From contig JASJCT010000034.1 of NCBI GenBank assembly GCA_030065855.1, forward strand, positions 852 through 64,851: 64,000 nt of DNA, written 5' to 3'. Shown here piece after piece: positions 1-64,000 of this stretch. The position numbers and the translations under genes were made by a program. This DNA comes from Myxococcota bacterium (GTDB lineage: Bacteria; Myxococcota_A; Polyangia; JAAYKL01). The notes beneath the pieces were generated by a model that was not told the DNA's origin, did not search any database, and was given only the letters and a program-made list of their open reading frames with translations. Position 1 is the first letter of the stretch. Each line of letters opens with the position of its first letter.

Positions 1-208
1 CATCCAAGGCATCCCCTGCTGAGATCGCGCTCTTTGAAACCGCAGGCTTACTTTTTGGCGCAGACGGTTTTTTGAGGGGTTTTTTCCCCTTCTTTGCTTC
101 AGCAGCCAAAAGCGCATCCAGATCGGCGACACTGATACCTGCCGCAGCTGCCACCAGTTGCATCAGCTTGTTCATGGCTCCCCGTCGGGTCATTCCATTG
201 TCGGACAT
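1..208 (-). CDS. partial CDS (N-terminal part only, runs off window start); Lys/Ala/Pro-rich hypothetical protein
   Basis: Minus-strand ATG at 206-208 is preceded by AAGGAGAA. My translation MSDNGMTRRGAMNKLMQLVAAAAGISVADLDALLAAEAKKGKKPLKKPSAPKSKP... stays open to position 1. It is absent from the ORF track because no stop lies in the window. No family recognised. Confidence 0.35.
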   Translation of the reverse strand, partial: MSDNGMTRRGAMNKLMQLVAAAAGISVADLDALLAAEAKKGKKPLKKPSAPKSKPAVSKSAISAGDALD

Positions 209-266
209 GGATCTTCTCCTTTTCGCTGTTTTATGCGAGACGACCTCGCCATTGGATTTATTCAGT

Positions 267-1694
267 TTAATAATCAGCAGGGGCTGTCGGTTGTACCCCA
301 TTTGTTTCGACATGGTGGGCCAGGTTATCGAACCGGGTGAACTCCCGGGAAAACCGCACTTCAATGGTGCCCACCGGGCCAGACCGCTGCTTGCCGATGA
401 TGAGTTCTGCAATGCCTTCTTTGTCGGTCTCTTTATTGTATACCTCGTCCCGATACACAAAAAGGATCAGGTCCGCATCCTGCTCAATGGCCCCTGATTC
501 CCTGAGGTCGGACATCATGGGCCGCTTGTCCGGTCGGCTTTCAACACCTCGGTTGAGCTGCGACAGGGCAATGACCGGTACGTTGAGCTCTTTGGCGAGT
601 CCCTTTAGGGAGCGCGAAATCTCTGATATCTCCTGTTCCCGGTTGTCTGCCCGCCGCCCGCCAGAGCGCATCAGCTGAAGATAGTCGACGACGATGACAG
701 ACAGGCTCTTCTCTGCCATCAAGCGGCGCGACTTGGCTCGGATTTCCAGGGGGGTCATGGGCGCGGAATCGTCCAGATAGATGTCCCACTGGGATAGATC
801 GTTTGCCGCTTGAATCAGCCGGGGCCAATCGTCTTTTTCAAGTTTGTTGCCCCGGATGCGCGTGGCGTCAACGCGCCCCTCGGAAGACAACATGCGTCGA
901 ACCAGCTGCTCCTTTGACATTTCTAGGGAAAAGACAATGGACGGCCGCTTGGTCTCCTTGACCGCGTTGACGGCAATGTTGAGGGCCAGAGAGGTTTTTC
1001 CCATGGCCGGCCGGCCCGCGATAATGATGAGGTCTGAATTTTGAAACCCCGCGGTTTTTTTATCCAGGTCAATAAACCCGCTCGGCACCCCGGTTACTTC
1101 GCCGGTCCTACCCGCGGCGAGTTCGATTTCCGTAAACGCCCTTTTTACGACTTGAGAAATATGGGCGTAGGGCCGTCCGATCCGCTGCTGTGAGGCTTTG
1201 AAAATCGCGGCCTCTGCTTCGTCGAGAAACTCCTCTGCCGCGCCAGTATCGGTGAATCCGCGGGCCACGACCTCCTGAGCGGTGAATATCATGCGCCGGA
1301 TCGCGGCCTTTTCTTTCACGATCTTGGCGTAGTAATCGACATTTGCCACCGTGGCCACAGAATCCGTGAGATTGGCCAGGGCCATGGCGCCACCGATTTT
1401 TTCTAGATCGCCCCGTTTTTTAAGCTCATTGCCGAGGGTCACGTGATCCACTGGCAGAGATGCGAGGGAAAGGGATTCCACTGCCTCGTAGATGCGTCGG
1501 TTCGCCTCCACGTAGAAGTCCTCGGGCCGGATAATATCCTGAACGAGTGGCAGGGCTTCGTTGTTGAGGAGAATCCCGCCGATGACCGCGGCTTCAGCTT
1601 CTTGGTTGTACGGTGGTACGCGCCCCTCTACAGGGGCTGTGTTTCCTTTGGATCTGCTTTGGTTCTCAGGGCGCGTTATTGTTTCACTACCCAT
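267..1694 (-). CDS. dnaB: replicative DNA helicase DnaB
   Basis: 475 aa. N-terminal PPYNQEAEAAVIGGILL motif, Walker A GRPAMGKTSLALNIA, VVDYLQLM, and a RecA-like C-terminal region. Sits in the conserved position after rplI. Confidence 0.95.
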   Translation of the reverse strand: MGSETITRPENQSRSKGNTAPVEGRVPPYNQEAEAAVIGGILLNNEALPLVQDIIRPEDFYVEANRRIYEAVESLSLASLPVDHVTLGNELKKRGDLEKIGGAMALANLTDSVATVANVDYYAKIVKEKAAIRRMIFTAQEVVARGFTDTGAAEEFLDEAEAAIFKASQQRIGRPYAHISQVVKRAFTEIELAAGRTGEVTGVPSGFIDLDKKTAGFQNSDLIIIAGRPAMGKTSLALNIAVNAVKETKRPSIVFSLEMSKEQLVRRMLSSEGRVDATRIRGNKLEKDDWPRLIQAANDLSQWDIYLDDSAPMTPLEIRAKSRRLMAEKSLSVIVVDYLQLMRSGGRRADNREQEISEISRSLKGLAKELNVPVIALSQLNRGVESRPDKRPMMSDLRESGAIEQDADLILFVYRDEVYNKETDKEGIAELIIGKQRSGPVGTIEVRFSREFTRFDNLAHHVETNGVQPTAPADY

Positions 1695-2119
1695 ACCTTC
1701 AAATCCGCAGTGGTTCCGCCGTGGAGCTTGATCTGCACGGTATATACGCCCAGGGCCTTGATCGGCTCGGGGATGATCACCCGCCTACGATCCACAGTAA
1801 CGCCTTCTTCTTCGAGGGCAGCTTGAATATCCCGGGTCGTAACAGAGCCGAACAGCCGCTCGTTTTCGCCAGCGGGCTTGCTCACCGTCACACTCATCTC
1901 TGCCAAGCGGGCCTGTATTTCCTCTGAAGCTGCCTTGGCAGCATCGATTTGCCGCTCTATCACCTTGAGTTGGTGCTCCATCATCTTGATGTTGCGCGAT
2001 GTGGCGATTGCCGCGAGGCCTTGCGGAATGAGATAATTGCGGCCATATCCTGGCTTGACATTGACGATCGCACCGGGTTTTCCGAGATGGGGAACGTCTT
2101 CTTTCAAAATAAGTTTCAT
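1676..2119 (-). CDS. rplI: 50S ribosomal protein L9
   Basis: MKLILKEDVPHLGKPGAIVNVKPGYGRNYLIPQGLA is the canonical L9 N-terminus. 147 aa. Confidence 0.95.
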   Translation of the reverse strand: MKLILKEDVPHLGKPGAIVNVKPGYGRNYLIPQGLAAIATSRNIKMMEHQLKVIERQIDAAKAASEEIQARLAEMSVTVSKPAGENERLFGSVTTRDIQAALEEEGVTVDRRRVIIPEPIKALGVYTVQIKLHGGTTADLKVWVVKQ

Positions 2120-2131
2120 CGCTCCCTCCTG

Positions 2132-2389
2132 CTATCGATTCGGCGCCGTAAAGGGCATCAGGGCGATATTGCGCGCCCGCTTGATAGCCAAGCTCACCTG
2201 GCGTTGATGCTTGGCGCAGTTCCCGGAAATGCGACGGGGGACGATCTTGCCCCGATCGGTGATAAAGTATCGAATTCCCTGAGGATCTTTGTAATCTACG
2301 GTTTGTGTTTTATCCGCGCAAAAGCGGCAGACGCGGCGACGGCGACCACCACCGCGACGGCGAGAGTCTGATCTTCCACTCATTGGCAT
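2132..2389 (-). CDS. rpsR: 30S ribosomal protein S18
   Basis: 85 aa. CRFCADK...DYKD...[33 protein letters not shown] is typical of S18. Confidence 0.95.
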
Positions 2390-2401
2390 GGTCCTATCCT
2401 C

Positions 2402-3133
2402 CTATTTCTCGTCCGTGTCGGTGCTGCCCTCAGAACCATCTGATGCGGTTTCCTCTGTGGGCGCTGCTTCATCTGCTGGGGGTGCTGCTTCATCTGCTGG
2501 GGGTGCTGCTTCATCCGCACCTGAAGGTTCTGAAGTCACATCGCTCTCAGCTTGTGCACCCGTCTCTGGCGCATCAGTATCGACTGGATCGGCTGTCTTG
2601 ACGGTTTCGTCACCCGAAGCACCTGCCGCAGCCGGAGATGATGGCGCTTGTGGGCCCTTGCCGGCATCGCCATCTGGCGTATCCACAGCTGTTGTATCAG
2701 AGAGCCCTGCGGTGGGCGCATCACTGCTGTCCTTTGTCTCCTCTGCATCCGCGTCGTCCTCTGGATGGAGCAAAAAGGAAATATCTTCCTCGCGGACAGG
2801 TCTGGCGTCTGGATCCACATCTTCGTCGCGTTTGACGGTGAGGTATTTAAGGATCGGTTCGAGCATCCGCATCACGCGCTCGATCTCCTGAACGAGATCT
2901 GAGTATCCCAAATACCTCATATAGATATAAATCCCCTTTTCTTGCTTTCGAATGGCATAGGCCAGGCGGCGACGCCCCCAGTTTTCCGTGTGCAGCAGCT
3001 TGCCGTTGCGTTGATCAATGACCTCGGTCAACCGTCCGGCGATCTGTTCAATGGCGTCGGTGGTGGCTTCGGGATGAATAATGAAGATTGTTTCGTACTC
3101 TCGTGCCCTATGTCTGGGCAATGGTCGGGCCAT
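2402..3133 (-). CDS. rpsF: 30S ribosomal protein S6 with a long acidic C-terminal extension
   Basis: The N-terminal ~105 aa (YETIFIIHPEA...NWGRRRLAYAIRKQEKGIYIYMRY) are S6. They are followed by about 135 aa of D/E/A/P-rich tail including ADEAAPP x3. Confidence 0.9.
   Translation of the reverse strand: MARPLPRHRAREYETIFIIHPEATTDAIEQIAGRLTEVIDQRNGKLLHTENWGRRRLAYAIRKQEKGIYIYMRYLGYSDLVQEIERVMRMLEPILKYLTVKRDEDVDPDARPVREEDISFLLHPEDDADAEETKDSSDAPTAGLSDTTAVDTPDGDAGKGPQAPSSPAAAGASGDETVKTADPVDTDAPETGAQAESDVTSEPSGADEAAPPADEAAPPADEAAPTEETASDGSEGSTDTDEK
2463..2518. repeat. 21-bp in-frame tandem repeat (about 2.7 copies) inside the rpsF tail
   Basis: gctgcttcatctgctgggggt is repeated head to tail. It encodes ADEAAPP repeats on the minus strand. 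Confidence 0.85.
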
Positions 3134-3274
3134 GGGTCCTCCTCATGGGCTCGGCCCCGGGGTGCACCCGGAGCAAGGAGTTTCAGATATGTGGTGAAAA
3201 GGGAGCGGTTCCCCTTTCGTTCAAGCCCCATGCTTTAGCCCGAGCCCAATCGAAGGTCAAGGAAAAATACTGGG

Positions 3275-4756
3275 TTACAACCTAAAGGTTACATATTGCC
3301 ATCCGCCCCGGACATAGACCAGCAGCAGCAGGTCATCCCCGCCCCTAACCTTTCTTGTCTTGGCCACGAACTCGGCCACATTGGAGACCCGTTCCCGATT
3401 GACTTCGACGATGACGTACCCCCGCTGCAATACCTTGGCTGCGTTTGAGTCCGGCTCGACCCGAGTGACCACGACCCCCTGTATTTTTTCGGCGTTCAGT
3501 TGTCTCTTTGTCTGGTCGTCCAAATCTTCTACGACAAACCCCAGTCGGGTCTTCACTTGTTCACCTTTTGTTTCATCTGACGCGAGGGCGTCTTCTCCTG
3601 GCATTGTGCCGATTTTTATCTTTAGGTGTCGCGTTTTCCCATCTCGAATAACCGAGACCGTGGCTGTCTTGTCCGGCTTGAGCCCGGCCACGAGTACTGG
3701 CAGTTGCCGCCGGGCCTGTTTGAGCTTTTTGCCGTTGATCGCGATTATGATATCCCCCGACCGGATCCCCCCTTTTTCAGCCGGCGATCCAGGCGTTACA
3801 TTGGACACGATAGCCCCGCCTTTGTTGTTGGTCTTGAAGGCCTTTGCCAGATCCTCGTCTGCCTCCTGAAACACGATACCCAGCCAGCCACGTACCACTT
3901 TTCCAGAGGCGCTCAGGGAATCGATAATGCCAGTGGCCAGATTTGATGGAATAGCAAATCCGATCCCCTGACCTTGAGGGGCGATGGCCGTGTTGATACC
4001 CACGACCTCCCCGGCGAGGTTGAACAGGGGGCCTCCGGAATTGCCCGGATTGATGGACGCATCGGTTTGAATGAAATCTTCGTAGACGCCGGGGCCGATG
4101 ATCCGCTCCTTTGCCGACACAATGCCCGAGGTGACCGTATGATCCAGGCCAAAGGGATTGCCGATAGCGACCACATGGTCGCCCACGCGCAGGGCAGTGG
4201 AATCCCCCATGGGCACGGTGGGCAGATGCTTTGCGTCTGGCAGTCGAAGCAGGGCCAAGTCGGTCCTCTCGTCAGACCCCACGACCTCTGCCTTGAAGGT
4301 GCGATCGTCGGCGAGTTGAATCTCGATTTCATCCGCACCTGCGATCACGTGATGGTTGGTTACCACGAGTCCCTTGGCATCGATAATGAACCCACTGCCC
4401 AAGCTGCGCTGCATACGATCGTTATTAGGTCGCGGTCCAGGTCGCCTACCGGGTGATCGGGGACCGAAAAACCACTCGAACAGGTCGTTGGGGCCGAAAA
4501 CCCCGGGCATCCTTCTGGCTTTGGCACTGGTTCGAATATTGACGACAGCTGGGGATACCGCTTCCACCAGGGGTGCCAAGGAGACCCGGGGATCATAGGT
4601 CTTGGGTGTGAGCAGGCCCGCGCCTTTTTTTTCATTGGTCTTGGCCTTGGCCTTTTCCTTTGCAGGTGCAGCGCCGCAGGCAAGGGCGGCCACGAGCCCG
4701 ATAATGCCTACTGCAAGTCCTGTTTTAAGCCATTTTTTTCTAGATAGTCGGGACAT
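3275..4756 (-). CDS. HtrA/DegP-family periplasmic serine protease with two PDZ domains
   Basis: Trypsin-like core with TNHHV (His), DLALLRL (Asp) and GNSGGPLFN (Ser), then two PDZ-like regions. I place the start at ATG 4756 (MSRLSRKKWLK..., signal/TM), preceded by AGGAGG, rather than at the ORF-track start 4885. Confidence 0.9.
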   Translation of the reverse strand: MSRLSRKKWLKTGLAVGIIGLVAALACGAAPAKEKAKAKTNEKKGAGLLTPKTYDPRVSLAPLVEAVSPAVVNIRTSAKARRMPGVFGPNDLFEWFFGPRSPGRRPGPRPNNDRMQRSLGSGFIIDAKGLVVTNHHVIAGADEIEIQLADDRTFKAEVVGSDERTDLALLRLPDAKHLPTVPMGDSTALRVGDHVVAIGNPFGLDHTVTSGIVSAKERIIGPGVYEDFIQTDASINPGNSGGPLFNLAGEVVGINTAIAPQGQGIGFAIPSNLATGIIDSLSASGKVVRGWLGIVFQEADEDLAKAFKTNNKGGAIVSNVTPGSPAEKGGIRSGDIIIAINGKKLKQARRQLPVLVAGLKPDKTATVSVIRDGKTRHLKIKIGTMPGEDALASDETKGEQVKTRLGFVVEDLDDQTKRQLNAEKIQGVVVTRVEPDSNAAKVLQRGYVIVEVNRERVSNVAEFVAKTRKVRGGDDLLLLVYVRGGWQYVTFRL

Positions 4757-4900
4757 GGTACCTCCTTTATCTGCGTCCTTTTTCAACTTAGCTAACAACC
4801 AACCCCGGTGCGTTATTTCGAACTTTCTTAAAAGTGCTGCTATCCTTTGTGTATGGGTAGCTATCTTTTGGGTCCTCAGCAACACGAGGTATAGGGGAAA

Positions 4901-6394
4901 ATGATACGCAATCGTATTCCTTTTTACATGGCACTTTGCGCCATTTTCATCGGCGCGGTCCGCCGGTACTCAGATGCGATTGAACAGGCATTGGGTGCGC
5001 CAGGGGCCATTGAGGGTGTACTCCCGAGCACGGGCTTTTGGGTTATCGTATCTGCGGTCTGTATCGCTGCCAGTCTCATCCCCCTTAATTTCTTTGGCTC
5101 GGGAACGTCTGCCGCTGCCCTTTCCAGACGGCACCTTGTCAAAGAGACGATACCCCAAATCGCGCGGCGTCTAGAAAATTATTGCCAGCAATCAAGGCCG
5201 GATATTCCCCTCATCGTCGATTACATTATTTTTCAGGCCAGGGCGAACGCCGCCTCGGACATTCACTTTGATCCCACCAAAGAGGGGTTTGTGGTGCGGT
5301 TCCGCCTGGACGGCATGATGGGGGATGTGGCCAGCATCCCAGCACGACTTACCCAAGCCATTGCCAACCGCTTCAAGGTGCTGTCGAACCTGGTTGTGTA
5401 CGAGGGGTTTTTGCCTCAGGACGGCCGGCTGGGATCGGACAAATCGCCCCACAGGGCGGCTGACCCGTCCAAGGGGGGGGATTTCCGCATTGCGTTCATG
5501 CCCACGCTCCACGGGGAGCGCATCGTCATCCGCATCTTGGGTGGGGCTGGTGAGGCCTACAATTTCTCTGAGCTGGGCATGGAAGACCACCACCAAAAGC
5601 TCGTGGATCGATTCATTTCAGAACCCCAGGGCATGGTCATTCTTACCGGGCCGACCGGTTCGGGAAAGACAACGACGATTTACGCTGCACTTCGCGCCAT
5701 CCAGGAGCAGACCGGCGCGGTTCGGTCCATCTCGACCCTCGAAGATCCCATTGAATACGAAATTCCTGGCATCAACCAGTCCCAGGTGAACGAGAAAAAG
5801 AGCTTTACATTTGAAAAAGGGCTACGGGCGCTCCTGAGGCAGGATCCGGACGTGATCATGGTGGGGGAGATACGGGATTCGGAAACCGCTGGCATTGCGA
5901 TCCAGGCGGGCATGACCGGCCACCTGATCATTACGACGGTCCATGCGAATTCAACGGCCGCGACATTTTCCCGCTTGCTCGAAATGGGCGTGGCCCCGTA
6001 CGCGCTCAATACCGCTGTAACGGCGGTCATTGCCCAGCGTCTGGTGCGGCGCATCTGCCTGGGGTGCCGAGCAGAGCGGTCACTGATGCCAAACGAGGCA
6101 GCGGCCCTCGGTATTGATCTGGACGGGGGCGGAGCCATGATCGTGTTCGAGGGTCGCGGCTGCGCGGGTTGCGATGGCAGCGGGTATAAGGGGCGACATG
6201 CGCTTTTCGAGATCCTGGCGGTCACAGAAACGATTCGAACCCTGGTCGGCAAAGGCGCCTCAGCCGATGAGATCTACGCCAGGGCGCGAAAAGAAGGCAT
6301 GACCAATTTGCTCGATAGCAGTATCGTTGCGCTAAAAAAAGGCATCACCACACCGGACGAGGTGTTGCGCGTCATCGCTTCGGATCGCCGATAG
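4901..6394 (+). CDS. GspE/PilB-family secretion ATPase with a hydrophobic N-terminal anchor
   Basis: ASDIHFDP...FRLDG, Walker A GPTGSGKTTT, Walker B DPDVIMVGEIRD, His box GHLIITTVHAN, and tetracysteine CLGC...CAGCDGSGYKGR. The first ~100 aa contain one or two hydrophobic helices (FYMALCAIFIGAV, GFWVIVSAVCIAASLIPLNFF) instead of a soluble N1 domain. Confidence 0.85.
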   Translation: MIRNRIPFYMALCAIFIGAVRRYSDAIEQALGAPGAIEGVLPSTGFWVIVSAVCIAASLIPLNFFGSGTSAAALSRRHLVKETIPQIARRLENYCQQSRPDIPLIVDYIIFQARANAASDIHFDPTKEGFVVRFRLDGMMGDVASIPARLTQAIANRFKVLSNLVVYEGFLPQDGRLGSDKSPHRAADPSKGGDFRIAFMPTLHGERIVIRILGGAGEAYNFSELGMEDHHQKLVDRFISEPQGMVILTGPTGSGKTTTIYAALRAIQEQTGAVRSISTLEDPIEYEIPGINQSQVNEKKSFTFEKGLRALLRQDPDVIMVGEIRDSETAGIAIQAGMTGHLIITTVHANSTAATFSRLLEMGVAPYALNTAVTAVIAQRLVRRICLGCRAERSLMPNEAAALGIDLDGGGAMIVFEGRGCAGCDGSGYKGRHALFEILAVTETIRTLVGKGASADEIYARARKEGMTNLLDSSIVALKKGITTPDEVLRVIASDRR

Positions 6395-6484
6395 GTGAAC
6401 ACCGTCGTCGCGCACCTGGAATTGACCCGTTCCCAGATTAGTGATTAATATTCCTGGGATAGTGTATCAACCAATCAAGCGCCC

Positions 6485-7975
6485 ATGAACACGCGTCGCC
6501 ATTTCTTAATTATCCTGATCCTTCTCCTGTTTGGATCCTCGGCCGTGGCATCGGAAAAATACGCCGGCGCCTGGGAGATGGTGTTCATGAGTTATAACGT
6601 TAAGATCAAGAGCTGGGGCGATCACTGCGGTCCGCGACCCAAATCGCTTACGTCAAAGCAGCGGCGTTCAGTGGACATCACATCGCAAGGGGGACACCTC
6701 ATTTTTTCTAAGGGGGGTCTGCGCACGGATCGATGCGGCTCGCCCAATCCGCGACTTCGAACCATGTCGAAGCTGGCCACAAAGGGCAAATGGACGCGTA
6801 CGTGTCAGACGCCGACTGGAGACGCCAAGTATGAATGGGGCCGCTATACGCTTTTGGCAAAGGAGAGGGATACAATCGAATACACGGCCCTATCGAAGTT
6901 TGACTGGACACTCAAAGGCGACCACTGCATTGCTGAATCGATTGAGCGACGCGTATTTGAGCGACGTGCCTCGATCAATGAAATAGAACCCTCGACTGAA
7001 ACAAAACCCTCGACCGAAACAAAACCCTCGACTGAAATAGAACCCTCGACCCCCGAATGCGACCCCCCCGGTCCACCCAGGCGGCTTTTGATCGAACCGC
7101 ATCGGGTACAGCTGGGTCCGGGCAAGCGCGCCTGTTTTGAAGCGACCGCAATCGACGCGGCTGATTGCCGAACCCCTGTGTCTCCTAGGTGGGTAGTCAC
7201 ACAGGGCGGGCATCCGGTTCAGGGGCTCATGACCTCTTGGGGTTGCTTTGTGGCTGGCGACACCGCAGCTGAATCCGAAGGGATGTATATCGTTACCGCC
7301 CGGTACCGGGGCAAGACAGCTGCGGCCGAAGTAAATGTTGTGTTTCCGGATTTTGCCGAGCTTTTGGGAGCGCGTCTCAGACCCCTAGCGGACATCTCGG
7401 ATCCGCATCAACCTGAAAAATCACTTGCGGACGCGGCGCCGACACAAGATACTGATCAGCAATCCGGCAGTGCCCTGCCTGTAACGACTCCCCCCCCTGG
7501 GGCAAGGGACGCAGGGACGTCCCTTTCACTGGCAGGGGATACTGTCCCGTCTGCTGCGCCGAGCGGTGGAAAAACATGGATCTTTTGGGCCTTTCTCTTC
7601 GTAGGTATCGCCGCCCTTGGGGGAGGGATGTTTTGGCGACGCAAAAAAATGCAAGCGGTTTTTGCCGAGGGCAGCGGCAAGTGGGGCGTTGATCTGCCCG
7701 ATGACCCGGTCGGTGTGATCTGCCCGATCTGCAAGCGGCAGTATCCCAGCGATGCAAGGTTTTGTCCGGAAGACGGCCAGCGGTTGGTTACAGAGGCAGC
7801 TGATATCCAGAGCAGCCCACCGGAGTCGACTTCTTCTGCTGATGCGGGTCAGGGGATGGTCTGCCCCAGTTGCCACCGCGGCTACGACGAGAAAGCGCGG
7901 TTCTGTCCCCATGATGCCGAGCCGCTCGTGCCTTATTCAGAGTGGCGGGTGGCCAACCAGGCGAAAAAATTTTGA
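6485..7975 (+). CDS. single-pass membrane protein: signal peptide, PSTE repeats, Ig-like region, TM helix, two cytoplasmic zinc-ribbon motifs
   Basis: Signal peptide MNTRRHFLIILILLLFGSSAVA. TM helix WIFWAFLFVGIAALGGGMFW. C-terminal CPICKRQYPSDARFCPEDGQRL and CPSCHRGYDEKARFCPHDAEPL (CxxC...CP.DG type ribbons). Confidence 0.6.
   Translation: MNTRRHFLIILILLLFGSSAVASEKYAGAWEMVFMSYNVKIKSWGDHCGPRPKSLTSKQRRSVDITSQGGHLIFSKGGLRTDRCGSPNPRLRTMSKLATKGKWTRTCQTPTGDAKYEWGRYTLLAKERDTIEYTALSKFDWTLKGDHCIAESIERRVFERRASINEIEPSTETKPSTETKPSTEIEPSTPECDPPGPPRRLLIEPHRVQLGPGKRACFEATAIDAADCRTPVSPRWVVTQGGHPVQGLMTSWGCFVAGDTAAESEGMYIVTARYRGKTAAAEVNVVFPDFAELLGARLRPLADISDPHQPEKSLADAAPTQDTDQQSGSALPVTTPPPGARDAGTSLSLAGDTVPSAAPSGGKTWIFWAFLFVGIAALGGGMFWRRKKMQAVFAEGSGKWGVDLPDDPVGVICPICKRQYPSDARFCPEDGQRLVTEAADIQSSPPESTSSADAGQGMVCPSCHRGYDEKARFCPHDAEPLVPYSEWRVANQAKKF
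6981..7052. repeat. 18-bp in-frame tandem repeat (about 4 copies) encoding (E/K)PSTE(T/I)
   Basis: gaaccctcgactgaaaca-type units are read directly. The protein shows EPSTETKPSTETKPSTEIEPST. Confidence 0.85.
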
Positions 7976-8253
7976 ATCTAATGCTTAAAAAAAAAGAAAT
8001 AGTCGCGATCAAAATAGGCAATAAGACGTTTTCCTTAAAAGAAGGGTTGTTAAATGAAGATTCACTTTCAAAAAGGCCAGTGAAATGCTTTCTTGAAGGA
8101 AGGATCGTTAAATGAGGATTCATTTTAGGATGGGTTGATTTAAACTGTGGTCTTCCTTAGAATCGCATGTGCAGCTGGGCTTTTATCTGTCCAGCGAAAA
8201 GGGACATCCCCAGGGCGAGCTGAGTGGGATACCCAGGAATCGAGGACACCAAT

Positions 8254-10323
8254 ATGAAGATTGTTTGCGGAAACTGCAGCGCCAAGTACTCGATTGCAGA
8301 TGAAAAAGTCAAAGGTAAGGTTTTTAAAATTCGCTGCAAAAAGTGTGGCGAGTCTATCGTGGTGCGAGGTGAGGTGGAAAAGCCAGTCCATGAGGCAAGT
8401 CCAGAACCAGCTGAAGAAGCGACGTTCTCACCACCACCCATGCCCGAACAGGAACCTGCTGAAGCAGATGATGGGAATGTTGAAACCAAGGTCTTTGACT
8501 ATTCTGGATATCAGGACGGCGCAGCTGAGGATTTTCCCCAGTGGCATATTGTGGTCGAAGGACAGCAGCAGGGTCCCTATACAGGAGCGCAGATCCGCGA
8601 ATACCTGGACGCGGGCAGCCTCGATTTAGAGTCATATGTGTGGAAAGAGGGGTTTGAAGACTGGCTGCCGATTAGGAGCGTGCCCGAGTTCGGCGGAGAT
8701 GTGGAACAGGGCGATGAACAACCGCTCTCGGCAGCCGAGCCGTCCGCATCCCCGGCGTCTGTTGCTGGCGGTGGGTTGTTTGACACCCAGTCCCAGGCCC
8801 TATCGAGTGGTGGATTGTTTGACCAGCCCGCAGAGGGCGGGCTCTTCGGGGGGGCAGATACCGCAGCCGAGCCAGATCCTGCTGCTTCTCCGTTTGATGC
8901 TGGCGGTGGTTTATTTGGCACTGATCAAGCAGGGGCCGGTGATCAGGATGTCTTTTCCTCGGCGGCCCTCGATGCCCCGACATCGGGTGGGCTGTTCAGC
9001 CAACCCGCATCGCAAGACACTGCCGGCAATGTATTTGCGACTCCCCAGGACGGCCAACAGGAGCCCGATATCTTCGGCGACGTAGCTGGCGATACTGACG
9101 GGGGCAGCTTGTTTTCATCGGTCGACGAAGCCAATCAGGCGCCTCCATTTGGGGATCAAGCTGCAATGACTGGCCAGCGAAACGAGAATTCCGTGCTCTT
9201 TTCCCTGTCTAATTTGCAGGCATTGGCAGCTGGTACGACCGGTACGGACATGGCCGCGTTGCCCGACCCGGCGGTGGGTCAGGACGTTGGCGCCCCGACA
9301 GCTGAAGAGGCCTCTGGGTTAATCGATATTCGTTCTCTGGCGAGCTCTCTCACTACGGACAAAGAGAGTGCGGGTGTGGACGATCTCCTCAGCTTAGGCG
9401 CTGACGGTTTCGCACCTGCCTTGGGCGCACCAGTGCTCGCACCCCAGGCCGAGGGACTGAGTACGCGAGCCATCGTTGGCATTATTGCAGGCGGCGTTGC
9501 AGTGCTGGCGGTGGTTGTCGTTCTCCTGGTCGTGGCAATGTCCGATGATGATGAAGCCACGAGAATCGCCGAGCTCCAAGCCCAGATACAGAAATTGCAG
9601 CAATCGACGACAGTGGACACGCCCCAGATACAGAAGCTGCGGGATCAGCTCGCTGAAGCCCAGCAAAGCGCTGGACAGCCATCTGAAGCTCCTTCAAAGA
9701 AAGCGCCTGCCCCATCGGAAAAAAAGGCCGTCGACAAAAACCCAGAACCCAAAACCAGTCCATCGAGCACGTCGACCTCGACCAAGAGATCATCCTCTCG
9801 GCCCTCTTCGAGAAAGACCAAATCGAGCAGTTCGAAAAGTAGTCCCTCATCGAGTAGCAGTTCATCTTCGAAGAGCAAGAGCGACGATTCGCTTTTTAGA
9901 ACAAAGGAAACCAAGTCCGCAAGTTCAACAACCAAGACGTCCCCATCGCGTGGAAAAGACGAACTAGACGATTTGCTCGGCGGGTCTGTTTCTAAGTCAT
10001 CCCAGAAGAAGCGATCATCTTCGAGTGGATCGTCAAAGCCTGCCAGTGGCGGTGGTGGAGCGGTCAAGGCGAGCCTCGATCGTGCAGATGTGCAAAAAGG
10101 GATGAACGGCGTGGCCGGAAGGGTTAAACAGTGTGGCCAAGGATCCCAGGGAACAGTGACACTGAAGGTGGTGATCGGCAGTACCGGCCGGGTCATCAGC
10201 GCTGTTGCAACAGGCCCGTTTGCCGGCACGCCCGTGGGTTCATGTGCTGCCAGGGCAGTTCGGGGCGCGAGGTTCCCCAAGAGCCAACAGAACCTGACCG
10301 TGAGATACCCCTTTAAGCTGTAA
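8254..10323 (+). CDS. GltJ/AgmX-like protein: MJ0042-type zinc ribbon, GYF domain, GGLF low-complexity linker, TM helix, coiled coil, Ser-rich tract, TonB_C-like (AgmX/PglI-type) C-terminal domain
   Basis: MKIVCGNCSAKYSIADEKVKGKVFKIRCKKCGESIVV (zinc ribbon). WHIVVEGQQQGPYTGAQIREYLDAGSLDLESYVWKEGFEDWLPI (GYF_2). TM helix IVGIIAGGVAVLAVVVVLLVV. The C-terminal 85 aa end in ...ARFPKSQQNLTVRYPFKL. Start placed at ATG 8254 (GAGGA upstream) rather than GTG 8224. Confidence 0.7.
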   Translation: MKIVCGNCSAKYSIADEKVKGKVFKIRCKKCGESIVVRGEVEKPVHEASPEPAEEATFSPPPMPEQEPAEADDGNVETKVFDYSGYQDGAAEDFPQWHIVVEGQQQGPYTGAQIREYLDAGSLDLESYVWKEGFEDWLPIRSVPEFGGDVEQGDEQPLSAAEPSASPASVAGGGLFDTQSQALSSGGLFDQPAEGGLFGGADTAAEPDPAASPFDAGGGLFGTDQAGAGDQDVFSSAALDAPTSGGLFSQPASQDTAGNVFATPQDGQQEPDIFGDVAGDTDGGSLFSSVDEANQAPPFGDQAAMTGQRNENSVLFSLSNLQALAAGTTGTDMAALPDPAVGQDVGAPTAEEASGLIDIRSLASSLTTDKESAGVDDLLSLGADGFAPALGAPVLAPQAEGLSTRAIVGIIAGGVAVLAVVVVLLVVAMSDDDEATRIAELQAQIQKLQQSTTVDTPQIQKLRDQLAEAQQSAGQPSEAPSKKAPAPSEKKAVDKNPEPKTSPSSTSTSTKRSSSRPSSRKTKSSSSKSSPSSSSSSSSKSKSDDSLFRTKETKSASSTTKTSPSRGKDELDDLLGGSVSKSSQKKRSSSSGSSKPASGGGGAVKASLDRADVQKGMNGVAGRVKQCGQGSQGTVTLKVVIGSTGRVISAVATGPFAGTPVGSCAARAVRGARFPKSQQNLTVRYPFKL

Positions 10324-10372
10324 CCTGCCAAGAACGTCGCGTACGACTTCCTAGTGGGTAGATTGAGCCATC

Positions 10373-11293
10373 ATGAGTACTGAAACACACCCCCCTGCAA
10401 CGCAGTGGTCTTTAGCAGACCTCGAGAAAAACTGGTCTGGCCATCTCATGTCCCTGGTCGCCAACAAGCAGACCGCCCTGTCCTATGCGCGGTTACGGTA
10501 CCAAGCAGATCTAGCGGTCTCCTATGCCGAGATCACTGGTCAATGGGAAGAAATGGCAGGATCTGAGCGGGCCCAAACATGGGAAGCAATGCTGACAGGC
10601 GTTGTAAAGGCGCAACAGGAGATGCTTCCCATCTGTGTTCGATGTGGAGATTGTTGCAAACGGGGAAGTCCCACACTGATGCGAGAAGATCTCGATATAT
10701 TGCGCGCCGAGGCCATCCCATGGCACCGGCTCTTGACATTAAGAAAGGGAGAACCGGCCCGATCTCCCTTTACCGGGGATGTCTTCTACCTCCCCGAGGA
10801 GCGCATCAAGCTCGGCGAGGTCAAAGATACCCATACCTGTGGATTTTACCTGGATAAATTAGGTGAATGCGACACATACGCCAATCGTCCGATGCAGTGC
10901 CGAGCCCAGGCCTGCTGGGATCCGGAAGCAGCCACGCGCCTCGCTGAAGAGCCTTATCTGACGCGCAGGGATCTCTTTGGTCACATCGGCGTATTGCTTG
11001 AGATAATAGAAGAGCACGATCGCCGTTGTTCATTTGAGGCGCTAAGGGCCCATTTCGAAGAGCTGAAGCAGACAAAGGGGGAGGCGATACAAAAGGTGGT
11101 CGATTTTCTGGCCTATGAGGAGCACTTTCGCCAATTCTCAGCCGAGCGGCTAAACATTCCCCATAACATCTGCGACCTGGTATTTGGCAGACCCCTTTAT
11201 GAGAGAGTCCGGCTTTTTGGGTTCAAGGTGGAAACCGACGGGGATGGCACGCGAACGCTGCTTCCTGACAAGGGGAAAGGGATCAGGAACTAG
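10373..11293 (+). CDS. YkgJ/UPF0153-like CxxCxxCC zinc/iron-chelating domain protein
   Basis: CVRCGDCCKRGSPTL plus further conserved Cys residues (CGFY..C..YANRPMQCRAQAC). 306 aa. The TAG stop (11291-11293) lies inside the terminal repeat of the neighbouring IS remnant. Confidence 0.55.
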   Translation: MSTETHPPATQWSLADLEKNWSGHLMSLVANKQTALSYARLRYQADLAVSYAEITGQWEEMAGSERAQTWEAMLTGVVKAQQEMLPICVRCGDCCKRGSPTLMREDLDILRAEAIPWHRLLTLRKGEPARSPFTGDVFYLPEERIKLGEVKDTHTCGFYLDKLGECDTYANRPMQCRAQACWDPEAATRLAEEPYLTRRDLFGHIGVLLEIIEEHDRRCSFEALRAHFEELKQTKGEAIQKVVDFLAYEEHFRQFSAERLNIPHNICDLVFGRPLYERVRLFGFKVETDGDGTRTLLPDKGKGIRN

Positions 11294-11842
11294 CACTACT
11301 CTGCCAATTTTTACAAAGCATGGTCAAAATAGATACTCGCTTTGCAGTGTGGACACTGCGCTGGATTGAAGGCTTCGATGATGCTGCGTCTCACCGCTGG
11401 TAGAGATGGCGTTGGAGGTGGTCCTGGTGGTTTTTGTGGAACGCTGTTTTTTTTGTTCCCATCGCAGCGTTTGGGTGAAGGCGAATGCCATCATCGTCAA
11501 TAGTGCGTGGTGGTGTAGTCCATTCCATGAGCGGCCTTCAAAATGATCCAGACCAAACTCCTGCTTGAGTTGTTGGTGTGCTTGCTCACAGCTCCAGCGT
11601 GCTTTGATCGCAGTTACGAGTTGGCGACGCGAAGCATTCTCGGGGTAGCTGCATAGGTAATAACGTCGATTCCCGGGACTGCGCTGTTCACAGATCAACC
11701 ATGCGGTCTGCCCTGGTAGTCGTTTATGCTGAGATGTGCGCGGAGCATCTGCTACTCGCACACGTGTTATCGCAAACTTGGCCTTGAGAACGCCCTTGGT
11801 GCCACGGCGCCAAGTGACAGCGCGAAAGGCTCTGGGTCCCAA
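11290..11842 (-). pseudogene. IS701-family transposase remnant (C-terminal ~170 aa plus one terminal repeat)
   Basis: [16 protein letters not shown]...[35 protein letters not shown] matches the C-terminal DDE region of IS701-type transposases. No N-terminal half is present. The end sequence ctagcactac at 11290-11299 equals the terminal 10-mer of the element at 26151-26776. Confidence 0.7.
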
Positions 11843-11966
11843 TGCTTGATGTACGTCTCAGCAGAATGAAGAGACAGTAGATAGTGAGGCGATAGGGCAT
11901 TACCGAAGAAAAACTCGAAACGGTAAATCAACGAAAGCAGCAAAAGCCAGTTTTCGATTTGTTGCT

Positions 11967-12458
11967 ATGTGGAATATCGAGACACAAGCGTATCAAGTTT
12001 ATGTAACCAACATTCCTCCTGCAAAGATGAGCGTGATGGATATTGCCAATGCGTATTGTCTTCGCTGGGAAATAGAAATTATATTTCGTCAGCTCAAGTC
12101 GCAGTTTCGACTCAGTGATTTTCCAACGCGAAAGGCAGTTGCCGTAGAGGCGCTAATATACGCTTCACTGATCACTCTAGTGGTTAGCAGAACATTTCTG
12201 GTTGAGCTGCGAAGACGATTTCCTAACCTAAAAGAGCGGATGCCGTTCGAGCGTTGGTCTGCAATATTCGCAGAATTTGCCGTATCGATCCTGCATTCTC
12301 TTTTGGAGAATCGCCGAAGAAAACAGCGACGAAAGAGCAACCTTTTAGAACTCATGTTTAAAGAAGCGATAGACCCAAATGCAGCACGCTCTGGCGGTTT
12401 AATAGGTAGAGTGGAAAATTGTATATCAATGAAAAGTTATGTATTTTCAAATGCTTAA
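11967..12458 (+). pseudogene. IS4-family transposase remnant (C-terminal ~160 aa)
   Basis: YCLRWEIEIIFRQLK gives the Y-2-R-3-E-6-K signature of IS4-family DDE transposases. The N-terminal catalytic part is absent. It lies head to head with the IS701 remnant. Confidence 0.7.
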
Positions 12459-12586
12459 CCGATCACAGATGCACCTGCGCGGGAATGACCGTTTTCTTCA
12501 ATGATTTCAACGTACACATGTCGAGTTCCGAGCTGTTTTGGACATCAATGACCTACCTATGTTTTCTTTTCGAAAATCGCCACTGG

Positions 12587-13495
12587 CTAATTGGATATTT
12601 CAGGTGCGGGTGTTTCAGCCGACTCAGCTGAGGTCGTTATTTCAGGCTCGGTTTCAGGCGTTTCTGTAGGAGTCGTCGTAGTTTTTTTCACTGGCTCGGT
12701 TGCCGGTGCTTCAGTCGGGTCGGCCGTCGGTTTGGCTGCGGGCGGCTCTGCCGAGGTGATAGCTGGTACCTCTTGGTCAGTCGTCACAGTGCGAAGTTCG
12801 GAATATTCGGCGACGACCTGATCCATCGCAAAGTCGTACATTGCCGCACACGCGGCGAGTTCTCGATCCTCAATTTTCAACATAACCATCTGGGGATTAA
12901 TTTCAGTATAGAAATAATAAACTTGCTGGCCGGCGCTGTTGTATAGGCGGACTCTAATCTCCGGCTGTGTAAGCCACCTGGCCGCTACTACCATCACACC
13001 GTCGATGTTAAATTTTTTACAGAACAATGCCACCACTTCCTCAGGCAGTTCTGCAAAATCAATATCTCCGCCAAGATAACCGACGCGATTTCCACTGGGC
13101 GCATATCCACAAGCTCGCGCTTTGGGGCAACGAGAAATGACCATCTCTTCGAATTCGGGAGTATCCAGATATCCTTTCGACAACAGGACATCGTGGAATG
13201 CAGCCATCCGCTGTTCTGTTTCAGCGCGCTTCTCTTCGATCAGCCGATTGAAGCGCGTGATCTGGGTGAAATCCTCCTCACTGCTGGTGTCATCTAATTG
13301 CTTTTGAGACATATAGGGCCCTACCACAGCAATCCGATCTATTTTCTCTATTTCGGCGCGGTTAATTACAGGTTGTTGGGTACAGGATAGTCCGATAGCA
13401 CAGCATCCAACTATCAGAACGAGCCAGGCAATGCGGCCAAGAGTGCTATTCTTGAATAATGTCACTTTAGTTTTTATTATAATGCTCCCTTTCAC
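12587..13495 (-). CDS. hypothetical lipoprotein with P/T/E-rich C-terminal tail
   Basis: Hydrophobic N-terminus with lipobox-like IGLSC. No family recognised. Last gene of a co-directional string with the BNR and CbiZ-fusion genes. Confidence 0.5.
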   Translation of the reverse strand: MKGSIIIKTKVTLFKNSTLGRIAWLVLIVGCCAIGLSCTQQPVINRAEIEKIDRIAVVGPYMSQKQLDDTSSEEDFTQITRFNRLIEEKRAETEQRMAAFHDVLLSKGYLDTPEFEEMVISRCPKARACGYAPSGNRVGYLGGDIDFAELPEEVVALFCKKFNIDGVMVVAARWLTQPEIRVRLYNSAGQQVYYFYTEINPQMVMLKIEDRELAACAAMYDFAMDQVVAEYSELRTVTTDQEVPAITSAEPPAAKPTADPTEAPATEPVKKTTTTPTETPETEPEITTSAESAETPAPEISN

Positions 13496-13621
13496 AAGTG
13501 TTTTTTGGATTGCTCATAGTCCGTATGAAAGCGATTATCCCTTGGCACACAAAACCAGTCAACTATGATGTTCAAGGGTATGCCTTAGGGTTCCCTCAGG
13601 ATCTTAAGTTAGGACGTGAGG

Positions 13622-15649
13622 TTATTGTTGCAAAAGCCTGCTGTGGGCCCCGTTCAAAAGGGCGTTTATGGCCAGGTCCAACACCTGGGGCAAGCTGGTC
13701 TTTTTCGTCAGGCGGCGCATCTTCTTGAGGTTTCTTTTGGCGATCCGATTTGCGATCCTCTGGCACCAGTCCTTAAAAAAGCCAATATCTTCGACCAGTC
13801 CTGCCTCATAGTCGTCACTGATGGCCAGGGCTGCCTGGATAAATGAACCATAGAGCGGGTCTAAGAGAAGCCCCTCGAGCTCGGTTGCCAGGTGCATTGC
13901 TCCAACTCTCTTGTGACAATCAGCTGCAGAGATAACGTTAAACAGGGCAATGCCTCGTTCTTCCAACCGATGAAACACACTGCGGCCCGGCGCAATGCCG
14001 TTCTGTTTGTAAACCGCTTTTTTGACCCCTTCGTAGACCGCCTGGGCGATCAGCTCCCCCATCTTCGAATGGCCGCCGGTGTTGTCTATGGGATATCCGC
14101 TACCTGACACGGCGATAACATTGTCTGTTCCCGTGCCAGTGGCTGGATTGAATCGACCGGAATAGGCGCTTCTTACGTCCAGATCAAAGAGCGCAGCAGT
14201 CTTTGCCTCGGTAGCAGTGAGGATCGCCCGGGTCCTGGCCCGATGGCTGAGCTCAGCGTTGGTAAGCATGATGATATTAATCGTGCCGGGCTCGTAATAG
14301 TCGCCAATGTCCTTTGACGCCATCATCGCATTGCCCCTCACACCAGCGGTCACCAGTGCATAGGCCTGCAACTTTTCGTATGCTTTGCTGACAACAGACA
14401 GACTGCTCATGTCCGCACCCGTATATAGGAAGCTAAAGTGCTTTCGGTGCTTTGCTATAGCGCTGCCAATTCGCTGCTTTAGCCCTTTGAGGCCAGAGTC
14501 GTGCATAGCTCCCCAGGACTGGGGTGGAAAGTAGTGGTTGCCCACAGCGCTTACTCCTTTTCTGGCCCCTTCGAGGGTCGAGGCGATCCGCTGGGGGGTC
14601 TTGAATTCGACTATCAAAGACTTGTGGGTAAAGTCGTCGATGCGGCTGTGATACACACTCGCCTTTTTGACATAATCCAGGTCGAGTTCGAGGGGTTCTG
14701 ATCTGAAGATGCCTTCTTTGTACACCCGGCTTTTGGGATCTGATGATGCCTTGGGATAAACGGTTGCATACAGCCACGACACCAGATGGGAAACACGGCT
14801 CGAAGCCCTGCAGGTCAGCTCGCAGGGGAAATAATAAACCCTGCTATTTTTTACCGCATCCACATCGCGCCAGCCCGGCTTCTTTGCAATGGTCGCGGCG
14901 ATCTGCTCGTCCCCTTGGCACCCGTAAATCACCTGCGGGTTAAACCCACGCCACTCCTCTAGGGTGACAGGAACGACATGTCCCTGTTTTCCGAGCTTCG
15001 GAGGTGTCCCGCCGGCAAGGGAGATAATCTCGTTTTGAAACGAGTCGTCACCAGGGGTCATGACCTGTTGCCTGCCCATCAGCCTCAGCACTCTCTTTCT
15101 CTCGTCCGGTCTGATTTTCTTGACTTTTTTTTCTATGAGCCCGATTTCCGCTTTGTTCTTCTCAACCAACGTCCGGGCTGCGTCCGCTCGGTCGAATATC
15201 CTGCCCAGCTGCTCGATGGTCCAAAACGCTTCGCTCAATGTGCGTTGATTAAGGTTGACGATCTGACAGGTCTTGCCGCGCTTGGCATTGTTGCCGAATG
15301 CCCGGCCCACCTCATCGTGGAAACCCGCAACGAAAATCAGATCGGGGTTTAATTTTCTAATGACCCTTACATTGGGGGCAAAAAATCCGCCGACGACCTT
15401 TTTGCGCACCACTGGCGAGGGAAAAGTATTGTGGTAGGTCACGCCCACCACGGATGGACCGGCGCCCAGGGCGTAAATCGTCTCGGTCACAGCAGGTACC
15501 AGGGAAACGACCCGCCTGGGCTTTTGGGTCAGCAGAACGGTTTCCCCTCGACTGTCAACGATCTTAATCGGGTAGGAAACCGCGCCCTTGGAAATCAGAA
15601 GGGTACAGACCAGGCCTACGAACATAGCCACAAAATGCTTTTTCATCAT
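13622..15649 (-). CDS. fusion protein: secreted BtuF/FecB-type (class III) periplasmic binding domain + CbiZ-like adenosylcobinamide amidohydrolase domain
   Basis: Signal-like MMKKHFVAMFVGLVCTLLIS. The first ~320 aa resemble Peripla_BP_2 (RVVSLVPAVTETIYALGAG..VVGVT...NPDLIFV...). The C-terminal ~350 aa carry motifs I associate with CbiZ (TAGVRGNA, GTINIIM, ATGTGTDNV). Start moved to ATG 15649. Confidence 0.65.
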   Translation of the reverse strand: MMKKHFVAMFVGLVCTLLISKGAVSYPIKIVDSRGETVLLTQKPRRVVSLVPAVTETIYALGAGPSVVGVTYHNTFPSPVVRKKVVGGFFAPNVRVIRKLNPDLIFVAGFHDEVGRAFGNNAKRGKTCQIVNLNQRTLSEAFWTIEQLGRIFDRADAARTLVEKNKAEIGLIEKKVKKIRPDERKRVLRLMGRQQVMTPGDDSFQNEIISLAGGTPPKLGKQGHVVPVTLEEWRGFNPQVIYGCQGDEQIAATIAKKPGWRDVDAVKNSRVYYFPCELTCRASSRVSHLVSWLYATVYPKASSDPKSRVYKEGIFRSEPLELDLDYVKKASVYHSRIDDFTHKSLIVEFKTPQRIASTLEGARKGVSAVGNHYFPPQSWGAMHDSGLKGLKQRIGSAIAKHRKHFSFLYTGADMSSLSVVSKAYEKLQAYALVTAGVRGNAMMASKDIGDYYEPGTINIIMLTNAELSHRARTRAILTATEAKTAALFDLDVRSAYSGRFNPATGTGTDNVIAVSGSGYPIDNTGGHSKMGELIAQAVYEGVKKAVYKQNGIAPGRSVFHRLEERGIALFNVISAADCHKRVGAMHLATELEGLLLDPLYGSFIQAALAISDDYEAGLVEDIGFFKDWCQRIANRIAKRNLKKMRRLTKKTSLPQVLDLAINALLNGAHSRLLQQ

Positions 15650-15742
15650 CTCGATACATTCCTTCTCAACCCACTGTCGCCACATACCAGAAAACTCAAG
15701 TATCTACGTTTGGGAATTAGCAAATTGGATTGCAACGACTAC

Positions 15743-17707
15743 TCAGTAATATGTGCTCCAGCCCAAATTGATGTGTGGCCATAGCTCCGTGCCAAAATCC
15801 TTTTCGTCTTTGCCGCCTAGGTCGGCAAGCTTGCCCGCAACGTTCCAGGTCCACGATTCACTTAGACCGAGTCGAAGATAAAATCCTATGCGTTCGACTC
15901 GGCGGCGTGGTGGCAAAGATTTTGCTGCTTGTTTATTCCGGTACTTGTATACATAGGCGATGTACACTGCTTGAGACAATCCGATTCCCCACCGAGATCG
16001 TTCGTAGTCTGAAGGATCGACCCGATCTTGCCATGGTTTCTGGAGAATGGTTCCTTCCCATTTTGGACCAATACTCGCCGATAGGCGCAGCACCAAACCT
16101 CCACGCTCAACAGCATGCCAGTCGATCATCAGGGGAAACTCAACTCCCATCCCAGTGGAATTCATCATTTCTGTCTGACCTTCATCCGGGGTTTCTGAGG
16201 GAGCGGCTATTGTTTCATTCACTTGCATAAACTTGATGAGTATGCCCCCGCCCAATTTTATTCGCGACCACCCACCCAAGTAGATGGTTGACATCATTGC
16301 CCCAGGTCCAAACCTTGTTGCAATCTTTCCAACTGGATGCACGTACCCAAGCTCAAGTTCAATAATACCCTTTGTATGGCGAGTACTTTTGTATTTTTCA
16401 AACAGGTCTTCATCATACTTGCGTGAGGATCGCACAATATCCCAATTTTCTCCTGAGTTTTTAGTAATCGCTACTAGCCCCCACGAACCAACAATAATTC
16501 CTTTTGTCTCGTCGATCCGAGAGGCGTTGATTGCCGCCGGAACAGGTTGTGTTTTTTCCTCTATTTCATCGTAAAAATTTAGGAATTGCCAATTCAATCC
16601 ATCGCTCGTTTGTATTGCCGGACCATCCAGTGTTGTCACGACTCCGGATGTGGGTGTCATCATTGCTATGCGGAAGAGGTCTTCTTTAACCTCAGTATCA
16701 ATTTTTTGCCATGTTCTTCCACCATCCACCGATTTCATCAAGAGACCACCTTGGCCACACAGAAATCCCAATGATGGATTTAAAAACTGCACGTCCAATA
16801 GATCCCAGGTGTATTCTAGTTGCATCGAATCAAAGGTTTTTCCTCCGTCTTGGGTGCGCAAAACAGTCCCCCCCCTGCCCACCAACCAAGCATGATTGGC
16901 GTCGAGAAAAAACATCCCGTTGATTTTCGCCGGAAGCTCGACAATACGCCACGTATGCCCTTGGTCCTTTGAATGCAAGAGCCCCCAACCATATAGTATC
17001 CAGGCGTTGTCTCGACCCACATAGGAGACCTCTAAAAATTCGATCTCACTGATTCTACCAGGAGAAACAAACTTGGGTATTTTCGGTAGATATGAAATTA
17101 GTTGACCAAGCTCCTTTTCGAGCACAGCTACGTCTGCTGGCTCTTCATCTGGTATTAGCGTTTGATTGGGAGTGGATTGCCCATCTGGATCTTCTGAGGG
17201 AGAGGACACCGCTGCTGTAGGAGTAGCGTCACTTTCATGCGCCTCTTTTTCTTCTGCTTCTGACCTTATTCTAGCGATCTCCTTGTTTAACAACTCTATT
17301 CTCTCTTCATACCGCTTGATTTGTGGATTTCGTACTCGACTAGAGGGGACCCAGTGCTTTCCACCATCGCTGCTGGTCAGGATCTGACCGTGTGTTCCAA
17401 CCGCAACGCCATGTTGGCGATCGGCAAATGACACCGAACGCAGAATGCGTTCTTCCGGGAGTTTTGAACGATGCTGGAGTTCCCAGGTAACACCGCTGTC
17501 ATTAGTGTGAATAATGATGCCATTTCTTCCTACAGCCCATCCTGTCTGTTCATCGACAAAAGAGGTGTCAAAGAGCGCTTCAAATGTAGGCTCCTCTGCA
17601 TTCTCTTCTTCAAGGTTTCGTTGTTCTGCCACGGCCGCTCTGGTCGCCAATTGCCAAGCCACCATCCCCATACTTAGAAACAATCCGTATCTCGAAATAC
17701 GATACAT
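15743..17707 (-). CDS. secreted BNR/Asp-box beta-propeller protein (Ycf48-like) with C-terminal beta-barrel-like module
   Basis: Signal peptide. About 7 Asp-box motifs (DSGVTW, SDGGKHW, DQGHTW, QDGGKTF, VDGGRTW, SDGLNW, NSGENW). The C-terminal ~200 aa have alternating hydrophobic strands and end in ...INLGWSTYY (aromatic terminus typical of OMPs). Confidence 0.65.
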   Translation of the reverse strand: MYRISRYGLFLSMGMVAWQLATRAAVAEQRNLEEENAEEPTFEALFDTSFVDEQTGWAVGRNGIIIHTNDSGVTWELQHRSKLPEERILRSVSFADRQHGVAVGTHGQILTSSDGGKHWVPSSRVRNPQIKRYEERIELLNKEIARIRSEAEEKEAHESDATPTAAVSSPSEDPDGQSTPNQTLIPDEEPADVAVLEKELGQLISYLPKIPKFVSPGRISEIEFLEVSYVGRDNAWILYGWGLLHSKDQGHTWRIVELPAKINGMFFLDANHAWLVGRGGTVLRTQDGGKTFDSMQLEYTWDLLDVQFLNPSLGFLCGQGGLLMKSVDGGRTWQKIDTEVKEDLFRIAMMTPTSGVVTTLDGPAIQTSDGLNWQFLNFYDEIEEKTQPVPAAINASRIDETKGIIVGSWGLVAITKNSGENWDIVRSSRKYDEDLFEKYKSTRHTKGIIELELGYVHPVGKIATRFGPGAMMSTIYLGGWSRIKLGGGILIKFMQVNETIAAPSETPDEGQTEMMNSTGMGVEFPLMIDWHAVERGGLVLRLSASIGPKWEGTILQKPWQDRVDPSDYERSRWGIGLSQAVYIAYVYKYRNKQAAKSLPPRRRVERIGFYLRLGLSESWTWNVAGKLADLGGKDEKDFGTELWPHINLGWSTYY

Positions 17708-17725
17708 AGATCAACTTCCTCCCGT

Positions 17726-19462
17726 TTACTTCGGTGTTACAAACAAGATACCCGTCTTACTCTTATAAAATGCGATCCCCAGAGAAATCGAAGGCCAAAA
17801 TTCAGTCGTTGTTTGTTGGTTACCGCGAAATTCAAAGGTCCAGGCTTGTAACAATTGAAATTTAATCTCAAGCCCCAACTTTACGTAAGTGCTTTCCCCA
17901 CCATATTGTACTGGAACACACAATCCCACAGTTAGTTCTTCAGCTGAGAACACTCCTCCCCTGTGCTCCGTGTCATCTATGGACAGGGATTTTTCTTCAA
18001 AATGGTGCCTGCGATAGTATGGTCCGAGAATCAACCCAACTGATAATATCCAACGCCGATTATGAACAAGAATTCGCCTTAATACGCCCCCTAGGCCGAT
18101 AGTCATACTATCGCCATTGACTTTTTTCTCCAGCAACAAGTCAGTGCTGGGATCGCGGACGGTAATCTCCCCAAATCCATTTGCTCCCCCCATATTGAAC
18201 AGCACTCCCCACTCCCAAGGTGTGTGGCGTAGACTCGTACGGAATACGTCCAGTGACGCTCCTGGAAATGTAACCCAGGGCACGCCAATAGGATGCAAGT
18301 AGCCAAAGAAGATTTCCCAACGACCTGCTGAATTGATTGGACTCAGAACGTGTACTGATTTTTCGATATTGCTCTCTTTTTGACTTTTTTGTACTGACCA
18401 AATACTACCTTTATCTTCAGAGAGCATAACGAGACCTCGCGTGCCCACGATAATGTACTCACCGGAACTGCCGAGCAATGATATAGAGCGCAATCCGCTT
18501 GGCTCTATTTGGGGCAGCGTCACTGGCACCCAATTGCTCAAACCACTCTTTATCAGAAGCTCTGTCTCAGTAATGATCAATCCACGTCCATTTGGTTCGG
18601 CCACTATCTGACGAATATCGCTGTCAGTTGCCAAGGGAATTGTACGCCAGGTAATGCCGCCATCTATTGTCTTCAGAAGAGTACCGCCTTCACCTACAAC
18701 AAATCCATGTTTGCGGTCGATGAAAAAAATGTCGGTAAGCTTGGCCGAACTATCGATCAATTGCGTCTGCCAAGTTCGTCCGCCATCTTGAGTCAGCCAC
18801 AGTGAACTCCATCCAAGTAGTACCCCAAAATTATCATCAAAAAATCTCACCTTGACCAACGCGGCATCATAACCGGCAAAGTAAATGGGAACCCAGGTCT
18901 TTCCAGAATCTGCGCTGAAGAAGAGTGCAGAAGTGCTAACGATCCAAGCACCTATTGGGCTGGTGCAATATACGTGAGTAAAATCTTGCTGGGCAACTTC
19001 TGATTCTGGCCAGTACTTTGGATCTCTAGAATCATCAACTAAATCATTGTGTTGGGTGACAGCAATGCGGGCACTCGGCAGCCAATTTTTGCCGCCGTCT
19101 TCGGTTTTCAGAATAGTTCCAGCAGTACCGACAGCAACGCCAAACTTGGCATTATAGAACGAAATCGACTTCAAAACCTGTGGGTGATGCTGACGATGAT
19201 AGGTTGACTCCCAATGTCCGCCACCATCTTCCGTGCAGTGAATCGCATTCTGACCGACAATTGCACAACCGGCCAGCTCGCTGAAAAAATCGACAGCCAT
19301 AAAGTTAGGAGAAATGTCAGTTTTGGAGCCAATCACGGCATATGAGTCAGCTGGTCTTCCAATTAGGATGAATCCGATCATTGCCCCAAGCAACCATCGC
19401 CGGACTGCAAAATCAGTTACCCTTTGTTTTGCTATCCTTTGTTCTGCTATCATGTAACTCAA
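17726..19462 (-). CDS. secreted BNR/Asp-box beta-propeller protein, paralogue of 15743-17707, with the same C-terminal module
   Basis: Asp boxes EDGGGHW, EDGGKNW, ADSGKTW, QDGGRTW, IDGGITW, EDKGSIW. The C-terminal region shares FGYLHPIG and EFWPSISLG with the neighbour (LGYVHPVG, ELWPHINLG). Confidence 0.65.
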   Translation of the reverse strand: MSYMIAEQRIAKQRVTDFAVRRWLLGAMIGFILIGRPADSYAVIGSKTDISPNFMAVDFFSELAGCAIVGQNAIHCTEDGGGHWESTYHRQHHPQVLKSISFYNAKFGVAVGTAGTILKTEDGGKNWLPSARIAVTQHNDLVDDSRDPKYWPESEVAQQDFTHVYCTSPIGAWIVSTSALFFSADSGKTWVPIYFAGYDAALVKVRFFDDNFGVLLGWSSLWLTQDGGRTWQTQLIDSSAKLTDIFFIDRKHGFVVGEGGTLLKTIDGGITWRTIPLATDSDIRQIVAEPNGRGLIITETELLIKSGLSNWVPVTLPQIEPSGLRSISLLGSSGEYIIVGTRGLVMLSEDKGSIWSVQKSQKESNIEKSVHVLSPINSAGRWEIFFGYLHPIGVPWVTFPGASLDVFRTSLRHTPWEWGVLFNMGGANGFGEITVRDPSTDLLLEKKVNGDSMTIGLGGVLRRILVHNRRWILSVGLILGPYYRRHHFEEKSLSIDDTEHRGGVFSAEELTVGLCVPVQYGGESTYVKLGLEIKFQLLQAWTFEFRGNQQTTTEFWPSISLGIAFYKSKTGILFVTPK

Positions 19463-19750
19463 AGTACCATTTCATTACACTTCTAACAATATAGAATGAG
19501 CTGAGTATCCTGAAAGAGTGCTCTGACTCTGCGAGCTGAACATCTCAGTCCTTTACGGTTCCGTTGGCCCTTCTGTAAGTCACATCATAGAAGAATTCAT
19601 CGCACTTGACCTTGTTGAGGCGTGCGTGCTTTCCCCACTCGCCTGCCTCATCGTTATCGGGAAACAGCGTCTGGTGAACAGGAGGCGTTGCGTTTGCGAT
19701 CGAAATTTATAAAAATAAGATAATTTCCTCTCTCGGACCTGCCGGCGAAC

Positions 19751-19779
19751 TTGACAACGATCATCCCAGTCTCTAAGCT
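19751..19779 (+). promoter_or_regulatory. candidate sigma70-type promoter upstream of the precursor ORF
   Basis: TTGACA (19751-19756), a 17-nt spacer, then TAAGCT (19774-19779), about 110 nt upstream of ATG 19892. This is a pattern match only. Confidence 0.25.
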
Positions 19780-19891
19780 ACGGAGCTATTCAAATAGGGT
19801 TCTATCATTTGTGGGTTCGCGCACTGCTTCCCGCTCGATGTAGATGCCCAAAACGTGCAGTACTTCCGAAAACCAAAGACCAAGGAGGCGT

Positions 19892-20158
19892 ATGATGGAG
19901 CGTAAGATGGACAAGAAAAAGATAGCTCTTCTCAGAAAATCACAGCGATCGTTTGTCTTGAAAGCACTCACGGATCCCAAGTTCAGACGGGCGCTCATCA
20001 AGACGCCTGCACAGGCGCTTGGCAAAAAGCAATTGAGCAAGGTGGAAGCCCAAGAGGTCGAGCTGGTGCTGGCCGCGGTTAAAGGCATCGAGACCCAGAT
20101 CAACACCATGGCCGACAAACTGCTCTGTAACAACGGCGGTACCTGCGGCATCGCCTGA
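19892..20158 (+). CDS. candidate RiPP precursor peptide (88 aa), NHLP-like leader, C-terminal ...LLCNNGGTCGIA
   Basis: AAGGAGG lies 5 nt before ATG 19892 (the ORF-track start 19844 has no SD). The leader segment FVLKALTDPKFRRALIKTPAQALG resembles nitrile-hydratase-like leader peptides. The only two Cys residues are in the last 12 residues. The stop is 3 nt before the first radical SAM gene. Confidence 0.6.
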   Translation: MMERKMDKKKIALLRKSQRSFVLKALTDPKFRRALIKTPAQALGKKQLSKVEAQEVELVLAAVKGIETQINTMADKLLCNNGGTCGIA

Positions 20159-20161
20159 TCC

Positions 20162-21289
20162 GTGCGCGACAATCTGCCGTCACATGGGGGGGACAATTCG
20201 ACCGACGTTACCCTCGCAGAGGTACTGGTGGCCAACACCTGGGAGTGCAACCTCGCCTGCACTTACTGTTTCCTGGCCGACCGAACCCGGGCTGCACCAG
20301 GATCCCCCATGTCGCCCGAGCTGGCAAGACAGGTGATCGACGGGCTCGACCAGGGGCTCGACGAGATAGAGACCATCTGCGTTCACTTCTACGGCGGAGA
20401 ACCGCTGTTGAACCTGGCGGCCATGGAAGCGATGGTCGACCGGGCAGCGCACTTCCCCAGCGAGCGGTTTCAGTTCTCGATTACCACCAACGGCACCGTC
20501 GATACGCCAGCGGCCTTCGCATTGCTCGATGCTGGGAATTTCCAAGTGATCCTGAGCATCGACGGCCCCCGAGAAATTCACGACCACTGCCGACGGACCG
20601 TCACGGGCCGCGGCAGCCACGGCCGCGTGCTGGGGTTTCTAGATCAGCTGCGCTCTCGAACCCGCTGTACCGTGCGCGGCTCTGCTGTCGTTCGCTCGGG
20701 CTGGGGCTTGGCCAACGCCGAGGCATACCTGCGCACCTTGCCGGTACACCACATCAAGGCCCAAGCCGTTCGCGTGCCCCCTGGCGCGCCCTTTGATCTG
20801 ACCGCGCAGGAGCGAGATCGTTATCTCTCCGATCTGGAGGCCATCGGGCGCACGGTCATCGATGATCTCGAGCATGACCGCCTACCAAAGGACGATCGGT
20901 TCTCCAGCCGTGTCCTGCAACTGTTGACCGGCCGGGAGCGGACCACCTATTGCGGGGCCGGGCGCTCCAATTTTGGCATTACCCCGGACGGCACTGTGCT
21001 GCCATGCCTGCTGCTGGACATTGAGGATAATCGCCTGGGGCAGATTGACGAAGCCCCGGCCAGTTGGCGAGCAGCAGGTGCACATTGGACCTCGGTCCGC
21101 AAACCAGGCCGAGAATGCGAGGAATGTCCGGCATTGCCCCTGTGCGGTGGCGGGTGCCCGGCAATCGGCTCGGTATGCGGAGAGAACGAGTGCCAGATGG
21201 TCCGCAAGAACTGCGACGTGGCCCACATGATTTGGGATCACTTTCGCGATTGCCCTGAAACCCTGCTGGGCCTAGCCGGCATCTTTTGA
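20162..21289 (+). CDS. radical SAM / SPASM-domain peptide-modifying enzyme
   Basis: CNLACTYC (CxxxCxxC) near the N-terminus, GGEPLL, and a C-terminal Cys cluster YCGAG...LPC...CEECPALPLCGGGCPA typical of SPASM. The start is GTG 20162. An alternative is GTG 20228, preceded by AGAGG. Confidence 0.85.
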   Translation: MRDNLPSHGGDNSTDVTLAEVLVANTWECNLACTYCFLADRTRAAPGSPMSPELARQVIDGLDQGLDEIETICVHFYGGEPLLNLAAMEAMVDRAAHFPSERFQFSITTNGTVDTPAAFALLDAGNFQVILSIDGPREIHDHCRRTVTGRGSHGRVLGFLDQLRSRTRCTVRGSAVVRSGWGLANAEAYLRTLPVHHIKAQAVRVPPGAPFDLTAQERDRYLSDLEAIGRTVIDDLEHDRLPKDDRFSSRVLQLLTGRERTTYCGAGRSNFGITPDGTVLPCLLLDIEDNRLGQIDEAPASWRAAGAHWTSVRKPGRECEECPALPLCGGGCPAIGSVCGENECQMVRKNCDVAHMIWDHFRDCPETLLGLAGIF

Positions 21290-21295
21290 GGCCCC

Positions 21296-22513
21296 ATGGA
21301 TCTTACCCTATTGAAACAGCACGGCCTGGTTCCCAGCAGTGCCCCACCAGCCGGGTTCGTCGCTGAGGACGTCGCTTCTCGACCAACCCGCGTCCCCCAG
21401 ATGGCCCTGACGTCTCTGGCCCTGGACGTCTCTGGTGGCTGCAACCTTAGGTGTCGGTATTGTGCAGAGCAAGCCAGTCAACCCCAGAGACGCCCGATGG
21501 AGGACGGGTTGATCTCCGAGGCGATTCGTCTCTTAGGTAATAATTGCCCTGAGGGTTCGCGCGGCTCAGTGCGCTTGGGCAGTGGCGAGCCGTTACTCGC
21601 ATTGCCCCAGCTGCGCCGACTAGAAGCCGAGATCGAGGCATGCAAAGCATCGCTGGATGTTTTTCTGACCACCAATGGCATGCTGGTGGATGACACCACT
21701 GCAGACTGGCTAGCGGCCACTGACTGGCGACTCAAGGTCAGCTTAGACGGACCACCGGACATCCACAATGCCTGGCGCGTGGACGCCAGTGGCAAGGCGA
21801 CCTTTGCTCACGTCTCAGCCGCTGTTCAAAGGCTCGTGGATCGCTGTGCAGACAGGGTCAGCGCAACTGCTGTGCTGTGCCGTAGGGCGCAGCCCAAGGT
21901 GGTATTCGACAGTATAGCGGCTTTGGGTGTACGTCGCATCGAGCTCGTCTGCGTGGCGACCAATGACAAAGAGATACTGCTTTCTGCAGAGGACGTGCTG
22001 GCCTACCATGGGTTCGTTCAGCAGTATGCGGACACCCTTATCGGTGCCGATCTAGAGACGCAACCGATGTTGGTCGGTTTCGAGGAGGCTGCGCGCCGGG
22101 CAATGGGTTACGCTAACACAGACCTGCCTTGTGGCGCAGGGCGAACCTTGGCCGGCGTCGATGCTGACGGTGCGCTGTATCCGTGCTTTCGTTTTGTCGG
22201 CCTCGAGGCGTACCGCTTGGGTTATCTTCGGTCTGGACTCGAGCCCCAACTGCAGCATCGATTCTGCAACAGCGTTGGGTGCGCTACAGGGCAACGACAA
22301 CCGTGCCAGGACTGCTGGGCGCAGAGCCTTTGTGGCGGTCCCTGTTTTTCAGTGGCTGCGTTTTTTGGACCTGGCGCCCACGCACCGAGCAGCCTCCACT
22401 GCGCCATTCAGCTAGCCAACGCAAGGGCTGCGGTCAAGTACGTAACCCGTCAGCGAGAGATCGATGCAGCAGCGCTCCTACCACTGCTTCCGATCGAGAT
22501 TCCCCTGCCATGA
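21296..22513 (+). CDS. radical SAM / SPASM-domain peptide-modifying enzyme (second copy)
   Basis: CNLRCRYC, GSGEPLL, and a C-terminal PCGAG...YPC...CQDCWAQSLCGGPCF SPASM-type cluster. 405 aa. Confidence 0.85.
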   Translation: MDLTLLKQHGLVPSSAPPAGFVAEDVASRPTRVPQMALTSLALDVSGGCNLRCRYCAEQASQPQRRPMEDGLISEAIRLLGNNCPEGSRGSVRLGSGEPLLALPQLRRLEAEIEACKASLDVFLTTNGMLVDDTTADWLAATDWRLKVSLDGPPDIHNAWRVDASGKATFAHVSAAVQRLVDRCADRVSATAVLCRRAQPKVVFDSIAALGVRRIELVCVATNDKEILLSAEDVLAYHGFVQQYADTLIGADLETQPMLVGFEEAARRAMGYANTDLPCGAGRTLAGVDADGALYPCFRFVGLEAYRLGYLRSGLEPQLQHRFCNSVGCATGQRQPCQDCWAQSLCGGPCFSVAAFFGPGAHAPSSLHCAIQLANARAAVKYVTRQREIDAAALLPLLPIEIPLP

Positions 22514-23796
22514 GCCTACCGCGCGTCGCACTGGTAAAGCACCCCGAGCAATCCGAGTTCGCCTTTGGTGCCTACAGCCTGGGTGTGTTGGCCGCCTCGA
22601 TTCGAGATGTGGCCCACGTCAGCCTTATCGATGCCACGGATATGAGCATTGACGAGGCGATACGCCAGGTACAACAGGCCGAGCCCGGCCTGATCGGCAC
22701 AACCGTAATGGGTGGCAGCTCCATTCCCCAGGCTTCTGTATTTGTAGAGAGGCTCGTGGCTCAAACCGCTTCGCGACCCGTGCCTATTGTGGTTGGTGGC
22801 CATGGCGCGAGCATGCTCCCCAGAGCATTCCTCGAAGCAGGCGCAGCCGTTGTGGTCGTGGGAGAAGGCGAGACGAGCCTGCGCCAGATCGTTCAAACCG
22901 GCGCTCAGCCCGGTGCTCCGGGTACTGTATGCAAGAACGGCGACTCACTGGTGTGGGGACCGCCCCAACAGTTGATCAAAGACCTCGACGCGCTGCGCCC
23001 ACCAGCGCGGGACTTGATGCCGCCACCCAGGGACGGCATCCACCTGATGGAGACGAGCCGGGGTTGTCCTCATGACTGTTCCTTTTGCGAAACAACCCGG
23101 TTTTTCGGACGGCGCTGGCGCTGCTTTTCAGCAGAGCGGGTGCATGCAGAGGTGGCCCGGCTGGTGGAGGAGCACGGGGCGTGGACGATTCTGATCGCTG
23201 ACGACAATTTTGCGGCCCAGCCGAGCCGCGTCATTGAAATTGGCGAGTGTCTCTCCACTGGGCCCCTGCCCGCGTTGCTAGTGGTCTCTGCCCGTGCCGA
23301 CGACTTGTTGCGAGACCCGAAAGTCATCCCCAGCATGGCAGCGGCACGGATGTTGCGTGTCTGTGTGGGCGTGGAGACACTAGAGCCAGAAGCAGCGGCT
23401 CGGGCTCGCAAGCCGATCGATGCGGCAGTGTACCAGGAGGTGTTTGCCCAACTGCGCGCACACGGCATCTTCAGTGTTGCCTCGTTTATCGTGGGATTGC
23501 CAGGCCAGGTGCTCGACGAGGAAGAAACAGTGGAACAGGTAGTAGCCACAGGCCCTGATTCAGTGGTGTTCAACCCATTTGTACCCATGCCGAACACCCC
23601 ATTGGCTGCATTAGACCAGACCGCCGAGAAGAAACCGGCATTCATGCCCCAAACCCACCACGAGATTTCGGCCAAGCAGATGACAGCGCGTTTCTACCAA
23701 CACCCAAAGACACGTCAAAGGCTCGAACGCACCTCTGGAGAACCAGAAGTCCGGGGCATCCTAGCCCGGGCGGTCTTAAAACAGCACACAACTTAA
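22510..23796 (+). CDS. B12-binding-domain radical SAM enzyme (class B, methyltransferase-like)
   Basis: Start ATG 22510 overlaps the upstream TGA (ATGA). The ORF-track extension from 22183 lies inside the previous gene. The N-terminal ~130 aa form a Rossmann-like B12-binding region (IGTTVMGG...PIVVGGHGAS). The radical SAM motif is SRGCPHDCSFCE. Confidence 0.85.
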   Translation: MSLPRVALVKHPEQSEFAFGAYSLGVLAASIRDVAHVSLIDATDMSIDEAIRQVQQAEPGLIGTTVMGGSSIPQASVFVERLVAQTASRPVPIVVGGHGASMLPRAFLEAGAAVVVVGEGETSLRQIVQTGAQPGAPGTVCKNGDSLVWGPPQQLIKDLDALRPPARDLMPPPRDGIHLMETSRGCPHDCSFCETTRFFGRRWRCFSAERVHAEVARLVEEHGAWTILIADDNFAAQPSRVIEIGECLSTGPLPALLVVSARADDLLRDPKVIPSMAAARMLRVCVGVETLEPEAAARARKPIDAAVYQEVFAQLRAHGIFSVASFIVGLPGQVLDEEETVEQVVATGPDSVVFNPFVPMPNTPLAALDQTAEKKPAFMPQTHHEISAKQMTARFYQHPKTRQRLERTSGEPEVRGILARAVLKQHTT

Positions 23797-23981
23797 GCTT
23801 AGTACTTAAGCCTCCTACCAGCGCCATGACAGGGTTGTAGCCCAAGCTACCCAAGCCCGAATTCACCCACAAATTCTGGTGAGGACGCAAAAAGTAGCTC
23901 AGAGGTTCATATGGGGTCACTAAACATAATTTTTCTGTATGGCGCCCTTCTGCGTATTGCCACCGACCTTTCTTTCCTGGA

Positions 23982-26075
23982 CTACTCCGTTTTCAGCTGT
24001 TTCTTTTGCAGCTCGGTTACCTTCTGTGAGAGCTCCTGAACCGATTTGATCAGCGAGCTAATCAACTCGGTATAACAGATCCCCAGCGTTCCATCGGCAT
24101 CTGAATAGGCTGCGTGTTCCACACCAAGCGCGTCTAATGTATCTTTGAACTCCTGCGCAATCAAGCCGTGATGGACACCGCCGCCTTTCTTCCACCGGAA
24201 CTGCACCGGCTTGAGGGCATTGATGAACTCAAGCCCCAGATTCTCCGGTTCGATTGCAGTTTTTTCGTTTCTATCTGATGTCTGAATAGTGCCGTTTTTC
24301 GCATAAACTCTGTACCATCTTTTGGATGAATACCCCAAATTCTGCTGTCCATCCGCACCAGGCAGCAGACCGCCATTTCGTCCAACCAGCCGCAGTACCT
24401 CGTGATTACCGTCAGATGAAAAGAGGAAATCACCGCCAGAGCTCGAATTCCCGACATCACTCGCAAATTCCATTCCGCCATGGCTCTCTAGCCTCAAACT
24501 TTGGGCAGTTGACATCGTTCTTTCCGCTATTGTCGTCGCTTCTATTGTCGTCGCTTCTATTGTCGTCGCTTCAAGCGTTGTCGCTTCAAGCGTGTGGGTG
24601 TGCCAACTGCTATTACCTACTCTACCCAGTGAATTGACTCGCTGCTCGGGATCTTCAATATGGATGTCGCTATGAATGTATGAACCGATCAGGACGAAGT
24701 TGGACTGTGGAGCGATACCCCCACAGCTCAGCTGCGGAAGCGTCGAACCGTTGCGTTTGGCCTCAAATCTCCCGTTAAGGAAAGTAACCCCCTCAACACC
24801 TTTGCCTTCGATCTTCAACAACTCAAAAATACTTACCCCTGACGGTGTGGTCTCTTGGAATATGCAATTGATAAAAAGGTTCCCATAAGACTTGGCTCTC
24901 CATAGCTCGGGTTGGGAAGAGATTTTCACGCGCTTGTTGTAGAGCCACAGACAGTGCTTTGTGCCTCGATATCGACAGTTGGTCCAGGTATTTTCGTTTG
25001 TCGCGCGATTATTTTCAAACGACACATCATTAGGTAAGTCATCCACATTCCCAACGATTAGCCCTATCCCATCTGCCCCTTCGGGATATCCACAAATGCT
25101 CTTAAACTGATTATTGATCGCCTCTGTTCGCTCATCACTGTACCTGTAGACGCGATGCGCGACTTGAAAGCCTCTGATACGGATATTTTCAAAAATGCCA
25201 TTGTACGTGCAGGTGTCCAGACCGGCGACAAATCCACCGCCGGCGGCGCCTGGAAGAATAATAAAATTCCTGGCGATTTGAGATCGTCCAACAAATGTAA
25301 TCGCTGCCTCGTTGGAGACAGTTCCCTGCTGATTGTTTCTTTCGATTATGAAACCCGCTGATTTTCGGTTAGTAGTATAAATGTAGGTATCTGCTGCCTC
25401 GGGTCCGGTGAGGCAGAGCTTTTGCTTTTCAAAACATATCGTACTTGTCGGCCTTAAAAATATGGGGGAACTAGGGAGTTTGACGGTGATAGTGGGTTCC
25501 TCGGGATCATCAGGTTCATCTAAATCGATGAGGGCATTGACAAAGTCAACGACTCGCTGAAACGCTTGGGTGTCGTCTTCGAAGCCGTCGGCTGTCACAC
25601 CAAACCACTTCACGTGAATTGTGCCCTGCTGATAAATTCGCTTCCATCGGCCCTGGCCTATGTTTGAATTGATGACCGTCCCTCCATCGTCGGCTGCTTG
25701 GTCTCCTTCAATCCACTGAAAAAAACCTCCGCCACCGTCGTTTTCATTGTAGTAGCCCGCAACGTACACTATTTGACCATCGGCCATACCCGCATAGTTT
25801 TTGAGTTCACTATCAATGTTCGAGAGCACTGTGCAGCCATGAGCCCTGTGATGTAATCGGGTATCGTCCTCGCTTAAGTCAATACCTTTGACGGCGAGCG
25901 GCAGCCCTTCCTCACATTGTTGATTCCCAGCTGCGAGCAATCCAGCTGCACCAAAGCCAGCATAAGTCAGGAACTGCCGTCGACTGTTTTCTCGTTTTTC
26001 ATCGACGGTGGATTCAGTTTGTTCTTCTGCCGAACCACAATCACTATTGATTGAAGTCAAAAATCGCTTAACCAT
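23982..26075 (-). CDS. Tat-signal secreted tailspike-like protein: pectate-lyase-type beta-helix + C-terminal peptidase S74 intramolecular chaperone domain
   Basis: SRRQFLTYAGFGAAGLLAAG (twin-arginine). IHVKWFGVTADGFEDDTQAFQRVVDF (Pectate_lyase_3-like start of the beta-helix). The C-terminus SDRNEKTAIEP..LGLEFINALKPVQFRWKK...HHGLIAQEF...YTELISSLIKSVQEL is typical of endosialidase/tail-fibre S74 chaperone domains. Start at ATG 26075 (GGAGG upstream). Confidence 0.75.
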   Translation of the reverse strand: MVKRFLTSINSDCGSAEEQTESTVDEKRENSRRQFLTYAGFGAAGLLAAGNQQCEEGLPLAVKGIDLSEDDTRLHHRAHGCTVLSNIDSELKNYAGMADGQIVYVAGYYNENDGGGGFFQWIEGDQAADDGGTVINSNIGQGRWKRIYQQGTIHVKWFGVTADGFEDDTQAFQRVVDFVNALIDLDEPDDPEEPTITVKLPSSPIFLRPTSTICFEKQKLCLTGPEAADTYIYTTNRKSAGFIIERNNQQGTVSNEAAITFVGRSQIARNFIILPGAAGGGFVAGLDTCTYNGIFENIRIRGFQVAHRVYRYSDERTEAINNQFKSICGYPEGADGIGLIVGNVDDLPNDVSFENNRATNENTWTNCRYRGTKHCLWLYNKRVKISSQPELWRAKSYGNLFINCIFQETTPSGVSIFELLKIEGKGVEGVTFLNGRFEAKRNGSTLPQLSCGGIAPQSNFVLIGSYIHSDIHIEDPEQRVNSLGRVGNSSWHTHTLEATTLEATTIEATTIEATTIAERTMSTAQSLRLESHGGMEFASDVGNSSSGGDFLFSSDGNHEVLRLVGRNGGLLPGADGQQNLGYSSKRWYRVYAKNGTIQTSDRNEKTAIEPENLGLEFINALKPVQFRWKKGGGVHHGLIAQEFKDTLDALGVEHAAYSDADGTLGICYTELISSLIKSVQELSQKVTELQKKQLKTE
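24526..24592. repeat. 15-bp in-frame tandem repeat (4-5 copies) encoding EATT(I/L) pentapeptides
   Basis: tctattgtcgtcgct x3 then tcaagcgttgtcgct x2. The protein shows LEATTLEATTIEATTIEATTIA. Confidence 0.85.
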
Positions 26076-26150
26076 AAAAACCTCCATTTGGATTTCATTC
26101 AAACTATAGAAATAGAACCATTCATGATACCAACTGTCAAGAGATTAAAC

Positions 26151-26776
26151 CTAGCACTACCTGATTAGGCCGAACGCTTGATTAGCGCGGCAGTATGATG
26201 ATCTGCAGAATGTATGTCGACGTTTGCATCATTATGGGACAGTCTTGACGAATTTCTGACCAGCCACCTCGAAGGACTGGAAAACGAGCAGCGAGTAAAA
26301 GCGCTTGCTTGGTATTGTCAAGGATTGGGATTCGAGGTTGAAGCAAAAACCGCGCTTGGGCTAACCTCTGTTATGGCTCTAGGCTCGGTACAAGAGACGC
26401 GTCAGCGTATGCAGCGAGCACTGCAGCGCGGAAGGTTCTCTCACGATACGATCTTTTTGCTGCTTCAGGAGACAGTCTTCGAATCAGGGCAGATACAAGC
26501 TTACTGCATTGATGACACCGGCATCGCGAAAAAGCACGTAAGTTCAAAAAGATTGTTTGGCGAGTGGGCACCAAAGGTCCTCTCGAAGCTGCGTTTGCTG
26601 CATTGAGCGTGCGTAGCGCCGAGCGGTGAACCAAGAAATCTCTGCCTAGCGAAGAATAATTGAATGATTATCGAAGAGCTGTCGCACAGGTCCTCATTCG
26701 ATGGGTTGGCCACTATCCACCTTGCCAACGACCCTTCGAACGGTTTCCAGGAAGGTGGCTAATCAGGTAGTGCTAG
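26151..26776 (+). mobile_element. internally deleted IS701-like element with perfect 18-bp terminal inverted repeats
   Basis: ctagcactacctgattag at 26151-26168 is the exact reverse complement of ctaatcaggtagtgctag at 26759-26776. Only 626 bp lie between the ends, containing a truncated transposase N-terminus. Confidence 0.8.
26214..26606 (+). pseudogene. IS701-family transposase N-terminal fragment
   Basis: ...RVKALAWYCQGL...QRMQRALQRGRFSHD...AYCIDDTGIAKK matches the N-terminal region through the first catalytic-Asp region of IS701-type transposases. The sequence degenerates after DDTGIAKK and stops. Confidence 0.7.
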
Positions 26777-27552
26777 TGTTTGCCCGGCCTCAATTTGTCC
26801 TTGGGCACATCTGCGTCATAGGGATATCCTCGAGCCACCCAATAGCCCTCTATCGGTTTGTCATCGAGTTCGATTCGATAAACATATTTTGCACTCTTGT
26901 ATGCCCATTTACGGGGAACCACAATACGCAGGGGAAAACCGTGTTTTAGCGGCAGGGTCGAACAGTCGATGCCATAGGCCAGCAGGGTTTTGGGTTCGAG
27001 AGCCACATCTAAAGGCAGAGATTCGTTATAGATATCTTGAATGGTGTGGAAGGTGACATGGGTTGCAGAATCAAAGGGTTTGGCCATGTCGAACAGGGTT
27101 TTGAGATGCAAGCCATTCCAGGGGATATCTTCAATGGTCCAGCCTTCGACGCAGTGGAAATCGGTCACCTGGGCCTGGGCGGTCAAGCTCAATAGATCTG
27201 CAAAGGATAGCGTAATCGGTTGTTCAACCAATCCATCCACGCGCAACTGCCACTGTTTAAGGATCTGTGCCATATCCTGAATATCCACGGTACGCTCTCC
27301 CCAGTCTTTGTAAACCCCGTGAATCTCGTCTCCGGGGTGAAATAGCAGGTTCCCTTGGTCTGCACACGCATCATTGGGTATAGCACCGTCGTCGTTTGAG
27401 TTTTCGTCTGGTAAGTTCTCGTCATCAACGGCACAGCTCGCTATTAAATCGCCGGTCAAGGTCAACACCGTGGCCTTGCCCAACCAGTCAATCCAGGACC
27501 GTCTGGTGAATGGTTGTTCCAAGATGCTTTGTATATTTTTCTTTTTGGGCAT
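26773..27552 (-). CDS. Tat-exported molybdopterin-dependent oxidoreductase (sulfite-oxidase/MsrP-YedY fold)
   Basis: RRSWIDWLGKATVLTL Tat-like signal. The FHCVEGWTIEDIPWNGLHL motif is typical of the Oxidored_molyb domain. The stop codon (26773-26775) lies within the IS terminal repeat. Confidence 0.8.
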   Translation of the reverse strand: MPKKKNIQSILEQPFTRRSWIDWLGKATVLTLTGDLIASCAVDDENLPDENSNDDGAIPNDACADQGNLLFHPGDEIHGVYKDWGERTVDIQDMAQILKQWQLRVDGLVEQPITLSFADLLSLTAQAQVTDFHCVEGWTIEDIPWNGLHLKTLFDMAKPFDSATHVTFHTIQDIYNESLPLDVALEPKTLLAYGIDCSTLPLKHGFPLRIVVPRKWAYKSAKYVYRIELDDKPIEGYWVARGYPYDADVPKDKLRPGKH

Positions 27553-27595
27553 GCGCAGGCCTCCTTATCTGTAAGAGTCCTGTGCATCAGAATCG

Positions 27596-27872
27596 TTACG
27601 GGGGGAGAGGGGGCAGAGACAGAGGGGACACAGAGGGGACGGAGGTTATATCCATTTTGATTGAGGAGAGCAAAGAGAAGGACGGAGGTCATATCCATTC
27701 AAATTGGGTCTCGGATTGAATAAGCCATGAAATAATGGACATTTAGGCAAAGAACCCAATACCGAGAGCGGCGAAAAGAGATGGCGAATGGCGAGTCCGC
27801 CGTCAAAATAGTCGATGCTGAATAGCTGAGTCTTCTATAATCGTTCACCTCCGTCCCTGGATTCCTGGATTC
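27596..27872 (+). repeat. copy A of a dispersed repeat bounded by an inverted 11-nt core GGGACGGAGGT / ACCTCCGTCCC
   Basis: GA-rich lead-in, two tandem gggacggaggtYatatccat units, then ~150 bp nearly identical to 30698-30860, ending in ttcacctccgtccctggattcctggatt. Confidence 0.8.
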
Positions 27873-27916
27873 TCCTGATTTTGGGGCTGGAAATTAACTA
27901 GGCGGGAATGGTCCGC

Positions 27917-29851
27917 TTATCGGGTTCTTGCCTGTGGATGTGTACCGTCGAAATACGGTGTTTTCGGGGCGGGCGGCGGACTTCCCTTGCCTTCCTCCTC
28001 TCCCAGGGCCACCGCGCGCAGGGTGGTCCAGAATAGCTCCCCGGTCAATTGCAGCACCACGGGTTCGACTTTGTCCGGTGTATCCTGAGGCGTGTGGTAA
28101 ATACCGCTATGATCGCTCCAGTACTGGGTCTGCCCGTAGCAGTAGGAAATCCCGGCATTGTTGAACGCCGCGTGATCAGAGCCATTGTGCTCGCCGGAGG
28201 GGGCAATATCCCAGCTAAAGCCCTCGGCCTGAGCTTGGGCGATCATGGTATCGGTCAGCCAGCGATTGTCGCTTTCGTTTCCACCGGTAAGCTGCATACC
28301 CGTGCCAGATCCCGCGCCGACCATGTCCAGATTGAAATAGGCTTTGGTCTTTTCCAGGGGAAACGAAGGACTTGAATTGACATAGTGTTTCGATCCCAAA
28401 AGGCCCATCTCCTCCGCGTTCCAGGTGGCGAACACGGTGGTTCGCTTGGGGACAATATCGCACCATCTGAATTGGCGTGCTGACTCCAGTACCGTTGACA
28501 CTCCCGACGCGTTATCGTCGGCACCGGGGTACAGATTGCCTTGTTCGTCGATACCGAGGTGATCCATGTGCGCACCGATGATCGTCACCTCTGGATCTGG
28601 ATCTGTGCCGGTGATGGCGCCCACCACGTTGGCGGTTTCCACCATGGTCTCGTTGACCGTGACCGTCATCTTTGCATCGATGGCTAATTGGCGGCTATTG
28701 GGCGACAGGGTGGCGTCGATGCTTGCACTCCAGCCGTTCAGTGCCGGAATCGCACGGACCAACTTTTCGCGTGAGACATAGAACACCGGGAAGCTGCTGT
28801 CGTGATACGCTTCGTCGATGAAATAACGACGGTGATCGAAGTCCCTGCGATCCCGGAAATTCGGTACGATGATCATGCCGGCGGCCCCATGCTTCTTGGC
28901 GCTGGCGGCCTTGTAGCCAAAATCCCAAAGGCAGTGGGATCCTTCGCAAAGGGTGGGATCGACCGGGCAATGATTAAAAGTGTCGTTGTCATCGTTGGGT
29001 CCATAGCGCAGAGCGACGACGATTTTCCCGGTCAAATCCCCGAGTTTTTCATAGTCATTATAGCCTTTTGAGCTCAGCGGGCATTTCGGATACGCGCTGC
29101 GATCGTACGCCGGGACCACCATGCCATAGCCGGCAAAGACGACTTGGCCTGTGACGGAACCACTACCCGAGCGGTACAGAACCTTGAAATTATCTCTATG
29201 AGCAAATGTCTCTTTGCCGATGGAGAGGGAAGGTTGGCCCACGACTTTGAATACCTTGGTATTGAACACCTGTCGGTAGGTGCCGTTGTCTCCGGCTGGC
29301 TCCAGATTGTAGGCCGCCATGACCCCTTCGATATACTGCAATGCCAGCTCGTTGCCCTCTGTTCCCGGCTCACGTCCGGCAAACTCCTCGCTGGCCAAAT
29401 GGGCCACCTCGTCCCACATCCGATCGCCATCGACGACACCACATTCCCCTTCTTCTTCGGTATCTGTGTCTGATTCTGAGCCTGTATCGGTATCGGTATC
29501 CGCATCGGTGTCCGCGTCGGTGTCGGTATCGGTGTCCGCGTCGGTGTCGGTATCGGTATCCGCATCAGAGTCGGTATCGGTATCCGCATCAGAGTCGGTA
29601 TCGGTGTCCGCATCAGAGTCTGCATCCGAATCGGTATCCGTGTCCCCGTCAGCATCGCTATCTGCGTCACTGTCAGCGTCACTGTCGGCATCTGAGTCGG
29701 AATCCGTATCTGCGTCGCTATCCGAGTCACTGTCGGCATCACTGTCCGCATCCGAACCACTGTCATCCGGATCTGATGAGCAGTTAATAGTGTTAACACT
29801 GAAAAATACTAGAATTAGCACCATAAAGGCACAACGCATCGACTTCACCAT
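27917..29851 (-). CDS. secreted M28-family aminopeptidase with PA domain and N-terminal Asp-rich repeat region
   Basis: Signal peptide. About 100 aa of [11 protein letters not shown] repeats. M28 metal ligands read as [31 protein letters not shown]. Confidence 0.85.
29462..29776. repeat. in-frame Asp-Ser/Thr-Asp-Ala hexanucleotide/dodecanucleotide repeats (coding)
   Basis: Reiterated gtcggtatc / gtcagagtc type units encode (D-S/T-D-A)n on the minus strand. This also creates long spurious plus-strand ORFs. Confidence 0.85.
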
Positions 29852-30283
29852 TGTTTACTCCTTGCTTCCCGTTGGGATAGCTTCGAAAGGACCGGTCAAA
29901 ATGGCCATTTTTTGCTTTACAACTCCAAAAGGGCAGGCACGAGGGCCTGTCCCTACGTCAAGTTCGACATCGTATGTAGGGGCGGCCCCCTGAGGGTGTC
30001 CTTGGGCCTCGATAAAATTGTAAAGATGATTGACCGGACCCGTTTCAAATGAGTTATCTGAATAAAATTGTTGAATATTATTAACTCCTTGTAGAGTGCT
30101 AGGGGTTCCTTATGCCAATGTGAATATATCATGCCTTAAAATGAATAGGAATAAGAACGACATCTTTAGAGCGCATGCGGCATGAATCGTGGCGTATTTG
30201 ACGAGTCATCCCCTAGAAGGGGGGATCCATGAACGTAAAGCACTGATAGATTATTTTTCTTATATTCCATTTATTAACATATC

Positions 30284-30905
30284 AAAAGAGAGGGGAGAGA
30301 GGGGACGGAGGTCATATCCATTTAAATTGGGCCTCGGATAAATCAAACACAAAACGCATCGATAATCTGACTGACATCATTGCTGATGTTGCATTGAATT
30401 GATATTGATTGGGTATTCCTTAAGTTTGATCCCCATTCTGGTGGATTTTAGGAACAACGCGGCCGACTTCGTGGGTGTGGTTTCCCATCAGGCAGTATCC
30501 ATGGACCTTTATGTCCTTTATGAAGCTTCCGGTATAGGTATCGAACAGCGCATTGAGATAGTAGTATTTTTCGGCATCCTGGGCAAAGACGTACTCTCGA
30601 TTATGGGCTCGCCACATCTTGTGGAAGACACCGGTAACGGCCAGGGAAAGAGATCTTGGAACGCGCATGCGAGAAATGAGTATCAATCCTTGTGCCAAAT
30701 GAATAAGCCATGAAATAATGGACATTTAGGCAAAGAACCCAAAACCGAGTGCGGCGAAAAGAGATGGCGAATGGCGAGTCCGCCACCAAAATCGCCGATG
30801 CTGACCAGCTGAGTCTTCCAAAATCGTTCACCTCCGTCCCTGGATTTTTGTTCACCTCCGTTCCTGGATTTTTTCACCTCCGTCCCTGGATTCCTGGATT
30901 CCTAT
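30284..30905 (+). mobile_element. copy B of the GGGACGGAGGT-bounded repeat, carrying an HUH (Y1) transposase remnant
   Basis: The left end 30303-30338 matches 27681-27716. The right part 30698-30905 matches 27717-27872, with the acctccgtcc unit triplicated. A 353-bp copy-specific segment (30345-30697) lies between them. Confidence 0.75.
30420..30668 (-). pseudogene. truncated IS200/RAYT-like HUH tyrosine transposase (N-terminal ~80 aa only)
   Basis: MRVPRSL..VTGVFHKMWRAHNREYVFAQDAEKYYYLNAL...IKVHGYCLMGNHTHEV follows the pattern PR..G.YH...RGN.R..IF.D..D...FL......HAYCLM.NH.H of Y1 transposases. The ORF ends shortly after the HUH motif and the catalytic Tyr region is absent. Confidence 0.65.
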
Positions 30906-30907
30906 CC

Positions 30908-31501
30908 TTACCCTTCAAAATCACGCCGTCCGATGATATCCGCGCTGTGGGCTATCACCCGTTCGGGGAATCCGAACATCGTGAAATCGAAAATCAGCGC
31001 CGCCACGGCAAAGGGAACCATCTCCATGAAGTCGTAGGACCTAAACGTCAAAATCAATCCGTAGATGGCCACTGATTCGTGCATCGCGATGATGATGATG
31101 AAGGGCGTGAACACCTGAGCGAACATTCGAAAAAGGGTTCGCTCCTTGAGGGGGAGCGCGTTAATCGCGGCTACGCGGTCAGTATTGGTAGCTTCGGTCG
31201 AAAGGGGCGGCAAAGCTCCCTGTTTGAGGCCATCGTAGATTTTTCGTAGTTTCTTTTCTAATCTTTCGCGGGAAAAGGCATAAAACCGAAAAACGTTCGC
31301 CCCAACCAATGTCACCGCTGCGACAAGGGTCAGGGCCAACGTGAGAGTCTCGTTCACGGGAACCACTTCGTCGCTCTGATTAGCCACCGTGTAACCGATA
31401 TACATGTACACGAAAATCGATACGATTAACCCGATGAGTAGTATCCGCGGGACTTTGAACGCGGGTTTGGCCAGCTCAAGGTATTGCGATGAGAGTTCCA
31501 T
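30908..31501 (-). CDS. hypothetical integral membrane protein (about 4 TM)
   Basis: Start at ATG 31501 (AAGGAG 6 nt upstream). Hydrophobic helices ILLIGLIVSIFVYMYIGY, LTLALTLVAAVTLVGANVF, VFTPFIIIIAMHESVAIYGLIL, VPFAVAALIFDF. No family recognised. Confidence 0.45.
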   Translation of the reverse strand: MELSSQYLELAKPAFKVPRILLIGLIVSIFVYMYIGYTVANQSDEVVPVNETLTLALTLVAAVTLVGANVFRFYAFSRERLEKKLRKIYDGLKQGALPPLSTEATNTDRVAAINALPLKERTLFRMFAQVFTPFIIIIAMHESVAIYGLILTFRSYDFMEMVPFAVAALIFDFTMFGFPERVIAHSADIIGRRDFEG

Positions 31502-31707
31502 CAATGCTCCTTTTTTAAGGTGTGTCCCAAACTCTTCCTGGGCATACATGGTTCTCGTGTGAATATCAATCGCCAGGCGCGGGACCAGCTAGTTGGAAAA
31601 AGTGGATTCTTTAGCACTTTTAAGAAAATCACTCTCTTCAAAAATGGGTTGACGATAAGGTATTTAGGTAATAATCTAAATATTCAGATGGCGAACTGGA
31701 AGCATTC

Positions 31708-31992
31708 ATGAGCAGTGACAAACTATTCAAAGCCCTATCCGATCGGACTCGACGGAAAATTATCGCTCTGCTACGGGAGCGAGATATGACTGCTGGTGAT
31801 ATTGCCTCTCACTTTGACATGTCTAAACCATCAATCAGTGAACATCTAAAGATCCTGCGGAATGCAGACGTGGTGTTTTCTGAGAAACATGGGCAATACG
31901 TGATCTATTCGCTCAATGCCACAGTGTTTCACGAGATGATCAACTTCCTTATGAACTTGGTTGATCGCAACAAAGAACCGGATGGAGATTAA
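31708..31992 (+). CDS. ArsR/SmtB-family transcriptional regulator (SdpR-like)
   Basis: LSDRTRRKIIALLRERDMTAGDIASHFDMSKPSISEHLKILRNADVV is a winged HTH of the ArsR type. 94 aa. Confidence 0.85.
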   Translation: MSSDKLFKALSDRTRRKIIALLRERDMTAGDIASHFDMSKPSISEHLKILRNADVVFSEKHGQYVIYSLNATVFHEMINFLMNLVDRNKEPDGD

Positions 31993-31993
31993 T

Positions 31994-32665
31994 ATGAAGA
32001 CGGTCTTGAAAATAACCCTCATCCTATTTGCCATTCAATTCTGTCTAGCGGTGTTTACCGGGTTAAGCGTTACTGAAATTCCACTTCTTCCTGGTGGGAG
32101 TGAGAGCCCCGGTATTTGGATCAACCCTTGGATAGGAGCCCTCATTTATCCCGGTTTCACTTTGTTCGTGCTAATAAGCGGTTATTTCGACACCCTGTTT
32201 TCCCGAACGCATAGCCCGCCCCGGTTTGATCGATGCTACCCACCGTTTATCTATTTACCAACGCTGTACGTTTTGGTTTTGCAGGTCACTGCAACCCTTG
32301 GTGGTATGAATCTACTAACGCCGCATATCAGCCATTTCATATTGATTTCCGGTGTGTTGCTATTGCTGTTTGGAAATATCCTACCCCGGGTACCGTACAA
32401 ATCTCTAAGCGGGTTGCCGCTTCCTTGGATCTTCAATTCGGAGATAACCTGGCGTAAGACCCATCGCATTACTGGTATTTTTTTGGTTGGGGCTGGTGCT
32501 CTGACAATTATGACAGAGTTACTGTTTATGGTACTCCATGAGCCGAACCCGGAAGGGCTTCTGTACAGAGTTAGCAGGTGGATAGTAGTTTGCCTGGTCT
32601 TGTTTCCGTTTCCATACTCATATTTCATCTACAAAAACATAAATAAATCACGACACGCCCCATAA
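31994..32665 (+). CDS. SdpI/YhfL-family membrane protein
   Basis: Multi-TM protein immediately after the ArsR gene (2-nt gap, GGAG upstream). ...PRVPYKSLSGLPLPWIFNSEITWRKTHRITGIFLVGAG resembles the SdpI motif (N..iGiRtpWtl.s.e.W.kthr..g). Confidence 0.6.
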   Translation: MKTVLKITLILFAIQFCLAVFTGLSVTEIPLLPGGSESPGIWINPWIGALIYPGFTLFVLISGYFDTLFSRTHSPPRFDRCYPPFIYLPTLYVLVLQVTATLGGMNLLTPHISHFILISGVLLLLFGNILPRVPYKSLSGLPLPWIFNSEITWRKTHRITGIFLVGAGALTIMTELLFMVLHEPNPEGLLYRVSRWIVVCLVLFPFPYSYFIYKNINKSRHAP

Positions 32666-32710
32666 CAATATCACTTAAGATACTCTAAATGTAATAAAGA
32701 GGCTAACAAG

Positions 32711-34240
32711 ATGAAAATACGACATGTTGAGAGATTTGTCCGTGCAAGCATCCCGATAGCAGCGTTTGTTCTGTTGAATTCGTGTAGGGGGCCGAGTGCC
32801 GAGACGTCCCAAGCGAGGTTGGTTTTGGAGCCTTGCTCTCACGAAGTCGAGGGACAAGAGGAGCTTGCGGAACTGAACGCCTTGTGTGGAAAGTATGATG
32901 TTTGGGAAAATCGAAAAAGAAAAGAGGGGCGAAAAATTTCCCTTAACATCGCGGTCGTGCCTGCCCTGGGTAAGGCCAAACCAGATCCCCTGTTTTTGCT
33001 TTCAGGTGGGCCAGGCCAGGCCGCCACAGAGGATAAGTGGTTTCCCATGTTTCCCTGGGTGAAAAAACTTCGAATCCATCGCGATATCGTTCTCGTGGAC
33101 CAGCGAGGCACAGGATCCTCCAATCCTTTGGACTGCGAACCCGACGGAGGGATCGCCAACGTTCCTTTGAAAGAGATGTTTCAGCTCAGGCGCCCGATTG
33201 ATGAGACCGCCGATTGTGTCAAAAAATGGGATGCAGACCTTCACCAATATACTACCGACGTCGCCATGGACGATCTGAATGAGGTTCGTGAGGCGCTGGG
33301 ATACGATAAAATCAACATCTATGGCATCTCCTATGGAACCCGTGCCGCTCATGTGTACCTGAGACGTCACGAAAACACAGTTAGATCCATTGTGCTCGAA
33401 GGCACAGTTCCCATGGAGATGCGTATTCTCGATGGCTCGGCAGAAGATGGGAACCGTGCCATGGGGCTTTTGCTGGATCACTGCGAGCGAGACAAAAACT
33501 GCTCTGAGGTTTTTCCCACGCTTCGAGACGACCTGAACACGCTCATTGAAAGTCTTTTGCGGTCACCAGCCAAGGTGCGTCTGAGTCATCCTCGAAAAGG
33601 AGAAACACAAGAGGTCATCATCGGGGTGGAGAGCTTTCGAATGCTCCTGTTTACTGCTTTGTATGACAGCATTACGACTGCTCTGATCCCCCTGGCTATC
33701 ACCAAGGCAAAAAATGGAGACTTCAGCATTATCGCCACTATCCTGGAGTCTCGAAGTGCCGTGGCTGAGGTTATTAGTACCGGAATGCAAAAAGCGGTGC
33801 TGTGCAACGAAGATTTTATTGTATTGGATAGGTCAGAGGAGTCGGATGGGGGCCCTCGAAAAGGTGTCTTCTCTAGAAAAGAAATGCTAGGCATCATGTC
33901 CCAGCACTGCGACTTGTTCGAAGGGGCGAACCTCCCGGACACCTATTTTGAGCCCGTTCGTTCCAAGGTACCAGCGCTGGTCATTTCTGGCGAGCTGGAT
34001 CCTGTCACCCCTCCTCGCTGGGGAGACATCACCGCCAAAAACCTCAACAATGCTCGTCACATTGTGATACCGGGGACAGGTCATGGGGCCATCAACAACC
34101 CCTGCGTGTCGAAAATGATTGTGAAGTTTGTCGACAACGCCTCCAGCGCGGGCATTGATACGGATTGTCTCAAACACTTCAAACGATTTCCCATCTTCCT
34201 CTCCGAAACAGGCCCAATGCTCAAAAAGGAGGCTCGCTAG
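32711..34240 (+). CDS. secreted alpha/beta hydrolase, S33 (TAP / tripeptidyl-aminopeptidase-like) lipoprotein
   Basis: Lipobox LLNSC, LSGGPGQAA oxyanion region, GISYGT nucleophile elbow, and C-terminal PALVISGELDPVTPP...GTGHG. Confidence 0.8.
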   Translation: MKIRHVERFVRASIPIAAFVLLNSCRGPSAETSQARLVLEPCSHEVEGQEELAELNALCGKYDVWENRKRKEGRKISLNIAVVPALGKAKPDPLFLLSGGPGQAATEDKWFPMFPWVKKLRIHRDIVLVDQRGTGSSNPLDCEPDGGIANVPLKEMFQLRRPIDETADCVKKWDADLHQYTTDVAMDDLNEVREALGYDKINIYGISYGTRAAHVYLRRHENTVRSIVLEGTVPMEMRILDGSAEDGNRAMGLLLDHCERDKNCSEVFPTLRDDLNTLIESLLRSPAKVRLSHPRKGETQEVIIGVESFRMLLFTALYDSITTALIPLAITKAKNGDFSIIATILESRSAVAEVISTGMQKAVLCNEDFIVLDRSEESDGGPRKGVFSRKEMLGIMSQHCDLFEGANLPDTYFEPVRSKVPALVISGELDPVTPPRWGDITAKNLNNARHIVIPGTGHGAINNPCVSKMIVKFVDNASSAGIDTDCLKHFKRFPIFLSETGPMLKKEAR

Positions 34241-34974
34241 TGATACGTGTTACAGGTTTAAGAAAATCATTCAAGCAGGTCAGGGCCGTTGATGAGGTGA
34301 GTTTTGAGGCAGGTGATGGTGAGATAACAGGACTGCTCGGTCCCAACGGCGCTGGCAAAACAACGGTCCTGCGGATACTCTACGGTCTTTTGTCGGCAGA
34401 CGGGGGAACCGCAGAAATCGACGGAATCGATGCTTTGACCAAGCGTCAGGAAGCCCAAGCCCGCATTGGGGCTCTTCCAGATACGCTGGGGCTCTACAAA
34501 CGGCTCACCGCACGGGAGCATATCCATTATTACGGTGAACTTCGGGGTCTTGGGGGCAAAGATCTCAAAGCAAGAACAAACGCACTTATCGATAAATTGG
34601 ACATGAACGAAATCGCGGATCGAAGGGTTGCGGGTTTCTCCGCTGGTGAGAGGATGAAAGTGAATATCGCCCGTGCATTGATACATGAACCTCAAAATGT
34701 GCTCCTGGATGAGCCGACCAACGGCCTAGATATTATGAGCACGAGGAAAATGCGGGGGATGTTGTTGGCACTGAAGGAAGAAGGGAGATGTGTATTACTG
34801 TCCAGTCATGTCATGCAGGAAGTCTCGGCTCTTTGCGATCGGGTTGTCATTATTAGTCAAGGGAAGGTCGTTGCGTCGGGCACGCCTGACGAAATAAGAG
34901 AATCGGCCGGAGCAGATAATTTGGAGGACGCGTTTGTTTCTCTGGCCGATGGGAATAGGGAGGTGGCCCAATGA
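34240..34974 (+). CDS. ABC transporter ATP-binding protein (ABC-2/NatA-like)
   Basis: GTG 34240 is preceded by AAGGAGG and overlaps the upstream TAG by 1 nt. Walker A GPNGAGKTT, signature FSAGERMKV, Walker B VLLDEPTNGLD. Confidence 0.9.
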   Translation: MIRVTGLRKSFKQVRAVDEVSFEAGDGEITGLLGPNGAGKTTVLRILYGLLSADGGTAEIDGIDALTKRQEAQARIGALPDTLGLYKRLTAREHIHYYGELRGLGGKDLKARTNALIDKLDMNEIADRRVAGFSAGERMKVNIARALIHEPQNVLLDEPTNGLDIMSTRKMRGMLLALKEEGRCVLLSSHVMQEVSALCDRVVIISQGKVVASGTPDEIRESAGADNLEDAFVSLADGNREVAQ

Positions 34975-36155
34975 CGATCAAGATACCGTCCATTTGGCAC
35001 TCCACCAAAGTTGTTTTCAAAAAGGAAGTAAGGGACGGCCTCAGGGATTGGAAGGCCATTCCTATCGCGCTCTCAGTCCCAGCCATGGGACCGCTGATGG
35101 TAATCTGGTTGTTCTCAATCCTGGCGGATGTGTCTGACGAACCCGACTATGTCACCCTTCCTATAGCCGGCAGTGACTATTCGCCGCACCTAATTACGTG
35201 GCTCGAGCAAAACGGAATAACCGTTACCGACGCACCGAAAAACCCCATAGCAAGTGTGCGGGATTTGAAAATCGACATGGCCTTGGTGATTCCGGAAGAG
35301 TATCAAGACAAAATTGCCAACGGTGAATCGGTCGCCATTAAAATCATCACCAATAGTGAAGATCGTTCACAAGGTCCGGCAGTAAAAAAAATAAAACGAC
35401 TCATTGAATCATATGGTGCCCAAGTCGGAACGCTTCGTTTGCTGGCAAGGGGGGTGAATCCACAGATTGCGACACCGATGGTGGTAAAGGAGGTGGATGC
35501 ATCAAAAGAAGATGCCTTCACCAGGAAGATACTAGAAATGATCCCTTTATTTGTTACCTTGGCAGCGTTTATCTGTAGCATGATGTTGGCCGTGGATATA
35601 ACCGCAGGAGAAAGAGAGCGCGGCTCCATTGAATCTCTCTTGCTGAACCCAAATCCGAGGAGTGCATTTGTCTGGGGTAAGTATCTGACCGCGGTTACTT
35701 TCAGTGTGGTAGGATTGATTCTGACAGTTATCGGATTCCTTGTGGTACTCAGCTATCTTCCTGTTGAGGAACTCGGTATTTCCATTTCTATTGACAGTCA
35801 GACGGTCATCTGGTTGGTGGCGCTGGTTCTTCCACTGGCACTGATGGCCTCAGGTTTAATGATTCTCGTATCCTCTCTTGCGAGATCCTTCAAGGAATCT
35901 CAAGCAACGCTGTCGTTCATTACCTTATTACCCATGATACCCATTTTCATAGAGCATGCGGGTCCCATTAAAACCTGGATGTACGCCATTCCGATTTTCT
36001 CCCAGCAACGTCTTCTAGTCGACGTACTCGCCGGAGCAATACCCGCCACTGTCGACTTTGTCCTCTCAGGTGTCGTATCCATTCTCATCGCTGTCGTCAC
36101 TGTTTGGTTCACGACTCGCCTATTTCACAAAGAGTCGTTTGTCTTTGGTCGGTGA
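34971..36155 (+). CDS. ABC-2 type transporter permease (NatB-like)
   Basis: 4-nt overlap with the ATPase gene. N-terminal TM helix, large extracytoplasmic loop, then 5 C-terminal TM helices. Confidence 0.8.
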   Translation: MTIKIPSIWHSTKVVFKKEVRDGLRDWKAIPIALSVPAMGPLMVIWLFSILADVSDEPDYVTLPIAGSDYSPHLITWLEQNGITVTDAPKNPIASVRDLKIDMALVIPEEYQDKIANGESVAIKIITNSEDRSQGPAVKKIKRLIESYGAQVGTLRLLARGVNPQIATPMVVKEVDASKEDAFTRKILEMIPLFVTLAAFICSMMLAVDITAGERERGSIESLLLNPNPRSAFVWGKYLTAVTFSVVGLILTVIGFLVVLSYLPVEELGISISIDSQTVIWLVALVLPLALMASGLMILVSSLARSFKESQATLSFITLLPMIPIFIEHAGPIKTWMYAIPIFSQQRLLVDVLAGAIPATVDFVLSGVVSILIAVVTVWFTTRLFHKESFVFGR

Positions 36156-36244
36156 CGTCTCTCCACGGCTGATTCATTTGTCGACAGCAAAATGCATCAA
36201 GGTACGATAGTTCCCGTCTCAACGTTTGTAGCTCAGAGGCTTGA

Positions 36245-37597
36245 TCAGAAGTAAGCCTTAAGCCGCAGCCATGCTTGAGCGCGCGCGGCCGAGAGGAAAT
36301 CCTCTGGCTCCCCTGCGGTGATAGACGCCAGCGCCCACAGTTCTGCATCTTGAGCAAAGGCCCACCGTACATCGGCCAACACGGCGGCGGACGCATCGCT
36401 AAGCCCTTGAAATGAGGAGAGACCAATGGTCCAAAAGTCGGCAATGGGGTGGTCTATTGATTCAAATAAAAAATCCTTGCCGAGCATCTTGAGATCCATG
36501 GCCAACAATCCCATCCAGTCATTGAATCCATAGCTGGCGGAGTGTTGGTGCGGTCCCCGGCCGTAATGATAGTACTCGATCATAACGTGGGTCTCGGACG
36601 GAAAAAAATACTCGCTGCCAGCAACGAGCTCCCACCAGTCATTGGGCGCACCTGGTTTATGCTTAACCGCATTGAATGCACCTTCGGCCCATAGACGGAC
36701 GCCCGCGATGTCGAGTACCGCGTCCCCACCGGCCATGATCCGTCGGCTATTGACGGGCTGCAAGACTTGGTCTGGATCCTGCCCTTGAACAACGGCCGCT
36801 GCCATGGCGTCCATGGATCCCTCCACGTCGGTTTGGGATACCTCTGTCACAAACCCAGCCCCTGAGATGCTCAATGGACCCAGCCGCGCAGATATTCGTC
36901 CACCGCCAGTCCACTTTTCAAACGCACCGTCAGGCACGCCGATCAGATCCAGAGAGACCCGATCCCCAAAGGGAATCACGGCCCTCAAGGAAATCACGCC
37001 TTCCTTTTCGTAGGTGGGATCAAACATGTCCTTGTCAGTAAACACATCTGTTGGATTCCAGGCATAGCCAGCCCCTTGTTCAAGGGGTTGTTTGCCCAGG
37101 ATGATCAAAGACTTGCCAAGGGGTATTTTAAGGTAGACATTGTCGATGTAACACTCGTTCTCTAGCACATATGTCTCTTCCAATGCGATGATCCACCTGG
37201 GATCCCGCGCGATCAGATCGGTCAGCGTCTTCTTGGGCAGTAGATCTTTAAGATGTAATTCGGTCTCGCCAACAAATAGACGCGCCACACCGTCGGACCG
37301 CAGTTTGAGCCCACCTGGCAGGTCTGCATCCAGGTCGACCCGAAGCCGGGTCCCGTTGTACACAGCAGTGCCGAGCCCACCAGAATAACGCCGCAGCACC
37401 ATGCCAGTCACCTGATTCTCAAATGTGCCGTGGATGTGCGCCTTGGGGCCCTCGGCGGTTGTACCCTCAGTGGTTGTCTCTTGTTCCCACGTTGTTTCAT
37501 CCAGCCAGTCATCTTGGGCAGGAGCAATGCCTGCTTGTGCAACCGCAGATACAACGATAGCCATCATGACCAACCCAGTGCCTCGTCCAGTCTTCAA
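36245..37597 (-). CDS. putative outer-membrane beta-barrel protein of the MMPL operon (start uncertain)
   Basis: The C-terminus ...AWLRLKAYF has an aromatic terminal residue, and the protein is rich in alternating strands. The ORF-track N-terminus (to 37771) is encoded by a palindromic repeat and is rejected. TTG 37597 gives MKTGRGTGLVMMAIVVSAVAQA, a good signal peptide. ATG 37567 is the alternative start. Confidence 0.5.
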   Translation of the reverse strand: MKTGRGTGLVMMAIVVSAVAQAGIAPAQDDWLDETTWEQETTTEGTTAEGPKAHIHGTFENQVTGMVLRRYSGGLGTAVYNGTRLRVDLDADLPGGLKLRSDGVARLFVGETELHLKDLLPKKTLTDLIARDPRWIIALEETYVLENECYIDNVYLKIPLGKSLIILGKQPLEQGAGYAWNPTDVFTDKDMFDPTYEKEGVISLRAVIPFGDRVSLDLIGVPDGAFEKWTGGGRISARLGPLSISGAGFVTEVSQTDVEGSMDAMAAAVVQGQDPDQVLQPVNSRRIMAGGDAVLDIAGVRLWAEGAFNAVKHKPGAPNDWWELVAGSEYFFPSETHVMIEYYHYGRGPHQHSASYGFNDWMGLLAMDLKMLGKDFLFESIDHPIADFWTIGLSSFQGLSDASAAVLADVRWAFAQDAELWALASITAGEPEDFLSAARAQAWLRLKAYF

Positions 37598-37745
37598 TGT
37601 CGGGTACCATCCTCCCCCTTTGGCAAAGGGGGCCAGGGGGATTTCGTCAATACCGCATGCGTCAAGCAGAGACAAAATCCCCCTATCCCCCTTTTTCAAG
37701 GGGGAATTGGCTAACGTCGCCCGACAAGATCGGTTTGACATCGTG
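37575..37745. repeat. palindromic MITE-like element, copy 1 (family with 55074-56560 and 60672-60846)
   Basis: Arms cctccccctttggcaaagggggccagggggatttc and aaaatccccctatccccctttttcaagggggaatt surround a 28-nt spacer. The outer arm portions (caatgtcgggtacc... / ...cccgacaagatcggtttgac) also align with the other copies. Confidence 0.75.
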
Positions 37746-37767
37746 CGAGTGCCTCGGCGTATGCGCA

Positions 37768-38523
37768 TCACTTGCTCAACCCTGCTTCAGAAAAGAGCCC
37801 AGGGTCGAGTGTTGGGTTTACTTCTGCAGCCACTACTTGCATGGTTGTCTTGCCCCCGTCTGCCAGGTTGGTCATTTCGTAGCTAAATGGGATCATCACA
37901 CCTGAAATGTTCTTATACTTGCCAATAACCAGGCGCTTGATGTTGTCCCCATCCAGGTCGTAGTAATCGACTTTAAGCATGGTATGGTCGGCTTCAGCCA
38001 CCCAGGCCGTGATCTTTGCGTAGGATTTGGGCCCTTTGGCTGTGGGGCGCAGCGCCAGTTTGAGACACGCCTTTCCAGCCAAGTTCTCCTTGCCGATTAC
38101 CTCCCCGGTCCACTTGACAGCCATCTTGCCAGCTGCCATGTCGTCATAGGTGAAATCAGATCCCTGCACCCGGCGGTTGCGCGCGGACGAGGCGATTTTT
38201 CGGGTCCGATTGGTCCGCGGAAAATAGGACCAAATATCATCGCCGTCGTTCAGGGTGAGTATCTTCATACCCCGCACCTGGTTGGGTGCCACGTACACGG
38301 TGAGTCCCATTTCGTCGCCGTTTTTGGCATAGGCGACCATTTTAAACGTTCGGGTGTCCCCAGAGGGGGTGACCACTGTTTGGGTGATCTTCATACGGCT
38401 CGTCCCAGCATACGCGGCCTTATCCACTGCTTTTAAGACAGCCTCGGCCGATGGGGCAGCTGATGCTTCGGCATTGAACAGCACCAGCGGTAAAACGCAA
38501 CAACAAAACATGACGCTACGCAT
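37768..38523 (-). CDS. outer-membrane lipoprotein-sorting (LolA-like, PF17131-type) protein
   Basis: Signal peptide. ...VRGMKILTLNDGDDIWSYFPRTNRTRKIASSARNRRVQGSDFTYDDM contains the GSDFTY(E/D)D hallmark I associate with this family. Overlaps the MMPL gene by 8 nt. Confidence 0.65.
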   Translation of the reverse strand: MRSVMFCCCVLPLVLFNAEASAAPSAEAVLKAVDKAAYAGTSRMKITQTVVTPSGDTRTFKMVAYAKNGDEMGLTVYVAPNQVRGMKILTLNDGDDIWSYFPRTNRTRKIASSARNRRVQGSDFTYDDMAAGKMAVKWTGEVIGKENLAGKACLKLALRPTAKGPKSYAKITAWVAEADHTMLKVDYYDLDGDNIKRLVIGKYKNISGVMIPFSYEMTNLADGGKTTMQVVAAEVNPTLDPGLFSEAGLSK

Positions 38524-41335
38524 GGGTCACCTCCTTTGTCTGATCATTGGACTGTTTGTTGTTTAGAAAGATTCTCGCCAGCGCCGGGAGCAAGACCACC
38601 GACGCGATAAAGCAACTGACCACGCCGAGCACCAATAAGAGACCCATGCCGGCCAGCCCCCGGTGTGAGGCAAACGCAATGGATCCAAATGCAATGCCCG
38701 TGGTCAAGGACGTGAGCAGCAGCGCGCGGCCGGTGTGGCGCAATACCTCGGGCAATGCCCGGACCCCTTGGCGTCGCACCGCGTGAAGCACGTGCACTGC
38801 GTCGTCAATGCCGATACCCAGGATCAGGGGGATCGCCTCTAGATTGGCCACGTCGAATTTTTTGCCCAGCAGCACAAAGATGCCCACCATCCAGGTAAAG
38901 CCGACGACAAGGGGGGTCATGCCCAGTATGGCGTAGCCAAGGCTGCGAAAGTCGATGAGCAGAATCACAAACACCGCCCCCAAGGCGAGCAACGTGGCAA
39001 TAAGGCCCTTGCTGCCGATGAGCGCGATCAAGCGGTCGATGAGCACGGCAGTCCCGGTGACCCGGTCCGATGCCTTTTGCGCTGCCTTTAGAAACAGATC
39101 GACTTTACCTTCCTTCCAGAGATCCACGGCCGAGTAGATGGTAATCAGGTTCTTGCCCTCGCTGCTCAAGTAGCGATCCCGGATGGACGCGGGGAGCGTG
39201 TTGACAGTGATCGGAGACGTATCGGCCATTTTTGCTATTTTTTGTGCCAGTAAGGGTACATAGGCCTTTTCGTAGTGGGCCATTTTTTGGGGGAGATCAG
39301 CTGTTTTTTGAAGCTGTTGCTTAAGTTGGCCGATGGTCAATGATCCCGCATCCTCGCCGTTGGTGAGGCGATCGCAGGCACGCCTGAGCCGCTCTTTTAC
39401 TGAGGCAAAGGCCAGCTGTCCGATCTCCCGCACGTTCATCTCAAGCCGGTTGAGTTCGGTCAACAACTGCGCGGCCTGTGCGTTGGGCACGCTGGGACGG
39501 GTCATAAACGGCGGTGGTTTGGGATCCCCGGCCTCGTCGGTATTGCTTGGGGGCGTTGGTGGCCAGATGAACGGTTTCATTTGGGCGCGAATGCGGTTAA
39601 TAATGGGCGCCCGGGTGCGCTGTTCTTTTTCTGACGGGACAAATTCGGTGATGGCCTCGACCCGGCCGATAAGTCGGTTCTTCTTGAGCTTTTTGACAAT
39701 GGGGCGGGTCTTTTCCAGGCTTTCAGACGTCACCATGGCATAGTCTGGATTGAGCTCGAACTGATCGAGGATCTCCCGATGGAGCACCACAGACGGCATA
39801 TCCGGGGGTTCGATCTCGAGCATGTCTGGTTCAAACTCGGCATTTCGAGATGCAACCACAAATCCAGCAGTGACAATGAGGCATCCCAGGAGCATGGGCC
39901 ATGGCCGGCGCTCGATGAGCACGCCCATGCGCGCGAGAAAGGGAAAGGTAAGCCGAACGGGTTTTGGCTCGGCAGTGTTGCCTTGGGCCAGGCGATTGCC
40001 AACCCGGGCGTGGATCGCATACATGGCCGGCAGCACGGTGAGCGAGGCGATCAGGGTCAGGAGAATGCCTGCGCCGAGCACGAGGCCCAACTCGACCAGG
40101 GCGTCCAAGCCGGTAAGGGCCAGGGCAAAAAAGGCAGCTGAGGTGGTGATTGCGCCCGTCACCACGCCTGCCCCGGATCTCATAAACATCTGCCGCAGTG
40201 CCTGGGCAATGGATTTACCCCCCTCCCCCTGGCTTCGGGCCGTGGCAAATGCCGCGTTCAGGTGAATGGCAAAGTCAATACCCAGGCCGATGAGGATGAC
40301 GCCGAACATCAGGGTAAATAGGTTGAGCCGGCCAACCGTGAGCCCGATAAAGCCCATGGTCCAGATGATGCTGAGCACCAGGTTGATAATGGCCAGTAGG
40401 GGAGCTGTCCACATGCGAAAGGCCAGGATAAACAGGGCACATACGAGCACCAGGGAGATGAGCGAACTCGCCCCCATATCCGAATACGCTACCTCTCCCT
40501 CCTCCAAGGCGAGGGCGGGCATGCCGGTCATGCGAACGTCGAGGCCGGAATAGTCCTTTTTGATGACCTCAATAACGTCGTCGCGCAACGAGCGCACCCC
40601 GTCCATGGTCTCTTCGATGCGATCAATGGAGATGGCTGGTGTGACAAGGGCGATCAGCAGTCGGTCGTCGTCGGAAAACAGATAGGGATTGCCCATTGCC
40701 AGCAGGGTCGTTGCCTTGTCGGCCAAGCGGGGGTTTGAAATGCCTCCTAACCAAAAATGAATATTTTTAAGGCCGTCGATGGCTTGATCTTCTTTTTCCC
40801 GCTCGGTGACCGCGCCTGAATCCTCGATGTATTCCTGTTCGAGGAAGTCGTTGTAGGCTGAGAGCAGTGGGGCCAGTGTGAGGTCTTTAAAGAGGGTCTC
40901 CAGGTTGTTGAGATCCCGCTTTTTGGTCAGCATCAGGCCGTGTTCGGCGATAAAATCCACATCCGCGCGCACGGTAATGCGCTTGACATAGGGCGTTCTT
41001 TTGCCCGTCTTGCTATCTGTGAACACCGCTTGTTGAGCGCGCTTTTCAAGGGCGTCGGCAAACCCGATCATCTGCGTTGGATCATCGCCTTTGATACCAA
41101 TCATAATCTGGGATGCAGCGCTGTATTGTCGAACGATGTCGTTGTATTCCAGTGCTGCCGGATCGTCAGAGGGAACCAAATCGAGGATCCGGGTCTCCAA
41201 TTTTAGGTTAGAGGAGACCAGCAGGGACAGAATAGTTAGGATCAAACCACAACAAACAACTATCCACGGTCGGGAGGCCGCTAGGTTCGCGAGCCCATCA
41301 AAGCAGCGTTGTCTTATTTTCATGGCACCCCTCAC
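38516..41335 (-). CDS. MMPL/RND-superfamily exporter (two 6-TM bundles, two large periplasmic loops)
   Basis: 939 aa. It has duplicated architecture, with TM clusters at about aa 285-445 and 790-925 containing GIGIDDAVH / GLGIDFAIH motifs typical of MMPL/SSD transporters. Confidence 0.85.
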   Translation of the reverse strand: MRGAMKIRQRCFDGLANLAASRPWIVVCCGLILTILSLLVSSNLKLETRILDLVPSDDPAALEYNDIVRQYSAASQIMIGIKGDDPTQMIGFADALEKRAQQAVFTDSKTGKRTPYVKRITVRADVDFIAEHGLMLTKKRDLNNLETLFKDLTLAPLLSAYNDFLEQEYIEDSGAVTEREKEDQAIDGLKNIHFWLGGISNPRLADKATTLLAMGNPYLFSDDDRLLIALVTPAISIDRIEETMDGVRSLRDDVIEVIKKDYSGLDVRMTGMPALALEEGEVAYSDMGASSLISLVLVCALFILAFRMWTAPLLAIINLVLSIIWTMGFIGLTVGRLNLFTLMFGVILIGLGIDFAIHLNAAFATARSQGEGGKSIAQALRQMFMRSGAGVVTGAITTSAAFFALALTGLDALVELGLVLGAGILLTLIASLTVLPAMYAIHARVGNRLAQGNTAEPKPVRLTFPFLARMGVLIERRPWPMLLGCLIVTAGFVVASRNAEFEPDMLEIEPPDMPSVVLHREILDQFELNPDYAMVTSESLEKTRPIVKKLKKNRLIGRVEAITEFVPSEKEQRTRAPIINRIRAQMKPFIWPPTPPSNTDEAGDPKPPPFMTRPSVPNAQAAQLLTELNRLEMNVREIGQLAFASVKERLRRACDRLTNGEDAGSLTIGQLKQQLQKTADLPQKMAHYEKAYVPLLAQKIAKMADTSPITVNTLPASIRDRYLSSEGKNLITIYSAVDLWKEGKVDLFLKAAQKASDRVTGTAVLIDRLIALIGSKGLIATLLALGAVFVILLIDFRSLGYAILGMTPLVVGFTWMVGIFVLLGKKFDVANLEAIPLILGIGIDDAVHVLHAVRRQGVRALPEVLRHTGRALLLTSLTTGIAFGSIAFASHRGLAGMGLLLVLGVVSCFIASVVLLPALARIFLNNKQSNDQTKEVTHA

Positions 41336-41952
41336 TTTTTATCGACGCCCGAATCAATGGCAAGACCGCGTATCACCATTTCCCAAAAGCGCTGGCCCAT
41401 TGCCTCCAGGCTCACAGGTTCAGGTACCACCATCCAGTGGAAGATGGCGCCATCAAACCAGGCGCTAAACGCTGCTGCAGTCTCGTATGCATCGATGTCT
41501 GGGCGAATTTCACCCCGCTGCTTGCCCGCTTCGATAAGGTCGGCAATGGCCTGGCGGTAGCTTGTAAGCAGTGCTGTGAACGGACCCAAGCCTTCATCTT
41601 TCCGGCTTTTCAGCAGCATGTACTCCAAAAAGAAGCGGTATGCATCGCGCACGTGTTTCATTGCCGCGACAGTCTTTTGGGTCATTGCCGCAAGGGTCTC
41701 AAGAGGGGATTCCCCTGGCAAGGCAGTCGGCAACAACGCCTCTGTCATGTGGGCCAGGAGTGCCTCCAGCGCGCCTTCCATCAGCGCTTCTTTGCTATCG
41801 AAATACTCGTAAATAGTTCCTTTTCCTATCTCTGCTGCCATTGCCACATCGATCATCCGGGTCTGCTCAAACCCCTTGTCTCCAAACACGGTCACTGCTG
41901 CCAGCGCGATGTACCGTCGCTTTTCATCCCTATCCAAAACCTTGGGTGCCAT
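41332..41952 (-). CDS. TetR/AcrR-family transcriptional regulator
   Basis: N-terminal HTH ALAAVTVFGDKGFEQTRMIDVAMAAEIGKGTIYEYFDSKEAL. 4-nt overlap with the MMPL gene. Confidence 0.9.
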   Translation of the reverse strand: MAPKVLDRDEKRRYIALAAVTVFGDKGFEQTRMIDVAMAAEIGKGTIYEYFDSKEALMEGALEALLAHMTEALLPTALPGESPLETLAAMTQKTVAAMKHVRDAYRFFLEYMLLKSRKDEGLGPFTALLTSYRQAIADLIEAGKQRGEIRPDIDAYETAAAFSAWFDGAIFHWMVVPEPVSLEAMGQRFWEMVIRGLAIDSGVDKK

Positions 41953-41968
41953 AGCTGCTCCATAAATC

Positions 41969-42024
41969 GACCGACCCGTCGGTCATATCCTATAGTTAAA
42001 CTAACACCGACCGACCCGTCGGTC
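41969..42024. promoter_or_regulatory. two identical 16-bp palindromes GACCGACCCGTCGGTC (candidate TetR operators) overlapping a candidate promoter
   Basis: Perfect copies at 41969-41984 and 42009-42024, 40 bp centre to centre, directly upstream of the tetR start. On the minus strand, TTGACC (42021-42026), 17 nt, then TAGTTT (41998-42003). Confidence 0.5.
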
Positions 42025-42035
42025 AAGTGTTGCTA

Positions 42036-42659
42036 TTAACCCACTGGTGGCAAGTTGATGATCTCGTCCATTGAGACGCGAATATGCTCCAGGCTAGCAG
42101 CGCGCAGCCGGACCTCGTCTCCCTCTTCAATGGCTCGGATGATATTGATGGTCTGCACAAAGAATTTTTCGACGTTGATCTTCGGACTGGTTAGCCAAAA
42201 ACGGAGATAGTGACTGAGGAGGGTCTCAAGTGTCTCGGCCAGAAAGCTGTTGTAGGATTCTCTGTACAACAGCTGGTGGAACGCCACATCGAACTCGACG
42301 ATTTGTCGATTGGTGGCGCTCTCTCTAAGTCGGGAAATATCCTCTTTGAAATCAATGAGTGCTTTTCGGCCTTTGGGGCTCATCCGATGCATGGCCCAAA
42401 TATTGGCCTGCACCTCTGCAATGGCGCGGATTTCAGTGATTTCCCGCATCCGCTCCAGGGTCAATGGGCTCACCACATAATGGGAACCGCGCCGAACCAC
42501 CCACTTTTCAACATCCAGCCGGGTCAGGGCGAGGATAATGGGATTGCGGCTGACCCCGTACTGCTTTGCCAGCTCCACGTGGTTTAGGGTGGTCTCTGGC
42601 ATGAGGTCGAGCCAGATGATTTTGTGTTTGAGATCTTTGAATATTGCAATGGGATCCAC
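42036..42659 (-). CDS. GntR-family transcriptional regulator (FadR/FCD-type C-terminal domain)
   Basis: LNHVELAKQYGVSRNPIILALTRLDVEKWVVRRGSHYVVSPL winged HTH, followed by a helical effector domain. Confidence 0.85.
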   Translation of the reverse strand: MDPIAIFKDLKHKIIWLDLMPETTLNHVELAKQYGVSRNPIILALTRLDVEKWVVRRGSHYVVSPLTLERMREITEIRAIAEVQANIWAMHRMSPKGRKALIDFKEDISRLRESATNRQIVEFDVAFHQLLYRESYNSFLAETLETLLSHYLRFWLTSPKINVEKFFVQTINIIRAIEEGDEVRLRAASLEHIRVSMDEIINLPPVG

Positions 42660-42689
42660 GGGTTACGTCCTTTTCAGTTGGGTTGTTGG

Positions 42690-43025
42690 TTACCCGACGA
42701 TTTCATCGAGACCCTCGATAACCCTGTCGAGTTCCTCTGGGCTTACGGTGCCGAGTTTCCTGCCGATCCGCGCTGTGCTGAGGGTCCTGATCTGACTGAT
42801 TTTCACCCAAGATCTTTTTGGCAAGGCACAGGAAAGCACTTCGAGTACCAGAGGAAATCCAACGCTCTGCTCCTGGCTGGTGATCGCCAGCGCGATAACA
42901 GTGCCAGACCTCAGGTTAAAAATATCGTGACTCACAACGAGAACCGGGCGCTTTCCCCCCTGTTCCCTACCCCTGACTGGATTCAGATCAGCCCAGCGAA
43001 TCTCGCCCCTTAGTATTCTGGCCAT
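42690..43025 (-). CDS. mazF: MazF/PemK-family type II toxin (mRNA interferase)
   Basis: [27 protein letters not shown]...VIALAITSQ is canonical for PemK/MazF. 111 aa. Confidence 0.9.
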
Positions 43026-43252
43026 TCACTCAGTTCCTCTGAAAGCCCCTCTTCTGCCAGGGATCTCTCAAATGCTTTGTCGAGCTTTGCACATTCACGC
43101 GCGAGTCGCGTGCGGTTGATTCTATCCAATTTTTCCTGAACTGCCTCTTGAATCGCCCGGCTTCGACTTGGATAAACCTTTTTTTTCACTAGTTCATCGA
43201 GTTTTCCGAGGGTCGCCCGCTCTATTGTAATCGCGATTTTGTCTGTGCTCAT
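43010..43252 (-). CDS. ribbon-helix-helix (CopG/MazE-like) antitoxin
   Basis: [38 protein letters not shown] is an RHH fold pattern. Overlaps the toxin gene by 16 nt. Start placed at ATG 43252 (AAGGTG upstream). Confidence 0.7.
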
Positions 43253-43392
43253 TATCACACCTTTGGTATTACTACTTATCATACTGTCGCTCACTACAAA
43301 ATCAAGCGATTTTTACTTGCAACGCCAATGAGCATTGACGAACACTTCGAACCCACCAACGACACTCAACTATCCCCCTGAGACCGCAAAAG

Positions 43393-45810
43393 CTACTGCA
43401 TGTACCCCAGGGCACGGAGCTGTTGCTTTAAATCCTCTGGCATATTCGCTTCTTCAGCCTGGGGTTTGGGCGCGCCCACGACTTCTGATGCAATTTCAGG
43501 GCCTGTCCATGCCAGCTTGTCCGGGGCGGCGATGAATTGACCCAGGGCAATGCGCATGGCCCGAAGCGCCAGGGGATATTTGACATCGACATCGTTTTGC
43601 TCCCTGGGATCACTCGCCAGATGATAGAGATATGTTCGCGCTGGGCCCCGCATGTAAAGTTTAAAATCCCCTTTTCGAACCGTCCAGGATAGGTTTCGCC
43701 CGTCTGCTTCGCTATAGAAGCTGGCAAACGCAGCGCCGAGAGGGTCGACCACCGCTCCGTTGCAGTCGGGTAGGAGGTTTTTCCCCTCTAATCCCTTGGG
43801 CGCAGGCACGCCCGTGGCCGCTAGCAGCGTCGGTAGGATGTCGGTCAATCCCACGTCGTTTTTCAGCCGTCTTTGCGCCGGGACCACCCCTGGCGAGCGA
43901 ATGATCAGCGGCACGTGCAGCAGCTCCTGGTAAAGCGTGTGGCCGTGGCCCACGGACTCGTGTTCAAAGAACTCCTCACCGTGGTCTGAACACACGATAA
44001 TCGCTGTATCATCGAGCACACCGAGCTTGTTCAAGCCATCGAGAAAATGCCCGAAGTGGCGATCGTGATACGTGACCTCTCCATCGTAAAGCGCTTCCAA
44101 CCGCCGGCGATCACGCGTGTTTAATGTGATCTTCTTGCGCTTGAATTCCTCGAGCAGGTTGCCGGTCGACCGGTTCTGCACAGGACCGTCATACCCCATG
44201 GCGTCGTAGATCTTGAGGTCGTCGCTAGGCGGGTCGTAGGGCACGTGGGGGTCGATTGTTTGGATGTAGGTGTAAAAGGGTTTGTCTTTATTGGCTGCTA
44301 TAAAATCCAGGCTGCGTTTGAACACGTGTTCGGCTTCTGTTGGTTTTTTCTCGCGGATGAAGTTGACATAGTCGGTCCAACCGCGCTTAAACCCGAATTC
44401 CTCTGCCAGATATCCGTTGGCGATAAAGGCGCCTGTGGCAAACCCGGCGCTTCTGAACATTTCTGAAGCAAGTTTTACCGATCCGCCCACCTTGGAAGCG
44501 TGGCCCCGGGCCTTGTGGGAATCTGGAAAGAGCCCGGTGAGCACAGAGGCGCAGGACGGTTTGGTCCAATTGGACGGTGCCTGGCACCGCTCGAACACGG
44601 TCGACTCCTTGACGAACTTGTCGAGGGCAGGTGTTTTAACCCGGGTTTTGGCATAGGCGGTCAGTTTGTCGGCGCGCAGGGTATCGATGAGCACTACCAC
44701 GGCGTTTTTGGCTTTCCGCTTCATGACCTCGATTCTGGGGGGGGGGACGCGCACGGCTGGATCGCCGAGGGCCAGACGCCCCCCTGGTGTGCCCTGGGCA
44801 ATGAGGTCGATTTTCGCGAGGCGCCCTGCTGCCTGGCCAAGGTCAAAAACCTCGTTATGCCAGGATCCGACCGGGTATTTTTTGCTCGATATTTCAATGG
44901 GTTGGCCATCATCGACCGGGGTCACCCGGACGCTTAGGGCAGCTTCGATGGCTTTTTCAGCCCCCCCCCCTGGCGAGGCGGTTGCCGCTGCCAGGCAGAG
45001 TTTGGCGTTGGTGGGTATTTCAGCGTAATAGCTCAGCGTGGTGGGCAAGCTCAGGATGAGCGCATCCCGCTCGATGTCGCCGACCGCGTAGCGCTGTTTG
45101 AGGCCTTTTTGATGGGGCGGGCTGAACGCAACCCCATCAGGCGCGTCTTCGCCTTCTTGAATGATGCGAATATAGTCAACGGCAATGGACGCGGGCTTGA
45201 GTCCAACTTTTTTCGTAGCGGTCCGATACACGAGCTTGAGATAGTTCTCGCCTGCGACCACTGCTTCGGGTGCGGCCTGGATACGGTGTTCTTCCCAGTC
45301 CGAGCTCTTGAGGTTCACGCGGGTAATGGGGTTATCGTTCAGGTACAGTGAAAAGGAATCGGTCCCCCCCCGTTTGACCCGCAGCACAAACGACAGGGGC
45401 ACGGGCTCGGGCACGGAGAAATAGAGCCGGGATGGGGAGGAGGTGGCCCACGTAAAGGACATGCCGTTCATGAAGGTGTCGGTATCCCATCCACTCATCC
45501 ACCCACCCAGGGAGTATTTAAACCTGGCAGCAGTGCCAAAGTCGATGAATTCACCGTAGTGGTGAATATCTGCGAGATGCAGTGCATCTGAAAGCCCGAT
45601 GGCCTGCTTCATGCCGGCCCAGGGGGTGCCCGCGGCGCTGGGATCTTCAGCAGCGCCAGATGACCCCTTGTCTGCCTTGTCCCCACAGCCCATGGGCATG
45701 GTTGCCGCTGCGATAAAACCAGAACTCGCCCATAGAAAATCCCTGCGGCTCAGGCATTGATGGGGGGTTGATTGTTCTTGGCGATCTTTTTTGTTTGGAT
45801 GCGATGTCAT
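43393..45810 (-). CDS. Tat-signal sulfatase-like (alkaline-phosphatase superfamily) hydrolase/transferase with ~370-aa N-terminal domain of unknown function
   Basis: SRRDFLWASSGFIAAATMP. Catalytic domain VVVLIDTLRADKL...NWTKPSCASVLTGLFP...CSDHGEEF...GHGHTLY. Thr occupies the position of the formylglycine Cys/Ser (T-K-P-S-C instead of C/S-x-P-S-R). Start at ATG 45810 (GGAG upstream). Confidence 0.8.
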   Translation of the reverse strand: MTSHPNKKDRQEQSTPHQCLSRRDFLWASSGFIAAATMPMGCGDKADKGSSGAAEDPSAAGTPWAGMKQAIGLSDALHLADIHHYGEFIDFGTAARFKYSLGGWMSGWDTDTFMNGMSFTWATSSPSRLYFSVPEPVPLSFVLRVKRGGTDSFSLYLNDNPITRVNLKSSDWEEHRIQAAPEAVVAGENYLKLVYRTATKKVGLKPASIAVDYIRIIQEGEDAPDGVAFSPPHQKGLKQRYAVGDIERDALILSLPTTLSYYAEIPTNAKLCLAAATASPGGGAEKAIEAALSVRVTPVDDGQPIEISSKKYPVGSWHNEVFDLGQAAGRLAKIDLIAQGTPGGRLALGDPAVRVPPPRIEVMKRKAKNAVVVLIDTLRADKLTAYAKTRVKTPALDKFVKESTVFERCQAPSNWTKPSCASVLTGLFPDSHKARGHASKVGGSVKLASEMFRSAGFATGAFIANGYLAEEFGFKRGWTDYVNFIREKKPTEAEHVFKRSLDFIAANKDKPFYTYIQTIDPHVPYDPPSDDLKIYDAMGYDGPVQNRSTGNLLEEFKRKKITLNTRDRRRLEALYDGEVTYHDRHFGHFLDGLNKLGVLDDTAIIVCSDHGEEFFEHESVGHGHTLYQELLHVPLIIRSPGVVPAQRRLKNDVGLTDILPTLLAATGVPAPKGLEGKNLLPDCNGAVVDPLGAAFASFYSEADGRNLSWTVRKGDFKLYMRGPARTYLYHLASDPREQNDVDVKYPLALRAMRIALGQFIAAPDKLAWTGPEIASEVVGAPKPQAEEANMPEDLKQQLRALGYMQ

Positions 45811-46034
45811 CAAATCTCCATTCTCATTCACACTGTCGTATCAGCCGCGATACACGAACCTCTCTATCAATACCAAATACCGGGGTGAGAACAAAGTATT
45901 GGGTGCCAGACCCGTCAAAATCCCCCTGCCCCCTTGGCCAAAGAGGGCGTTTATGACCCATCACTCATCACTTGACGAGGTACGATGTGCTTCTGGCCCC
46001 TTTGCCGATAATTTGATATTATCTCGCTAGACGA

Positions 46035-46784
46035 ATGTCCGTCACCAAATGGATTGGCAATCAAATGACGAAAAACGCCAACCGATTGGATAGACTGTCG
46101 CTCCTTACAGCGTTTTTGGGGCTGTCAGTGACCCTTTCGTGCACTGTGAATGATATTGATCCCAATATTGGTGGATCAGATGTCGGCGATTCAGATAGCA
46201 CTTCAGATAGCGATGTCAGCACTGACTCCGAAGGCAATATAGATGCCGGTGCCGATGCCGGTGCCGATAGCGATACCGATTGGACCTGTGATGCGTATCC
46301 CGTTGCAGATGGCAATTTTTCAACAGGATCCGTCATCAGCAATTATGTTCTAATCGATAAGGACGATAAAAAGACCGAAATCTGCGAGCTCGCCAAGGGC
46401 AAATCCCTCATGCTGATAAAAATCAGCGTCGATAACTGTATGGGTTGTCAGCTAGAGATTCTAGATATCATTGACGTTGCCACTTTATACGAACCATATG
46501 GGGTCATTATCATCGAAGCCCAGCAGGCGATTTCATCGCAAGAGGCGTTGCTGGATTGGGTCCAAGATCACGATTATTACGGTTTTCGTACCTATCCACC
46601 CAAGCAGATAAAGTACGACTACATGAAGACCGAGCAATTGCCCTTTTTCGGAGCCATGGTGCTCATTGATCCCACTACGATGAAAGTGCTCGAACCCGAC
46701 TGCGGATTGAAGATCTGGGATGCTGAAGATCGATGCCTGTCGCAGTACTTAAACAAGGCCGACCCAATGTCGGGTCAAAAATAG
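46035..46784 (+). CDS. hypothetical lipoprotein with Asp/Ser-rich N-terminal region
   Basis: Lipobox-like TLSC, then DVGDSDSTSDSDVSTDSEGNIDAGADAGADSDTD. The C-terminal ~150 aa contain a CxxC (DNCMGCQ). No family call. Confidence 0.45.
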   Translation: MSVTKWIGNQMTKNANRLDRLSLLTAFLGLSVTLSCTVNDIDPNIGGSDVGDSDSTSDSDVSTDSEGNIDAGADAGADSDTDWTCDAYPVADGNFSTGSVISNYVLIDKDDKKTEICELAKGKSLMLIKISVDNCMGCQLEILDIIDVATLYEPYGVIIIEAQQAISSQEALLDWVQDHDYYGFRTYPPKQIKYDYMKTEQLPFFGAMVLIDPTTMKVLEPDCGLKIWDAEDRCLSQYLNKADPMSGQK

Positions 46785-46792
46785 TAAACAGC

Positions 46793-47752
46793 GTGTCTAT
46801 TTTGGCCTCAACATACAGCTGCCTCATCCCTGTGATCCTGGTTTTAGGCTGCCACCACAACGACGGGGTTCCCTGGGACTCGGACCACCCGATAGATACG
46901 GCAACAGACACCGAGACCACTGTTGATACAGAGACAGAACCAGGGGCCCGCTTTGTACAAATTGCTGTTGGTGGATGGCATACATGTGGCCTTAAGGACG
47001 ATGGAAAAGTGGTCTGCGCGGGTTTGGATAGCTGGGGCCAAGCCACCGCACCTTTGAATGTTAGCTTTGTGGAGATCGCTGCGGGCTGGTTTCATACGTG
47101 CGGGATAACGACCGACAGCACAGTGCACTGCTGGGGGGGAAACGCCTATGGTGAGGCCACGCCGCCCACCGAGGGTGGGTTTGCTCGCATTACCGCTGGT
47201 TTGTTTCATGCCTGCGGCCTCAAATCGGATAACACTGTCGTATGTTGGGGAGACGACTATTACTATCAAGTGACAGACCCTCCTGAGGCCCGACTCACTC
47301 AGATCGACGCGGGAGAATGGCATACCTGCAGCGTAACGACCCAGGGAACCATCGAGTGTTGGGGCTGGGGTGATAACGGCGAAACCAAGCCCCCCCAAGA
47401 CGACAGCTCCTTTGCCCAGGTCGCCACGGCAAGCGATCACTCGTGTGCGTTGAAGACCGATGGCACGGTTGTTTGCTGGGGCTTGAGTGGAGACGGAGAA
47501 GCCGCTCCACCTACAGCTGGGGATTTCATCCAAGTAGATGTCGGCGGTGCCCATTCCTGTGGCCTCAAGAACACCGGCACATGCGTTTGCTGGGGGTCCA
47601 ACGCACTTGGTCAGTCAAGCCCTCCAGGCAGCACAATATTTTCTGAGATAGGCACGGGCATGTACCACTCCTGCGGCCTTACACCAGAGGGCACTGTTGA
47701 ATGCTGGGGAGCTTTTAACAGTGGGGCTGGATCCGATCCGTTTCGGCCGTAG
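46793..47752 (+). CDS. RCC1-repeat (beta-propeller) lipoprotein
   Basis: Six or more repeats of the type GGWHTCGLKDDGKVVCAG..WGQATAP. Lipobox VLGC. The start is uncertain: GTG 46793 avoids overlap with the upstream gene, and the ORF-track ATG is 46733. Confidence 0.85.
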   Translation: MSILASTYSCLIPVILVLGCHHNDGVPWDSDHPIDTATDTETTVDTETEPGARFVQIAVGGWHTCGLKDDGKVVCAGLDSWGQATAPLNVSFVEIAAGWFHTCGITTDSTVHCWGGNAYGEATPPTEGGFARITAGLFHACGLKSDNTVVCWGDDYYYQVTDPPEARLTQIDAGEWHTCSVTTQGTIECWGWGDNGETKPPQDDSSFAQVATASDHSCALKTDGTVVCWGLSGDGEAAPPTAGDFIQVDVGGAHSCGLKNTGTCVCWGSNALGQSSPPGSTIFSEIGTGMYHSCGLTPEGTVECWGAFNSGAGSDPFRP

Positions 47753-47812
47753 CATTTAGAGGTATACTTATAAATAACGATGTAACGTCGACGGTGGTCG
47801 AGAGGGGGATTT

Positions 47813-50800
47813 ATGATCAAGGCTCTGGCATTGCTCTCTATCATCGCCCTTCTCCCCAGAGCAGCTTTGGCCTCCCTAGAAATCGGCGAGCCCTTGATAC
47901 GCAATTTCGAGCCAGGGGAATACGGTGGTCATCTACAGGTTTGGGCTGTCACCCAGGATAAACGCGGGGTGATGTATTTTGGGATGATGGGTGAGATCAT
48001 CCAATTCGACGGTACCTACTGGAAGAGCATTGAACTTGCCAATAGAATGACAGTGCGATCCTTGGCGACTGACTCAGATGGGGTGGTTTACGTGGGTGGT
48101 GTGAGCGAGTTCGGCTACTTGGCGTCAAATCAAGAGGGGCAGCTATCGTATCAATCATTGAAAGGCCAGATACCTTTAGAAAGTAGGCCCTTCAAGGATG
48201 TGTGGCGGTTATTTACAACCTCACATGGCGTATATTTTATTACCATCGACCAGGTTTTCAGATGGCACGAAAACCGCGTAACGGTTTTCTCATTGGGCAC
48301 TCAGGTAGCCACGAAGATATCTGACAACCTTTACATCCATACACAGAACGGAATAGCCGAGATATCAAAAGATGGGCTCTCTCACCTGCCAAACAGCGCC
48401 TTTAAAGAGGAGACGTACGGTACGATACACTTGTTTCCATTTCCAACTAACGATCGAATACTCGTCTATTCCTCAAACAAAGGTCTTTTCCTTGTTCCAC
48501 TCGATCATGAGGGTGATGCCCCTCAAACGGGAAAAAAAATCCCCTTTCAAAACGAAGCGAACGATTATCTGATTCACAATAAATCATCCAAGGCAACATT
48601 ACTCCCCCAAAATCTCATTGCATTTGGAACGGACAAAGGGGGCGTTGTCATAATGGATGTAAACGGAAAACTGATCGGCGTCGTCAATGAAAATAGAGGA
48701 CTACGGGCAAACAGCATTCTGTGCATCTTTAAGGATCGTTTTCATAATCTATGGGTCGGGATGCAGGGAGGCATTGCTCATATCGAAGTCAGTTCACCGC
48801 TGACCCTGTTTGGAAAGAGATCAGGGCTCCCCTCCACTGTTCTCAGTGTCACCCGACATCAGCATCATATCTATGCCGCAACATGGAAAGACGGCCCTTT
48901 GAAACTGCCAGCTTATGAACTCTCGTCAGAAAACGATGCCCATCGTTTCGCTGCATTGAAAGGGGACAAGGTACTGACGGGTTGGTGTTTTGTAAATATT
49001 GGCAGCACGTTGCTTATCAGCGCGCACAAGGTTCGCCGGATAGACAATGGAGAGATATCTACCATTGAGGAAACCCCCAACGGCTATGGCATGCGCGTAT
49101 CCAAACGGTATTTAGGGCGTATTTACTTAGGCGTTTCAGGAATGGATGATGGCGGGGTTGGAGTGATTGAATATAAAACCTCGATTTCTCAAGATAGAAC
49201 CCAATCAGAGGTCACGCAGTTTGAGTACAAAGGAAAGATTCCCGGCATCAGCGAGACCGTACGCTCTATTATCGAAGATGACCAGGGAAACCTTTGGTTG
49301 TCCACCCGATCGTCCGGCATCCTCCATCTGCGGTTCAAATCAGACGTGATAAGCGATTATGAAGTGGAAAAATATACCACCAAGCACGGCCTTCCTTCGA
49401 TGGAATGGAACAGAGCATATCTGGAAGGGGACCAAGTGTGGGTAGCGACAGAAAAAGGAATCTACAAGTATGTTGAGCACGCGCCAGGGCAAGATAAAAA
49501 CATACGGTTTATACCTGAATTCAGTACAGAAAAAGACAACAGTGAAGACGAGCAAGGTGTGGATGAAATAACTGGGTACGGAAACAATAGATGGCTGCTG
49601 AGTCCGTTTAGCGATCATGGTATCCTGACAAAAGCGTCGGATGGCACATACAAGGCGGACAATCGACCGTTTCGAGCCGTCTCCGAACTACAAATGTACG
49701 GGCCTCATATAGATCCGGACGGTGTCGTATGGTTTCCAATGGCCAATGGCCTTTATCGCTACGATCCGAAAAAGGTCAAGGATTATGAGGCCCCCTACAG
49801 CGCCTTGATTCGAAAGGTGACAACGAGCTCAAACCGGCACATTTTCGAAGGTACCCACTACGATCCGGTGTCGAAAACAGGTGATCTTTATGACCGCCTA
49901 GGGCATGTTCAGCCAGCAGATCAAATCCACACATTGAATTATGACGAGAATGGTCTCACCTTTGAGTACTCAGCGCTCTTCTACGAACAGATCGAAAAGA
50001 CCGCCTACCAAATCATGTTGGCAGGTTATGACAAGACCTGGAGCCATTGGTCGGATAAAACATTAAAGGAATACACCAATATTCCCGAGGGCGCCTACGC
50101 ATTCAAAGTCCGGGCAAAAAACATCTACGATACGATAAGCAAGGTCGCGATGTATCGCTTTAGAATTTTGCCCCCTTGGTATCGGACCATATGGGCCTAT
50201 ACGGGATATCTCCTTGGCTTTCTATTGCTTTTATTCGTTCTCATCAGGCTCAATACAAGTCGACTCAGGGCCGCCAAGAAGCGGCTGGAACAAATCGTAA
50301 AAGAGAGAACCGCCGAAGTGGTCAGCCAGAAGAACGAAATTGAATCGCAAAAAAATGCGCTAGAAGTTGCCTACAAAGAAGTGAACGAAACCAAGGACGC
50401 TCTGTGGGGGGAAATGGAGCTCGCCAAAAAGATTCAAACCATTCTCCTGCCAGAAGATCCGCGCATCCCGGGTTACGAGATTACCGGGTACATGAAAACG
50501 GCTGATGAAGTGGGCGGAGACTACTACGACATCGTCAACGTCAGGGACAAGCATTGGCTGGTTATCGGCGATGTCTCTGGCCATGGCGTGCCCGCCGGCT
50601 TGGTAATGATGATGGTTCACAGCACCATCGATCACGCGATTCGATCCAACCTATCCGATGCCCCGGATAAAATCCTGAGCTCGGTCAATCAAACCATTTA
50701 CCGGGATATCAAAAAGCTGGGGGAGTCCAAGTACATGACCCTAACCCTCATGTCGTTCGGGCCCGACGGGACCATTTACTACGCTGGACTTCATCAAGAC

Positions 50801-51133
50801 ATCTATATCTTTCGCAAAGCAAGAGGAGAAGTAGAAGCGATAGAAACCCAGGGCATCTGGTTGGGCATCATCGCCGATATCGAAGGCATGAACACTGTAG
50901 ACCAGCTACACCTGGACCCAGGAGACACGATGTTGCTGTTCACCGACGGCATTGTCGAAGCCACGGATCAGGACGGCCAGATGTACGACAACGAGCAGCT
51001 CATCAGCGTGCTCGAGCGATGCGGGGAGCAATCGACGCCTGAGATCAGAGATCGCATCCTACAGTCTCTGATTGGCTACACGACAGACGACGATGTTACC
51101 ATGATGGTGGTTCAGAGGTGTGACGTATCGTGA
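47813..51133 (+). CDS. sensor protein: periplasmic two-component-regulator propeller repeats + Y_Y_Y domain, TM helix, coiled coil, PP2C-type SpoIIE phosphatase domain
   Basis: 1106 aa. The C-terminal domain has GGDYYDIV...IGDVSGHGVPAGLVMMM...FTDGIVEA...DDVTMMVV (SpoIIE/PP2C). The N-terminal ~750 aa are repetitive beta-propeller-like, followed by TM helix YTGYLLGFLLLLFVLI. Confidence 0.85.
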   Translation: MIKALALLSIIALLPRAALASLEIGEPLIRNFEPGEYGGHLQVWAVTQDKRGVMYFGMMGEIIQFDGTYWKSIELANRMTVRSLATDSDGVVYVGGVSEFGYLASNQEGQLSYQSLKGQIPLESRPFKDVWRLFTTSHGVYFITIDQVFRWHENRVTVFSLGTQVATKISDNLYIHTQNGIAEISKDGLSHLPNSAFKEETYGTIHLFPFPTNDRILVYSSNKGLFLVPLDHEGDAPQTGKKIPFQNEANDYLIHNKSSKATLLPQNLIAFGTDKGGVVIMDVNGKLIGVVNENRGLRANSILCIFKDRFHNLWVGMQGGIAHIEVSSPLTLFGKRSGLPSTVLSVTRHQHHIYAATWKDGPLKLPAYELSSENDAHRFAALKGDKVLTGWCFVNIGSTLLISAHKVRRIDNGEISTIEETPNGYGMRVSKRYLGRIYLGVSGMDDGGVGVIEYKTSISQDRTQSEVTQFEYKGKIPGISETVRSIIEDDQGNLWLSTRSSGILHLRFKSDVISDYEVEKYTTKHGLPSMEWNRAYLEGDQVWVATEKGIYKYVEHAPGQDKNIRFIPEFSTEKDNSEDEQGVDEITGYGNNRWLLSPFSDHGILTKASDGTYKADNRPFRAVSELQMYGPHIDPDGVVWFPMANGLYRYDPKKVKDYEAPYSALIRKVTTSSNRHIFEGTHYDPVSKTGDLYDRLGHVQPADQIHTLNYDENGLTFEYSALFYEQIEKTAYQIMLAGYDKTWSHWSDKTLKEYTNIPEGAYAFKVRAKNIYDTISKVAMYRFRILPPWYRTIWAYTGYLLGFLLLLFVLIRLNTSRLRAAKKRLEQIVKERTAEVVSQKNEIESQKNALEVAYKEVNETKDALWGEMELAKKIQTILLPEDPRIPGYEITGYMKTADEVGGDYYDIVNVRDKHWLVIGDVSGHGVPAGLVMMMVHSTIDHAIRSNLSDAPDKILSSVNQTIYRDIKKLGESKYMTLTLMSFGPDGTIYYAGLHQDIYIFRKARGEVEAIETQGIWLGIIADIEGMNTVDQLHLDPGDTMLLFTDGIVEATDQDGQMYDNEQLISVLERCGEQSTPEIRDRILQSLIGYTTDDDVTMMVVQRCDVS

Positions 51134-52338
51134 GTGGCCCCTGGAGCCACTTCATCATCCAACTGGAGTTCGGAGAGCATTTGCCTTGCTAGCCTTGCCT
51201 TGGCCCCTCGTGGGTGGTGGCGGAGAAAGGCGTTCAGATGACGCACTGCTTTTTGGGGGGCATTTAGCTGGTTGGCGTACAACCGGGCCAGATCCAGTCT
51301 TGCCGTACCAGACTCAGGGCTGTCCGGCCCGGCGCTGATCAACCGCTCCAGGTACCTAGCCGCACGCTTGAAATGTCCCTTTGCCATTTCACTTTCTGCC
51401 CTTGCGTAGAGATCAACGGTCCTGGGGTTTACATGCAGTTTCTTTGCACTCAGCGCGAACGGTTTATCGGTCTCCTTATCGCGCGCCGGTGCACTGTCTT
51501 TGTCAAACAGATCGTCCAACCTGGACAACCACGTGGCCGCGGCTGCCTCGGCATCCCTATCCAGGGCATGGACCCTTCCGTCGGCGCGTCGGATCTCGCC
51601 CGGCTCGATGATTGTCTCTTCTCCCGCATCTGACACTGCTGCCACCTGGCCTTCGTACACCCCGACCTCCATGATCTGACCGGGCCGCGCTTCGATTAAA
51701 AAGACAGTCCCGGTTACCTGAACCGTCACGCCAGGACCGTGCACATGAAGGGTGTGCTCTTGGGAATGCCCTGAAAACCTTATCCACAGCCTGCCCTTCT
51801 CCACGGTCAGGTCATAGGATGCGACGTCCTCTTTAAATACCCATCGGCTCCCTGGCGCAACGCCGACGATCAGATCTGAAGCCAGCAGTTTGGTTTCCAT
51901 GGCAGTGCTGGATAGTGCCAAAGGGGCTGCTGGCTGACCTACTGTTGGCTCGGTAGATGTGGCATTGGGCTGTTCGTTGAAAATCCATACCAACAGACCG
52001 AAGGCAATCATGGCAGCAGACGCTGGCATCAGGGTAAGGGCTAATCGAAATCGCCGCTTAGAAGATACGATCGCCGCTTGTTCTCCCTTGTCCACTGCCT
52101 TGATGCGGCCCATCAACGAATGGAGCATCCTGTCGCGTACGTCCGATGCGGGGAGAAATCGCTGAGCTCTGGTGACCTCAGTCAGCTCAGACATCTGATG
52201 CACCAAGGGGCCACATTTTTCACATTGCGCCACATGTGCTTCAAATCGCTGCTTCGCCACTTGAGATGTCTCTCCTCTCAAATGGGCCAGGGCATTCTTG
52301 GTGATTTCTTTACATTTCATCTGGGAAGCCATCATCAC
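51112..52338 (-). CDS. anti-sigma factor (zf-HC2) with FecR-like and TPR-like periplasmic regions
   Basis: N-terminal H-x3-C-x2-C (HVAQCEKC), TM helix LTLMPASAAMIAFGLLVWIF. 4-nt overlap with the ECF sigma gene. Confidence 0.7.
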   Translation of the reverse strand: MMMASQMKCKEITKNALAHLRGETSQVAKQRFEAHVAQCEKCGPLVHQMSELTEVTRAQRFLPASDVRDRMLHSLMGRIKAVDKGEQAAIVSSKRRFRLALTLMPASAAMIAFGLLVWIFNEQPNATSTEPTVGQPAAPLALSSTAMETKLLASDLIVGVAPGSRWVFKEDVASYDLTVEKGRLWIRFSGHSQEHTLHVHGPGVTVQVTGTVFLIEARPGQIMEVGVYEGQVAAVSDAGEETIIEPGEIRRADGRVHALDRDAEAAAATWLSRLDDLFDKDSAPARDKETDKPFALSAKKLHVNPRTVDLYARAESEMAKGHFKRAARYLERLISAGPDSPESGTARLDLARLYANQLNAPQKAVRHLNAFLRHHPRGAKARLARQMLSELQLDDEVAPGATHDTSHL

Positions 52339-52913
52339 ACCTCCCCCGTGTTGAGTGACGTATTGACCGCAAGGGCCTGCATCAAGGTTTCCCTTGACCG
52401 ACGCAATCGGGAGCTCGCCGTATTCAAGGGTATTTTTAATGTTTGAGCGATCTGATCCAATGTTAACCCTTGAAATTCATACAATATAAAAACAACGCGG
52501 TTTTTGACCGACAGCTGTTCGAGAAGAGCATACATCTGCTGCACAGCGCGTCGCGCGTCGATCTTGTTTTCAGACATATCTCGCGTGCTCAGGGTGTTCA
52601 GCGCCGTGGGGGTCAATGCCTGTTTGGACAATCTGGGCCTTCGCAGGTAGGAGTAGGTTACATTGATAGCAATGCGATGCACCCAGGTGGCAAAGCTCGA
52701 TTCTCCTTTGAAGCGCCCAATCGAGCGATAAACCTGAAAGAAAACCTCCTGGACCACATCCTCCCTCTCGGTGCGAAAGGGTCCCAGGATTCTCGTTACC
52801 AAGCTGAACACGTTATCGACATGTCGGTAATACAAGCTCCGAAACGCGACCATGTTGCCCTGTGTGACCTCATGCACCAGCTCGGCATCTGTTTTTTCAC
52901 TGATCAAGGGCAC
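52335..52913 (-). CDS. ECF (sigma-24 type) RNA polymerase sigma factor
   Basis: Region 2 (FRSLYYRHVDNVFSLV...EDVVQEVF...ESSFATWVHRIAINV) and region 4 (FQGLTLDQIAQTLKIPLNTASSRLRRSRE). Confidence 0.9.
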   Translation of the reverse strand: MPLISEKTDAELVHEVTQGNMVAFRSLYYRHVDNVFSLVTRILGPFRTEREDVVQEVFFQVYRSIGRFKGESSFATWVHRIAINVTYSYLRRPRLSKQALTPTALNTLSTRDMSENKIDARRAVQQMYALLEQLSVKNRVVFILYEFQGLTLDQIAQTLKIPLNTASSRLRRSRETLMQALAVNTSLNTGEV

Positions 52914-52918
52914 GACTC

Positions 52919-53941
52919 CTAAAAGAAAAACAGGGCCCCAACGCCGACGTCGAGCATAAAAATCCCGAGTTGAACCGCTGTCTTGCCTCGGATCTTGTAG
53001 TCTCTCCGGCCAAGCGAAATGACCGGGCTGGTTCTGATGAAGAGCGCAAACACCGGAAAGAAGCGAACCCCCAGACCAGCAGATACGCGAACTGCAACGC
53101 GCGACCCGGTCGATATCTCTTCCACTTCAGGTTTTTTTTCTCCGATATGGACCAGGGCAGCGTGAGTGTACTGCAACGCCAGACCTACATCACTGAACAA
53201 TTTTTGGTTATACGCGATCAAGTAGGCAAGCCCCAGCCAGACCGCGCGATCCGTCACACTGACTGCGTCTTCTTTTTCAGATACCCCTTCGTAGCTCGTC
53301 GAAAGCTTGAGCCCTCCCTTTATCCACAGGTTGTTCGCAAGCAACACCCCTAGATCAAATAATCCGCTCAAGGCCACATCGCCACTGCTTCCCGCAACAC
53401 TCAGGCCCAAAGCCGTACCTACTGTTCCCAGGGGACGTGCTCTCAAAACAGGATCTGCTTCAGGGGGCTCCTGCACAACAGGTCCTACTGCCTGCTCCTC
53501 CTGGTTTCCGTTTAGATCCAGTCGCATTGCCGCAAGTACAGCTGCGCGCCGCAATCCGTCCTTGGTCTCTGTTTGCTGCTGATCTATTTGCTCCTCGATG
53601 AGAATCTCACCCTCGCCGCATGACGCCAACGTCAAGAACGTCTTTCCCAGAGCGGTCGTCTCGATCCTGGCGATGTAGTGCCCGGGCCCCAATGCGTTGC
53701 AAACCTCTTCATTACCATTGATTGGCCTCTCGTTGACTGACCAACCAGGCAACCGCACCCCCAGGGCCTCTATAAAATCTTGGGATGTATACGTTGGGTC
53801 TGCTTTGGTCATATCTACCCAGATAACGCCCTTTTCATCATCGGCCCAAGCGGGTTGCATGCTGAAAACGATGCTCAAAAGCTGCCCGCACCCGTAATGC
53901 GTCCACAGTAATAGTCGCCAAAAAATCCGAAATTTGTGCAT
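52919..53941 (-). CDS. hypothetical secreted protein with C-terminal beta-barrel-like half (first gene of the ECF operon)
   Basis: N-terminal hydrophobic signal. The C-terminal half has alternating strands and ends in ...DVGVGALFFF (aromatic terminus). No family recognised. Confidence 0.4.
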   Translation of the reverse strand: MHKFRIFWRLLLWTHYGCGQLLSIVFSMQPAWADDEKGVIWVDMTKADPTYTSQDFIEALGVRLPGWSVNERPINGNEEVCNALGPGHYIARIETTALGKTFLTLASCGEGEILIEEQIDQQQTETKDGLRRAAVLAAMRLDLNGNQEEQAVGPVVQEPPEADPVLRARPLGTVGTALGLSVAGSSGDVALSGLFDLGVLLANNLWIKGGLKLSTSYEGVSEKEDAVSVTDRAVWLGLAYLIAYNQKLFSDVGLALQYTHAALVHIGEKKPEVEEISTGSRVAVRVSAGLGVRFFPVFALFIRTSPVISLGRRDYKIRGKTAVQLGIFMLDVGVGALFFF

Positions 53942-54126
53942 ACACCGACCTCAGAACAGTATTCCTCGACTCAAGCGAACTCTTAAAAAATATTGCACAA
54001 AAATGGACAATATTCCAAAGGCCGCGCGACCAACCTAGGAAAGAAGGCCAACAGCCGGCTTTTTTAATGACCAGCGAAAATGATGCAGGAGCAGGCCTGC
54101 ACTTGCAACCATTAAGGAGATGTTCG

Positions 54127-54981
54127 ATGAAACAACAATGGTATGATTGGCTTTGCGTGTGTGTGGGCGTATGCTTTCTCGCCGTTGTTATCAGCTGTGA
54201 TGAAGAAGGTGACGTAGGCGATAGTGGAAGCGCGAACGAGGAGTTGACCAGCGAACAGGACGACGATGTGACAGGCAATGGGGCGCCCAATGGCCCCCAC
54301 TACAACCTCAACCTGATTGGCGCCGATAAGGTGAAGCCCGCTGATTTGCAAAACAACAAGGGGCATCGAATATTCCCGCCACTTTTCGGACAGACCCAAA
54401 TAATGCTCGCCCAAGGCGACCTTCAAATGCTCGACGCCAACGGCACAGACGGCCCGGCTGAATTCCAACTCCCACATCCAGACCCGGAGAACGACGGCGT
54501 GTTATCCTACACGGTTTGGGCGCGCGCGGTGGGGACACCAGGGGGCGATGCCACTATGACCACTTGTGCTACAAATTCCATTACAGGCCAGGAATACTGC
54601 AGCACACACACCCTCTCATTGATCAGAGAAAAGGGAAAATCGGTATTTACGAACGTCTCTGAACAATTACTGTACCTTCACGCGGACGTGGACCAAGACG
54701 GTGTTGCAGAGCGTTATCCCTTATTTGATGCGGCGTTCGTGGGGTATCACTGGTTCTATGAGAACAACGGCCTTCGCATTGCGCAGCTGCGCTTTTATGG
54801 TCCCAATGATGAGGAAGTCGACACTGACACGGGTGTAGATACCGACACAGACGTGGACACCGATTCGGACGTGGATAGTGATTCGGACGCGGATACTGAT
54901 TCGGACGTGGACACCGATTCGGATGTGGACACTGATTCGGACACGGATGAAGATACCGACACGAATATCATTGTCATCTAG
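54127..54981 (+). CDS. hypothetical lipoprotein with C-terminal Asp-Thr/Ser repeat tail
   Basis: AAGGAG lies 7 nt before ATG 54127. Lipobox VVISC. The C-terminal tail is [48 protein letters not shown]. Confidence 0.5.
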   Translation: MKQQWYDWLCVCVGVCFLAVVISCDEEGDVGDSGSANEELTSEQDDDVTGNGAPNGPHYNLNLIGADKVKPADLQNNKGHRIFPPLFGQTQIMLAQGDLQMLDANGTDGPAEFQLPHPDPENDGVLSYTVWARAVGTPGGDATMTTCATNSITGQEYCSTHTLSLIREKGKSVFTNVSEQLLYLHADVDQDGVAERYPLFDAAFVGYHWFYENNGLRIAQLRFYGPNDEEVDTDTGVDTDTDVDTDSDVDSDSDADTDSDVDTDSDVDTDSDTDEDTDTNIIVI

Positions 54982-55205
54982 CATTTGTATCCACAGACCT
55001 CTCCTTTAGCACTTCACCTATCGCGCTTGTTGTCTAGGATACCGGTGACTCTGTTCGCTTAGACGCAAATACTGCTAGTGCCTAGTCAAGCGTACATTGA
55101 CGGGTGAGGATTTTGATTCCCCCTTGAAAAGGGGGTTAGGGGGATTTCCAAAGAAAATAGGGCGAAAATTGTACTTATCAGTTTAATTCTGTGCAGTTAA
55201 TAGGG

Positions 55206-56098
55206 ATGAAACGATACATCATTAATCTCACGAAACTTGAAAGAGAAGCGCTGCTACAACTGACAACTGCCGGTCGCCATGCCGCCCGGAAAATGCTACA
55301 CGCCCGGATATTGCTCAAGGCTGATGCGGGGATCAAAGATGCGGACATTTGCGAGCATCTGAACGTTAGTGTCCGAACGGAACGGTCGAACGAATTCGCG
55401 AACGTTGTGCTAAAGAAGGGATTGAAGCGGCACTTAACCCGAAAAAGAGGCCGCCCAAGGAACCAACCTTCGATGGTGATGCCGAAGCCAAATTGGTCCA
55501 ACTGGCTTGCAGTAAACCGCCACAAGGACGGCAAACGAGTAAGCAGTTATTGGCACATACCAGGACTCCGATACCCGTCATCTCTGGAACACCCGCACGA
55601 GTGGACGACGAGTATAAGCGCCATGGCACAGCGAATATTTTTCTCTGCGTTGAGCCGCTGGCCGGCAAAACTGTTGTCAAGGCTACCAAACGCCGCACCA
55701 GGACAGACTTTGCTCACTTCTTGAAGGAGCTATGTGACGGGCCATACCGCGATGCAGAAAAACTTGTCATCGTGATGGACAATCTCAATACCCATACACT
55801 GGCCTCACTCTACGAGGCATTTTCGCCAGCAGAAGCGCGCCGTATTGTTGAGAAAGTGGAGGTTCACTACACACCAAAACACGGAAGCTGGCTTGATATT
55901 GCTGAAATAGAATTATCCGTGTTGGCCCGTCAATGTTTGCATCAACGGATTGGTTCGCTAACTGAATTGGAGAAATCTCTTCGGTATTGGGAGCAGCACC
56001 GCAATGCCGAAGGCCGCACTGTATCTTGGCATTTTACTACAGAAGATGCACGTAATCGCCTTAGGCGTCTCTATCCGGTTTTGGAGGGCGGGCAATGA
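55206..56098 (+). pseudogene. IS630-family (DDE) transposase, frameshifted and apparently shortened
   Basis: HTH part KRYIINLTKLEREALLQLTTAGRHAARKMLHARILLKADAG. After a tandem GAACG GAACG at 55375-55384 the frame changes. In the new frame I read TVERIRERCAKEGIEAALNPKKRPPKEPTFDGDAEAKLVQLACSKPPQGR...DDEYKRHGTANIF...VMDNLNTH...HYTPKHGSWLDIAEIE. The region between PPQGR and DEYKRHGT is much shorter than I expect for the family. Confidence 0.75.
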
Positions 56099-56114
56099 AT
56101 GATATTGTTCGTGG

Positions 56115-56498
56115 ATGCTTCCATATAACAAAAATCTAAAGGAGCGTTCACGCGAGCTGCGCTCGTCAATGACGGATGCAGAGATCGCGTTATGGTCGAA
56201 AGTACGACGCAAGCAGCTATACGGTCTTCAATTTCATCGACAAAAGCCAATCGGCAAGTATATCGTTGATTTCTATTGCCCCGAAGCGTGGCTTGTTGTT
56301 GAGATCGATGGTGGTCAACATTATACGCCGGAAGGTGAGCACAACGATGCGAATCGTGACACCTACCTGCAAAGCCTAGGGCTTTCGGTGCTCAGATTTT
56401 CAAACCTCGACGTGCTGCGCAACATGGATGGTGTGATGGCAACAATCGTTCAGAAGATCGAAACCATGCTCAGCAAAGAAGAGACAAAATCCCCCTAA
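56115..56498 (+). CDS. DUF559 (Vsr/restriction-endonuclease-like fold) domain protein
   Basis: ELRSSMTDAEIALWSKVRRKQLYGLQFHRQKPIGKYIVDFYCPEAWLVVEIDGGQH...RDTYLQSLGLSVLRFSN is the canonical DUF559 pattern. The stop codon lies inside the right repeat arm. Confidence 0.85.
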   Translation: MLPYNKNLKERSRELRSSMTDAEIALWSKVRRKQLYGLQFHRQKPIGKYIVDFYCPEAWLVVEIDGGQHYTPEGEHNDANRDTYLQSLGLSVLRFSNLDVLRNMDGVMATIVQKIETMLSKEETKSP

Positions 56499-56526
56499 CC
56501 CCCTTTTCAAGGGGGAATCAGAACGC

Positions 56527-57291
56527 TTACCCGTCAGAGAATGTCTGACAAGGCACTAGCTTCTCTATCGCAGCTTCTTTGAGGATGAGGTAAAGAATCG
56601 TCGTTCCCGCTCCCATAACCCCCCTAATGGTGCCGGATACTTTTGATTTTCCACCTGCACGGCGTCGATACCTGACAGGTACCTCCAACACCCGCATGCC
56701 ATGCCTGGCTGCGCGGACCTGCATTTGCACCGTCCACCCATAGGCAGGATCATCCATCTTCAGCTGGTCTATGGCCGACCACTTGATCGCTCGAAACGGC
56801 CCCAGATCGGTGTAGGTAACCCCGAACAGGCGTCGAATGAGCCAACAGCTCAACCAATTGCCAAATCGCTGAGGCATTGTGAGCGCCCCTTTCTCGCAGG
56901 GGCCGAGCACCCGGGACCCAATGACCAAGTCAAATCCGTCATTGAGAATCGGCTCAACAAGCAGCCTCATTTCGCTCGGGTCGTCAGAGAGGTCACCGTC
57001 CAGAAAAACCAATACATCTGGAAGGGCGCCAAAAGGTTTAGACGCCAACTTTGACATTCCTGCCAAACATGCTCGGCCGTATCCTCGCTTTTCCTGACGT
57101 GTGATGTCAGCTCCCAGGTCAGCAGCGATAGTAGCAGTGCCGTCAGAGGATCCGTTGTCGGCGACGATCACCCGGTCGACCCAGTGGGGAATCGCGCGAA
57201 TGACCCCTCCGATCGTCTGGGCTTCGTTGAGTGCCGGAATAATGACGGCAATGGTATGCTGGCCAATCAAGGGTACAACCTCGTTAAACAA
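56527..57291 (-). CDS. family 2 glycosyltransferase (polyprenol-phosphate sugar transferase-like)
   Basis: VIIPALNEAQTIGGVI, VADNGSSDGT, and a DxD-type FLDGDLSDD. The last ~11 codons fall within the outer part of the inverted repeat. Confidence 0.85.
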   Translation of the reverse strand: MFNEVVPLIGQHTIAVIIPALNEAQTIGGVIRAIPHWVDRVIVADNGSSDGTATIAADLGADITRQEKRGYGRACLAGMSKLASKPFGALPDVLVFLDGDLSDDPSEMRLLVEPILNDGFDLVIGSRVLGPCEKGALTMPQRFGNWLSCWLIRRLFGVTYTDLGPFRAIKWSAIDQLKMDDPAYGWTVQMQVRAARHGMRVLEVPVRYRRRAGGKSKVSGTIRGVMGAGTTILYLILKEAAIEKLVPCQTFSDG

Positions 57292-57350
57292 CGGACGCTG
57301 TTGACGGGATGTCTATAACAGGAAAATTGCTTTCGACACAGCGAAAGTGC

Positions 57351-58013
57351 CTACTTCACTCGACAGGCTTTGGCTTTGGATGCATACGAGATGTTGCGGC
57401 TACACCTGGGGCAGCTAAGATTGTCATATGAGCGAGGGGACCAGCGAGATTTCTTTTTGAAAAAGTCAAACATCACATCCACGAGCTCTGCCCGCGTGAT
57501 CATATCTTGTGGGAATAACCACGCGTTGGCACTCCCATTCATGGTCTTTGCCCTTGATTGAATTTCCAGAATAAACGCATCGAGTGCACCTGCTGCAAGT
57601 GCTCCCCGCATGGTCGATTCAAAGCCGTTTAGCACCTCGCGATCCTCAAGGATCGGATTTTCAGCAATCCATTTTTCAAACAGGGCGCCAATGGCTTCTC
57701 TGATTGTGAAGATGACGCGACTGGGTGAAAGGTTCGAAAGAAACGCCTGGACCGCTGGATCGGCGTCGTAGGTAACAGTGCTCAGCCGATCGAGCATTTC
57801 TACGAACACCACATCGGCGATCTTGTCGAGTCGCCGCCAGATGGCCATATCCATGGTATCTGTCGCCTCCGTATCGATCGCCATCGCACCCTGAACCGAT
57901 GACCATCCTGGCTCGATGTCAACCGGCATCTTTGTATCAACACGCGCGGCTGGCGTTAACCCCAGTTGAGACTCATTCCTAGTATCCATTGCTGCTGTCC
58001 CCCATTTCGGCAT
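57351..58013 (-). CDS. hypothetical protein
   Basis: 220-aa ORF with coding-like composition. C-terminal CPRC...C. No family recognised. Confidence 0.35.
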   Translation of the reverse strand: MPKWGTAAMDTRNESQLGLTPAARVDTKMPVDIEPGWSSVQGAMAIDTEATDTMDMAIWRRLDKIADVVFVEMLDRLSTVTYDADPAVQAFLSNLSPSRVIFTIREAIGALFEKWIAENPILEDREVLNGFESTMRGALAAGALDAFILEIQSRAKTMNGSANAWLFPQDMITRAELVDVMFDFFKKKSRWSPRSYDNLSCPRCSRNISYASKAKACRVK

Positions 58014-58205
58014 GCTGCAGTCAATTACTCACTTTATACAGAATCGGGTCGCAGCCGGCAATCTTTAGTCAAAAAAGAATTGTCAGCCCTGTGGCTGGGT
58101 AAAATCGGCCCCAGCTATTCTATGATCCACTTTGGATCATTGATTGATATGTTTTACCCATTTACCTGAGATTTGAGCTACAATAAATGGCGTGAGGAGA
58201 AAGAA

Positions 58206-58418
58206 ATGGACGCTCTCGCAAATATTCTAAAAGATGCGTTGACCTTGAAACCAGCTCTAAAAATGAAACTAATCGACGAGCTACTGCTGAGTCTTGATTA
58301 TCCTGATAAAGAACTGGGCGAGCTGTGGGCCAAGGAGGCCGAAGCTAGAATCGATGCATATGAACAAGGCAAGCTGAAAGCGATCCCAATCGAAAAGGTT
58401 ATCGAAAAATACAAGTAA
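58206..58418 (+). CDS. putative addiction-module antitoxin component
   Basis: MDALANILKDALTLKPALKMKLIDELLLSLD...LWAKEAEARIDAYEQGKLKAIPIEKV matches the pattern of the 'addiction module component' family paired with ParE/RelE toxins. GAGGAG upstream of ATG 58206. Confidence 0.7.
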   Translation: MDALANILKDALTLKPALKMKLIDELLLSLDYPDKELGELWAKEAEARIDAYEQGKLKAIPIEKVIEKYK

Positions 58419-58432
58419 AATAGTCTCACATC

Positions 58433-58723
58433 ATGCAAATACAGTTCTTGGAAAGTGCTCAAGCCGAGCTGGATGAAGCTGTCGACTATTACAATTGCGA
58501 AGCTCCTGGACTCGGACGAGAGTTTTTGACCGAAGTCCTGAACGCATTGGACAGAATCGGGTCATTTCCCAAGGCCTGGCATCACTGCTCTAAGCGAACG
58601 AGACGTTGTCAAACACGCCGGTTTCCTTACGGCATTATCTATCAAATCCGCAAAAGGAAGATCTTGGTCGTAGCTGTTGCAAATCTTCACAGAAAGCCAG
58701 ACTATTGGCATGATCGATTATAA
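58433..58723 (+). CDS. RelE/ParE-family type II toxin
   Basis: FLESAQAELDEAVDYY......FLTEV..AL.RI..FP.....C....RRCQTRRFPYGIIYQI....ILVVAVANLHRKPDYW is the typical plasmid-stabilisation ParE-like pattern. It lies 14 nt after the antitoxin gene. Confidence 0.8.
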   Translation: MQIQFLESAQAELDEAVDYYNCEAPGLGREFLTEVLNALDRIGSFPKAWHHCSKRTRRCQTRRFPYGIIYQIRKRKILVVAVANLHRKPDYWHDRL

Positions 58724-58742
58724 TGGTCCCATGCAATAGCTG

Positions 58743-60653
58743 ATGAGAAAAAAATATTCACCAATACTGGAGACACTTAAGCTAATCCTCCTTGGGGGGA
58801 TTTTTATATTGCTCCTCATCGGTGTCCTGCAACGGGACAATCTCGAAGAACAGACCCTTCTTCTCAAACGGCGCATCGCGGCTTTGGAAGGGGACGGGCA
58901 ACCAGCAAGCGGTCCCAAAACAGAGCCTTCATCTGATATCGCACTTCAAAAAAGATGGCTGCATCCCGACGTCGCCAACCATCTCACCCCTGACCCGTTC
59001 GACCTGATTGCCGGCGATGCTATCCAAGGCGGCACCTTGACCCGATGGCTGGGCGAAGATGTCAAGGGATGGAATCCAATCACTGTCATCGATGCCAATG
59101 CCCGAAAATGCACAATCCCCTACATTCTGGAACCCCTTGGGGACTACCACTTTCAAAATCCAGACAAGTTCGCACCCAGACTTGCCGAACGGGTTGAGGT
59201 GACCGATGATTTCCGCGAATACACGATCTACCTCAGGCAGGGGGTCACGTGGCACCGGCCTGCCGTAGACTGGTCAAACCCTCGCTATGACTGGCTGAAA
59301 CCCGAGCGAGAATTCACTGCCGAAGACGTCAAGTTCACCCTCGACCTGTACCTCAACCCACAAGTCCAAGCCGGACACTGGCGAAACTACTATCAGGACG
59401 TGGCATCCTGCAGGATTATCGATGACCACACAGTGGTGATTCGATGGAAAAAACGCATGTTCGAATCGGTCGCGTTCACCCTGTTGCTCCGGCCCATACC
59501 AAAGTTCCTGTACGCCCATGACGAGACAGGCACCCCCTTTCCCGAGGAGACACTGGGCCTTAGCTTCAACGAACATTGGTACAATCAATCAACCATTGGC
59601 ACGGGGCCGTATACCTTTGTCTCGTGGGAACCCGGCGCATCAGTAAAACTCACCCGAAACGAGGCCTATTGGGGTGAGCAGCCACCGATTAAGGACCTTG
59701 TCTTTCGGATCGCTAGGGATGCGCATGCGTCGGTGCGATACTTAAAGAGTCGAAAAATCGATTACGGCTATCTCTTTAGTCCTGCTGATTATCGCGCTGA
59801 GATCCTCGAGGGTCGACCCGATTCCCCGTTTAAGGACGGGCGTATCCAACACGGATTTTACGATCGCCTGTCCTATACGTTCATTGGCTGGAACCTTTTT
59901 AACCCGCTTTTTAAAGACAAGCGCGTGCGCCGCGCCATGACCATGTGCCTCGATCGGCAGAGCATCTTGAAAAACATCTTCCTCGGGCTCGGCGTCGTGA
60001 TCACCGGCCCCTTCTATTACAAAAGCCCATATTATGACCCCAAGATTCAACCCATACCTTACGATCCCCAAGGGGCGATCGCACTGCTCAAAGAGGCGGG
60101 ATGGGACGACTCAGACGGAGACGGCCTGCTCGACAAGCACATCCAGGGAGAAAAGGTCGACTTTGCGTTCACCCTGCTAATTAATACGGGCAAAGACCAT
60201 TGGCGAGATGTGGCTGCCCTGTTCAAAGAGGCACTCTATGCCATTGGCGTGCACATGACGGTTAAGGAGGTGGATTGGCCCGTGCTTCAAAAGCTCAGGG
60301 ATGAACGGGACTTTGACTGCTTCTTGGGTGCCTGGGGCCTCTTTTGGTTTACCGATCCCTTTGGCGTCTGGCATTCATCCCAGGCAGACCTGCAACAGAG
60401 CTCGAACTTCATTGGATTTAAAAACCCGGCAGCAGACCAAATCATCGAAACCCTAAGGCAGACCTTTGACGTAGAAAAACGCATTGCCCTGAGCCGGACG
60501 CTGCATCGCATCATTCACGAAGAGCAGCCCTATACCTTTTTATTTACGCGTCCCCGCATTGCCGCATGGTGGCACACGGTGCGCCGGGTGGTCTTCAGTC
60601 CGATTCTGCCGCAGGACGGGTCGATACCGTGGTATCTCGACCCCAACAACTAA
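58743..60653 (+). CDS. ABC transporter substrate-binding protein, family 5 (Opp/Dpp peptide-nickel type)
   Basis: 636 aa. N-terminal anchor helix, then SBP_bac_5-like core (...YTIYLRQGVTWH...GTGPYTFVSWEPGASVKLTRNEAYWG...). It is followed by two cognate permease genes. Confidence 0.9.
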   Translation: MRKKYSPILETLKLILLGGIFILLLIGVLQRDNLEEQTLLLKRRIAALEGDGQPASGPKTEPSSDIALQKRWLHPDVANHLTPDPFDLIAGDAIQGGTLTRWLGEDVKGWNPITVIDANARKCTIPYILEPLGDYHFQNPDKFAPRLAERVEVTDDFREYTIYLRQGVTWHRPAVDWSNPRYDWLKPEREFTAEDVKFTLDLYLNPQVQAGHWRNYYQDVASCRIIDDHTVVIRWKKRMFESVAFTLLLRPIPKFLYAHDETGTPFPEETLGLSFNEHWYNQSTIGTGPYTFVSWEPGASVKLTRNEAYWGEQPPIKDLVFRIARDAHASVRYLKSRKIDYGYLFSPADYRAEILEGRPDSPFKDGRIQHGFYDRLSYTFIGWNLFNPLFKDKRVRRAMTMCLDRQSILKNIFLGLGVVITGPFYYKSPYYDPKIQPIPYDPQGAIALLKEAGWDDSDGDGLLDKHIQGEKVDFAFTLLINTGKDHWRDVAALFKEALYAIGVHMTVKEVDWPVLQKLRDERDFDCFLGAWGLFWFTDPFGVWHSSQADLQQSSNFIGFKNPAADQIIETLRQTFDVEKRIALSRTLHRIIHEEQPYTFLFTRPRIAAWWHTVRRVVFSPILPQDGSIPWYLDPNN

Positions 60654-60671
60654 TGGGCGATCAAAACCCAC

Positions 60672-60846
60672 TATGGTATGTCAAGCGTATTTGTCGGGTG
60701 AAGATAACAAATTCCCCCTTGAAAAAGGGGGTTAGGGGGATTTTGTCATATCGCAATGCCAGAGGAAATGACGAAATCCCCCCATCCCCCTTTGCCAAAG
60801 GGGGAGGACCTTTGCTCGCCATTATTGACTGGACAGAGTACTAGCA
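60672..60846. repeat. palindromic MITE-like element, copy 3
   Basis: gtcaagcgtatttgtcgggtgaagataacaaattcccccttgaaaaagggggttagggggatttt, a 28-nt spacer (itself gtcat...atgac), then gaaatccccccatccccctttgccaaagggggagga...gtactagc. It fills the SBP-permease intergenic gap and ends 2-3 nt before ATG 60849. Confidence 0.75.
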
Positions 60847-60848
60847 CC

Positions 60849-62294
60849 ATGACCGCATATGTCCTCAAACGGCTGCTGGCTATGGTACCGACGTTCTTCG
60901 CGATATCCCTTGTTTTGTTCGTCATCATCAATGTGGTACCAGGTGAGCCTGGCAAAGGCGCGTTGCATGAGGGATCTATGGGCAACCCGTCTGCTGAAAA
61001 CAGTGCGCATTGGCGCTTTTTTAAGGCCCAGTTCCACCTCGACAAGCCCATTCTTTTCAATACCCGCTTTCTCATCACACGCGAAGACGTTGAAGCGGCG
61101 CTGCACACGTGGCTCGATAAGAGCGGCCGTATCCCCCGGGTAAAACGCCAGGCCGCGCACCGATGGATGGAGGATGCGGGATATCATACGGTTCCCCATT
61201 TGCTCGCCATTGCCCAGTCCACCAAAGACCCCGATTTGCGGTACGCAGCTGTGCAGCTGTTGTCAGAAACCGCACAGCAGCAGCTTAAATACGACTATGG
61301 CGGATCCCTGAGCAAGACAGACCGCGCGTGGAACAAAGCTGTCCTTGAGGAAAACAAACAGCTCAGCCAGATGGTGTACGAACCAGATGCGACGCATGCC
61401 GAGCAACAACGCGTCATTGCCGCGTGGCAGGCATGGTTTGACGGGGTCCAAGAAGAGCGGTGCACAGGCGGATTTGGCCGTCATGTGGCCCAATTCTTTT
61501 TTGAGACGCGCTTTGCCAAGTACTGGTGGCGACTCATGCGCTTGGACTTTGGCGTCTCCCATTTGGACCAACAGCCCGTGCTCCCAAAGATCCTTTCGAA
61601 GCTCAAATATTCGGTTACCCTGGCAGTGCCGTCGTTGGGCATGGCCTATGTGCTGGCAATTGTGCTGGGCATTGTCTGCGCTGTAAAACAGCACCGCCCA
61701 GTAGACAGGGCCATCTCGACCACCCTGTTTTTGTTGTACTCGGTGCCCAGCTTCTTTGCTGCAACCCTTCTGCTGCTGTTCTTTTCAACGGGATCGGATT
61801 ATTGGCATTGGTTCCCAACAGGCGGGTGGCAAAGCGATACCAATGACCAGCTCACGACCATGGGCAAGATCGGAGATGTGATCTGGCACCTGGTGCTGCC
61901 CATGACGTGCATGACCTATGGCGCCCTGGCCATCCTATCGCGCTACATGCGAAACGGGATGCTCGATGTGCTCGATTCAGATTACATTCGCGCGGCTCGG
62001 GCCAAGGGGGTGCCTGAATTTCAGATCATCACCCGGCACGCCCTTAAAAAGGGCATGCTACCCATCGTCACCCTGCTCGGCACTGTGCTGCCCGCGCTCA
62101 TCGGCGGCTCGGTCATCATCGAGGTGATCTTCAACCTACCTGGGGTGGGCCTGCTCACCTATGAGGCGATCGCAAATCGCGACTACAACACCGTGCTGGC
62201 AGTAGAGCTCATTGCAGCAGTGATGACGATGGTGGGCATCCTCATCGCAGATATTGTCACCGCAGCCATTGACCCCAGGGTAACGCTCAAATGA
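60849..62294 (+). CDS. ABC peptide-type permease (OppB/DppB-like) with a large insertion after TM1
   Basis: Start MTAYVLKRLLAMVPTFFAISLVLFVIINVVPGEP (canonical OppB N-terminus). The upstream ORF-track extension is repeat-encoded. The C-terminal half has a typical BPD_transp_1 core (SDYIRAARAKG). Confidence 0.85.
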   Translation: MTAYVLKRLLAMVPTFFAISLVLFVIINVVPGEPGKGALHEGSMGNPSAENSAHWRFFKAQFHLDKPILFNTRFLITREDVEAALHTWLDKSGRIPRVKRQAAHRWMEDAGYHTVPHLLAIAQSTKDPDLRYAAVQLLSETAQQQLKYDYGGSLSKTDRAWNKAVLEENKQLSQMVYEPDATHAEQQRVIAAWQAWFDGVQEERCTGGFGRHVAQFFFETRFAKYWWRLMRLDFGVSHLDQQPVLPKILSKLKYSVTLAVPSLGMAYVLAIVLGIVCAVKQHRPVDRAISTTLFLLYSVPSFFAATLLLLFFSTGSDYWHWFPTGGWQSDTNDQLTTMGKIGDVIWHLVLPMTCMTYGALAILSRYMRNGMLDVLDSDYIRAARAKGVPEFQIITRHALKKGMLPIVTLLGTVLPALIGGSVIIEVIFNLPGVGLLTYEAIANRDYNTVLAVELIAAVMTMVGILIADIVTAAIDPRVTLK

Positions 62295-63553
62295 ATCCCC
62301 CTAAAACCAGTGCTGTGACGCGGATCGGTCTCCATCAGGCCTCTGGATCCCCTGTTTGGCGTCGGATCGCAATGCATTGGCAAGCCCGGGTGGGCCTCAT
62401 CATCATCAGTAGCATTGTGGGCATTGCGGTATACGCCCCCCTGATTTCCCTCGACAAGCCGTTTTGGTTCCGGCCCCCGCCATCCATACCCTATGAACCA
62501 GGCGCCCTGGCGTTTCCGTTTTTTGCCGCGCTGTTTGACACGCGCTTTTTTGAAAATGGCATTGACTTCTTTTTCAATACCTTACTGGTGCTCTCCCCCC
62601 TCTTTGGTATCGCCTATCTGATTGCTCGCCTGGTCTTAAGGGCTGGGTGGCCTCGCATACGCATGCGATTCTTCCTCGCGATCTCTGCTGTCCAGGTCGG
62701 CCTCTTTATCTGGATCTGGACCCATCCCTTGAGCCTGCCAGCCTATGACTACAAAACCGCCATTGCTGCCTACATTGCCGACGGCCAAACGCCGAGCTAT
62801 CTGTTTCCTGTTTTCCCCTATTCATTTCGCGAGGTGGACGTGACCGCAAGCCACCCCCAAGGCGTATCTCAGCACCATCCCTTGGGCACGGATCGACTGG
62901 GCCGGGATGTGCTGACCCGAATGGTGTACGGCACGCGCGTCTCCCTTGGCGTAGGCGTGATGTCTGTTGGCATTTACGTCCTTATCGGTGTGTTTTTAGG
63001 CGCCCTCAGCGGCTACATGGGCGGTAAGGTCGATATGTTGCTATCCCGCTTCATCGAGGTGATGCTCTGTTTTCCCGTCTTTTTTCTCATTTTGACCATT
63101 ACTGCGTTTGTCGAGCAGCGTTCTATTTTTCACGTGGTTCTCATCATCGGTCTTACAAACTGGACCGGCGTGGCCCGCCTGGTGCGGGGGGAGTTCCTGC
63201 ACCAGCGGAACTTGGACTACGTGCAAGCTGCCATTGCCCTGGGCTACAGCAAGGCGCGGATCATATTCGTGGAGATGCTTCCCAATGCAATGACACCCGT
63301 ACTGGTAACGGCCAGCTTTGGCATTGCCGGTGCGATCCTCTACGAATCAGGGTTGGCATTTCTCGGACTTGGAGACGTGACAGCGCCCTCCTGGGGCAGT
63401 ATCCTGGCAGGTGGGCGATTTGAGTTCAAGCCGTGGCTGATCCTCTCCCCTGGGATCGCTATTTTCATCGTGGTCGCTGCGTTCAATCTCCTGGGCGAGG
63501 CATTGCGAGATGCACTGGATCCCAAGGGCAAGGCGCGCACTGGAACGAGATAA
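62291..63553 (+). CDS. ABC peptide-type permease (OppC/DppC-like) with extended N-terminal region
   Basis: 4-nt overlap with the upstream permease. HPLGTDRLGRDVLTRMVYGTRVSL and YVQAAIALGYSKARIIFVEMLPN are OppC hallmarks. About 190 aa precede them, including extra hydrophobic segments. Confidence 0.85.
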   Translation: MNPPKTSAVTRIGLHQASGSPVWRRIAMHWQARVGLIIISSIVGIAVYAPLISLDKPFWFRPPPSIPYEPGALAFPFFAALFDTRFFENGIDFFFNTLLVLSPLFGIAYLIARLVLRAGWPRIRMRFFLAISAVQVGLFIWIWTHPLSLPAYDYKTAIAAYIADGQTPSYLFPVFPYSFREVDVTASHPQGVSQHHPLGTDRLGRDVLTRMVYGTRVSLGVGVMSVGIYVLIGVFLGALSGYMGGKVDMLLSRFIEVMLCFPVFFLILTITAFVEQRSIFHVVLIIGLTNWTGVARLVRGEFLHQRNLDYVQAAIALGYSKARIIFVEMLPNAMTPVLVTASFGIAGAILYESGLAFLGLGDVTAPSWGSILAGGRFEFKPWLILSPGIAIFIVVAAFNLLGEALRDALDPKGKARTGTR

Positions 63554-63569
63554 CCCTCACGGAGAGACC

Positions 63570-64000
63570 ATGAAAAAGTTCATCATGCTGATTATCGTCC
63601 TGACCATCACCGCATTGCTGGCCTACCTGCTGTTCTGGCCGGTTCCCATTGACCCAGTGGCCTGGCAGGCACCCCAGGCACCAGCCCTTGCAGGCCGGTA
63701 TGCGATCAACGACACCCTCGCCACGGTCAACTGGTTAGCTGTGGATCAAGGCGTCGGCCCAGAGGATGTGGCCATTGATGGGCTCGGTCGGCTTTACGTG
63801 GGGTACGAGGATGGCCGTTTGGTTCGGTTTGACCCAAACGGAGAAAATCCAGCTGTGCTGGCCAATACGGGCGGGCGCCCCCTGGGCCTGGATTTCGATC
63901 TCAACGGCAACCTGATCATTGCCGATGGCTACAAGGGCCTGCTGCAACTGTCCATGGATGGAGAACTGACCGTACTGAGCACACAAGCCAATGGCCTGTC
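63570..64000 (+). CDS. partial CDS: membrane-anchored strictosidine-synthase/SGL (SMP-30-gluconolactonase)-like beta-propeller protein
   Basis: ATG 63570 (GGAGAG upstream). My translation is MKKFIMLIIVLTITALLAYLLFWPVPIDPVAW...GPEDVAIDGLGRLYVGYEDGRLVRFDPNG...GGRPLGLDFDLNGNLIIADGYKGLL. It stays open to the window end and is not in the ORF track. Confidence 0.6.
   Translation, partial: MKKFIMLIIVLTITALLAYLLFWPVPIDPVAWQAPQAPALAGRYAINDTLATVNWLAVDQGVGPEDVAIDGLGRLYVGYEDGRLVRFDPNGENPAVLANTGGRPLGLDFDLNGNLIIADGYKGLLQLSMDGELTVLSTQANGL

Follow-up and report, generated by a model that had tools for sequence, protein, structure and literature searches.

A probable four-gene RiPP-type maturation cassette combining an NHLP-clan precursor with three radical SAM enzymes in a Myxococcota bacterium

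Introduction

The proteusin toolkit of the polytheonamide pathway combines an NHLP leader with a radical SAM (rSAM) epimerase and B12 C-methyltransferases; proteusins are marked by a PoyD-type rSAM epimerase, which introduces D-residues. The maturases of the ranthipeptide/SCIFF group (CteB, PapB; NF047865, TIGR03974) are two-cluster SPASM rSAM enzymes that have an N-terminal RRE and are encoded next to a Cys-containing peptide. CteB forms thioethers, and PapB-type enzymes join Cys to the carbon beside a carboxylate (PMC9413430, PMC12373016). The B12-rSAM enzyme ApyD C-methylates a residue of a RiPP (PMC10635010). ChlB-type enzymes are three-residue cyclophane synthases; ChlB (9GM3; reference list of PMC12912966) is an RRE-less SPASM enzyme crystallised with its precursor leader, a precedent for direct leader binding. 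Tandem rSAM/SPASM cassettes beside a small ORF have been catalogued as SynChlorMet (ScmE/ScmF) and GeoRSP. NHLP-clan proteins of the Os1348 family (NF038399) were described from Pseudomonas sp. Os17 (PMC7726476), a paper whose text contains no occurrence of "radical SAM".

The locus described here resembles several of these systems. It has an NHLP-clan leader, rSAM enzymes including a cobalamin-domain one, and a compact precursor-then-enzymes order as in proteusins; as in ranthipeptides, a Cys-containing peptide is encoded beside two-cluster SPASM enzymes. Unlike ranthipeptide/SCIFF systems, it pairs two paralogous maturases with a B12-domain rSAM enzyme, its leader is not of the SCIFF or PapA type, and its core holds one or two Cys, not six, with an acidic residue upstream of the Cys. 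No description of such a four-gene cassette was found in the searchable literature. We read the region as a self-contained cassette for RiPP-type maturation that belongs to an undescribed family, with a probability of about 0.7; that the locus is a precursor-plus-maturases unit is very likely. Because the same set of four genes is found in widely differing microbes yet matches no curated family, it probably makes a modified peptide of an unknown kind.

Layout of the locus

The window is a stretch of 64,000 nucleotides from a Myxococcota bacterium (GCA_030065855.1 JASJCT010000034.1:852-64851). Its positions 19892-23796 contain the following features, with the Shine-Dalgarno-like element just upstream.

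19882-19888, + strand: Shine-Dalgarno-like AAGGAGG, read from the sequence, with spacings of 3 nt to ATG 19892 and 6 nt to ATG 19895
19892-20158, + strand: precursor peptide gene A, 88 aa (87 from ATG 19895), encoding an NHLP-clan leader followed by a C-terminal core
19952-20053, + strand: leader residues 21-54 (VLKALTDPKFRRALIKTPAQALG...), an NHLP-like helix region to which NF038399 matches
20114-20155, + strand: putative core DKLLCNNGGTCGIA, with conserved Cys79, Asp75 and Cys85-Gly-Ile-Ala tail
20162-21289, + strand: rSAM/SPASM enzyme B, 375 aa, GTG start, CX3CX2C at residues 29-36
21296-22513, + strand: rSAM/SPASM enzyme C, 405 aa, CX3CX2C at residues 49-56
22510-23796, + strand: class-B-type rSAM enzyme D, 428 aa, B12-binding residues 26-127, CX3CX2C at residues 186-193

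Four ORFs of 88, 375, 405 and 428 aa in one direction, the AAGGAGG, gaps of 3 and 6 nt and an ATGA overlap had been reported in the first-pass annotation, and all were seen on the + strand. The public call of the precursor gene starts at the second ATG (19895) and gives 87 aa; an in-frame ATG further upstream (19844) gives a 104 aa form without a Shine-Dalgarno sequence. The precursor stop TGA (20156-20158) is followed, after 3 nt, by the GTG at 20162 that starts enzyme B, and 6 nt separate the end of enzyme B (21289) from the ATG at 21296 that opens enzyme C, which in turn overlaps enzyme D by the ATGA at 22510-22513. Enzyme B carries CNLACTYC and CEECPALPLCGGGCPA, and enzyme D carries SRGCPHDCSFCE. 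The public call for enzyme B is 326 aa long and leaves out the CX3CX2C motif, beginning 3' of it; the longer form from GTG is the more probable one, as the orthologues measure 358-394 aa. The window also contains a sulfatase gene (43393-45831), some 20 kb away from the cassette.

Conservation of the four-gene order

The order precursor, SPASM-1, SPASM-2, B12-rSAM (A-B-C-D) is found in each related locus with enough DNA, in about 20 lineages. It occurs at L001-L007 and L092-L094, in a Chloroflexia MAG (L012), Chlorobium ferrooxidans DSM 13031 (L013) and a Nitrososphaerota MAG (L014), and in all metagenome loci with sufficient downstream DNA; the lineages include MAGs labelled Chloroflexia, Ca. 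Thiodiazotropha and Nitrososphaerota. Orthologues of B, C and D are 37-62% identical across loci, and since four genes in one order recur at this level of protein identity, the cassette is far beyond chance. In a comparison of nine loci, conservation is limited to A, B/C and D. The flanks are unrelated.

The small ORF adjoins the two SPASM genes and D in every sufficiently long related locus, which answers the question of co-occurrence raised in the first-pass annotation. Summed over 13 orthologue pairs, its codon-position differences amount to 648 at position 3, 420 at position 1 and 297 at position 2. This coding-type substitution and the conservation of the ORF indicate that it is a genuine translated precursor, and the concern that it might lack conservation falls away. 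The original proposal of a RiPP-like locus, in which two SPASM maturases and a B12-type rSAM enzyme accompany a precursor and no characterised family fits, is thereby supported by three features: the NHLP-clan leader, the Cys-containing C-terminus and the constant co-occurrence.

Leader and core of the precursor

A profile search of 1.84 billion representative proteins gave 91 relatives of the precursor. The NHLP-clan model NF038399 matches the helix region in 48 of 51 family members, with all listed scores under its cutoff, while TIGR03793 (NHLP) matches 24, Pfam Frankia_peptide 22, TIGR04509 18 and Pfam NHase_alpha 10 of the same 51. In the PDB, the family profile matches nitrile hydratase alpha (4OB1, E=1e-8), and the leader helix region aligns with the helix "VVAKAWTDPEFKxRLL" of nitrile hydratase alpha. 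The peptide encoded in the window scores 26 bits against NF038399 (cutoff 40) and 16 bits against TIGR03793 (cutoff 50.9). Since the homology is clear but the scores lie under both cutoffs, these comparisons identify the window precursor as a relative within the NHLP clan, not a member of TIGR03793 or NF038399. The Os1348 family provides the best-scoring curated leader model, whereas the C-terminal parts of its proteins are unrelated to the cassette precursor.

The conserved C-terminus reads ...A-D-x-L-L-C-(A-N-G-G-x)-C-G-I-A (conserved tail ...ADELLCANGGPCGIA), and the final ~14 residues in the window are D-K-L-L-C-N-N-G-G-T-C-G-I-A. Cys79 is the sole invariant column of the 51-sequence alignment. 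Of 66 sequences, 59 have an Asp four residues before this Cys (Asp75 in the window) and 47 have a second Cys (Cys85 in the window, part of the Cys85-Gly-Ile-Ala tail). The tails fall into three types, with some members carrying quite different ones, and Type I cores contain no aromatic residue.

Two paralogous rSAM/SPASM enzymes

Enzymes B and C both carry CX3CX2C and a C-terminal seven-Cys SPASM motif (CX9-15GX4C ... CX2CX5CX3C ... C), the features that define the rSAM/SPASM superfamily. In enzyme B, Pfam Radical_SAM, Fer4_12 and SPASM all score over cutoff (SPASM 23.0 bits vs 21.5); in enzyme C, Pfam Radical_SAM is over cutoff and the TIGR04085 SPASM model gives 45.8 bits (cutoff 27). All 20 orthologue sets retain the motif Cys. 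In enzyme C the SPASM Cys number exactly the canonical seven, the motif also seen in the ranthipeptide/SCIFF maturases, and enzyme B has nine conserved Cys in its C-terminal part. The two are paralogues with ~26% identity, and their orthologues stay separate across loci.

CteB is the closest solved relative of both enzymes, by sequence and fold, and the best PDB sequence match for enzyme C. The alignments begin at CteB residues 104 (B) and 95 (C), past its RRE domain. In B the rSAM motif begins at residue 29, in C at residue 49, so that neither enzyme has the N-terminal RRE of the ranthipeptide/SCIFF maturases, nor the N-terminal ~90 residues found in CteB and the TIGR04064 model. No PqqD/RRE family was matched by any of the four cassette proteins at E<=0.01. 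The top NCBIfam match is PapB (NF047865), at 149.4 bits for B and 158.8 bits for C, less than half of the 340-bit cutoff, followed by TIGR04064 (the nif11-like peptide rSAM maturase) with 133 and 136 bits. No NCBIfam cutoff of a curated family was reached by enzyme B, C or D. PapB, rSAM_nif11 and QhpD give the best scores for B and C, and since these are nearly equal, sequence cannot say whether these enzymes form thioethers, epimerise residues or perform another kind of radical chemistry.

An AF2 model of enzyme B (pLDDT 87) is grouped by Foldseek with CteB, anSME and ChlB at TM ~0.72. ChlB (TM 0.72) is also an rSAM/SPASM enzyme of ~375 aa; in contrast to what Type I cores offer, it crosslinks aromatic residues, and its sequence similarity to B is weak (53 bits). 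The fit to anSMEcpe (TM 0.73) is as good as that to CteB and, with the sulfatase gene in the window, agrees with a non-peptide pathway, in which B and C would act as anaerobic sulfatase maturases, or as rSAM enzymes on some other protein or on a small molecule, and the small ORF would not be a real gene. However, the sulfatase maturase model TIGR03942 scores B at 87.8 bits and C at 80.7 bits against a cutoff of 349, which rejects the anSME identity that had been named in advance as a threat to the RiPP reading. The small ORF is also coding-type and constantly adjacent, and the cassette is found at loci with no sulfatase nearby. The non-peptide explanation is largely contradicted by these co-occurrence and conservation data, and we regard it as extremely improbable.

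The SynChlorMet and GeoRSP families, suggested as the nearest comparators in the first-pass annotation, did not hold up. ScmE (TIGR04250) scores enzyme C at 41.8 bits against a cutoff of 400 and is absent from the best 25 families listed for enzyme B, and neither ScmF nor GeoRSP models are among the best 25 listed for B or C. The cassette belongs to neither family.

The B12-domain rSAM enzyme

Enzyme D contains a Pfam B12-binding domain (PF02310, residues 26-127, 50.7 bits vs 32.1) and a Radical_SAM domain (PF04055, residues 180-343, 63.3 bits), the N-terminal B12-binding domain plus rSAM core that characterises class B. Its best NCBIfam scores, HpnR (104 bits vs 650) and ApyD (100 vs 750), reach no equivalog. 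In the PDB its sequence matches AprD4 (best), CysS and TokK. AprD4 is a dehydratase and does not methylate.

The presence of this enzyme beside an NHLP-clan leader also fits a miniature form of the proteusin pathways, in which one or both SPASM enzymes would be peptide epimerases producing D-residues (a mass-neutral change), enzyme D would be a C-methyltransferase as in polytheonamide-type pathways, and the conserved Cys would serve as a recognition or cluster-binding element. The second rank of TIGR04064 for both B and C is in line with this, and the retention of all three enzymes with single-Cys precursors suits a chemistry that does not need two thiols. However, the TIGR04064 scores lie far under the cutoff of 518.7, and B and C are truncated relative to that model at the N-terminus as described above. 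The core, ~10-14 residues centred on the invariant Cys, is tiny compared with the long proteusin cores, and the nine loci show no linked gene for a dehydratase, N-methyltransferase, hydroxylase or protease. We consider such a proteusin-like route quite unlikely.

Proposed maturation

In the Cys-centred RiPP reading that we prefer, the N-terminal ~70 residues of the precursor would act as the NHLP-clan leader and the last ~14 as the substrate. Because none of the enzymes carries an RRE domain, they are expected to bind the leader directly. Enzymes B and C, as CteB/PapB-like paralogues, would each abstract a hydrogen from the core and most likely install Cys-centred crosslinks, i.e. thioethers from Cys79, and from Cys85 where present, to a nearby carbon. 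This carbon could belong to the conserved Asp four positions ahead of the Cys, to an Asn or to a Gly. A Cys sulfur-to-carbon thioether in the mature peptide is what defines ranthipeptides and sactipeptides; the conserved Cys and the CteB/PapB-like enzymes are the features of the locus that point to this class. Enzyme D, a putative C-methyltransferase, would then most likely methylate an unactivated carbon in the C-terminal small/beta-branched/small motif G-I-A. Leader removal and export may be carried out by unlinked genes or may be absent, because no protease or exporter is linked.

The specific combination of thioether(s) with C-methylation is put forward tentatively, with the odds somewhat against it. 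The conserved Asp is N-terminal to the Cys, whereas the natural acceptors of PapB are C-terminal (PMC12373016), and B12-domain rSAM enzymes also perform non-methylation chemistry. At L119, L124, L128 and L130 the precursors have a single Cys while both SPASM enzymes and the B12 enzyme are still there, and therefore a rule of one thioether per Cys per enzyme is not general. An unlikely but more unusual outcome would be a very small Cys-derived product shared across phyla, or a permanent modification of leader plus core, made by the three RRE-less rSAM enzymes through chemistry new to RiPPs (e.g. a B12-rSAM non-methylation reaction on C-G-I-A) and serving inside the cell as a cofactor, metal ligand or redox element and not as an antibiotic.

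Fate of the product and spread of the cassette

No protease, exporter, immunity gene or RRE protein is conserved with the cassette in the nine compared loci. For a secreted RiPP it is unusual to find neither a protease nor an exporter linked, and the absence of protease, exporter and immunity genes from all nine loci favours a product that stays in the cell: a peptide-derived cofactor or metal ligand cut from the tail, as in PQQ and mycofactocin, or a permanent modification of a leader+core module within a protein. The core is unusually conserved across phyla, extensions past the CGIA are tolerated, and the module also occurs in larger proteins. P0127, a membrane-anchored protein of 769 aa, carries four tandem leader+core units, and P0141 and P0194 carry the module at their end, but these fusions are metagenome predictions and could be gene-calling artefacts. 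Three tail types plus divergent tails would be less expected of a universal cofactor. Also against this reading, the distribution is patchy, the cassette looks horizontally acquired, and none of the nine loci shows a linked oxidoreductase partner or any other enzyme that would use the product. On balance, a non-secreted product of this kind appears decidedly improbable to us.

The enzyme genes have a GC content of ~0.62 against ~0.47 in the flanks and form a GC-rich island in the window. Horizontal spread of the cassette as a unit would be the best reading of this difference in composition.

Organization of the cassette

The first-pass annotation had described four co-directional ORFs; they lie on the + strand, and the description was borne out in full. 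The genes, named A to D in order, occupy 3.9 kb (window 19892-23796) and most likely constitute a RiPP-type unit; we put the probability that they encode a precursor and three dedicated maturases at roughly 0.9.

Elements of the cassette
19882-19888, +: AAGGAGG, 3 nt ahead of the ATG at 19892 and 6 nt ahead of the ATG at 19895
19892-20158, +: A, precursor ORF (88 aa), starting with the ATG at 19892 and ending with TGA
20162-21289, +: B, first SPASM protein (375 aa), with a GTG start 3 nt past the TGA of A; CNLACTYC; CEECPALPLCGGGCPA
from the ATG at 21296, +: C, second SPASM protein (405 aa), 6 nt past the end of B; CNLRCRYC; CQDCWAQSLCGGPCF
coupled to C by ATGA at 22510-22513, +: D, B12-domain radical SAM (rSAM) protein (428 aa); SRGCPHDCSFCE

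The public gene call starts A at its second ATG (19895), giving 87 aa. For B, the public call (326 aa; 9071-10051 of the public contig L010) begins downstream of the CX3CX2C motif. Because the B orthologues, which are 358-394 aa long, align from the GTG start, this call is judged too short; B almost certainly begins with the GTG at 20162. Calls of 326 aa are also seen among the database relatives of B (P0060, P0088, and P0124). The orthologues of C share a short N-terminal motif, P-P-x-G-F-D/E..., upstream of the rSAM motif (window 21296-21440), which is absent from B and too short for an RRE, the PqqD-like leader-binding domain.

The precursor family and its leader

The small ORF proposed as a precursor by the first-pass annotation proved to be conserved. 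With A as query, a word-indexed search retrieved five relatives only; a profile run over 1.84 billion representative proteins retrieved 91, including 49 at E<=1e-10, for the most part of 65-110 aa. These relatives share the leader ...L-I-x-(K/R)-A-L-T-D-P-x-F-R-x-x-L-x-x-x-P-x-x-A-L-G...; at their C-terminus, ...(A)-D-x-L-L-C precedes a short tail. Between A and 13 orthologues, 648, 420, and 297 nucleotide differences fall at codon positions 3, 1, and 2, respectively, with 20-35 synonymous codon changes per orthologue pair. On this coding-type substitution pattern, A is read as a translated gene under purifying selection.

We ran 51 A members singly against the NCBIfam and Pfam models. The NF038399 model of the nitrile-hydratase-leader peptide (NHLP) clan (Os1348 family) matched 48 of them, TIGR03793 (NHLP leader) 24, and TIGR04509 18, together with the Pfam families Frankia_peptide (22) and NHase_alpha (10). 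In the PDB, the A-family profile matched nitrile hydratase alpha subunits (4OB1, E=1e-8) on the helix 'VVAKAWTDPEFKxRLL', and it is this helix relationship that defines NHLP leaders. Weaker matches were 8TB1, an NHLP-leader chimera, and 6LK7, an 85-residue chain deposited as a nitrile hydratase alpha chain, which is probably the Os1348 crystal structure. The Os1348 paper itself was rejected as a description of the present system, its cluster being a different one. Against NF038399 the window peptide reaches 26 bits (cutoff 40) and against TIGR03793 it reaches 16 (cutoff 50.9), with all scores shown under cutoff. Since these scores lie below the curated cutoffs, A is read as a relative of the NHLP clan that forms a subfamily of its own.

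Conservation and spread of the gene set

Co-occurrence was checked as the first-pass annotation had advised, and the order A-B-C-D was found in every related locus with enough downstream DNA. These comprise L001-L006 (JGI and Logan contigs), L007 (ENA contig), L012 (Chloroflexia MAG), L013 (the cultured isolate Chlorobium ferrooxidans DSM 13031; NZ_AASE01000028, cassette at L013 2908-6751), L014 (a MAG labelled Nitrososphaerota, with proteasome alpha/beta, NifU/NifS, and AFOR genes in the flanks), L092 (Ca. Thiodiazotropha MAG), L093, and L094. The same order occurs in the metagenome loci L096-098, L107-110, L113, L114, L117, L119, L120, L124, L125, and L128, which were found by a precursor pattern built from 14 A sequences and lack an enzyme gene only at contig ends. 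A scan of genome contigs gave at least three close loci among the matches listed, beside many distant Clostridia rSAMs. Besides Chlorobium ferrooxidans DSM 13031, the carriers are MAGs labelled Chloroflexia, Nitrospirota, Anaerolineae, Acetobacteraceae, Ca. Thiodiazotropha, and an archaeon. In one lineage (L128 7001-11432 and L130 1-5356), an extended form A-B-C-D-C'-A' places an extra paralogue of C and a second precursor downstream of the B12 enzyme, and the precursors there are single-Cys (...PMIFCIEPPGGGPIYA and ...PVIFCMIHNDPPY).

Relative to the window proteins, orthologues show 37-62% identity. B and C share only ~26% identity with each other and are therefore old paralogues, neither of which ever stands in for the other. 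At E<=1e-20 the clustered database contains 372 relatives of B, the best 120 of which are 53-62% identical; those from Acetobacteraceae, Nitrospirota, Thiodiazotropha, and Anaerolineae MAGs are named 'radical SAM protein' only. All-against-all ORF clustering of nine loci left only A, B/C, and D in common, together with their antisense shadows, and no protease, ABC exporter, immunity gene, or RRE/PqqD protein was conserved among these nine. The flanks differ wholly from locus to locus and in several loci carry mobility-associated genes (Phage_AlpA, HTH_7, NikA-like, DDE transposase). In the window, the B, C, and D genes form a GC island (~0.60-0.65 versus 0.45-0.50 on both sides). Taken with the occurrence of the cassette across phyla, this composition fits horizontal acquisition. 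A search around the cassette for bounding repeats of a mobile element gave only short chance-like matches.

The three radical SAM enzymes

Pfam assigns Radical_SAM to B, C, and D and SPASM to B, and the NCBIfam SPASM model TIGR04085 passes its cutoff for C. B and C resemble many NCBIfam families of RiPP rSAM/SPASM enzymes but reach the cutoff of none.

NCBIfam scores of B and C in bits (family; B; C; cutoff)
PapB; 149; 159; 340
rSAM_nif11; 133; 136; 519
QhpD; 132; 129; 453
SCIFF maturase; 107; 104; 425
anSME; 88; 81; 349
ScmE; outside the best 25 families; 42; 400

The SynChlorMet and GeoRSP families had been suggested as the nearest comparators, and membership in either fails on the NCBIfam scores, with ScmE reaching 42 bits against 400 for C and no GeoRSP model among the best 25 families listed for B or C. 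An anSME identity was likewise rejected (88 and 81 bits against 349). More broadly, the reading that this is not a peptide system at all but anSME or similar was rejected on the NCBIfam scores and on the co-occurrence of precursor and enzymes.

By sequence, the closest solved relative of B and C is CteB (5WGG), with alignments beginning at CteB residues 104 (B) and 95 (C), past the CteB RRE domain. The AlphaFold2 model of B (pLDDT 87, pTM 0.87) superposes equally on CteB, anSMEcpe, and ChlB (TM ~0.72), the last a cyclophane synthase crystallised with its precursor's leader. In 20 orthologue sets, the SPASM cysteines of C number exactly the canonical seven, and nine cysteines are conserved in this region of B. 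In the CteB structure, seven cysteines leave one auxiliary-cluster iron open to a substrate Cys. It would fit this arrangement that C binds the invariant Cys79 of A through such an open iron.

In D, the B12-binding domain spans residues 26-127 (Pfam) and the CX3CX2C motif residues 186-193. In NCBIfam, D comes closest to HpnR (104 bits versus 650), ApyD (100 versus 750), and BchE, and in the PDB to AprD4, the 9CCB chain, CysS, and TokK. ApyD is a RiPP Tyr C-beta methyltransferase carrying an RRE (PMC10635010), whereas D, at 428 aa, has no RRE. The NHLP leader, the presence of a B12-rSAM, and the rSAM_nif11 similarity of B and C would also suit a miniature proteusin pathway with B and/or C as epimerases, but the core is tiny and Cys-centred, and the scores lie far under cutoff.

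The conserved core and the proposed chemistry

Cys79 (window numbering) is the sole invariant column in the alignment of 51 A sequences. It is preceded by two hydrophobic residues, with Asp at -4 in 59 of 66 A sequences and a second Cys in 47 of the 66. The tails fall into three types: type I, ...ADELLC-(A/V)-(N/T)-G-G-(P/G)-C-G-I-A, to which the window's DKLLCNNGGTCGIA belongs; type II, ...ADELLC-A-C-S-V-(T/A)...; and the single-Cys type III, e.g. ...SDYIFCIIDDDDKPVLA, ...PMIFCIEPPGGGPIYA, and ...ADQLLCANGPAEEVR. Types I and II have Cys-(G/S)-(I/V)-(A/T/G) in common. The Gly-Gly of type I looks like a double-glycine cleavage site; it is missing from types II and III, so it is not a universal processing signal. 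Some members continue past CGIA, and because such extensions are tolerated, a free C-terminal carboxylate is not required. ChlB-like cyclophane formation on type I cores was ruled out, no aromatic residue being present there.

For the RiPP-type unit, we propose that the NHLP-like leader docks directly onto the RRE-less rSAM enzymes, on the model of ChlB with its own leader, and that the short Cys-containing tail would be the substrate. Their nearest characterised enzymes bridge Cys to a nearby carbon by a thioether, and B and C would do likewise. PapB joins Cys to the carbon alpha to an Asp, Glu, or C-terminal carboxylate and tolerates different spacings (PMC9413430, PMC12373016). Candidate acceptors here are the near-invariant Asp at -4 and the Asn, Asp, or Thr frequently found 3-5 residues ahead of the second Cys. 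NxxcB provides a precedent for an acceptor (Asn) N-terminal to the Cys. Most simply, D is predicted to be a C-methyltransferase acting on the small/beta-branched/small motif. The combination of thioether(s) and C-methylation is tentative, and we consider it possible rather than probable. Single-Cys precursors that keep all three enzymes are the main counter-evidence to this simple scheme. A rule of one enzyme per Cys was rejected, since B, C, and D all persist in metagenome loci whose precursors have single-Cys tails; the contigs of the relatives P0137 and P0145 were too short to contribute, and the metagenome loci decided the matter.

The metagenome relative P0127 (769 aa) is predicted to be a membrane protein that combines an N-terminal signal/TM with an Ig-like region and a second TM and ends in four tandem leader+core units, each ...GDELLCANGGPCGI(G/A). 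P0141 and P0194 are larger proteins with one such unit at the end. These three may represent a multi-core precursor, a protein-embedded substrate, or a gene-calling artefact. The tail of P0127, the conservation of the core across phyla, and the lack of a linked protease or exporter would fit a product that serves within the cell as a cofactor or metal ligand, or a permanent modification of a protein; the variable tails and the lack of a linked user enzyme speak against such a role.

Relation to known systems

At family level, none of the four proteins reaches any model of NCBIfam release 20 at cutoff. No description was found in openly searchable full text queried by features, organism, Pfam prototype name, and leader/core strings, a scope that excludes subscription-only papers and large in-silico atlases, and earlier in-silico cataloguing without characterisation is possible. 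The general kind, an rSAM-modified RiPP with an NHLP leader, is known; the precursor family, the fixed B-C-D set, the RRE-less enzymes, and the tiny conserved core are new in the searched literature. Radical SAM RiPP pathways have repeatedly been a source of new enzymology and peptide scaffolds. The present cassette appears self-contained, and three radical enzymes acting on a conserved core of ~10 residues without an RRE make it a tractable target for assigning new reactions and for studying RRE-free leader recognition. Given the conserved core and the lack of a protease or exporter, one may ask whether the product works inside the cell. RiPP and radical-SAM specialists should take solid interest in the system, for which Chlorobium ferrooxidans DSM 13031 offers a cultured source.

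Genomic surroundings

The host is an uncultured Myxococcota-like ('Deltaproteobacteria') bacterium. Its DnaB (267-1694) shares 84% identity with a protein from a 'Proteobacteria bacterium' MAG, 73% with one from a Polyangia MAG, and 64% with one from a Myxococcota MAG, and the window proteins are singletons on clustering at 90% identity. Over the whole window, Rfam at gathering thresholds gave no match, including cobalamin and SAM riboswitches; no tRNA genes were found in the window, and no match to a sigma-70-like promoter.

Neighbouring features of the window
11967-12458 (approximate): DDE_Tnp_1 fragment, called upstream of the cassette on the public contig L010
13622-15685, -: 687-aa fusion of Peripla_BP_2 and CbiZ, ~4 kb upstream of the B12-domain rSAM
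15743-17707 and 17726-19462, -: tandem paralogues of 654 and 578 aa with PSII_BNR/Ycf48-like beta-propeller repeats
23982-26102, -: 706-aa phage tail-fibre-type beta-helix protein with a C-terminal Peptidase_S74 intramolecular-chaperone domain
26214-26606, +: 130-aa ORF with no Pfam family, possibly the remnant of a transposase N-terminus
27917-29851, -: M28 peptidase with a PA domain

The 130-aa ORF and the DDE_Tnp_1 fragment may be traces of earlier insertion-sequence activity near the GC-rich cassette. CbiZ is an adenosylcobinamide amidohydrolase of corrinoid salvage, and in L001-L006 a corrinoid-protein/MTTB methyltransferase cluster lies directly downstream of the cassette; neither is conserved across loci, and both are possibly coincidental. 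The beta-propeller paralogues adjoin the cassette upstream on the opposite strand and have a C-terminal region of no recognised type. The 706-aa protein is the immediate downstream neighbour and contains the short repeat 'TLEATTIEATTIEATTI'; in L003, a Pel9A-like beta-helix protein lies upstream of the cassette. The M28 peptidase begins with ~100 residues of low-complexity (D-S/T-D-A) repeats.

Follow-up and report, generated by a model that had tools for sequence, protein, structure and literature searches.

A putative RiPP-type substrate encoded with three radical-SAM enzymes in a compact four-gene cassette from a Myxococcota bacterium

A small gene at the head of a radical-SAM operon

The window analysed here, a stretch of 64,000 nucleotides from a Myxococcota bacterium, contains a small gene that encodes the substrate in a compact cassette of four genes and whose product is named by no curated family (Table 1). 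The most probable reading, to which we assign a probability of about 55%, is that this 88-aa product is a RiPP-type ribosomal substrate of a self-contained maturation cassette composed of the peptide, two radical-SAM/SPASM enzymes (rSAM1 and rSAM2) and a B12-binding radical-SAM enzyme, the chemistry of which we infer from more distant families. A preliminary description of this DNA had proposed a precursor-type substrate beside a radical-SAM pair and had named a lack of homologous peptides next to related pairs as evidence against it. Such peptides do adjoin related enzyme pairs, so this objection falls and the proposal stands.

Table 1. Features of the cassette, with positions in the window
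Feature	Position	Strand	Remarks
Ribosome-binding site AAGGAGG	19883..19889	+	Upstream of twin ATG; read directly from the sequence
Precursor/substrate gene, 88 aa	19892..20158	+	Member of an unnamed family; homology searches and direct translation
Conserved helical recognition domain, residues 18-78	19943..20125	+	Alignments, AlphaFold2 helices, HMM matches below cutoff
Codon of Cys79	20126..20128	+	Near-invariant, closing the last helix; predicted main site of modification; alignment
Variable tail NNGGTCGIA	20129..20155	+	Gly spacer and C-x-I-A motif; Cys85 at 20144-20146; tail surveys
rSAM1, radical-SAM/SPASM enzyme, 375 aa	20162..21289	+	GTG start; without N-terminal RRE
rSAM2, second radical-SAM/SPASM enzyme, 405 aa	21296..22513	+	Shows the greatest divergence of the three
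B12-binding radical-SAM enzyme, 428 aa	22510..23796	+	ATG start; presumed C-methyltransferase

The small gene is genuine and not a chance ORF, since it has homologues that are found nearly always in the same gene order beside the same enzymes. The peptide sequence given in the preliminary description is the exact translation of the ORF, which ends with a TGA stop at 20156-20158. Two adjacent ATG codons, at 19892 and 19895, can serve as start, and a public gene call takes the second, giving 87 aa. A search with the single 88-aa sequence retrieved homologues at E = 1e-14 to 1e-20, a first profile search against 1.84 billion representatives gathered 88 clusters, and a second one 266 clusters at 90% identity, all of them annotated as "hypothetical protein". 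The window encodes no further copy of the family.

The gene heads a translationally coupled, tightly packed operon, with 3 nt between the peptide stop and rSAM1, 6 nt between rSAM1 and rSAM2, and an ATGA overlap between rSAM2 and the B12 enzyme gene. Scanning of positions 19400-24100 revealed no sigma-70 promoter and only terminator-like matches at background level, all within genes. In the whole window, neither Rfam models at their gathering threshold (including any cobalamin riboswitch ahead of the operon) nor a tRNA scan gave matches. A 53-aa ORF located upstream of the precursor in six loci (L001-L006) was considered as a second precursor and discarded, as it is limited to those near-identical contigs.

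The cassette recurs in many, distantly related anaerobes, among them Chlorobium, Smithella, Omnitrophota, Aminicenantes, Clostridia and a Methanoregula genome bin; at 40-60% identity it thus spans green sulfur bacteria and an archaeal bin attributed to methanogens. The order peptide-rSAM1-rSAM2-B12 enzyme is kept in essentially every locus long enough to display it (about 30 loci). rSAM1 is the sole enzyme present in every cassette examined: rSAM2 is missing from one locus (L062, peptide, rSAM1 and B12 enzyme only) and the B12 enzyme from one Clostridia cassette (L013, peptide, rSAM1 and rSAM2 only). In Aminicenantes, rSAM2 is duplicated, the extra copy lying beside a second precursor whose tail differs. 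The approximately 30 loci share no accompanying protease, exporter or RRE protein, nor any conserved partner protein, enzyme subunit or alternative substrate. In particular, a C39 peptidase or ABC exporter is found in no cassette, nor beside the operon in the window, genes resembling MftB, MftE or PqqF are absent, and genes for downstream tailoring or dependent oxidoreductases are not conserved with the cassettes.

A conserved helical domain remotely similar to NHLP leaders

AlphaFold2 predicts for the 88-aa peptide four helices (residues 8-27, 29-37, 39-42 and 50-80) with a pLDDT of about 90 over residues 11-80, falling to 59 in the tail. The corresponding family alignments are marked by the motifs ALTDPKFR, L..P..AL, E..L.LAAVKGI..QI and (A)D(E/K)LL. 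Part of this domain is remotely NHLP-clan-like, but only along its first ~35 residues and under every curated cutoff. The window peptide scores 26.2 bits against NF038399 (cutoff 40) and 16.5 bits against TIGR03793 (cutoff 50.9; E = 0.0057, residues 18-50 covered), and matches weakly the nitrile hydratase alpha model PF02979 (E = 0.034). Os1348, the namesake of the best HMM match, is an unrelated small protein of Pseudomonas. At the family level, PF02979 and TIGR01323 are matched at E < 0.01 in 11 and 7 of the 67 members, respectively. The NHLP-like leader seen in the preliminary description was thus upheld as a clan likeness of the family, with matches to NF038399 in 64 of the 67 members and to TIGR03793 at E < 0.01 in 31 (best E 4.8e-5), but all of these are weak and below the cutoffs, and in the window peptide the likeness is confined to residues 18-54. 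Foldseek comparison of the peptide model with the PDB yielded only generic helical hairpins (best E = 1.8) and no nitrile hydratase (NHase), so that an NHase-alpha ancestry receives no support at the level of the fold.

An invariant cysteine followed by a hypervariable tail

The domain ends in the near-invariant sequence (A)-D-E-L-L-Cys. Alignment had been suggested as the way to find invariant C-terminal positions, and it singled out Cys79, the only invariant column among 67 sequences (alignment A2), kept in about 106 of the 114 distinct sequences of the family. Four positions before it there is an Asp in 86 of 101 sequences and a Glu in five. Beyond Cys79, tail surveys show hypervariability in both length and sequence, from CACGVIV to CIIQDDDDKPVLA under the same enzyme set. 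The commonest tail reads C-A-N-Gly(2-6)-(P)-C-G-I-A, and a C-terminal C-x-I-A motif is found in 120 of 178 members, 34 of these 120 carrying extra residues after it. The window peptide has two cysteines after position 78, Cys79 and Cys85; in the family, the first is near-invariant and the second occurs in only about three quarters of the members. Members with a single Cys nevertheless have all three enzymes (L014, L043 and L050). This succession of a conserved domain and a hypervariable tail resembles the organization of RiPP precursors.

The boundary between conserved and variable parts falls at Cys79 and not at the Gly-Gly of the window peptide. The latter corresponds to a run of 2 to 6 glycines between the two Cys, often followed by Pro and missing in CAC-type and single-Cys members, a pattern that identifies it as a variable-length spacer, not a cleavage site. 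The double-glycine cleavage first envisaged, with a five-residue TCGIA core, had therefore to be abandoned, the cassettes also being devoid of a C39/ABC exporter. The fallback offered with it, an earlier cleavage leaving a C-x5-C mini-core, comes closest to the data because of the boundary at Cys79.

Three radical-SAM enzymes far from curated families

Both SPASM enzymes conserve the radical-SAM CxxxCxxC motif (Cys29/33/36 in rSAM1, Cys49/53/56 in rSAM2) and the seven auxiliary-cluster cysteines (Cys264, 282, 319, 322, 328, 332 and 339-351 in rSAM1; Cys279, 297, 337, 340, 346, 350 and 369 in rSAM2), namely the full set characteristic of ranthipeptide enzymes, and neither contains an RRE domain. 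Pfam Radical_SAM is detected in the two proteins and Pfam SPASM above its cutoff only in rSAM1 (rSAM2 reaching 15.4 bits versus 21.5), while rSAM2 exceeds the cutoff of the NCBIfam SPASM model TIGR04085. Their best NCBIfam matches are to thioether-forming enzymes, first the PapB model (149.4 bits, 1.5e-43 for rSAM1; 158.8 bits, 1.9e-46 for rSAM2; cutoff 340), then the QhpD model TIGR03906 (132.4 bits, 1.9e-38 and 129.2 bits, 1.7e-37; cutoff 453) and the SCIFF model TIGR03974 (107 and 103.7 bits; cutoff 425); the nif11-peptide maturase is matched as well. The MftC model matches rSAM2 only (51.9 bits, 6e-14; cutoff 265). In the PDB, the best match of both enzymes is CteB (5wgg). Mean pairwise identity is highest among the enzymes for rSAM1 (52.7%) and lowest for rSAM2 (45.6%); identity depends least on tail type in rSAM1 and most in rSAM2, differences that are confounded by phylogeny.

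The third enzyme joins an N-terminal cobalamin-binding domain (PF02310, 2e-13) to a CxxxCxxC radical-SAM core (PF04055, 4e-17; conserved Cys192/196/199, numbered on the alignment reference ORF, which starts before the ATG at 22510), the architecture of class B B12 radical-SAM enzymes. The nearest curated families, all with scores far under the cutoffs, include the methyltransferases HpnR, MCR glutamine C-methyltransferase, KedN5 and PhpK, and also ApyD and the non-methyltransferases BchE and AprD4, the latter being the top PDB match, above the methyltransferases CysS and TokK. The presumed methyltransferase role is weakened by the presence of non-methyltransferases among these closest relatives.

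Two other functions were considered for these genes. A role of the SPASM enzymes as anSME-like maturases of the sulfatase encoded at 43393-45831 was rejected, since they are operonic with the peptide and it is the linkage with the peptide, not with a sulfatase, that is conserved. PADLOC detected only a generic radical-SAM similarity to viperins, so that the cassette does not correspond to any known defence system.

Tat-signal and tandem variants

Genuine twin-arginine signals occur at the N terminus of at least five family members, each preceded by a GGAGG ribosome-binding site of its own, and TAT HMMs match two of the 67 members. In the two of these loci for which downstream sequence is available (L058 and L059), rSAM1 homologues come next. 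Another protein (P0007), whose gene immediately precedes radical-SAM genes, consists of four complete units, with C-G-I-G placed internally, fused to a membrane protein. The window peptide has no Tat signal. These variants imply that the helical domain is perhaps more than a disposable leader, and they suit a retained domain at least as well as a leader-plus-core organization. Our literature searches found no report of Tat export tied to radical-SAM RiPP precursors.

Proposed maturation and alternative readings

In the mechanism that we favour, the helical domain would dock the peptide onto the RRE-less enzymes. rSAM1 would abstract a hydrogen and probably tie the sulfur of Cys79 into a thioether with a neighbouring carbon. 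The best candidate acceptor is the conserved acidic Asp75 or Glu76, which precedes Cys79 by four (or three) residues and shares its face of the helix; the result would be a PapB/QhpD-type Cys-to-Asp/Glu link with reversed polarity. rSAM2 would introduce a second link or modification involving the tail, which in members with a P-C-x-I-A motif would fall on its Cys (Cys85), and the B12 enzyme, as a dispensable tailoring enzyme, may add at least one C-methyl group. Given the lack of a linked protease or exporter, the product would either be released by unlinked housekeeping functions or stay attached to the helical domain. For the thioether, for its acceptor and for the methylation we extrapolate from enzyme families in which none of the three enzymes comes near the curated cutoff. 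In view of the single-Cys members accompanied by the three enzymes, a rule of one link for each Cys and each enzyme would be an oversimplification, and the Asp at position -4, missing in about 10% of the members, could simply be a recognition residue. The leader-plus-core model is likewise unproven, with neither protease nor exporter in the cassettes.

The last point leads to the main competing explanation, distinctly less probable than RiPP-type maturation but to be taken seriously, namely that the helical domain is retained in a protein of ~8-9 kDa whose Cys tail carries a radical-SAM cross-link or a protein-derived cofactor, either in the cytoplasm or, after Tat export, in the periplasm. 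The missing protease and exporter agree with it, as do the confident fold and a conservation above that of typical leaders. So do the Tat-signal members, the Tat pathway exporting folded proteins already matured in the cytoplasm, and the four-unit membrane fusion. The matches of both SPASM enzymes to the QhpD model (about 1e-38) would fit a logic analogous to that of QhpC, cross-linked by QhpD. Nevertheless, hypervariability beyond Cys79 is unusual for a cofactor or an active site, the neighbourhood shows no conserved partner protein or enzyme subunit, Foldseek provided no structural relative, the window peptide lacks a Tat signal, and a pro-peptide might just as well be exported through Tat and then cleaved in the periplasm. 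In a more novel version of this reading, about as probable, the family would represent a new kind of radical-SAM-matured small protein and not a secreted antibiotic, in which the ~60-residue domain is kept and up to three enzymes convert the terminal Cys and tail into a cross-link or cofactor, the product being intracellular, membrane-tethered as four tandem units, or Tat-exported in folded form.

The remaining readings fare worse. The tail chemistry of mycofactocin or PQQ type suggested in the preliminary description, in which C-G-I-A would be cross-linked or decarboxylated and excised as a small redox cofactor, can invoke the lack of linked exporter or immunity genes, the weak MftC match of rSAM2 and the recurrent terminal C-x-I-A, loosely recalling the ...CGVY end of the mycofactocin precursor. 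We regard it as improbable: cofactor precursors keep their reacting residues invariant, and here the same enzymes accompany the whole range of tails, many of which run past the motif or lack the second Cys, P0007 has its C-G-I-G internally, and neither an MftB-like RRE chaperone nor the peptidase and oxidoreductase genes are conserved. Equally hard to sustain is the idea that the small protein assists, scaffolds or regulates the radical-SAM enzymes, their true substrate lying elsewhere. A strongly conserved, folded domain would suit it, and enzymes devoid of RRE make a separate binding partner conceivable, but an invariant Cys at the junction with a hypervariable tail, the RiPP-leader-type HMM similarity, the pairing of a second, differently tailed precursor with an extra rSAM2 and the tandem units of P0007 all speak against it, and no other candidate substrate is conserved nearby. 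Finally, a classical bacteriocin cut after Gly82-Gly83 by a C39-peptidase ABC exporter to free TCGIA is effectively refuted. NHLP-family leaders typically end in GG and the window peptide has this pair, but, besides the missing exporter, conservation stops at Cys79 and the glycines form the spacer described above.

Relation to known systems

The closest parallels are the ranthipeptides (freyrasin, PapA/PapB; thermocellin, CteA/CteB), which share with the cassette a SPASM maturase with two auxiliary clusters, a Cys-containing peptide encoded immediately upstream and a conserved acidic residue four positions from a conserved Cys. In contrast with their repeated C-x3-D core and single maturase, we find a single D75-x3-C79 of opposite polarity, a long, folded, NHLP-clan-like recognition domain and a pair of SPASM paralogues accompanied by a B12 enzyme, without N-terminal extension or RRE, without protease or exporter and with scores far below the PapB cutoff. 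The gamma subunit QhpC of quinohemoprotein amine dehydrogenase is also a small protein, acquiring SPASM-made Cys thioethers in the cytoplasm before its export, and both SPASM enzymes of the cassette match the QhpD model. Unlike that system, neither the window nor the related loci encode the subunits QhpA and QhpB, the protease QhpE or the exporter QhpF, and the hypervariable tail, the B12 enzyme and scores well short of 453 bits set the cassette further apart.

With the NHLP/Nif11 leaders of proteusin type, the peptide shares a helix-turn-helix of pattern A-L-x-D-P-x-F-R-x-x-L-x-x-(D/N)-P-x-x-A-L within a long leader-like region. NHLP and NHase-alpha leaders have an extended, strand-like segment in their second half, whereas that of our peptide is a long helix outside both models; a terminal GG/GA cleavage motif, a C39 exporter and an NHase-alpha-like fold are lacking too. 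SCIFF (ScfA/ScfB) offers the same image of a minimal cassette widespread in anaerobes, with a highly conserved small Cys peptide, a SPASM enzyme and no protease, exporter or immunity gene, but its peptide has six Cys in forty-five residues versus at most two here, where three enzymes are present. Mycofactocin (MftA/B/C) resembles it in the short C-terminal tail with Cys-Gly-(Val/Ile), the SPASM enzyme and the lack of an exporter, and differs by having MftB, MftD and MftE and a Val-Tyr end instead of a variable, often extended tail that in the window peptide finishes in ...CGIA.

Implications

Literature searches with the tail motifs (GGPCGIA, PCGIA and LLCANGG), the Chlorobium accessions and combinations of ranthipeptide, B12 and NHLP terms returned nothing relevant. 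This compact, portable cassette of about 4 kb is absent from Pfam, NCBIfam and, within the literature searched, from publications. It unites several features, each of them uncommon: two RRE-less SPASM paralogues together with a B12 enzyme, a folded recognition domain closed by one invariant Cys, the lack of both protease and exporter, and relatives that bear Tat signals or in which four units are fused. As one of its hosts, Chlorobium ferrooxidans DSM 13031, whose peptide is WP_006367222.1, is in culture, the question is directly testable. Radical-SAM peptide maturation is a main source of new enzyme chemistry, and the chemistry of this cassette would probably reveal a new Cys-centred cross-link and would show how a helical, NHLP-like domain is recognised by maturases devoid of RRE.

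Operon structure and distribution of the cassette

The 88-residue sequence singled out in the preliminary description is the exact translation of its ORF; a public gene call chose the second of the twin ATG codons, giving a window peptide of 87 aa. Together with the genes for two radical-SAM/SPASM enzymes (rSAM1 and rSAM2) and a B12-binding radical-SAM protein (the B12 enzyme), it forms a translationally coupled four-gene operon. The enzyme genes (window 20000-23700) constitute a G+C island (0.60-0.65 vs 0.45-0.50 in the flanks), and truncated DDE-transposase ORFs, with domain matches to DDE_Tnp_1 (8.6e-11) and DDE_5 (1.2e-4, below cutoff), bracket the wider cassette region. Consistent with both features, the cassette seems to have been acquired horizontally.

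Coordinates of the features discussed (positions in the window unless a locus from another genome or metagenome is named)
Feature	Locus	Position	Strand	Remarks
Ribosome-binding site AAGGAGG	window	19883-19889	+	precedes a pair of adjacent ATGs
Peptide gene	window	19892-20158	+	88 aa
Cys79 codon	window	20126-20128	+	
Cys85 codon	window	20144-20146	+	
rSAM1, radical-SAM/SPASM	window	20162-21289	+	375 aa; GTG start, 3 bases past peptide stop
rSAM2, second radical-SAM/SPASM	window	21296-22513	+	405 aa
B12-binding radical-SAM	window	22510-23796	+	428 aa; ATG overlaps rSAM2 stop (ATGA)
Truncated DDE-transposase ORFs	window	11967-12458; 26214-26606	+; +	
CbiZ/CbiS-like fusion	window	13622-15685	-	687 aa
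Beta-propeller paralogues	window	15743-17707; 17726-19462	-; -	654 and 578 aa
Peptidase_S74 protein	window	23982-26102	-	706 aa
M28 peptidase	window	27917-29851	-	
Shadow ORFs	window	29074-29993	both	
Sulfatase-family protein	window	43393-45831	-	812 aa
Cassette without rSAM2	L062	5685-8735		
Cassette without B12 enzyme	L013	3487-6042		
Double cassette	L055	1-4901		Aminicenantes, JABAOF010007316.1
Tat-signal family genes	L057; L058; L059	2862-3287; 265-690; 1031-1366		

A single-sequence search retrieved five homologues of the window peptide (55-64% identity, E 2e-14 to 2e-20), a profile run against 1.84 billion protein representatives yielded 88 clusters at E < 1e-3 (49 of them < 1e-10), and a second profile search 266 clusters at 90% identity. 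All family proteins are named 'hypothetical protein' in their sources, among them WP_006367222.1 from a cultured organism, Chlorobium ferrooxidans DSM 13031, and the window peptide matched no Pfam or NCBIfam model at its cutoff. The ORF is a genuine gene, and the family to which it belongs has no name. Among approximately 60 loci gathered from genomes and metagenomes, essentially every one long enough to judge gene order (~30) shows the succession peptide, rSAM1, rSAM2, B12 enzyme. The proposal of a precursor-type gene is borne out by these ~30 loci, in which homologous peptides adjoin the same radical-SAM enzymes. The cassette enzymes elsewhere are 35-62% identical to those of the window, and the named hosts comprise a Chlorobiales MAG, Chlorobium ferrooxidans, Smithella/Smithellaceae, Omnitrophota, Aminicenantes, a Clostridia MAG, a MAG labelled Acetobacteraceae, and a Methanoregula MAG (a bin assigned to Archaea). 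All-against-all clustering of flanking ORFs revealed no further conserved neighbour, whether protease, ABC exporter, RRE protein, or immunity gene. The conserved unit is the whole cassette and not the peptide alone.

rSAM1 is found in every cassette, including two reduced ones: L062 keeps the peptide (tail LLCLNGPCGIC), rSAM1, and the B12 enzyme without rSAM2, and L013 keeps the peptide (tail ILCTSGGSGCCGIAYA), rSAM1, and rSAM2, with a 287-aa membrane protein occupying the slot of the missing B12 enzyme. One Aminicenantes contig has a double cassette (L055; also L014/L015) in the order peptide, rSAM1, rSAM2, B12 enzyme, second rSAM2, second peptide, where the second rSAM2 is 62% identical to the first and the second peptide has a different, single-Cys tail.

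The window also contains several other genes around the operon. A protein encoded convergently to the operon end, and not conserved beside the cassette elsewhere, has a Tat-like SRRQFL N-terminus, a short TLEATT/TIEATT repeat, and a C-terminal Peptidase_S74 domain (endosialidase chaperone) of the kind seen on phage tail spikes. Divergent from the operon are two tandem paralogues with BNR/Ycf48-like beta-propeller repeats, each with an unassigned C-terminal region of ~200 residues and an aromatic end that could be a membrane beta-barrel. An apparent fusion of BtuF/IsdE-like periplasmic binding (~40-290) and adenosylcobinamide-hydrolase CbiZ/CbiS-like (~400-630) regions places a cobalamin-salvage gene 4 kb from the B12-dependent radical-SAM gene; in L001-L006, genes for a corrinoid protein and an MttB-family methyltransferase adjoin the cassette. 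This proximity of cobalamin-related genes may be coincidence. In an M28 peptidase, which also has a PA domain, an N-terminal low-complexity run of ~100 residues made of (D-S/T-D-A) repeats gives rise to long shadow ORFs on both strands. No anaerobic sulfatase-maturing enzyme is encoded beside the sulfatase-family protein; within the window, anSME-like radical-SAM genes occur solely in the peptide cassette, at a distance of 20 kb.

Architecture of the peptide family

In an AlphaFold2 model of the window peptide, computed from a shallow alignment of seven sequences, the predicted helices span residues 8-27, 29-37, 39-42, and 50-80. Block-mean pLDDT is 85-93 between residues 11 and 80, and the tail (81-88) has 59. 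Conserved columns occur in both the N-terminal half (A25, L26, T27, D28, P29, F31, R32, L35, P39, A42, and L43) and the C-terminal half (E55, L60, V63, I66, Q69, I70, A74, D75, L77, L78, and C79), Cys79 being the sole invariant column of a 67-sequence alignment; among 101 aligned sequences, position 75 carries Asp in 86 and Glu in 5. Past Cys79 variability begins. The majority tail has two cysteines with a glycine spacer, C-A-N-Gly(2-6)-(P)-C-G-I-A, to which the CNNGGTCGIA of the window belongs; others are of a C-x-C type, C-A-C-(S/G/A)-V... (such as CACGVIV and CACSVTATPTVRNKA), or retain a single Cys (such as CIIQDDDDKPVLA, CIEPPGGGPIYA, and CANGPAEEVR). Of the 101 aligned sequences, 74 have a second Cys. 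The motif C-x-(I/V/L)-(A/G/C) was seen in 120 members out of 178, with sequence running past it in 34 of these 120. A conserved domain that stops at a fixed residue and gives way to a hypervariable tail is characteristic of RiPP precursors.

The NHLP-like character ascribed to the leader is real but remote, all curated cutoffs being missed. The window peptide scored 26.2 bits against the NHLP-clan model NF038399 (cutoff 40; residues 18-54 only) and 16.5 bits against TIGR03793 (cutoff 50.9; within residues 18-54 only), and family-wide matches at E < 0.01 involved NF038399 (64/67), TIGR03793 (31/67), PF14407 (28/67), and TIGR04509 (22/67). Foldseek found no nitrile-hydratase-like fold. Given these sub-cutoff scores and the Foldseek result, the peptide is best called NHLP-clan-like, not an NHLP-family member. 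The Gly-Gly, earlier raised as a possible double-glycine cleavage site, is not one; it belongs to a run of glycines that separates the two cysteines, varies in length, and is missing in many members. No C39 or ABC exporter is linked to any cassette. A spacer of this kind, often missing, and the lack of a linked exporter leave the suggested five-residue TCGIA core unsupported. The analogy with mycofactocin or PQQ fails as well because the tail varies under a constant enzyme set and the accessory genes are all missing. The specific cleavage and core proposal should be dropped.

The main rival to a removable leader is that the helical domain may be retained in the final product, and the absence of protease and exporter from the cassettes speaks for it. 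So do two kinds of relatives. At least five members (P0027, P0032, P0038, P0042, and P0191) begin with a twin-arginine signal, exemplified by SRRELFLK with a hydrophobic stretch and then A-x-A after it. GGAGG precedes the upstream ATG in the three read as DNA (P0027, P0032, and P0042), an rSAM1 homologue lies downstream of the Tat-signal gene in both loci extending that far, and, independently of the motif reading, Tat-signal HMMs match 2 of 67 members. Three of the five Tat-signal members named (P0027, P0042, and P0191) continue after C-G-I-A with a Lys/Arg-rich C-terminal extension. The other relative, P0007 (from a 5276-base contig of JGI sample 3300075153), is a 769-aa protein with a signal anchor, CarboxypepD_reg, a transmembrane helix, and four tandem units, with radical-SAM genes directly downstream. 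Its units are complete (leader-plus-core), each ending in LLCA(N/H)GGPCG plus two variable residues (IG, IG, IA, and MF).

The enzymes and their possible roles

rSAM1 and rSAM2 keep the CxxxCxxC motif and the full auxiliary-cluster cysteine set family-wide. Among curated families, the two enzymes match best to PapB (1.5e-43, 1.9e-46), the nif11-peptide maturase, QhpD (~1e-38), and the SCIFF maturase, all curated-family scores being far under the cutoffs, and the top solved structure for both is CteB (5wgg). PapB, QhpD, and CteB are Cys thioether formers. Since the SAM-cluster motif lies only 25-45 residues from the N-terminus and alignment to the QhpD and nif11 models starts at position ~75-90, both SPASM enzymes lack an N-terminal RRE-type extension. 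The third enzyme, with B12-binding and Radical_SAM domains, is weakly related to HpnR, ApyD, BchE, CysS, TokK, and AprD4. In pairwise comparisons, rSAM1 sequences average 52.7% identity, those of the B12 enzyme 49.1%, and those of rSAM2 45.6%. The drop in identity across tail types is least in rSAM1 (3 points) and most in rSAM2 (6.6 points), a trend confounded by phylogeny.

From the universality of rSAM1, the absence of rSAM2 and the B12 enzyme in one cassette each, these identity trends, and the extra rSAM2 beside a second peptide, we propose that rSAM1 would act on the invariant Cys79, rSAM2 on the variable tail (targeting Cys85 of the P-C-x-I-A motif if present), and the B12 enzyme would install C-methyl groups in an optional tailoring step. 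For rSAM1, a thioether from Cys79 would be the likeliest product, with the conserved Asp75 or Glu76, one helical turn away, as a plausible acceptor; this bond would be a PapB/QhpD-type link with reversed polarity. The real chemistry may differ from this scheme, since single-Cys members still have all three enzymes.

This triple-radical-SAM cassette is a previously unnamed yet widespread system, with the window peptide as its precursor-type marker gene. It is a radical-SAM RiPP system in kind and comes nearest to the chemistry of ranthipeptides and QhpC/QhpD, combined with a recognition domain that is NHLP-clan-like, although it falls outside the curated limits of ranthipeptides, QhpC/QhpD, and NHLP alike, and it represents a solid lead for genome mining.
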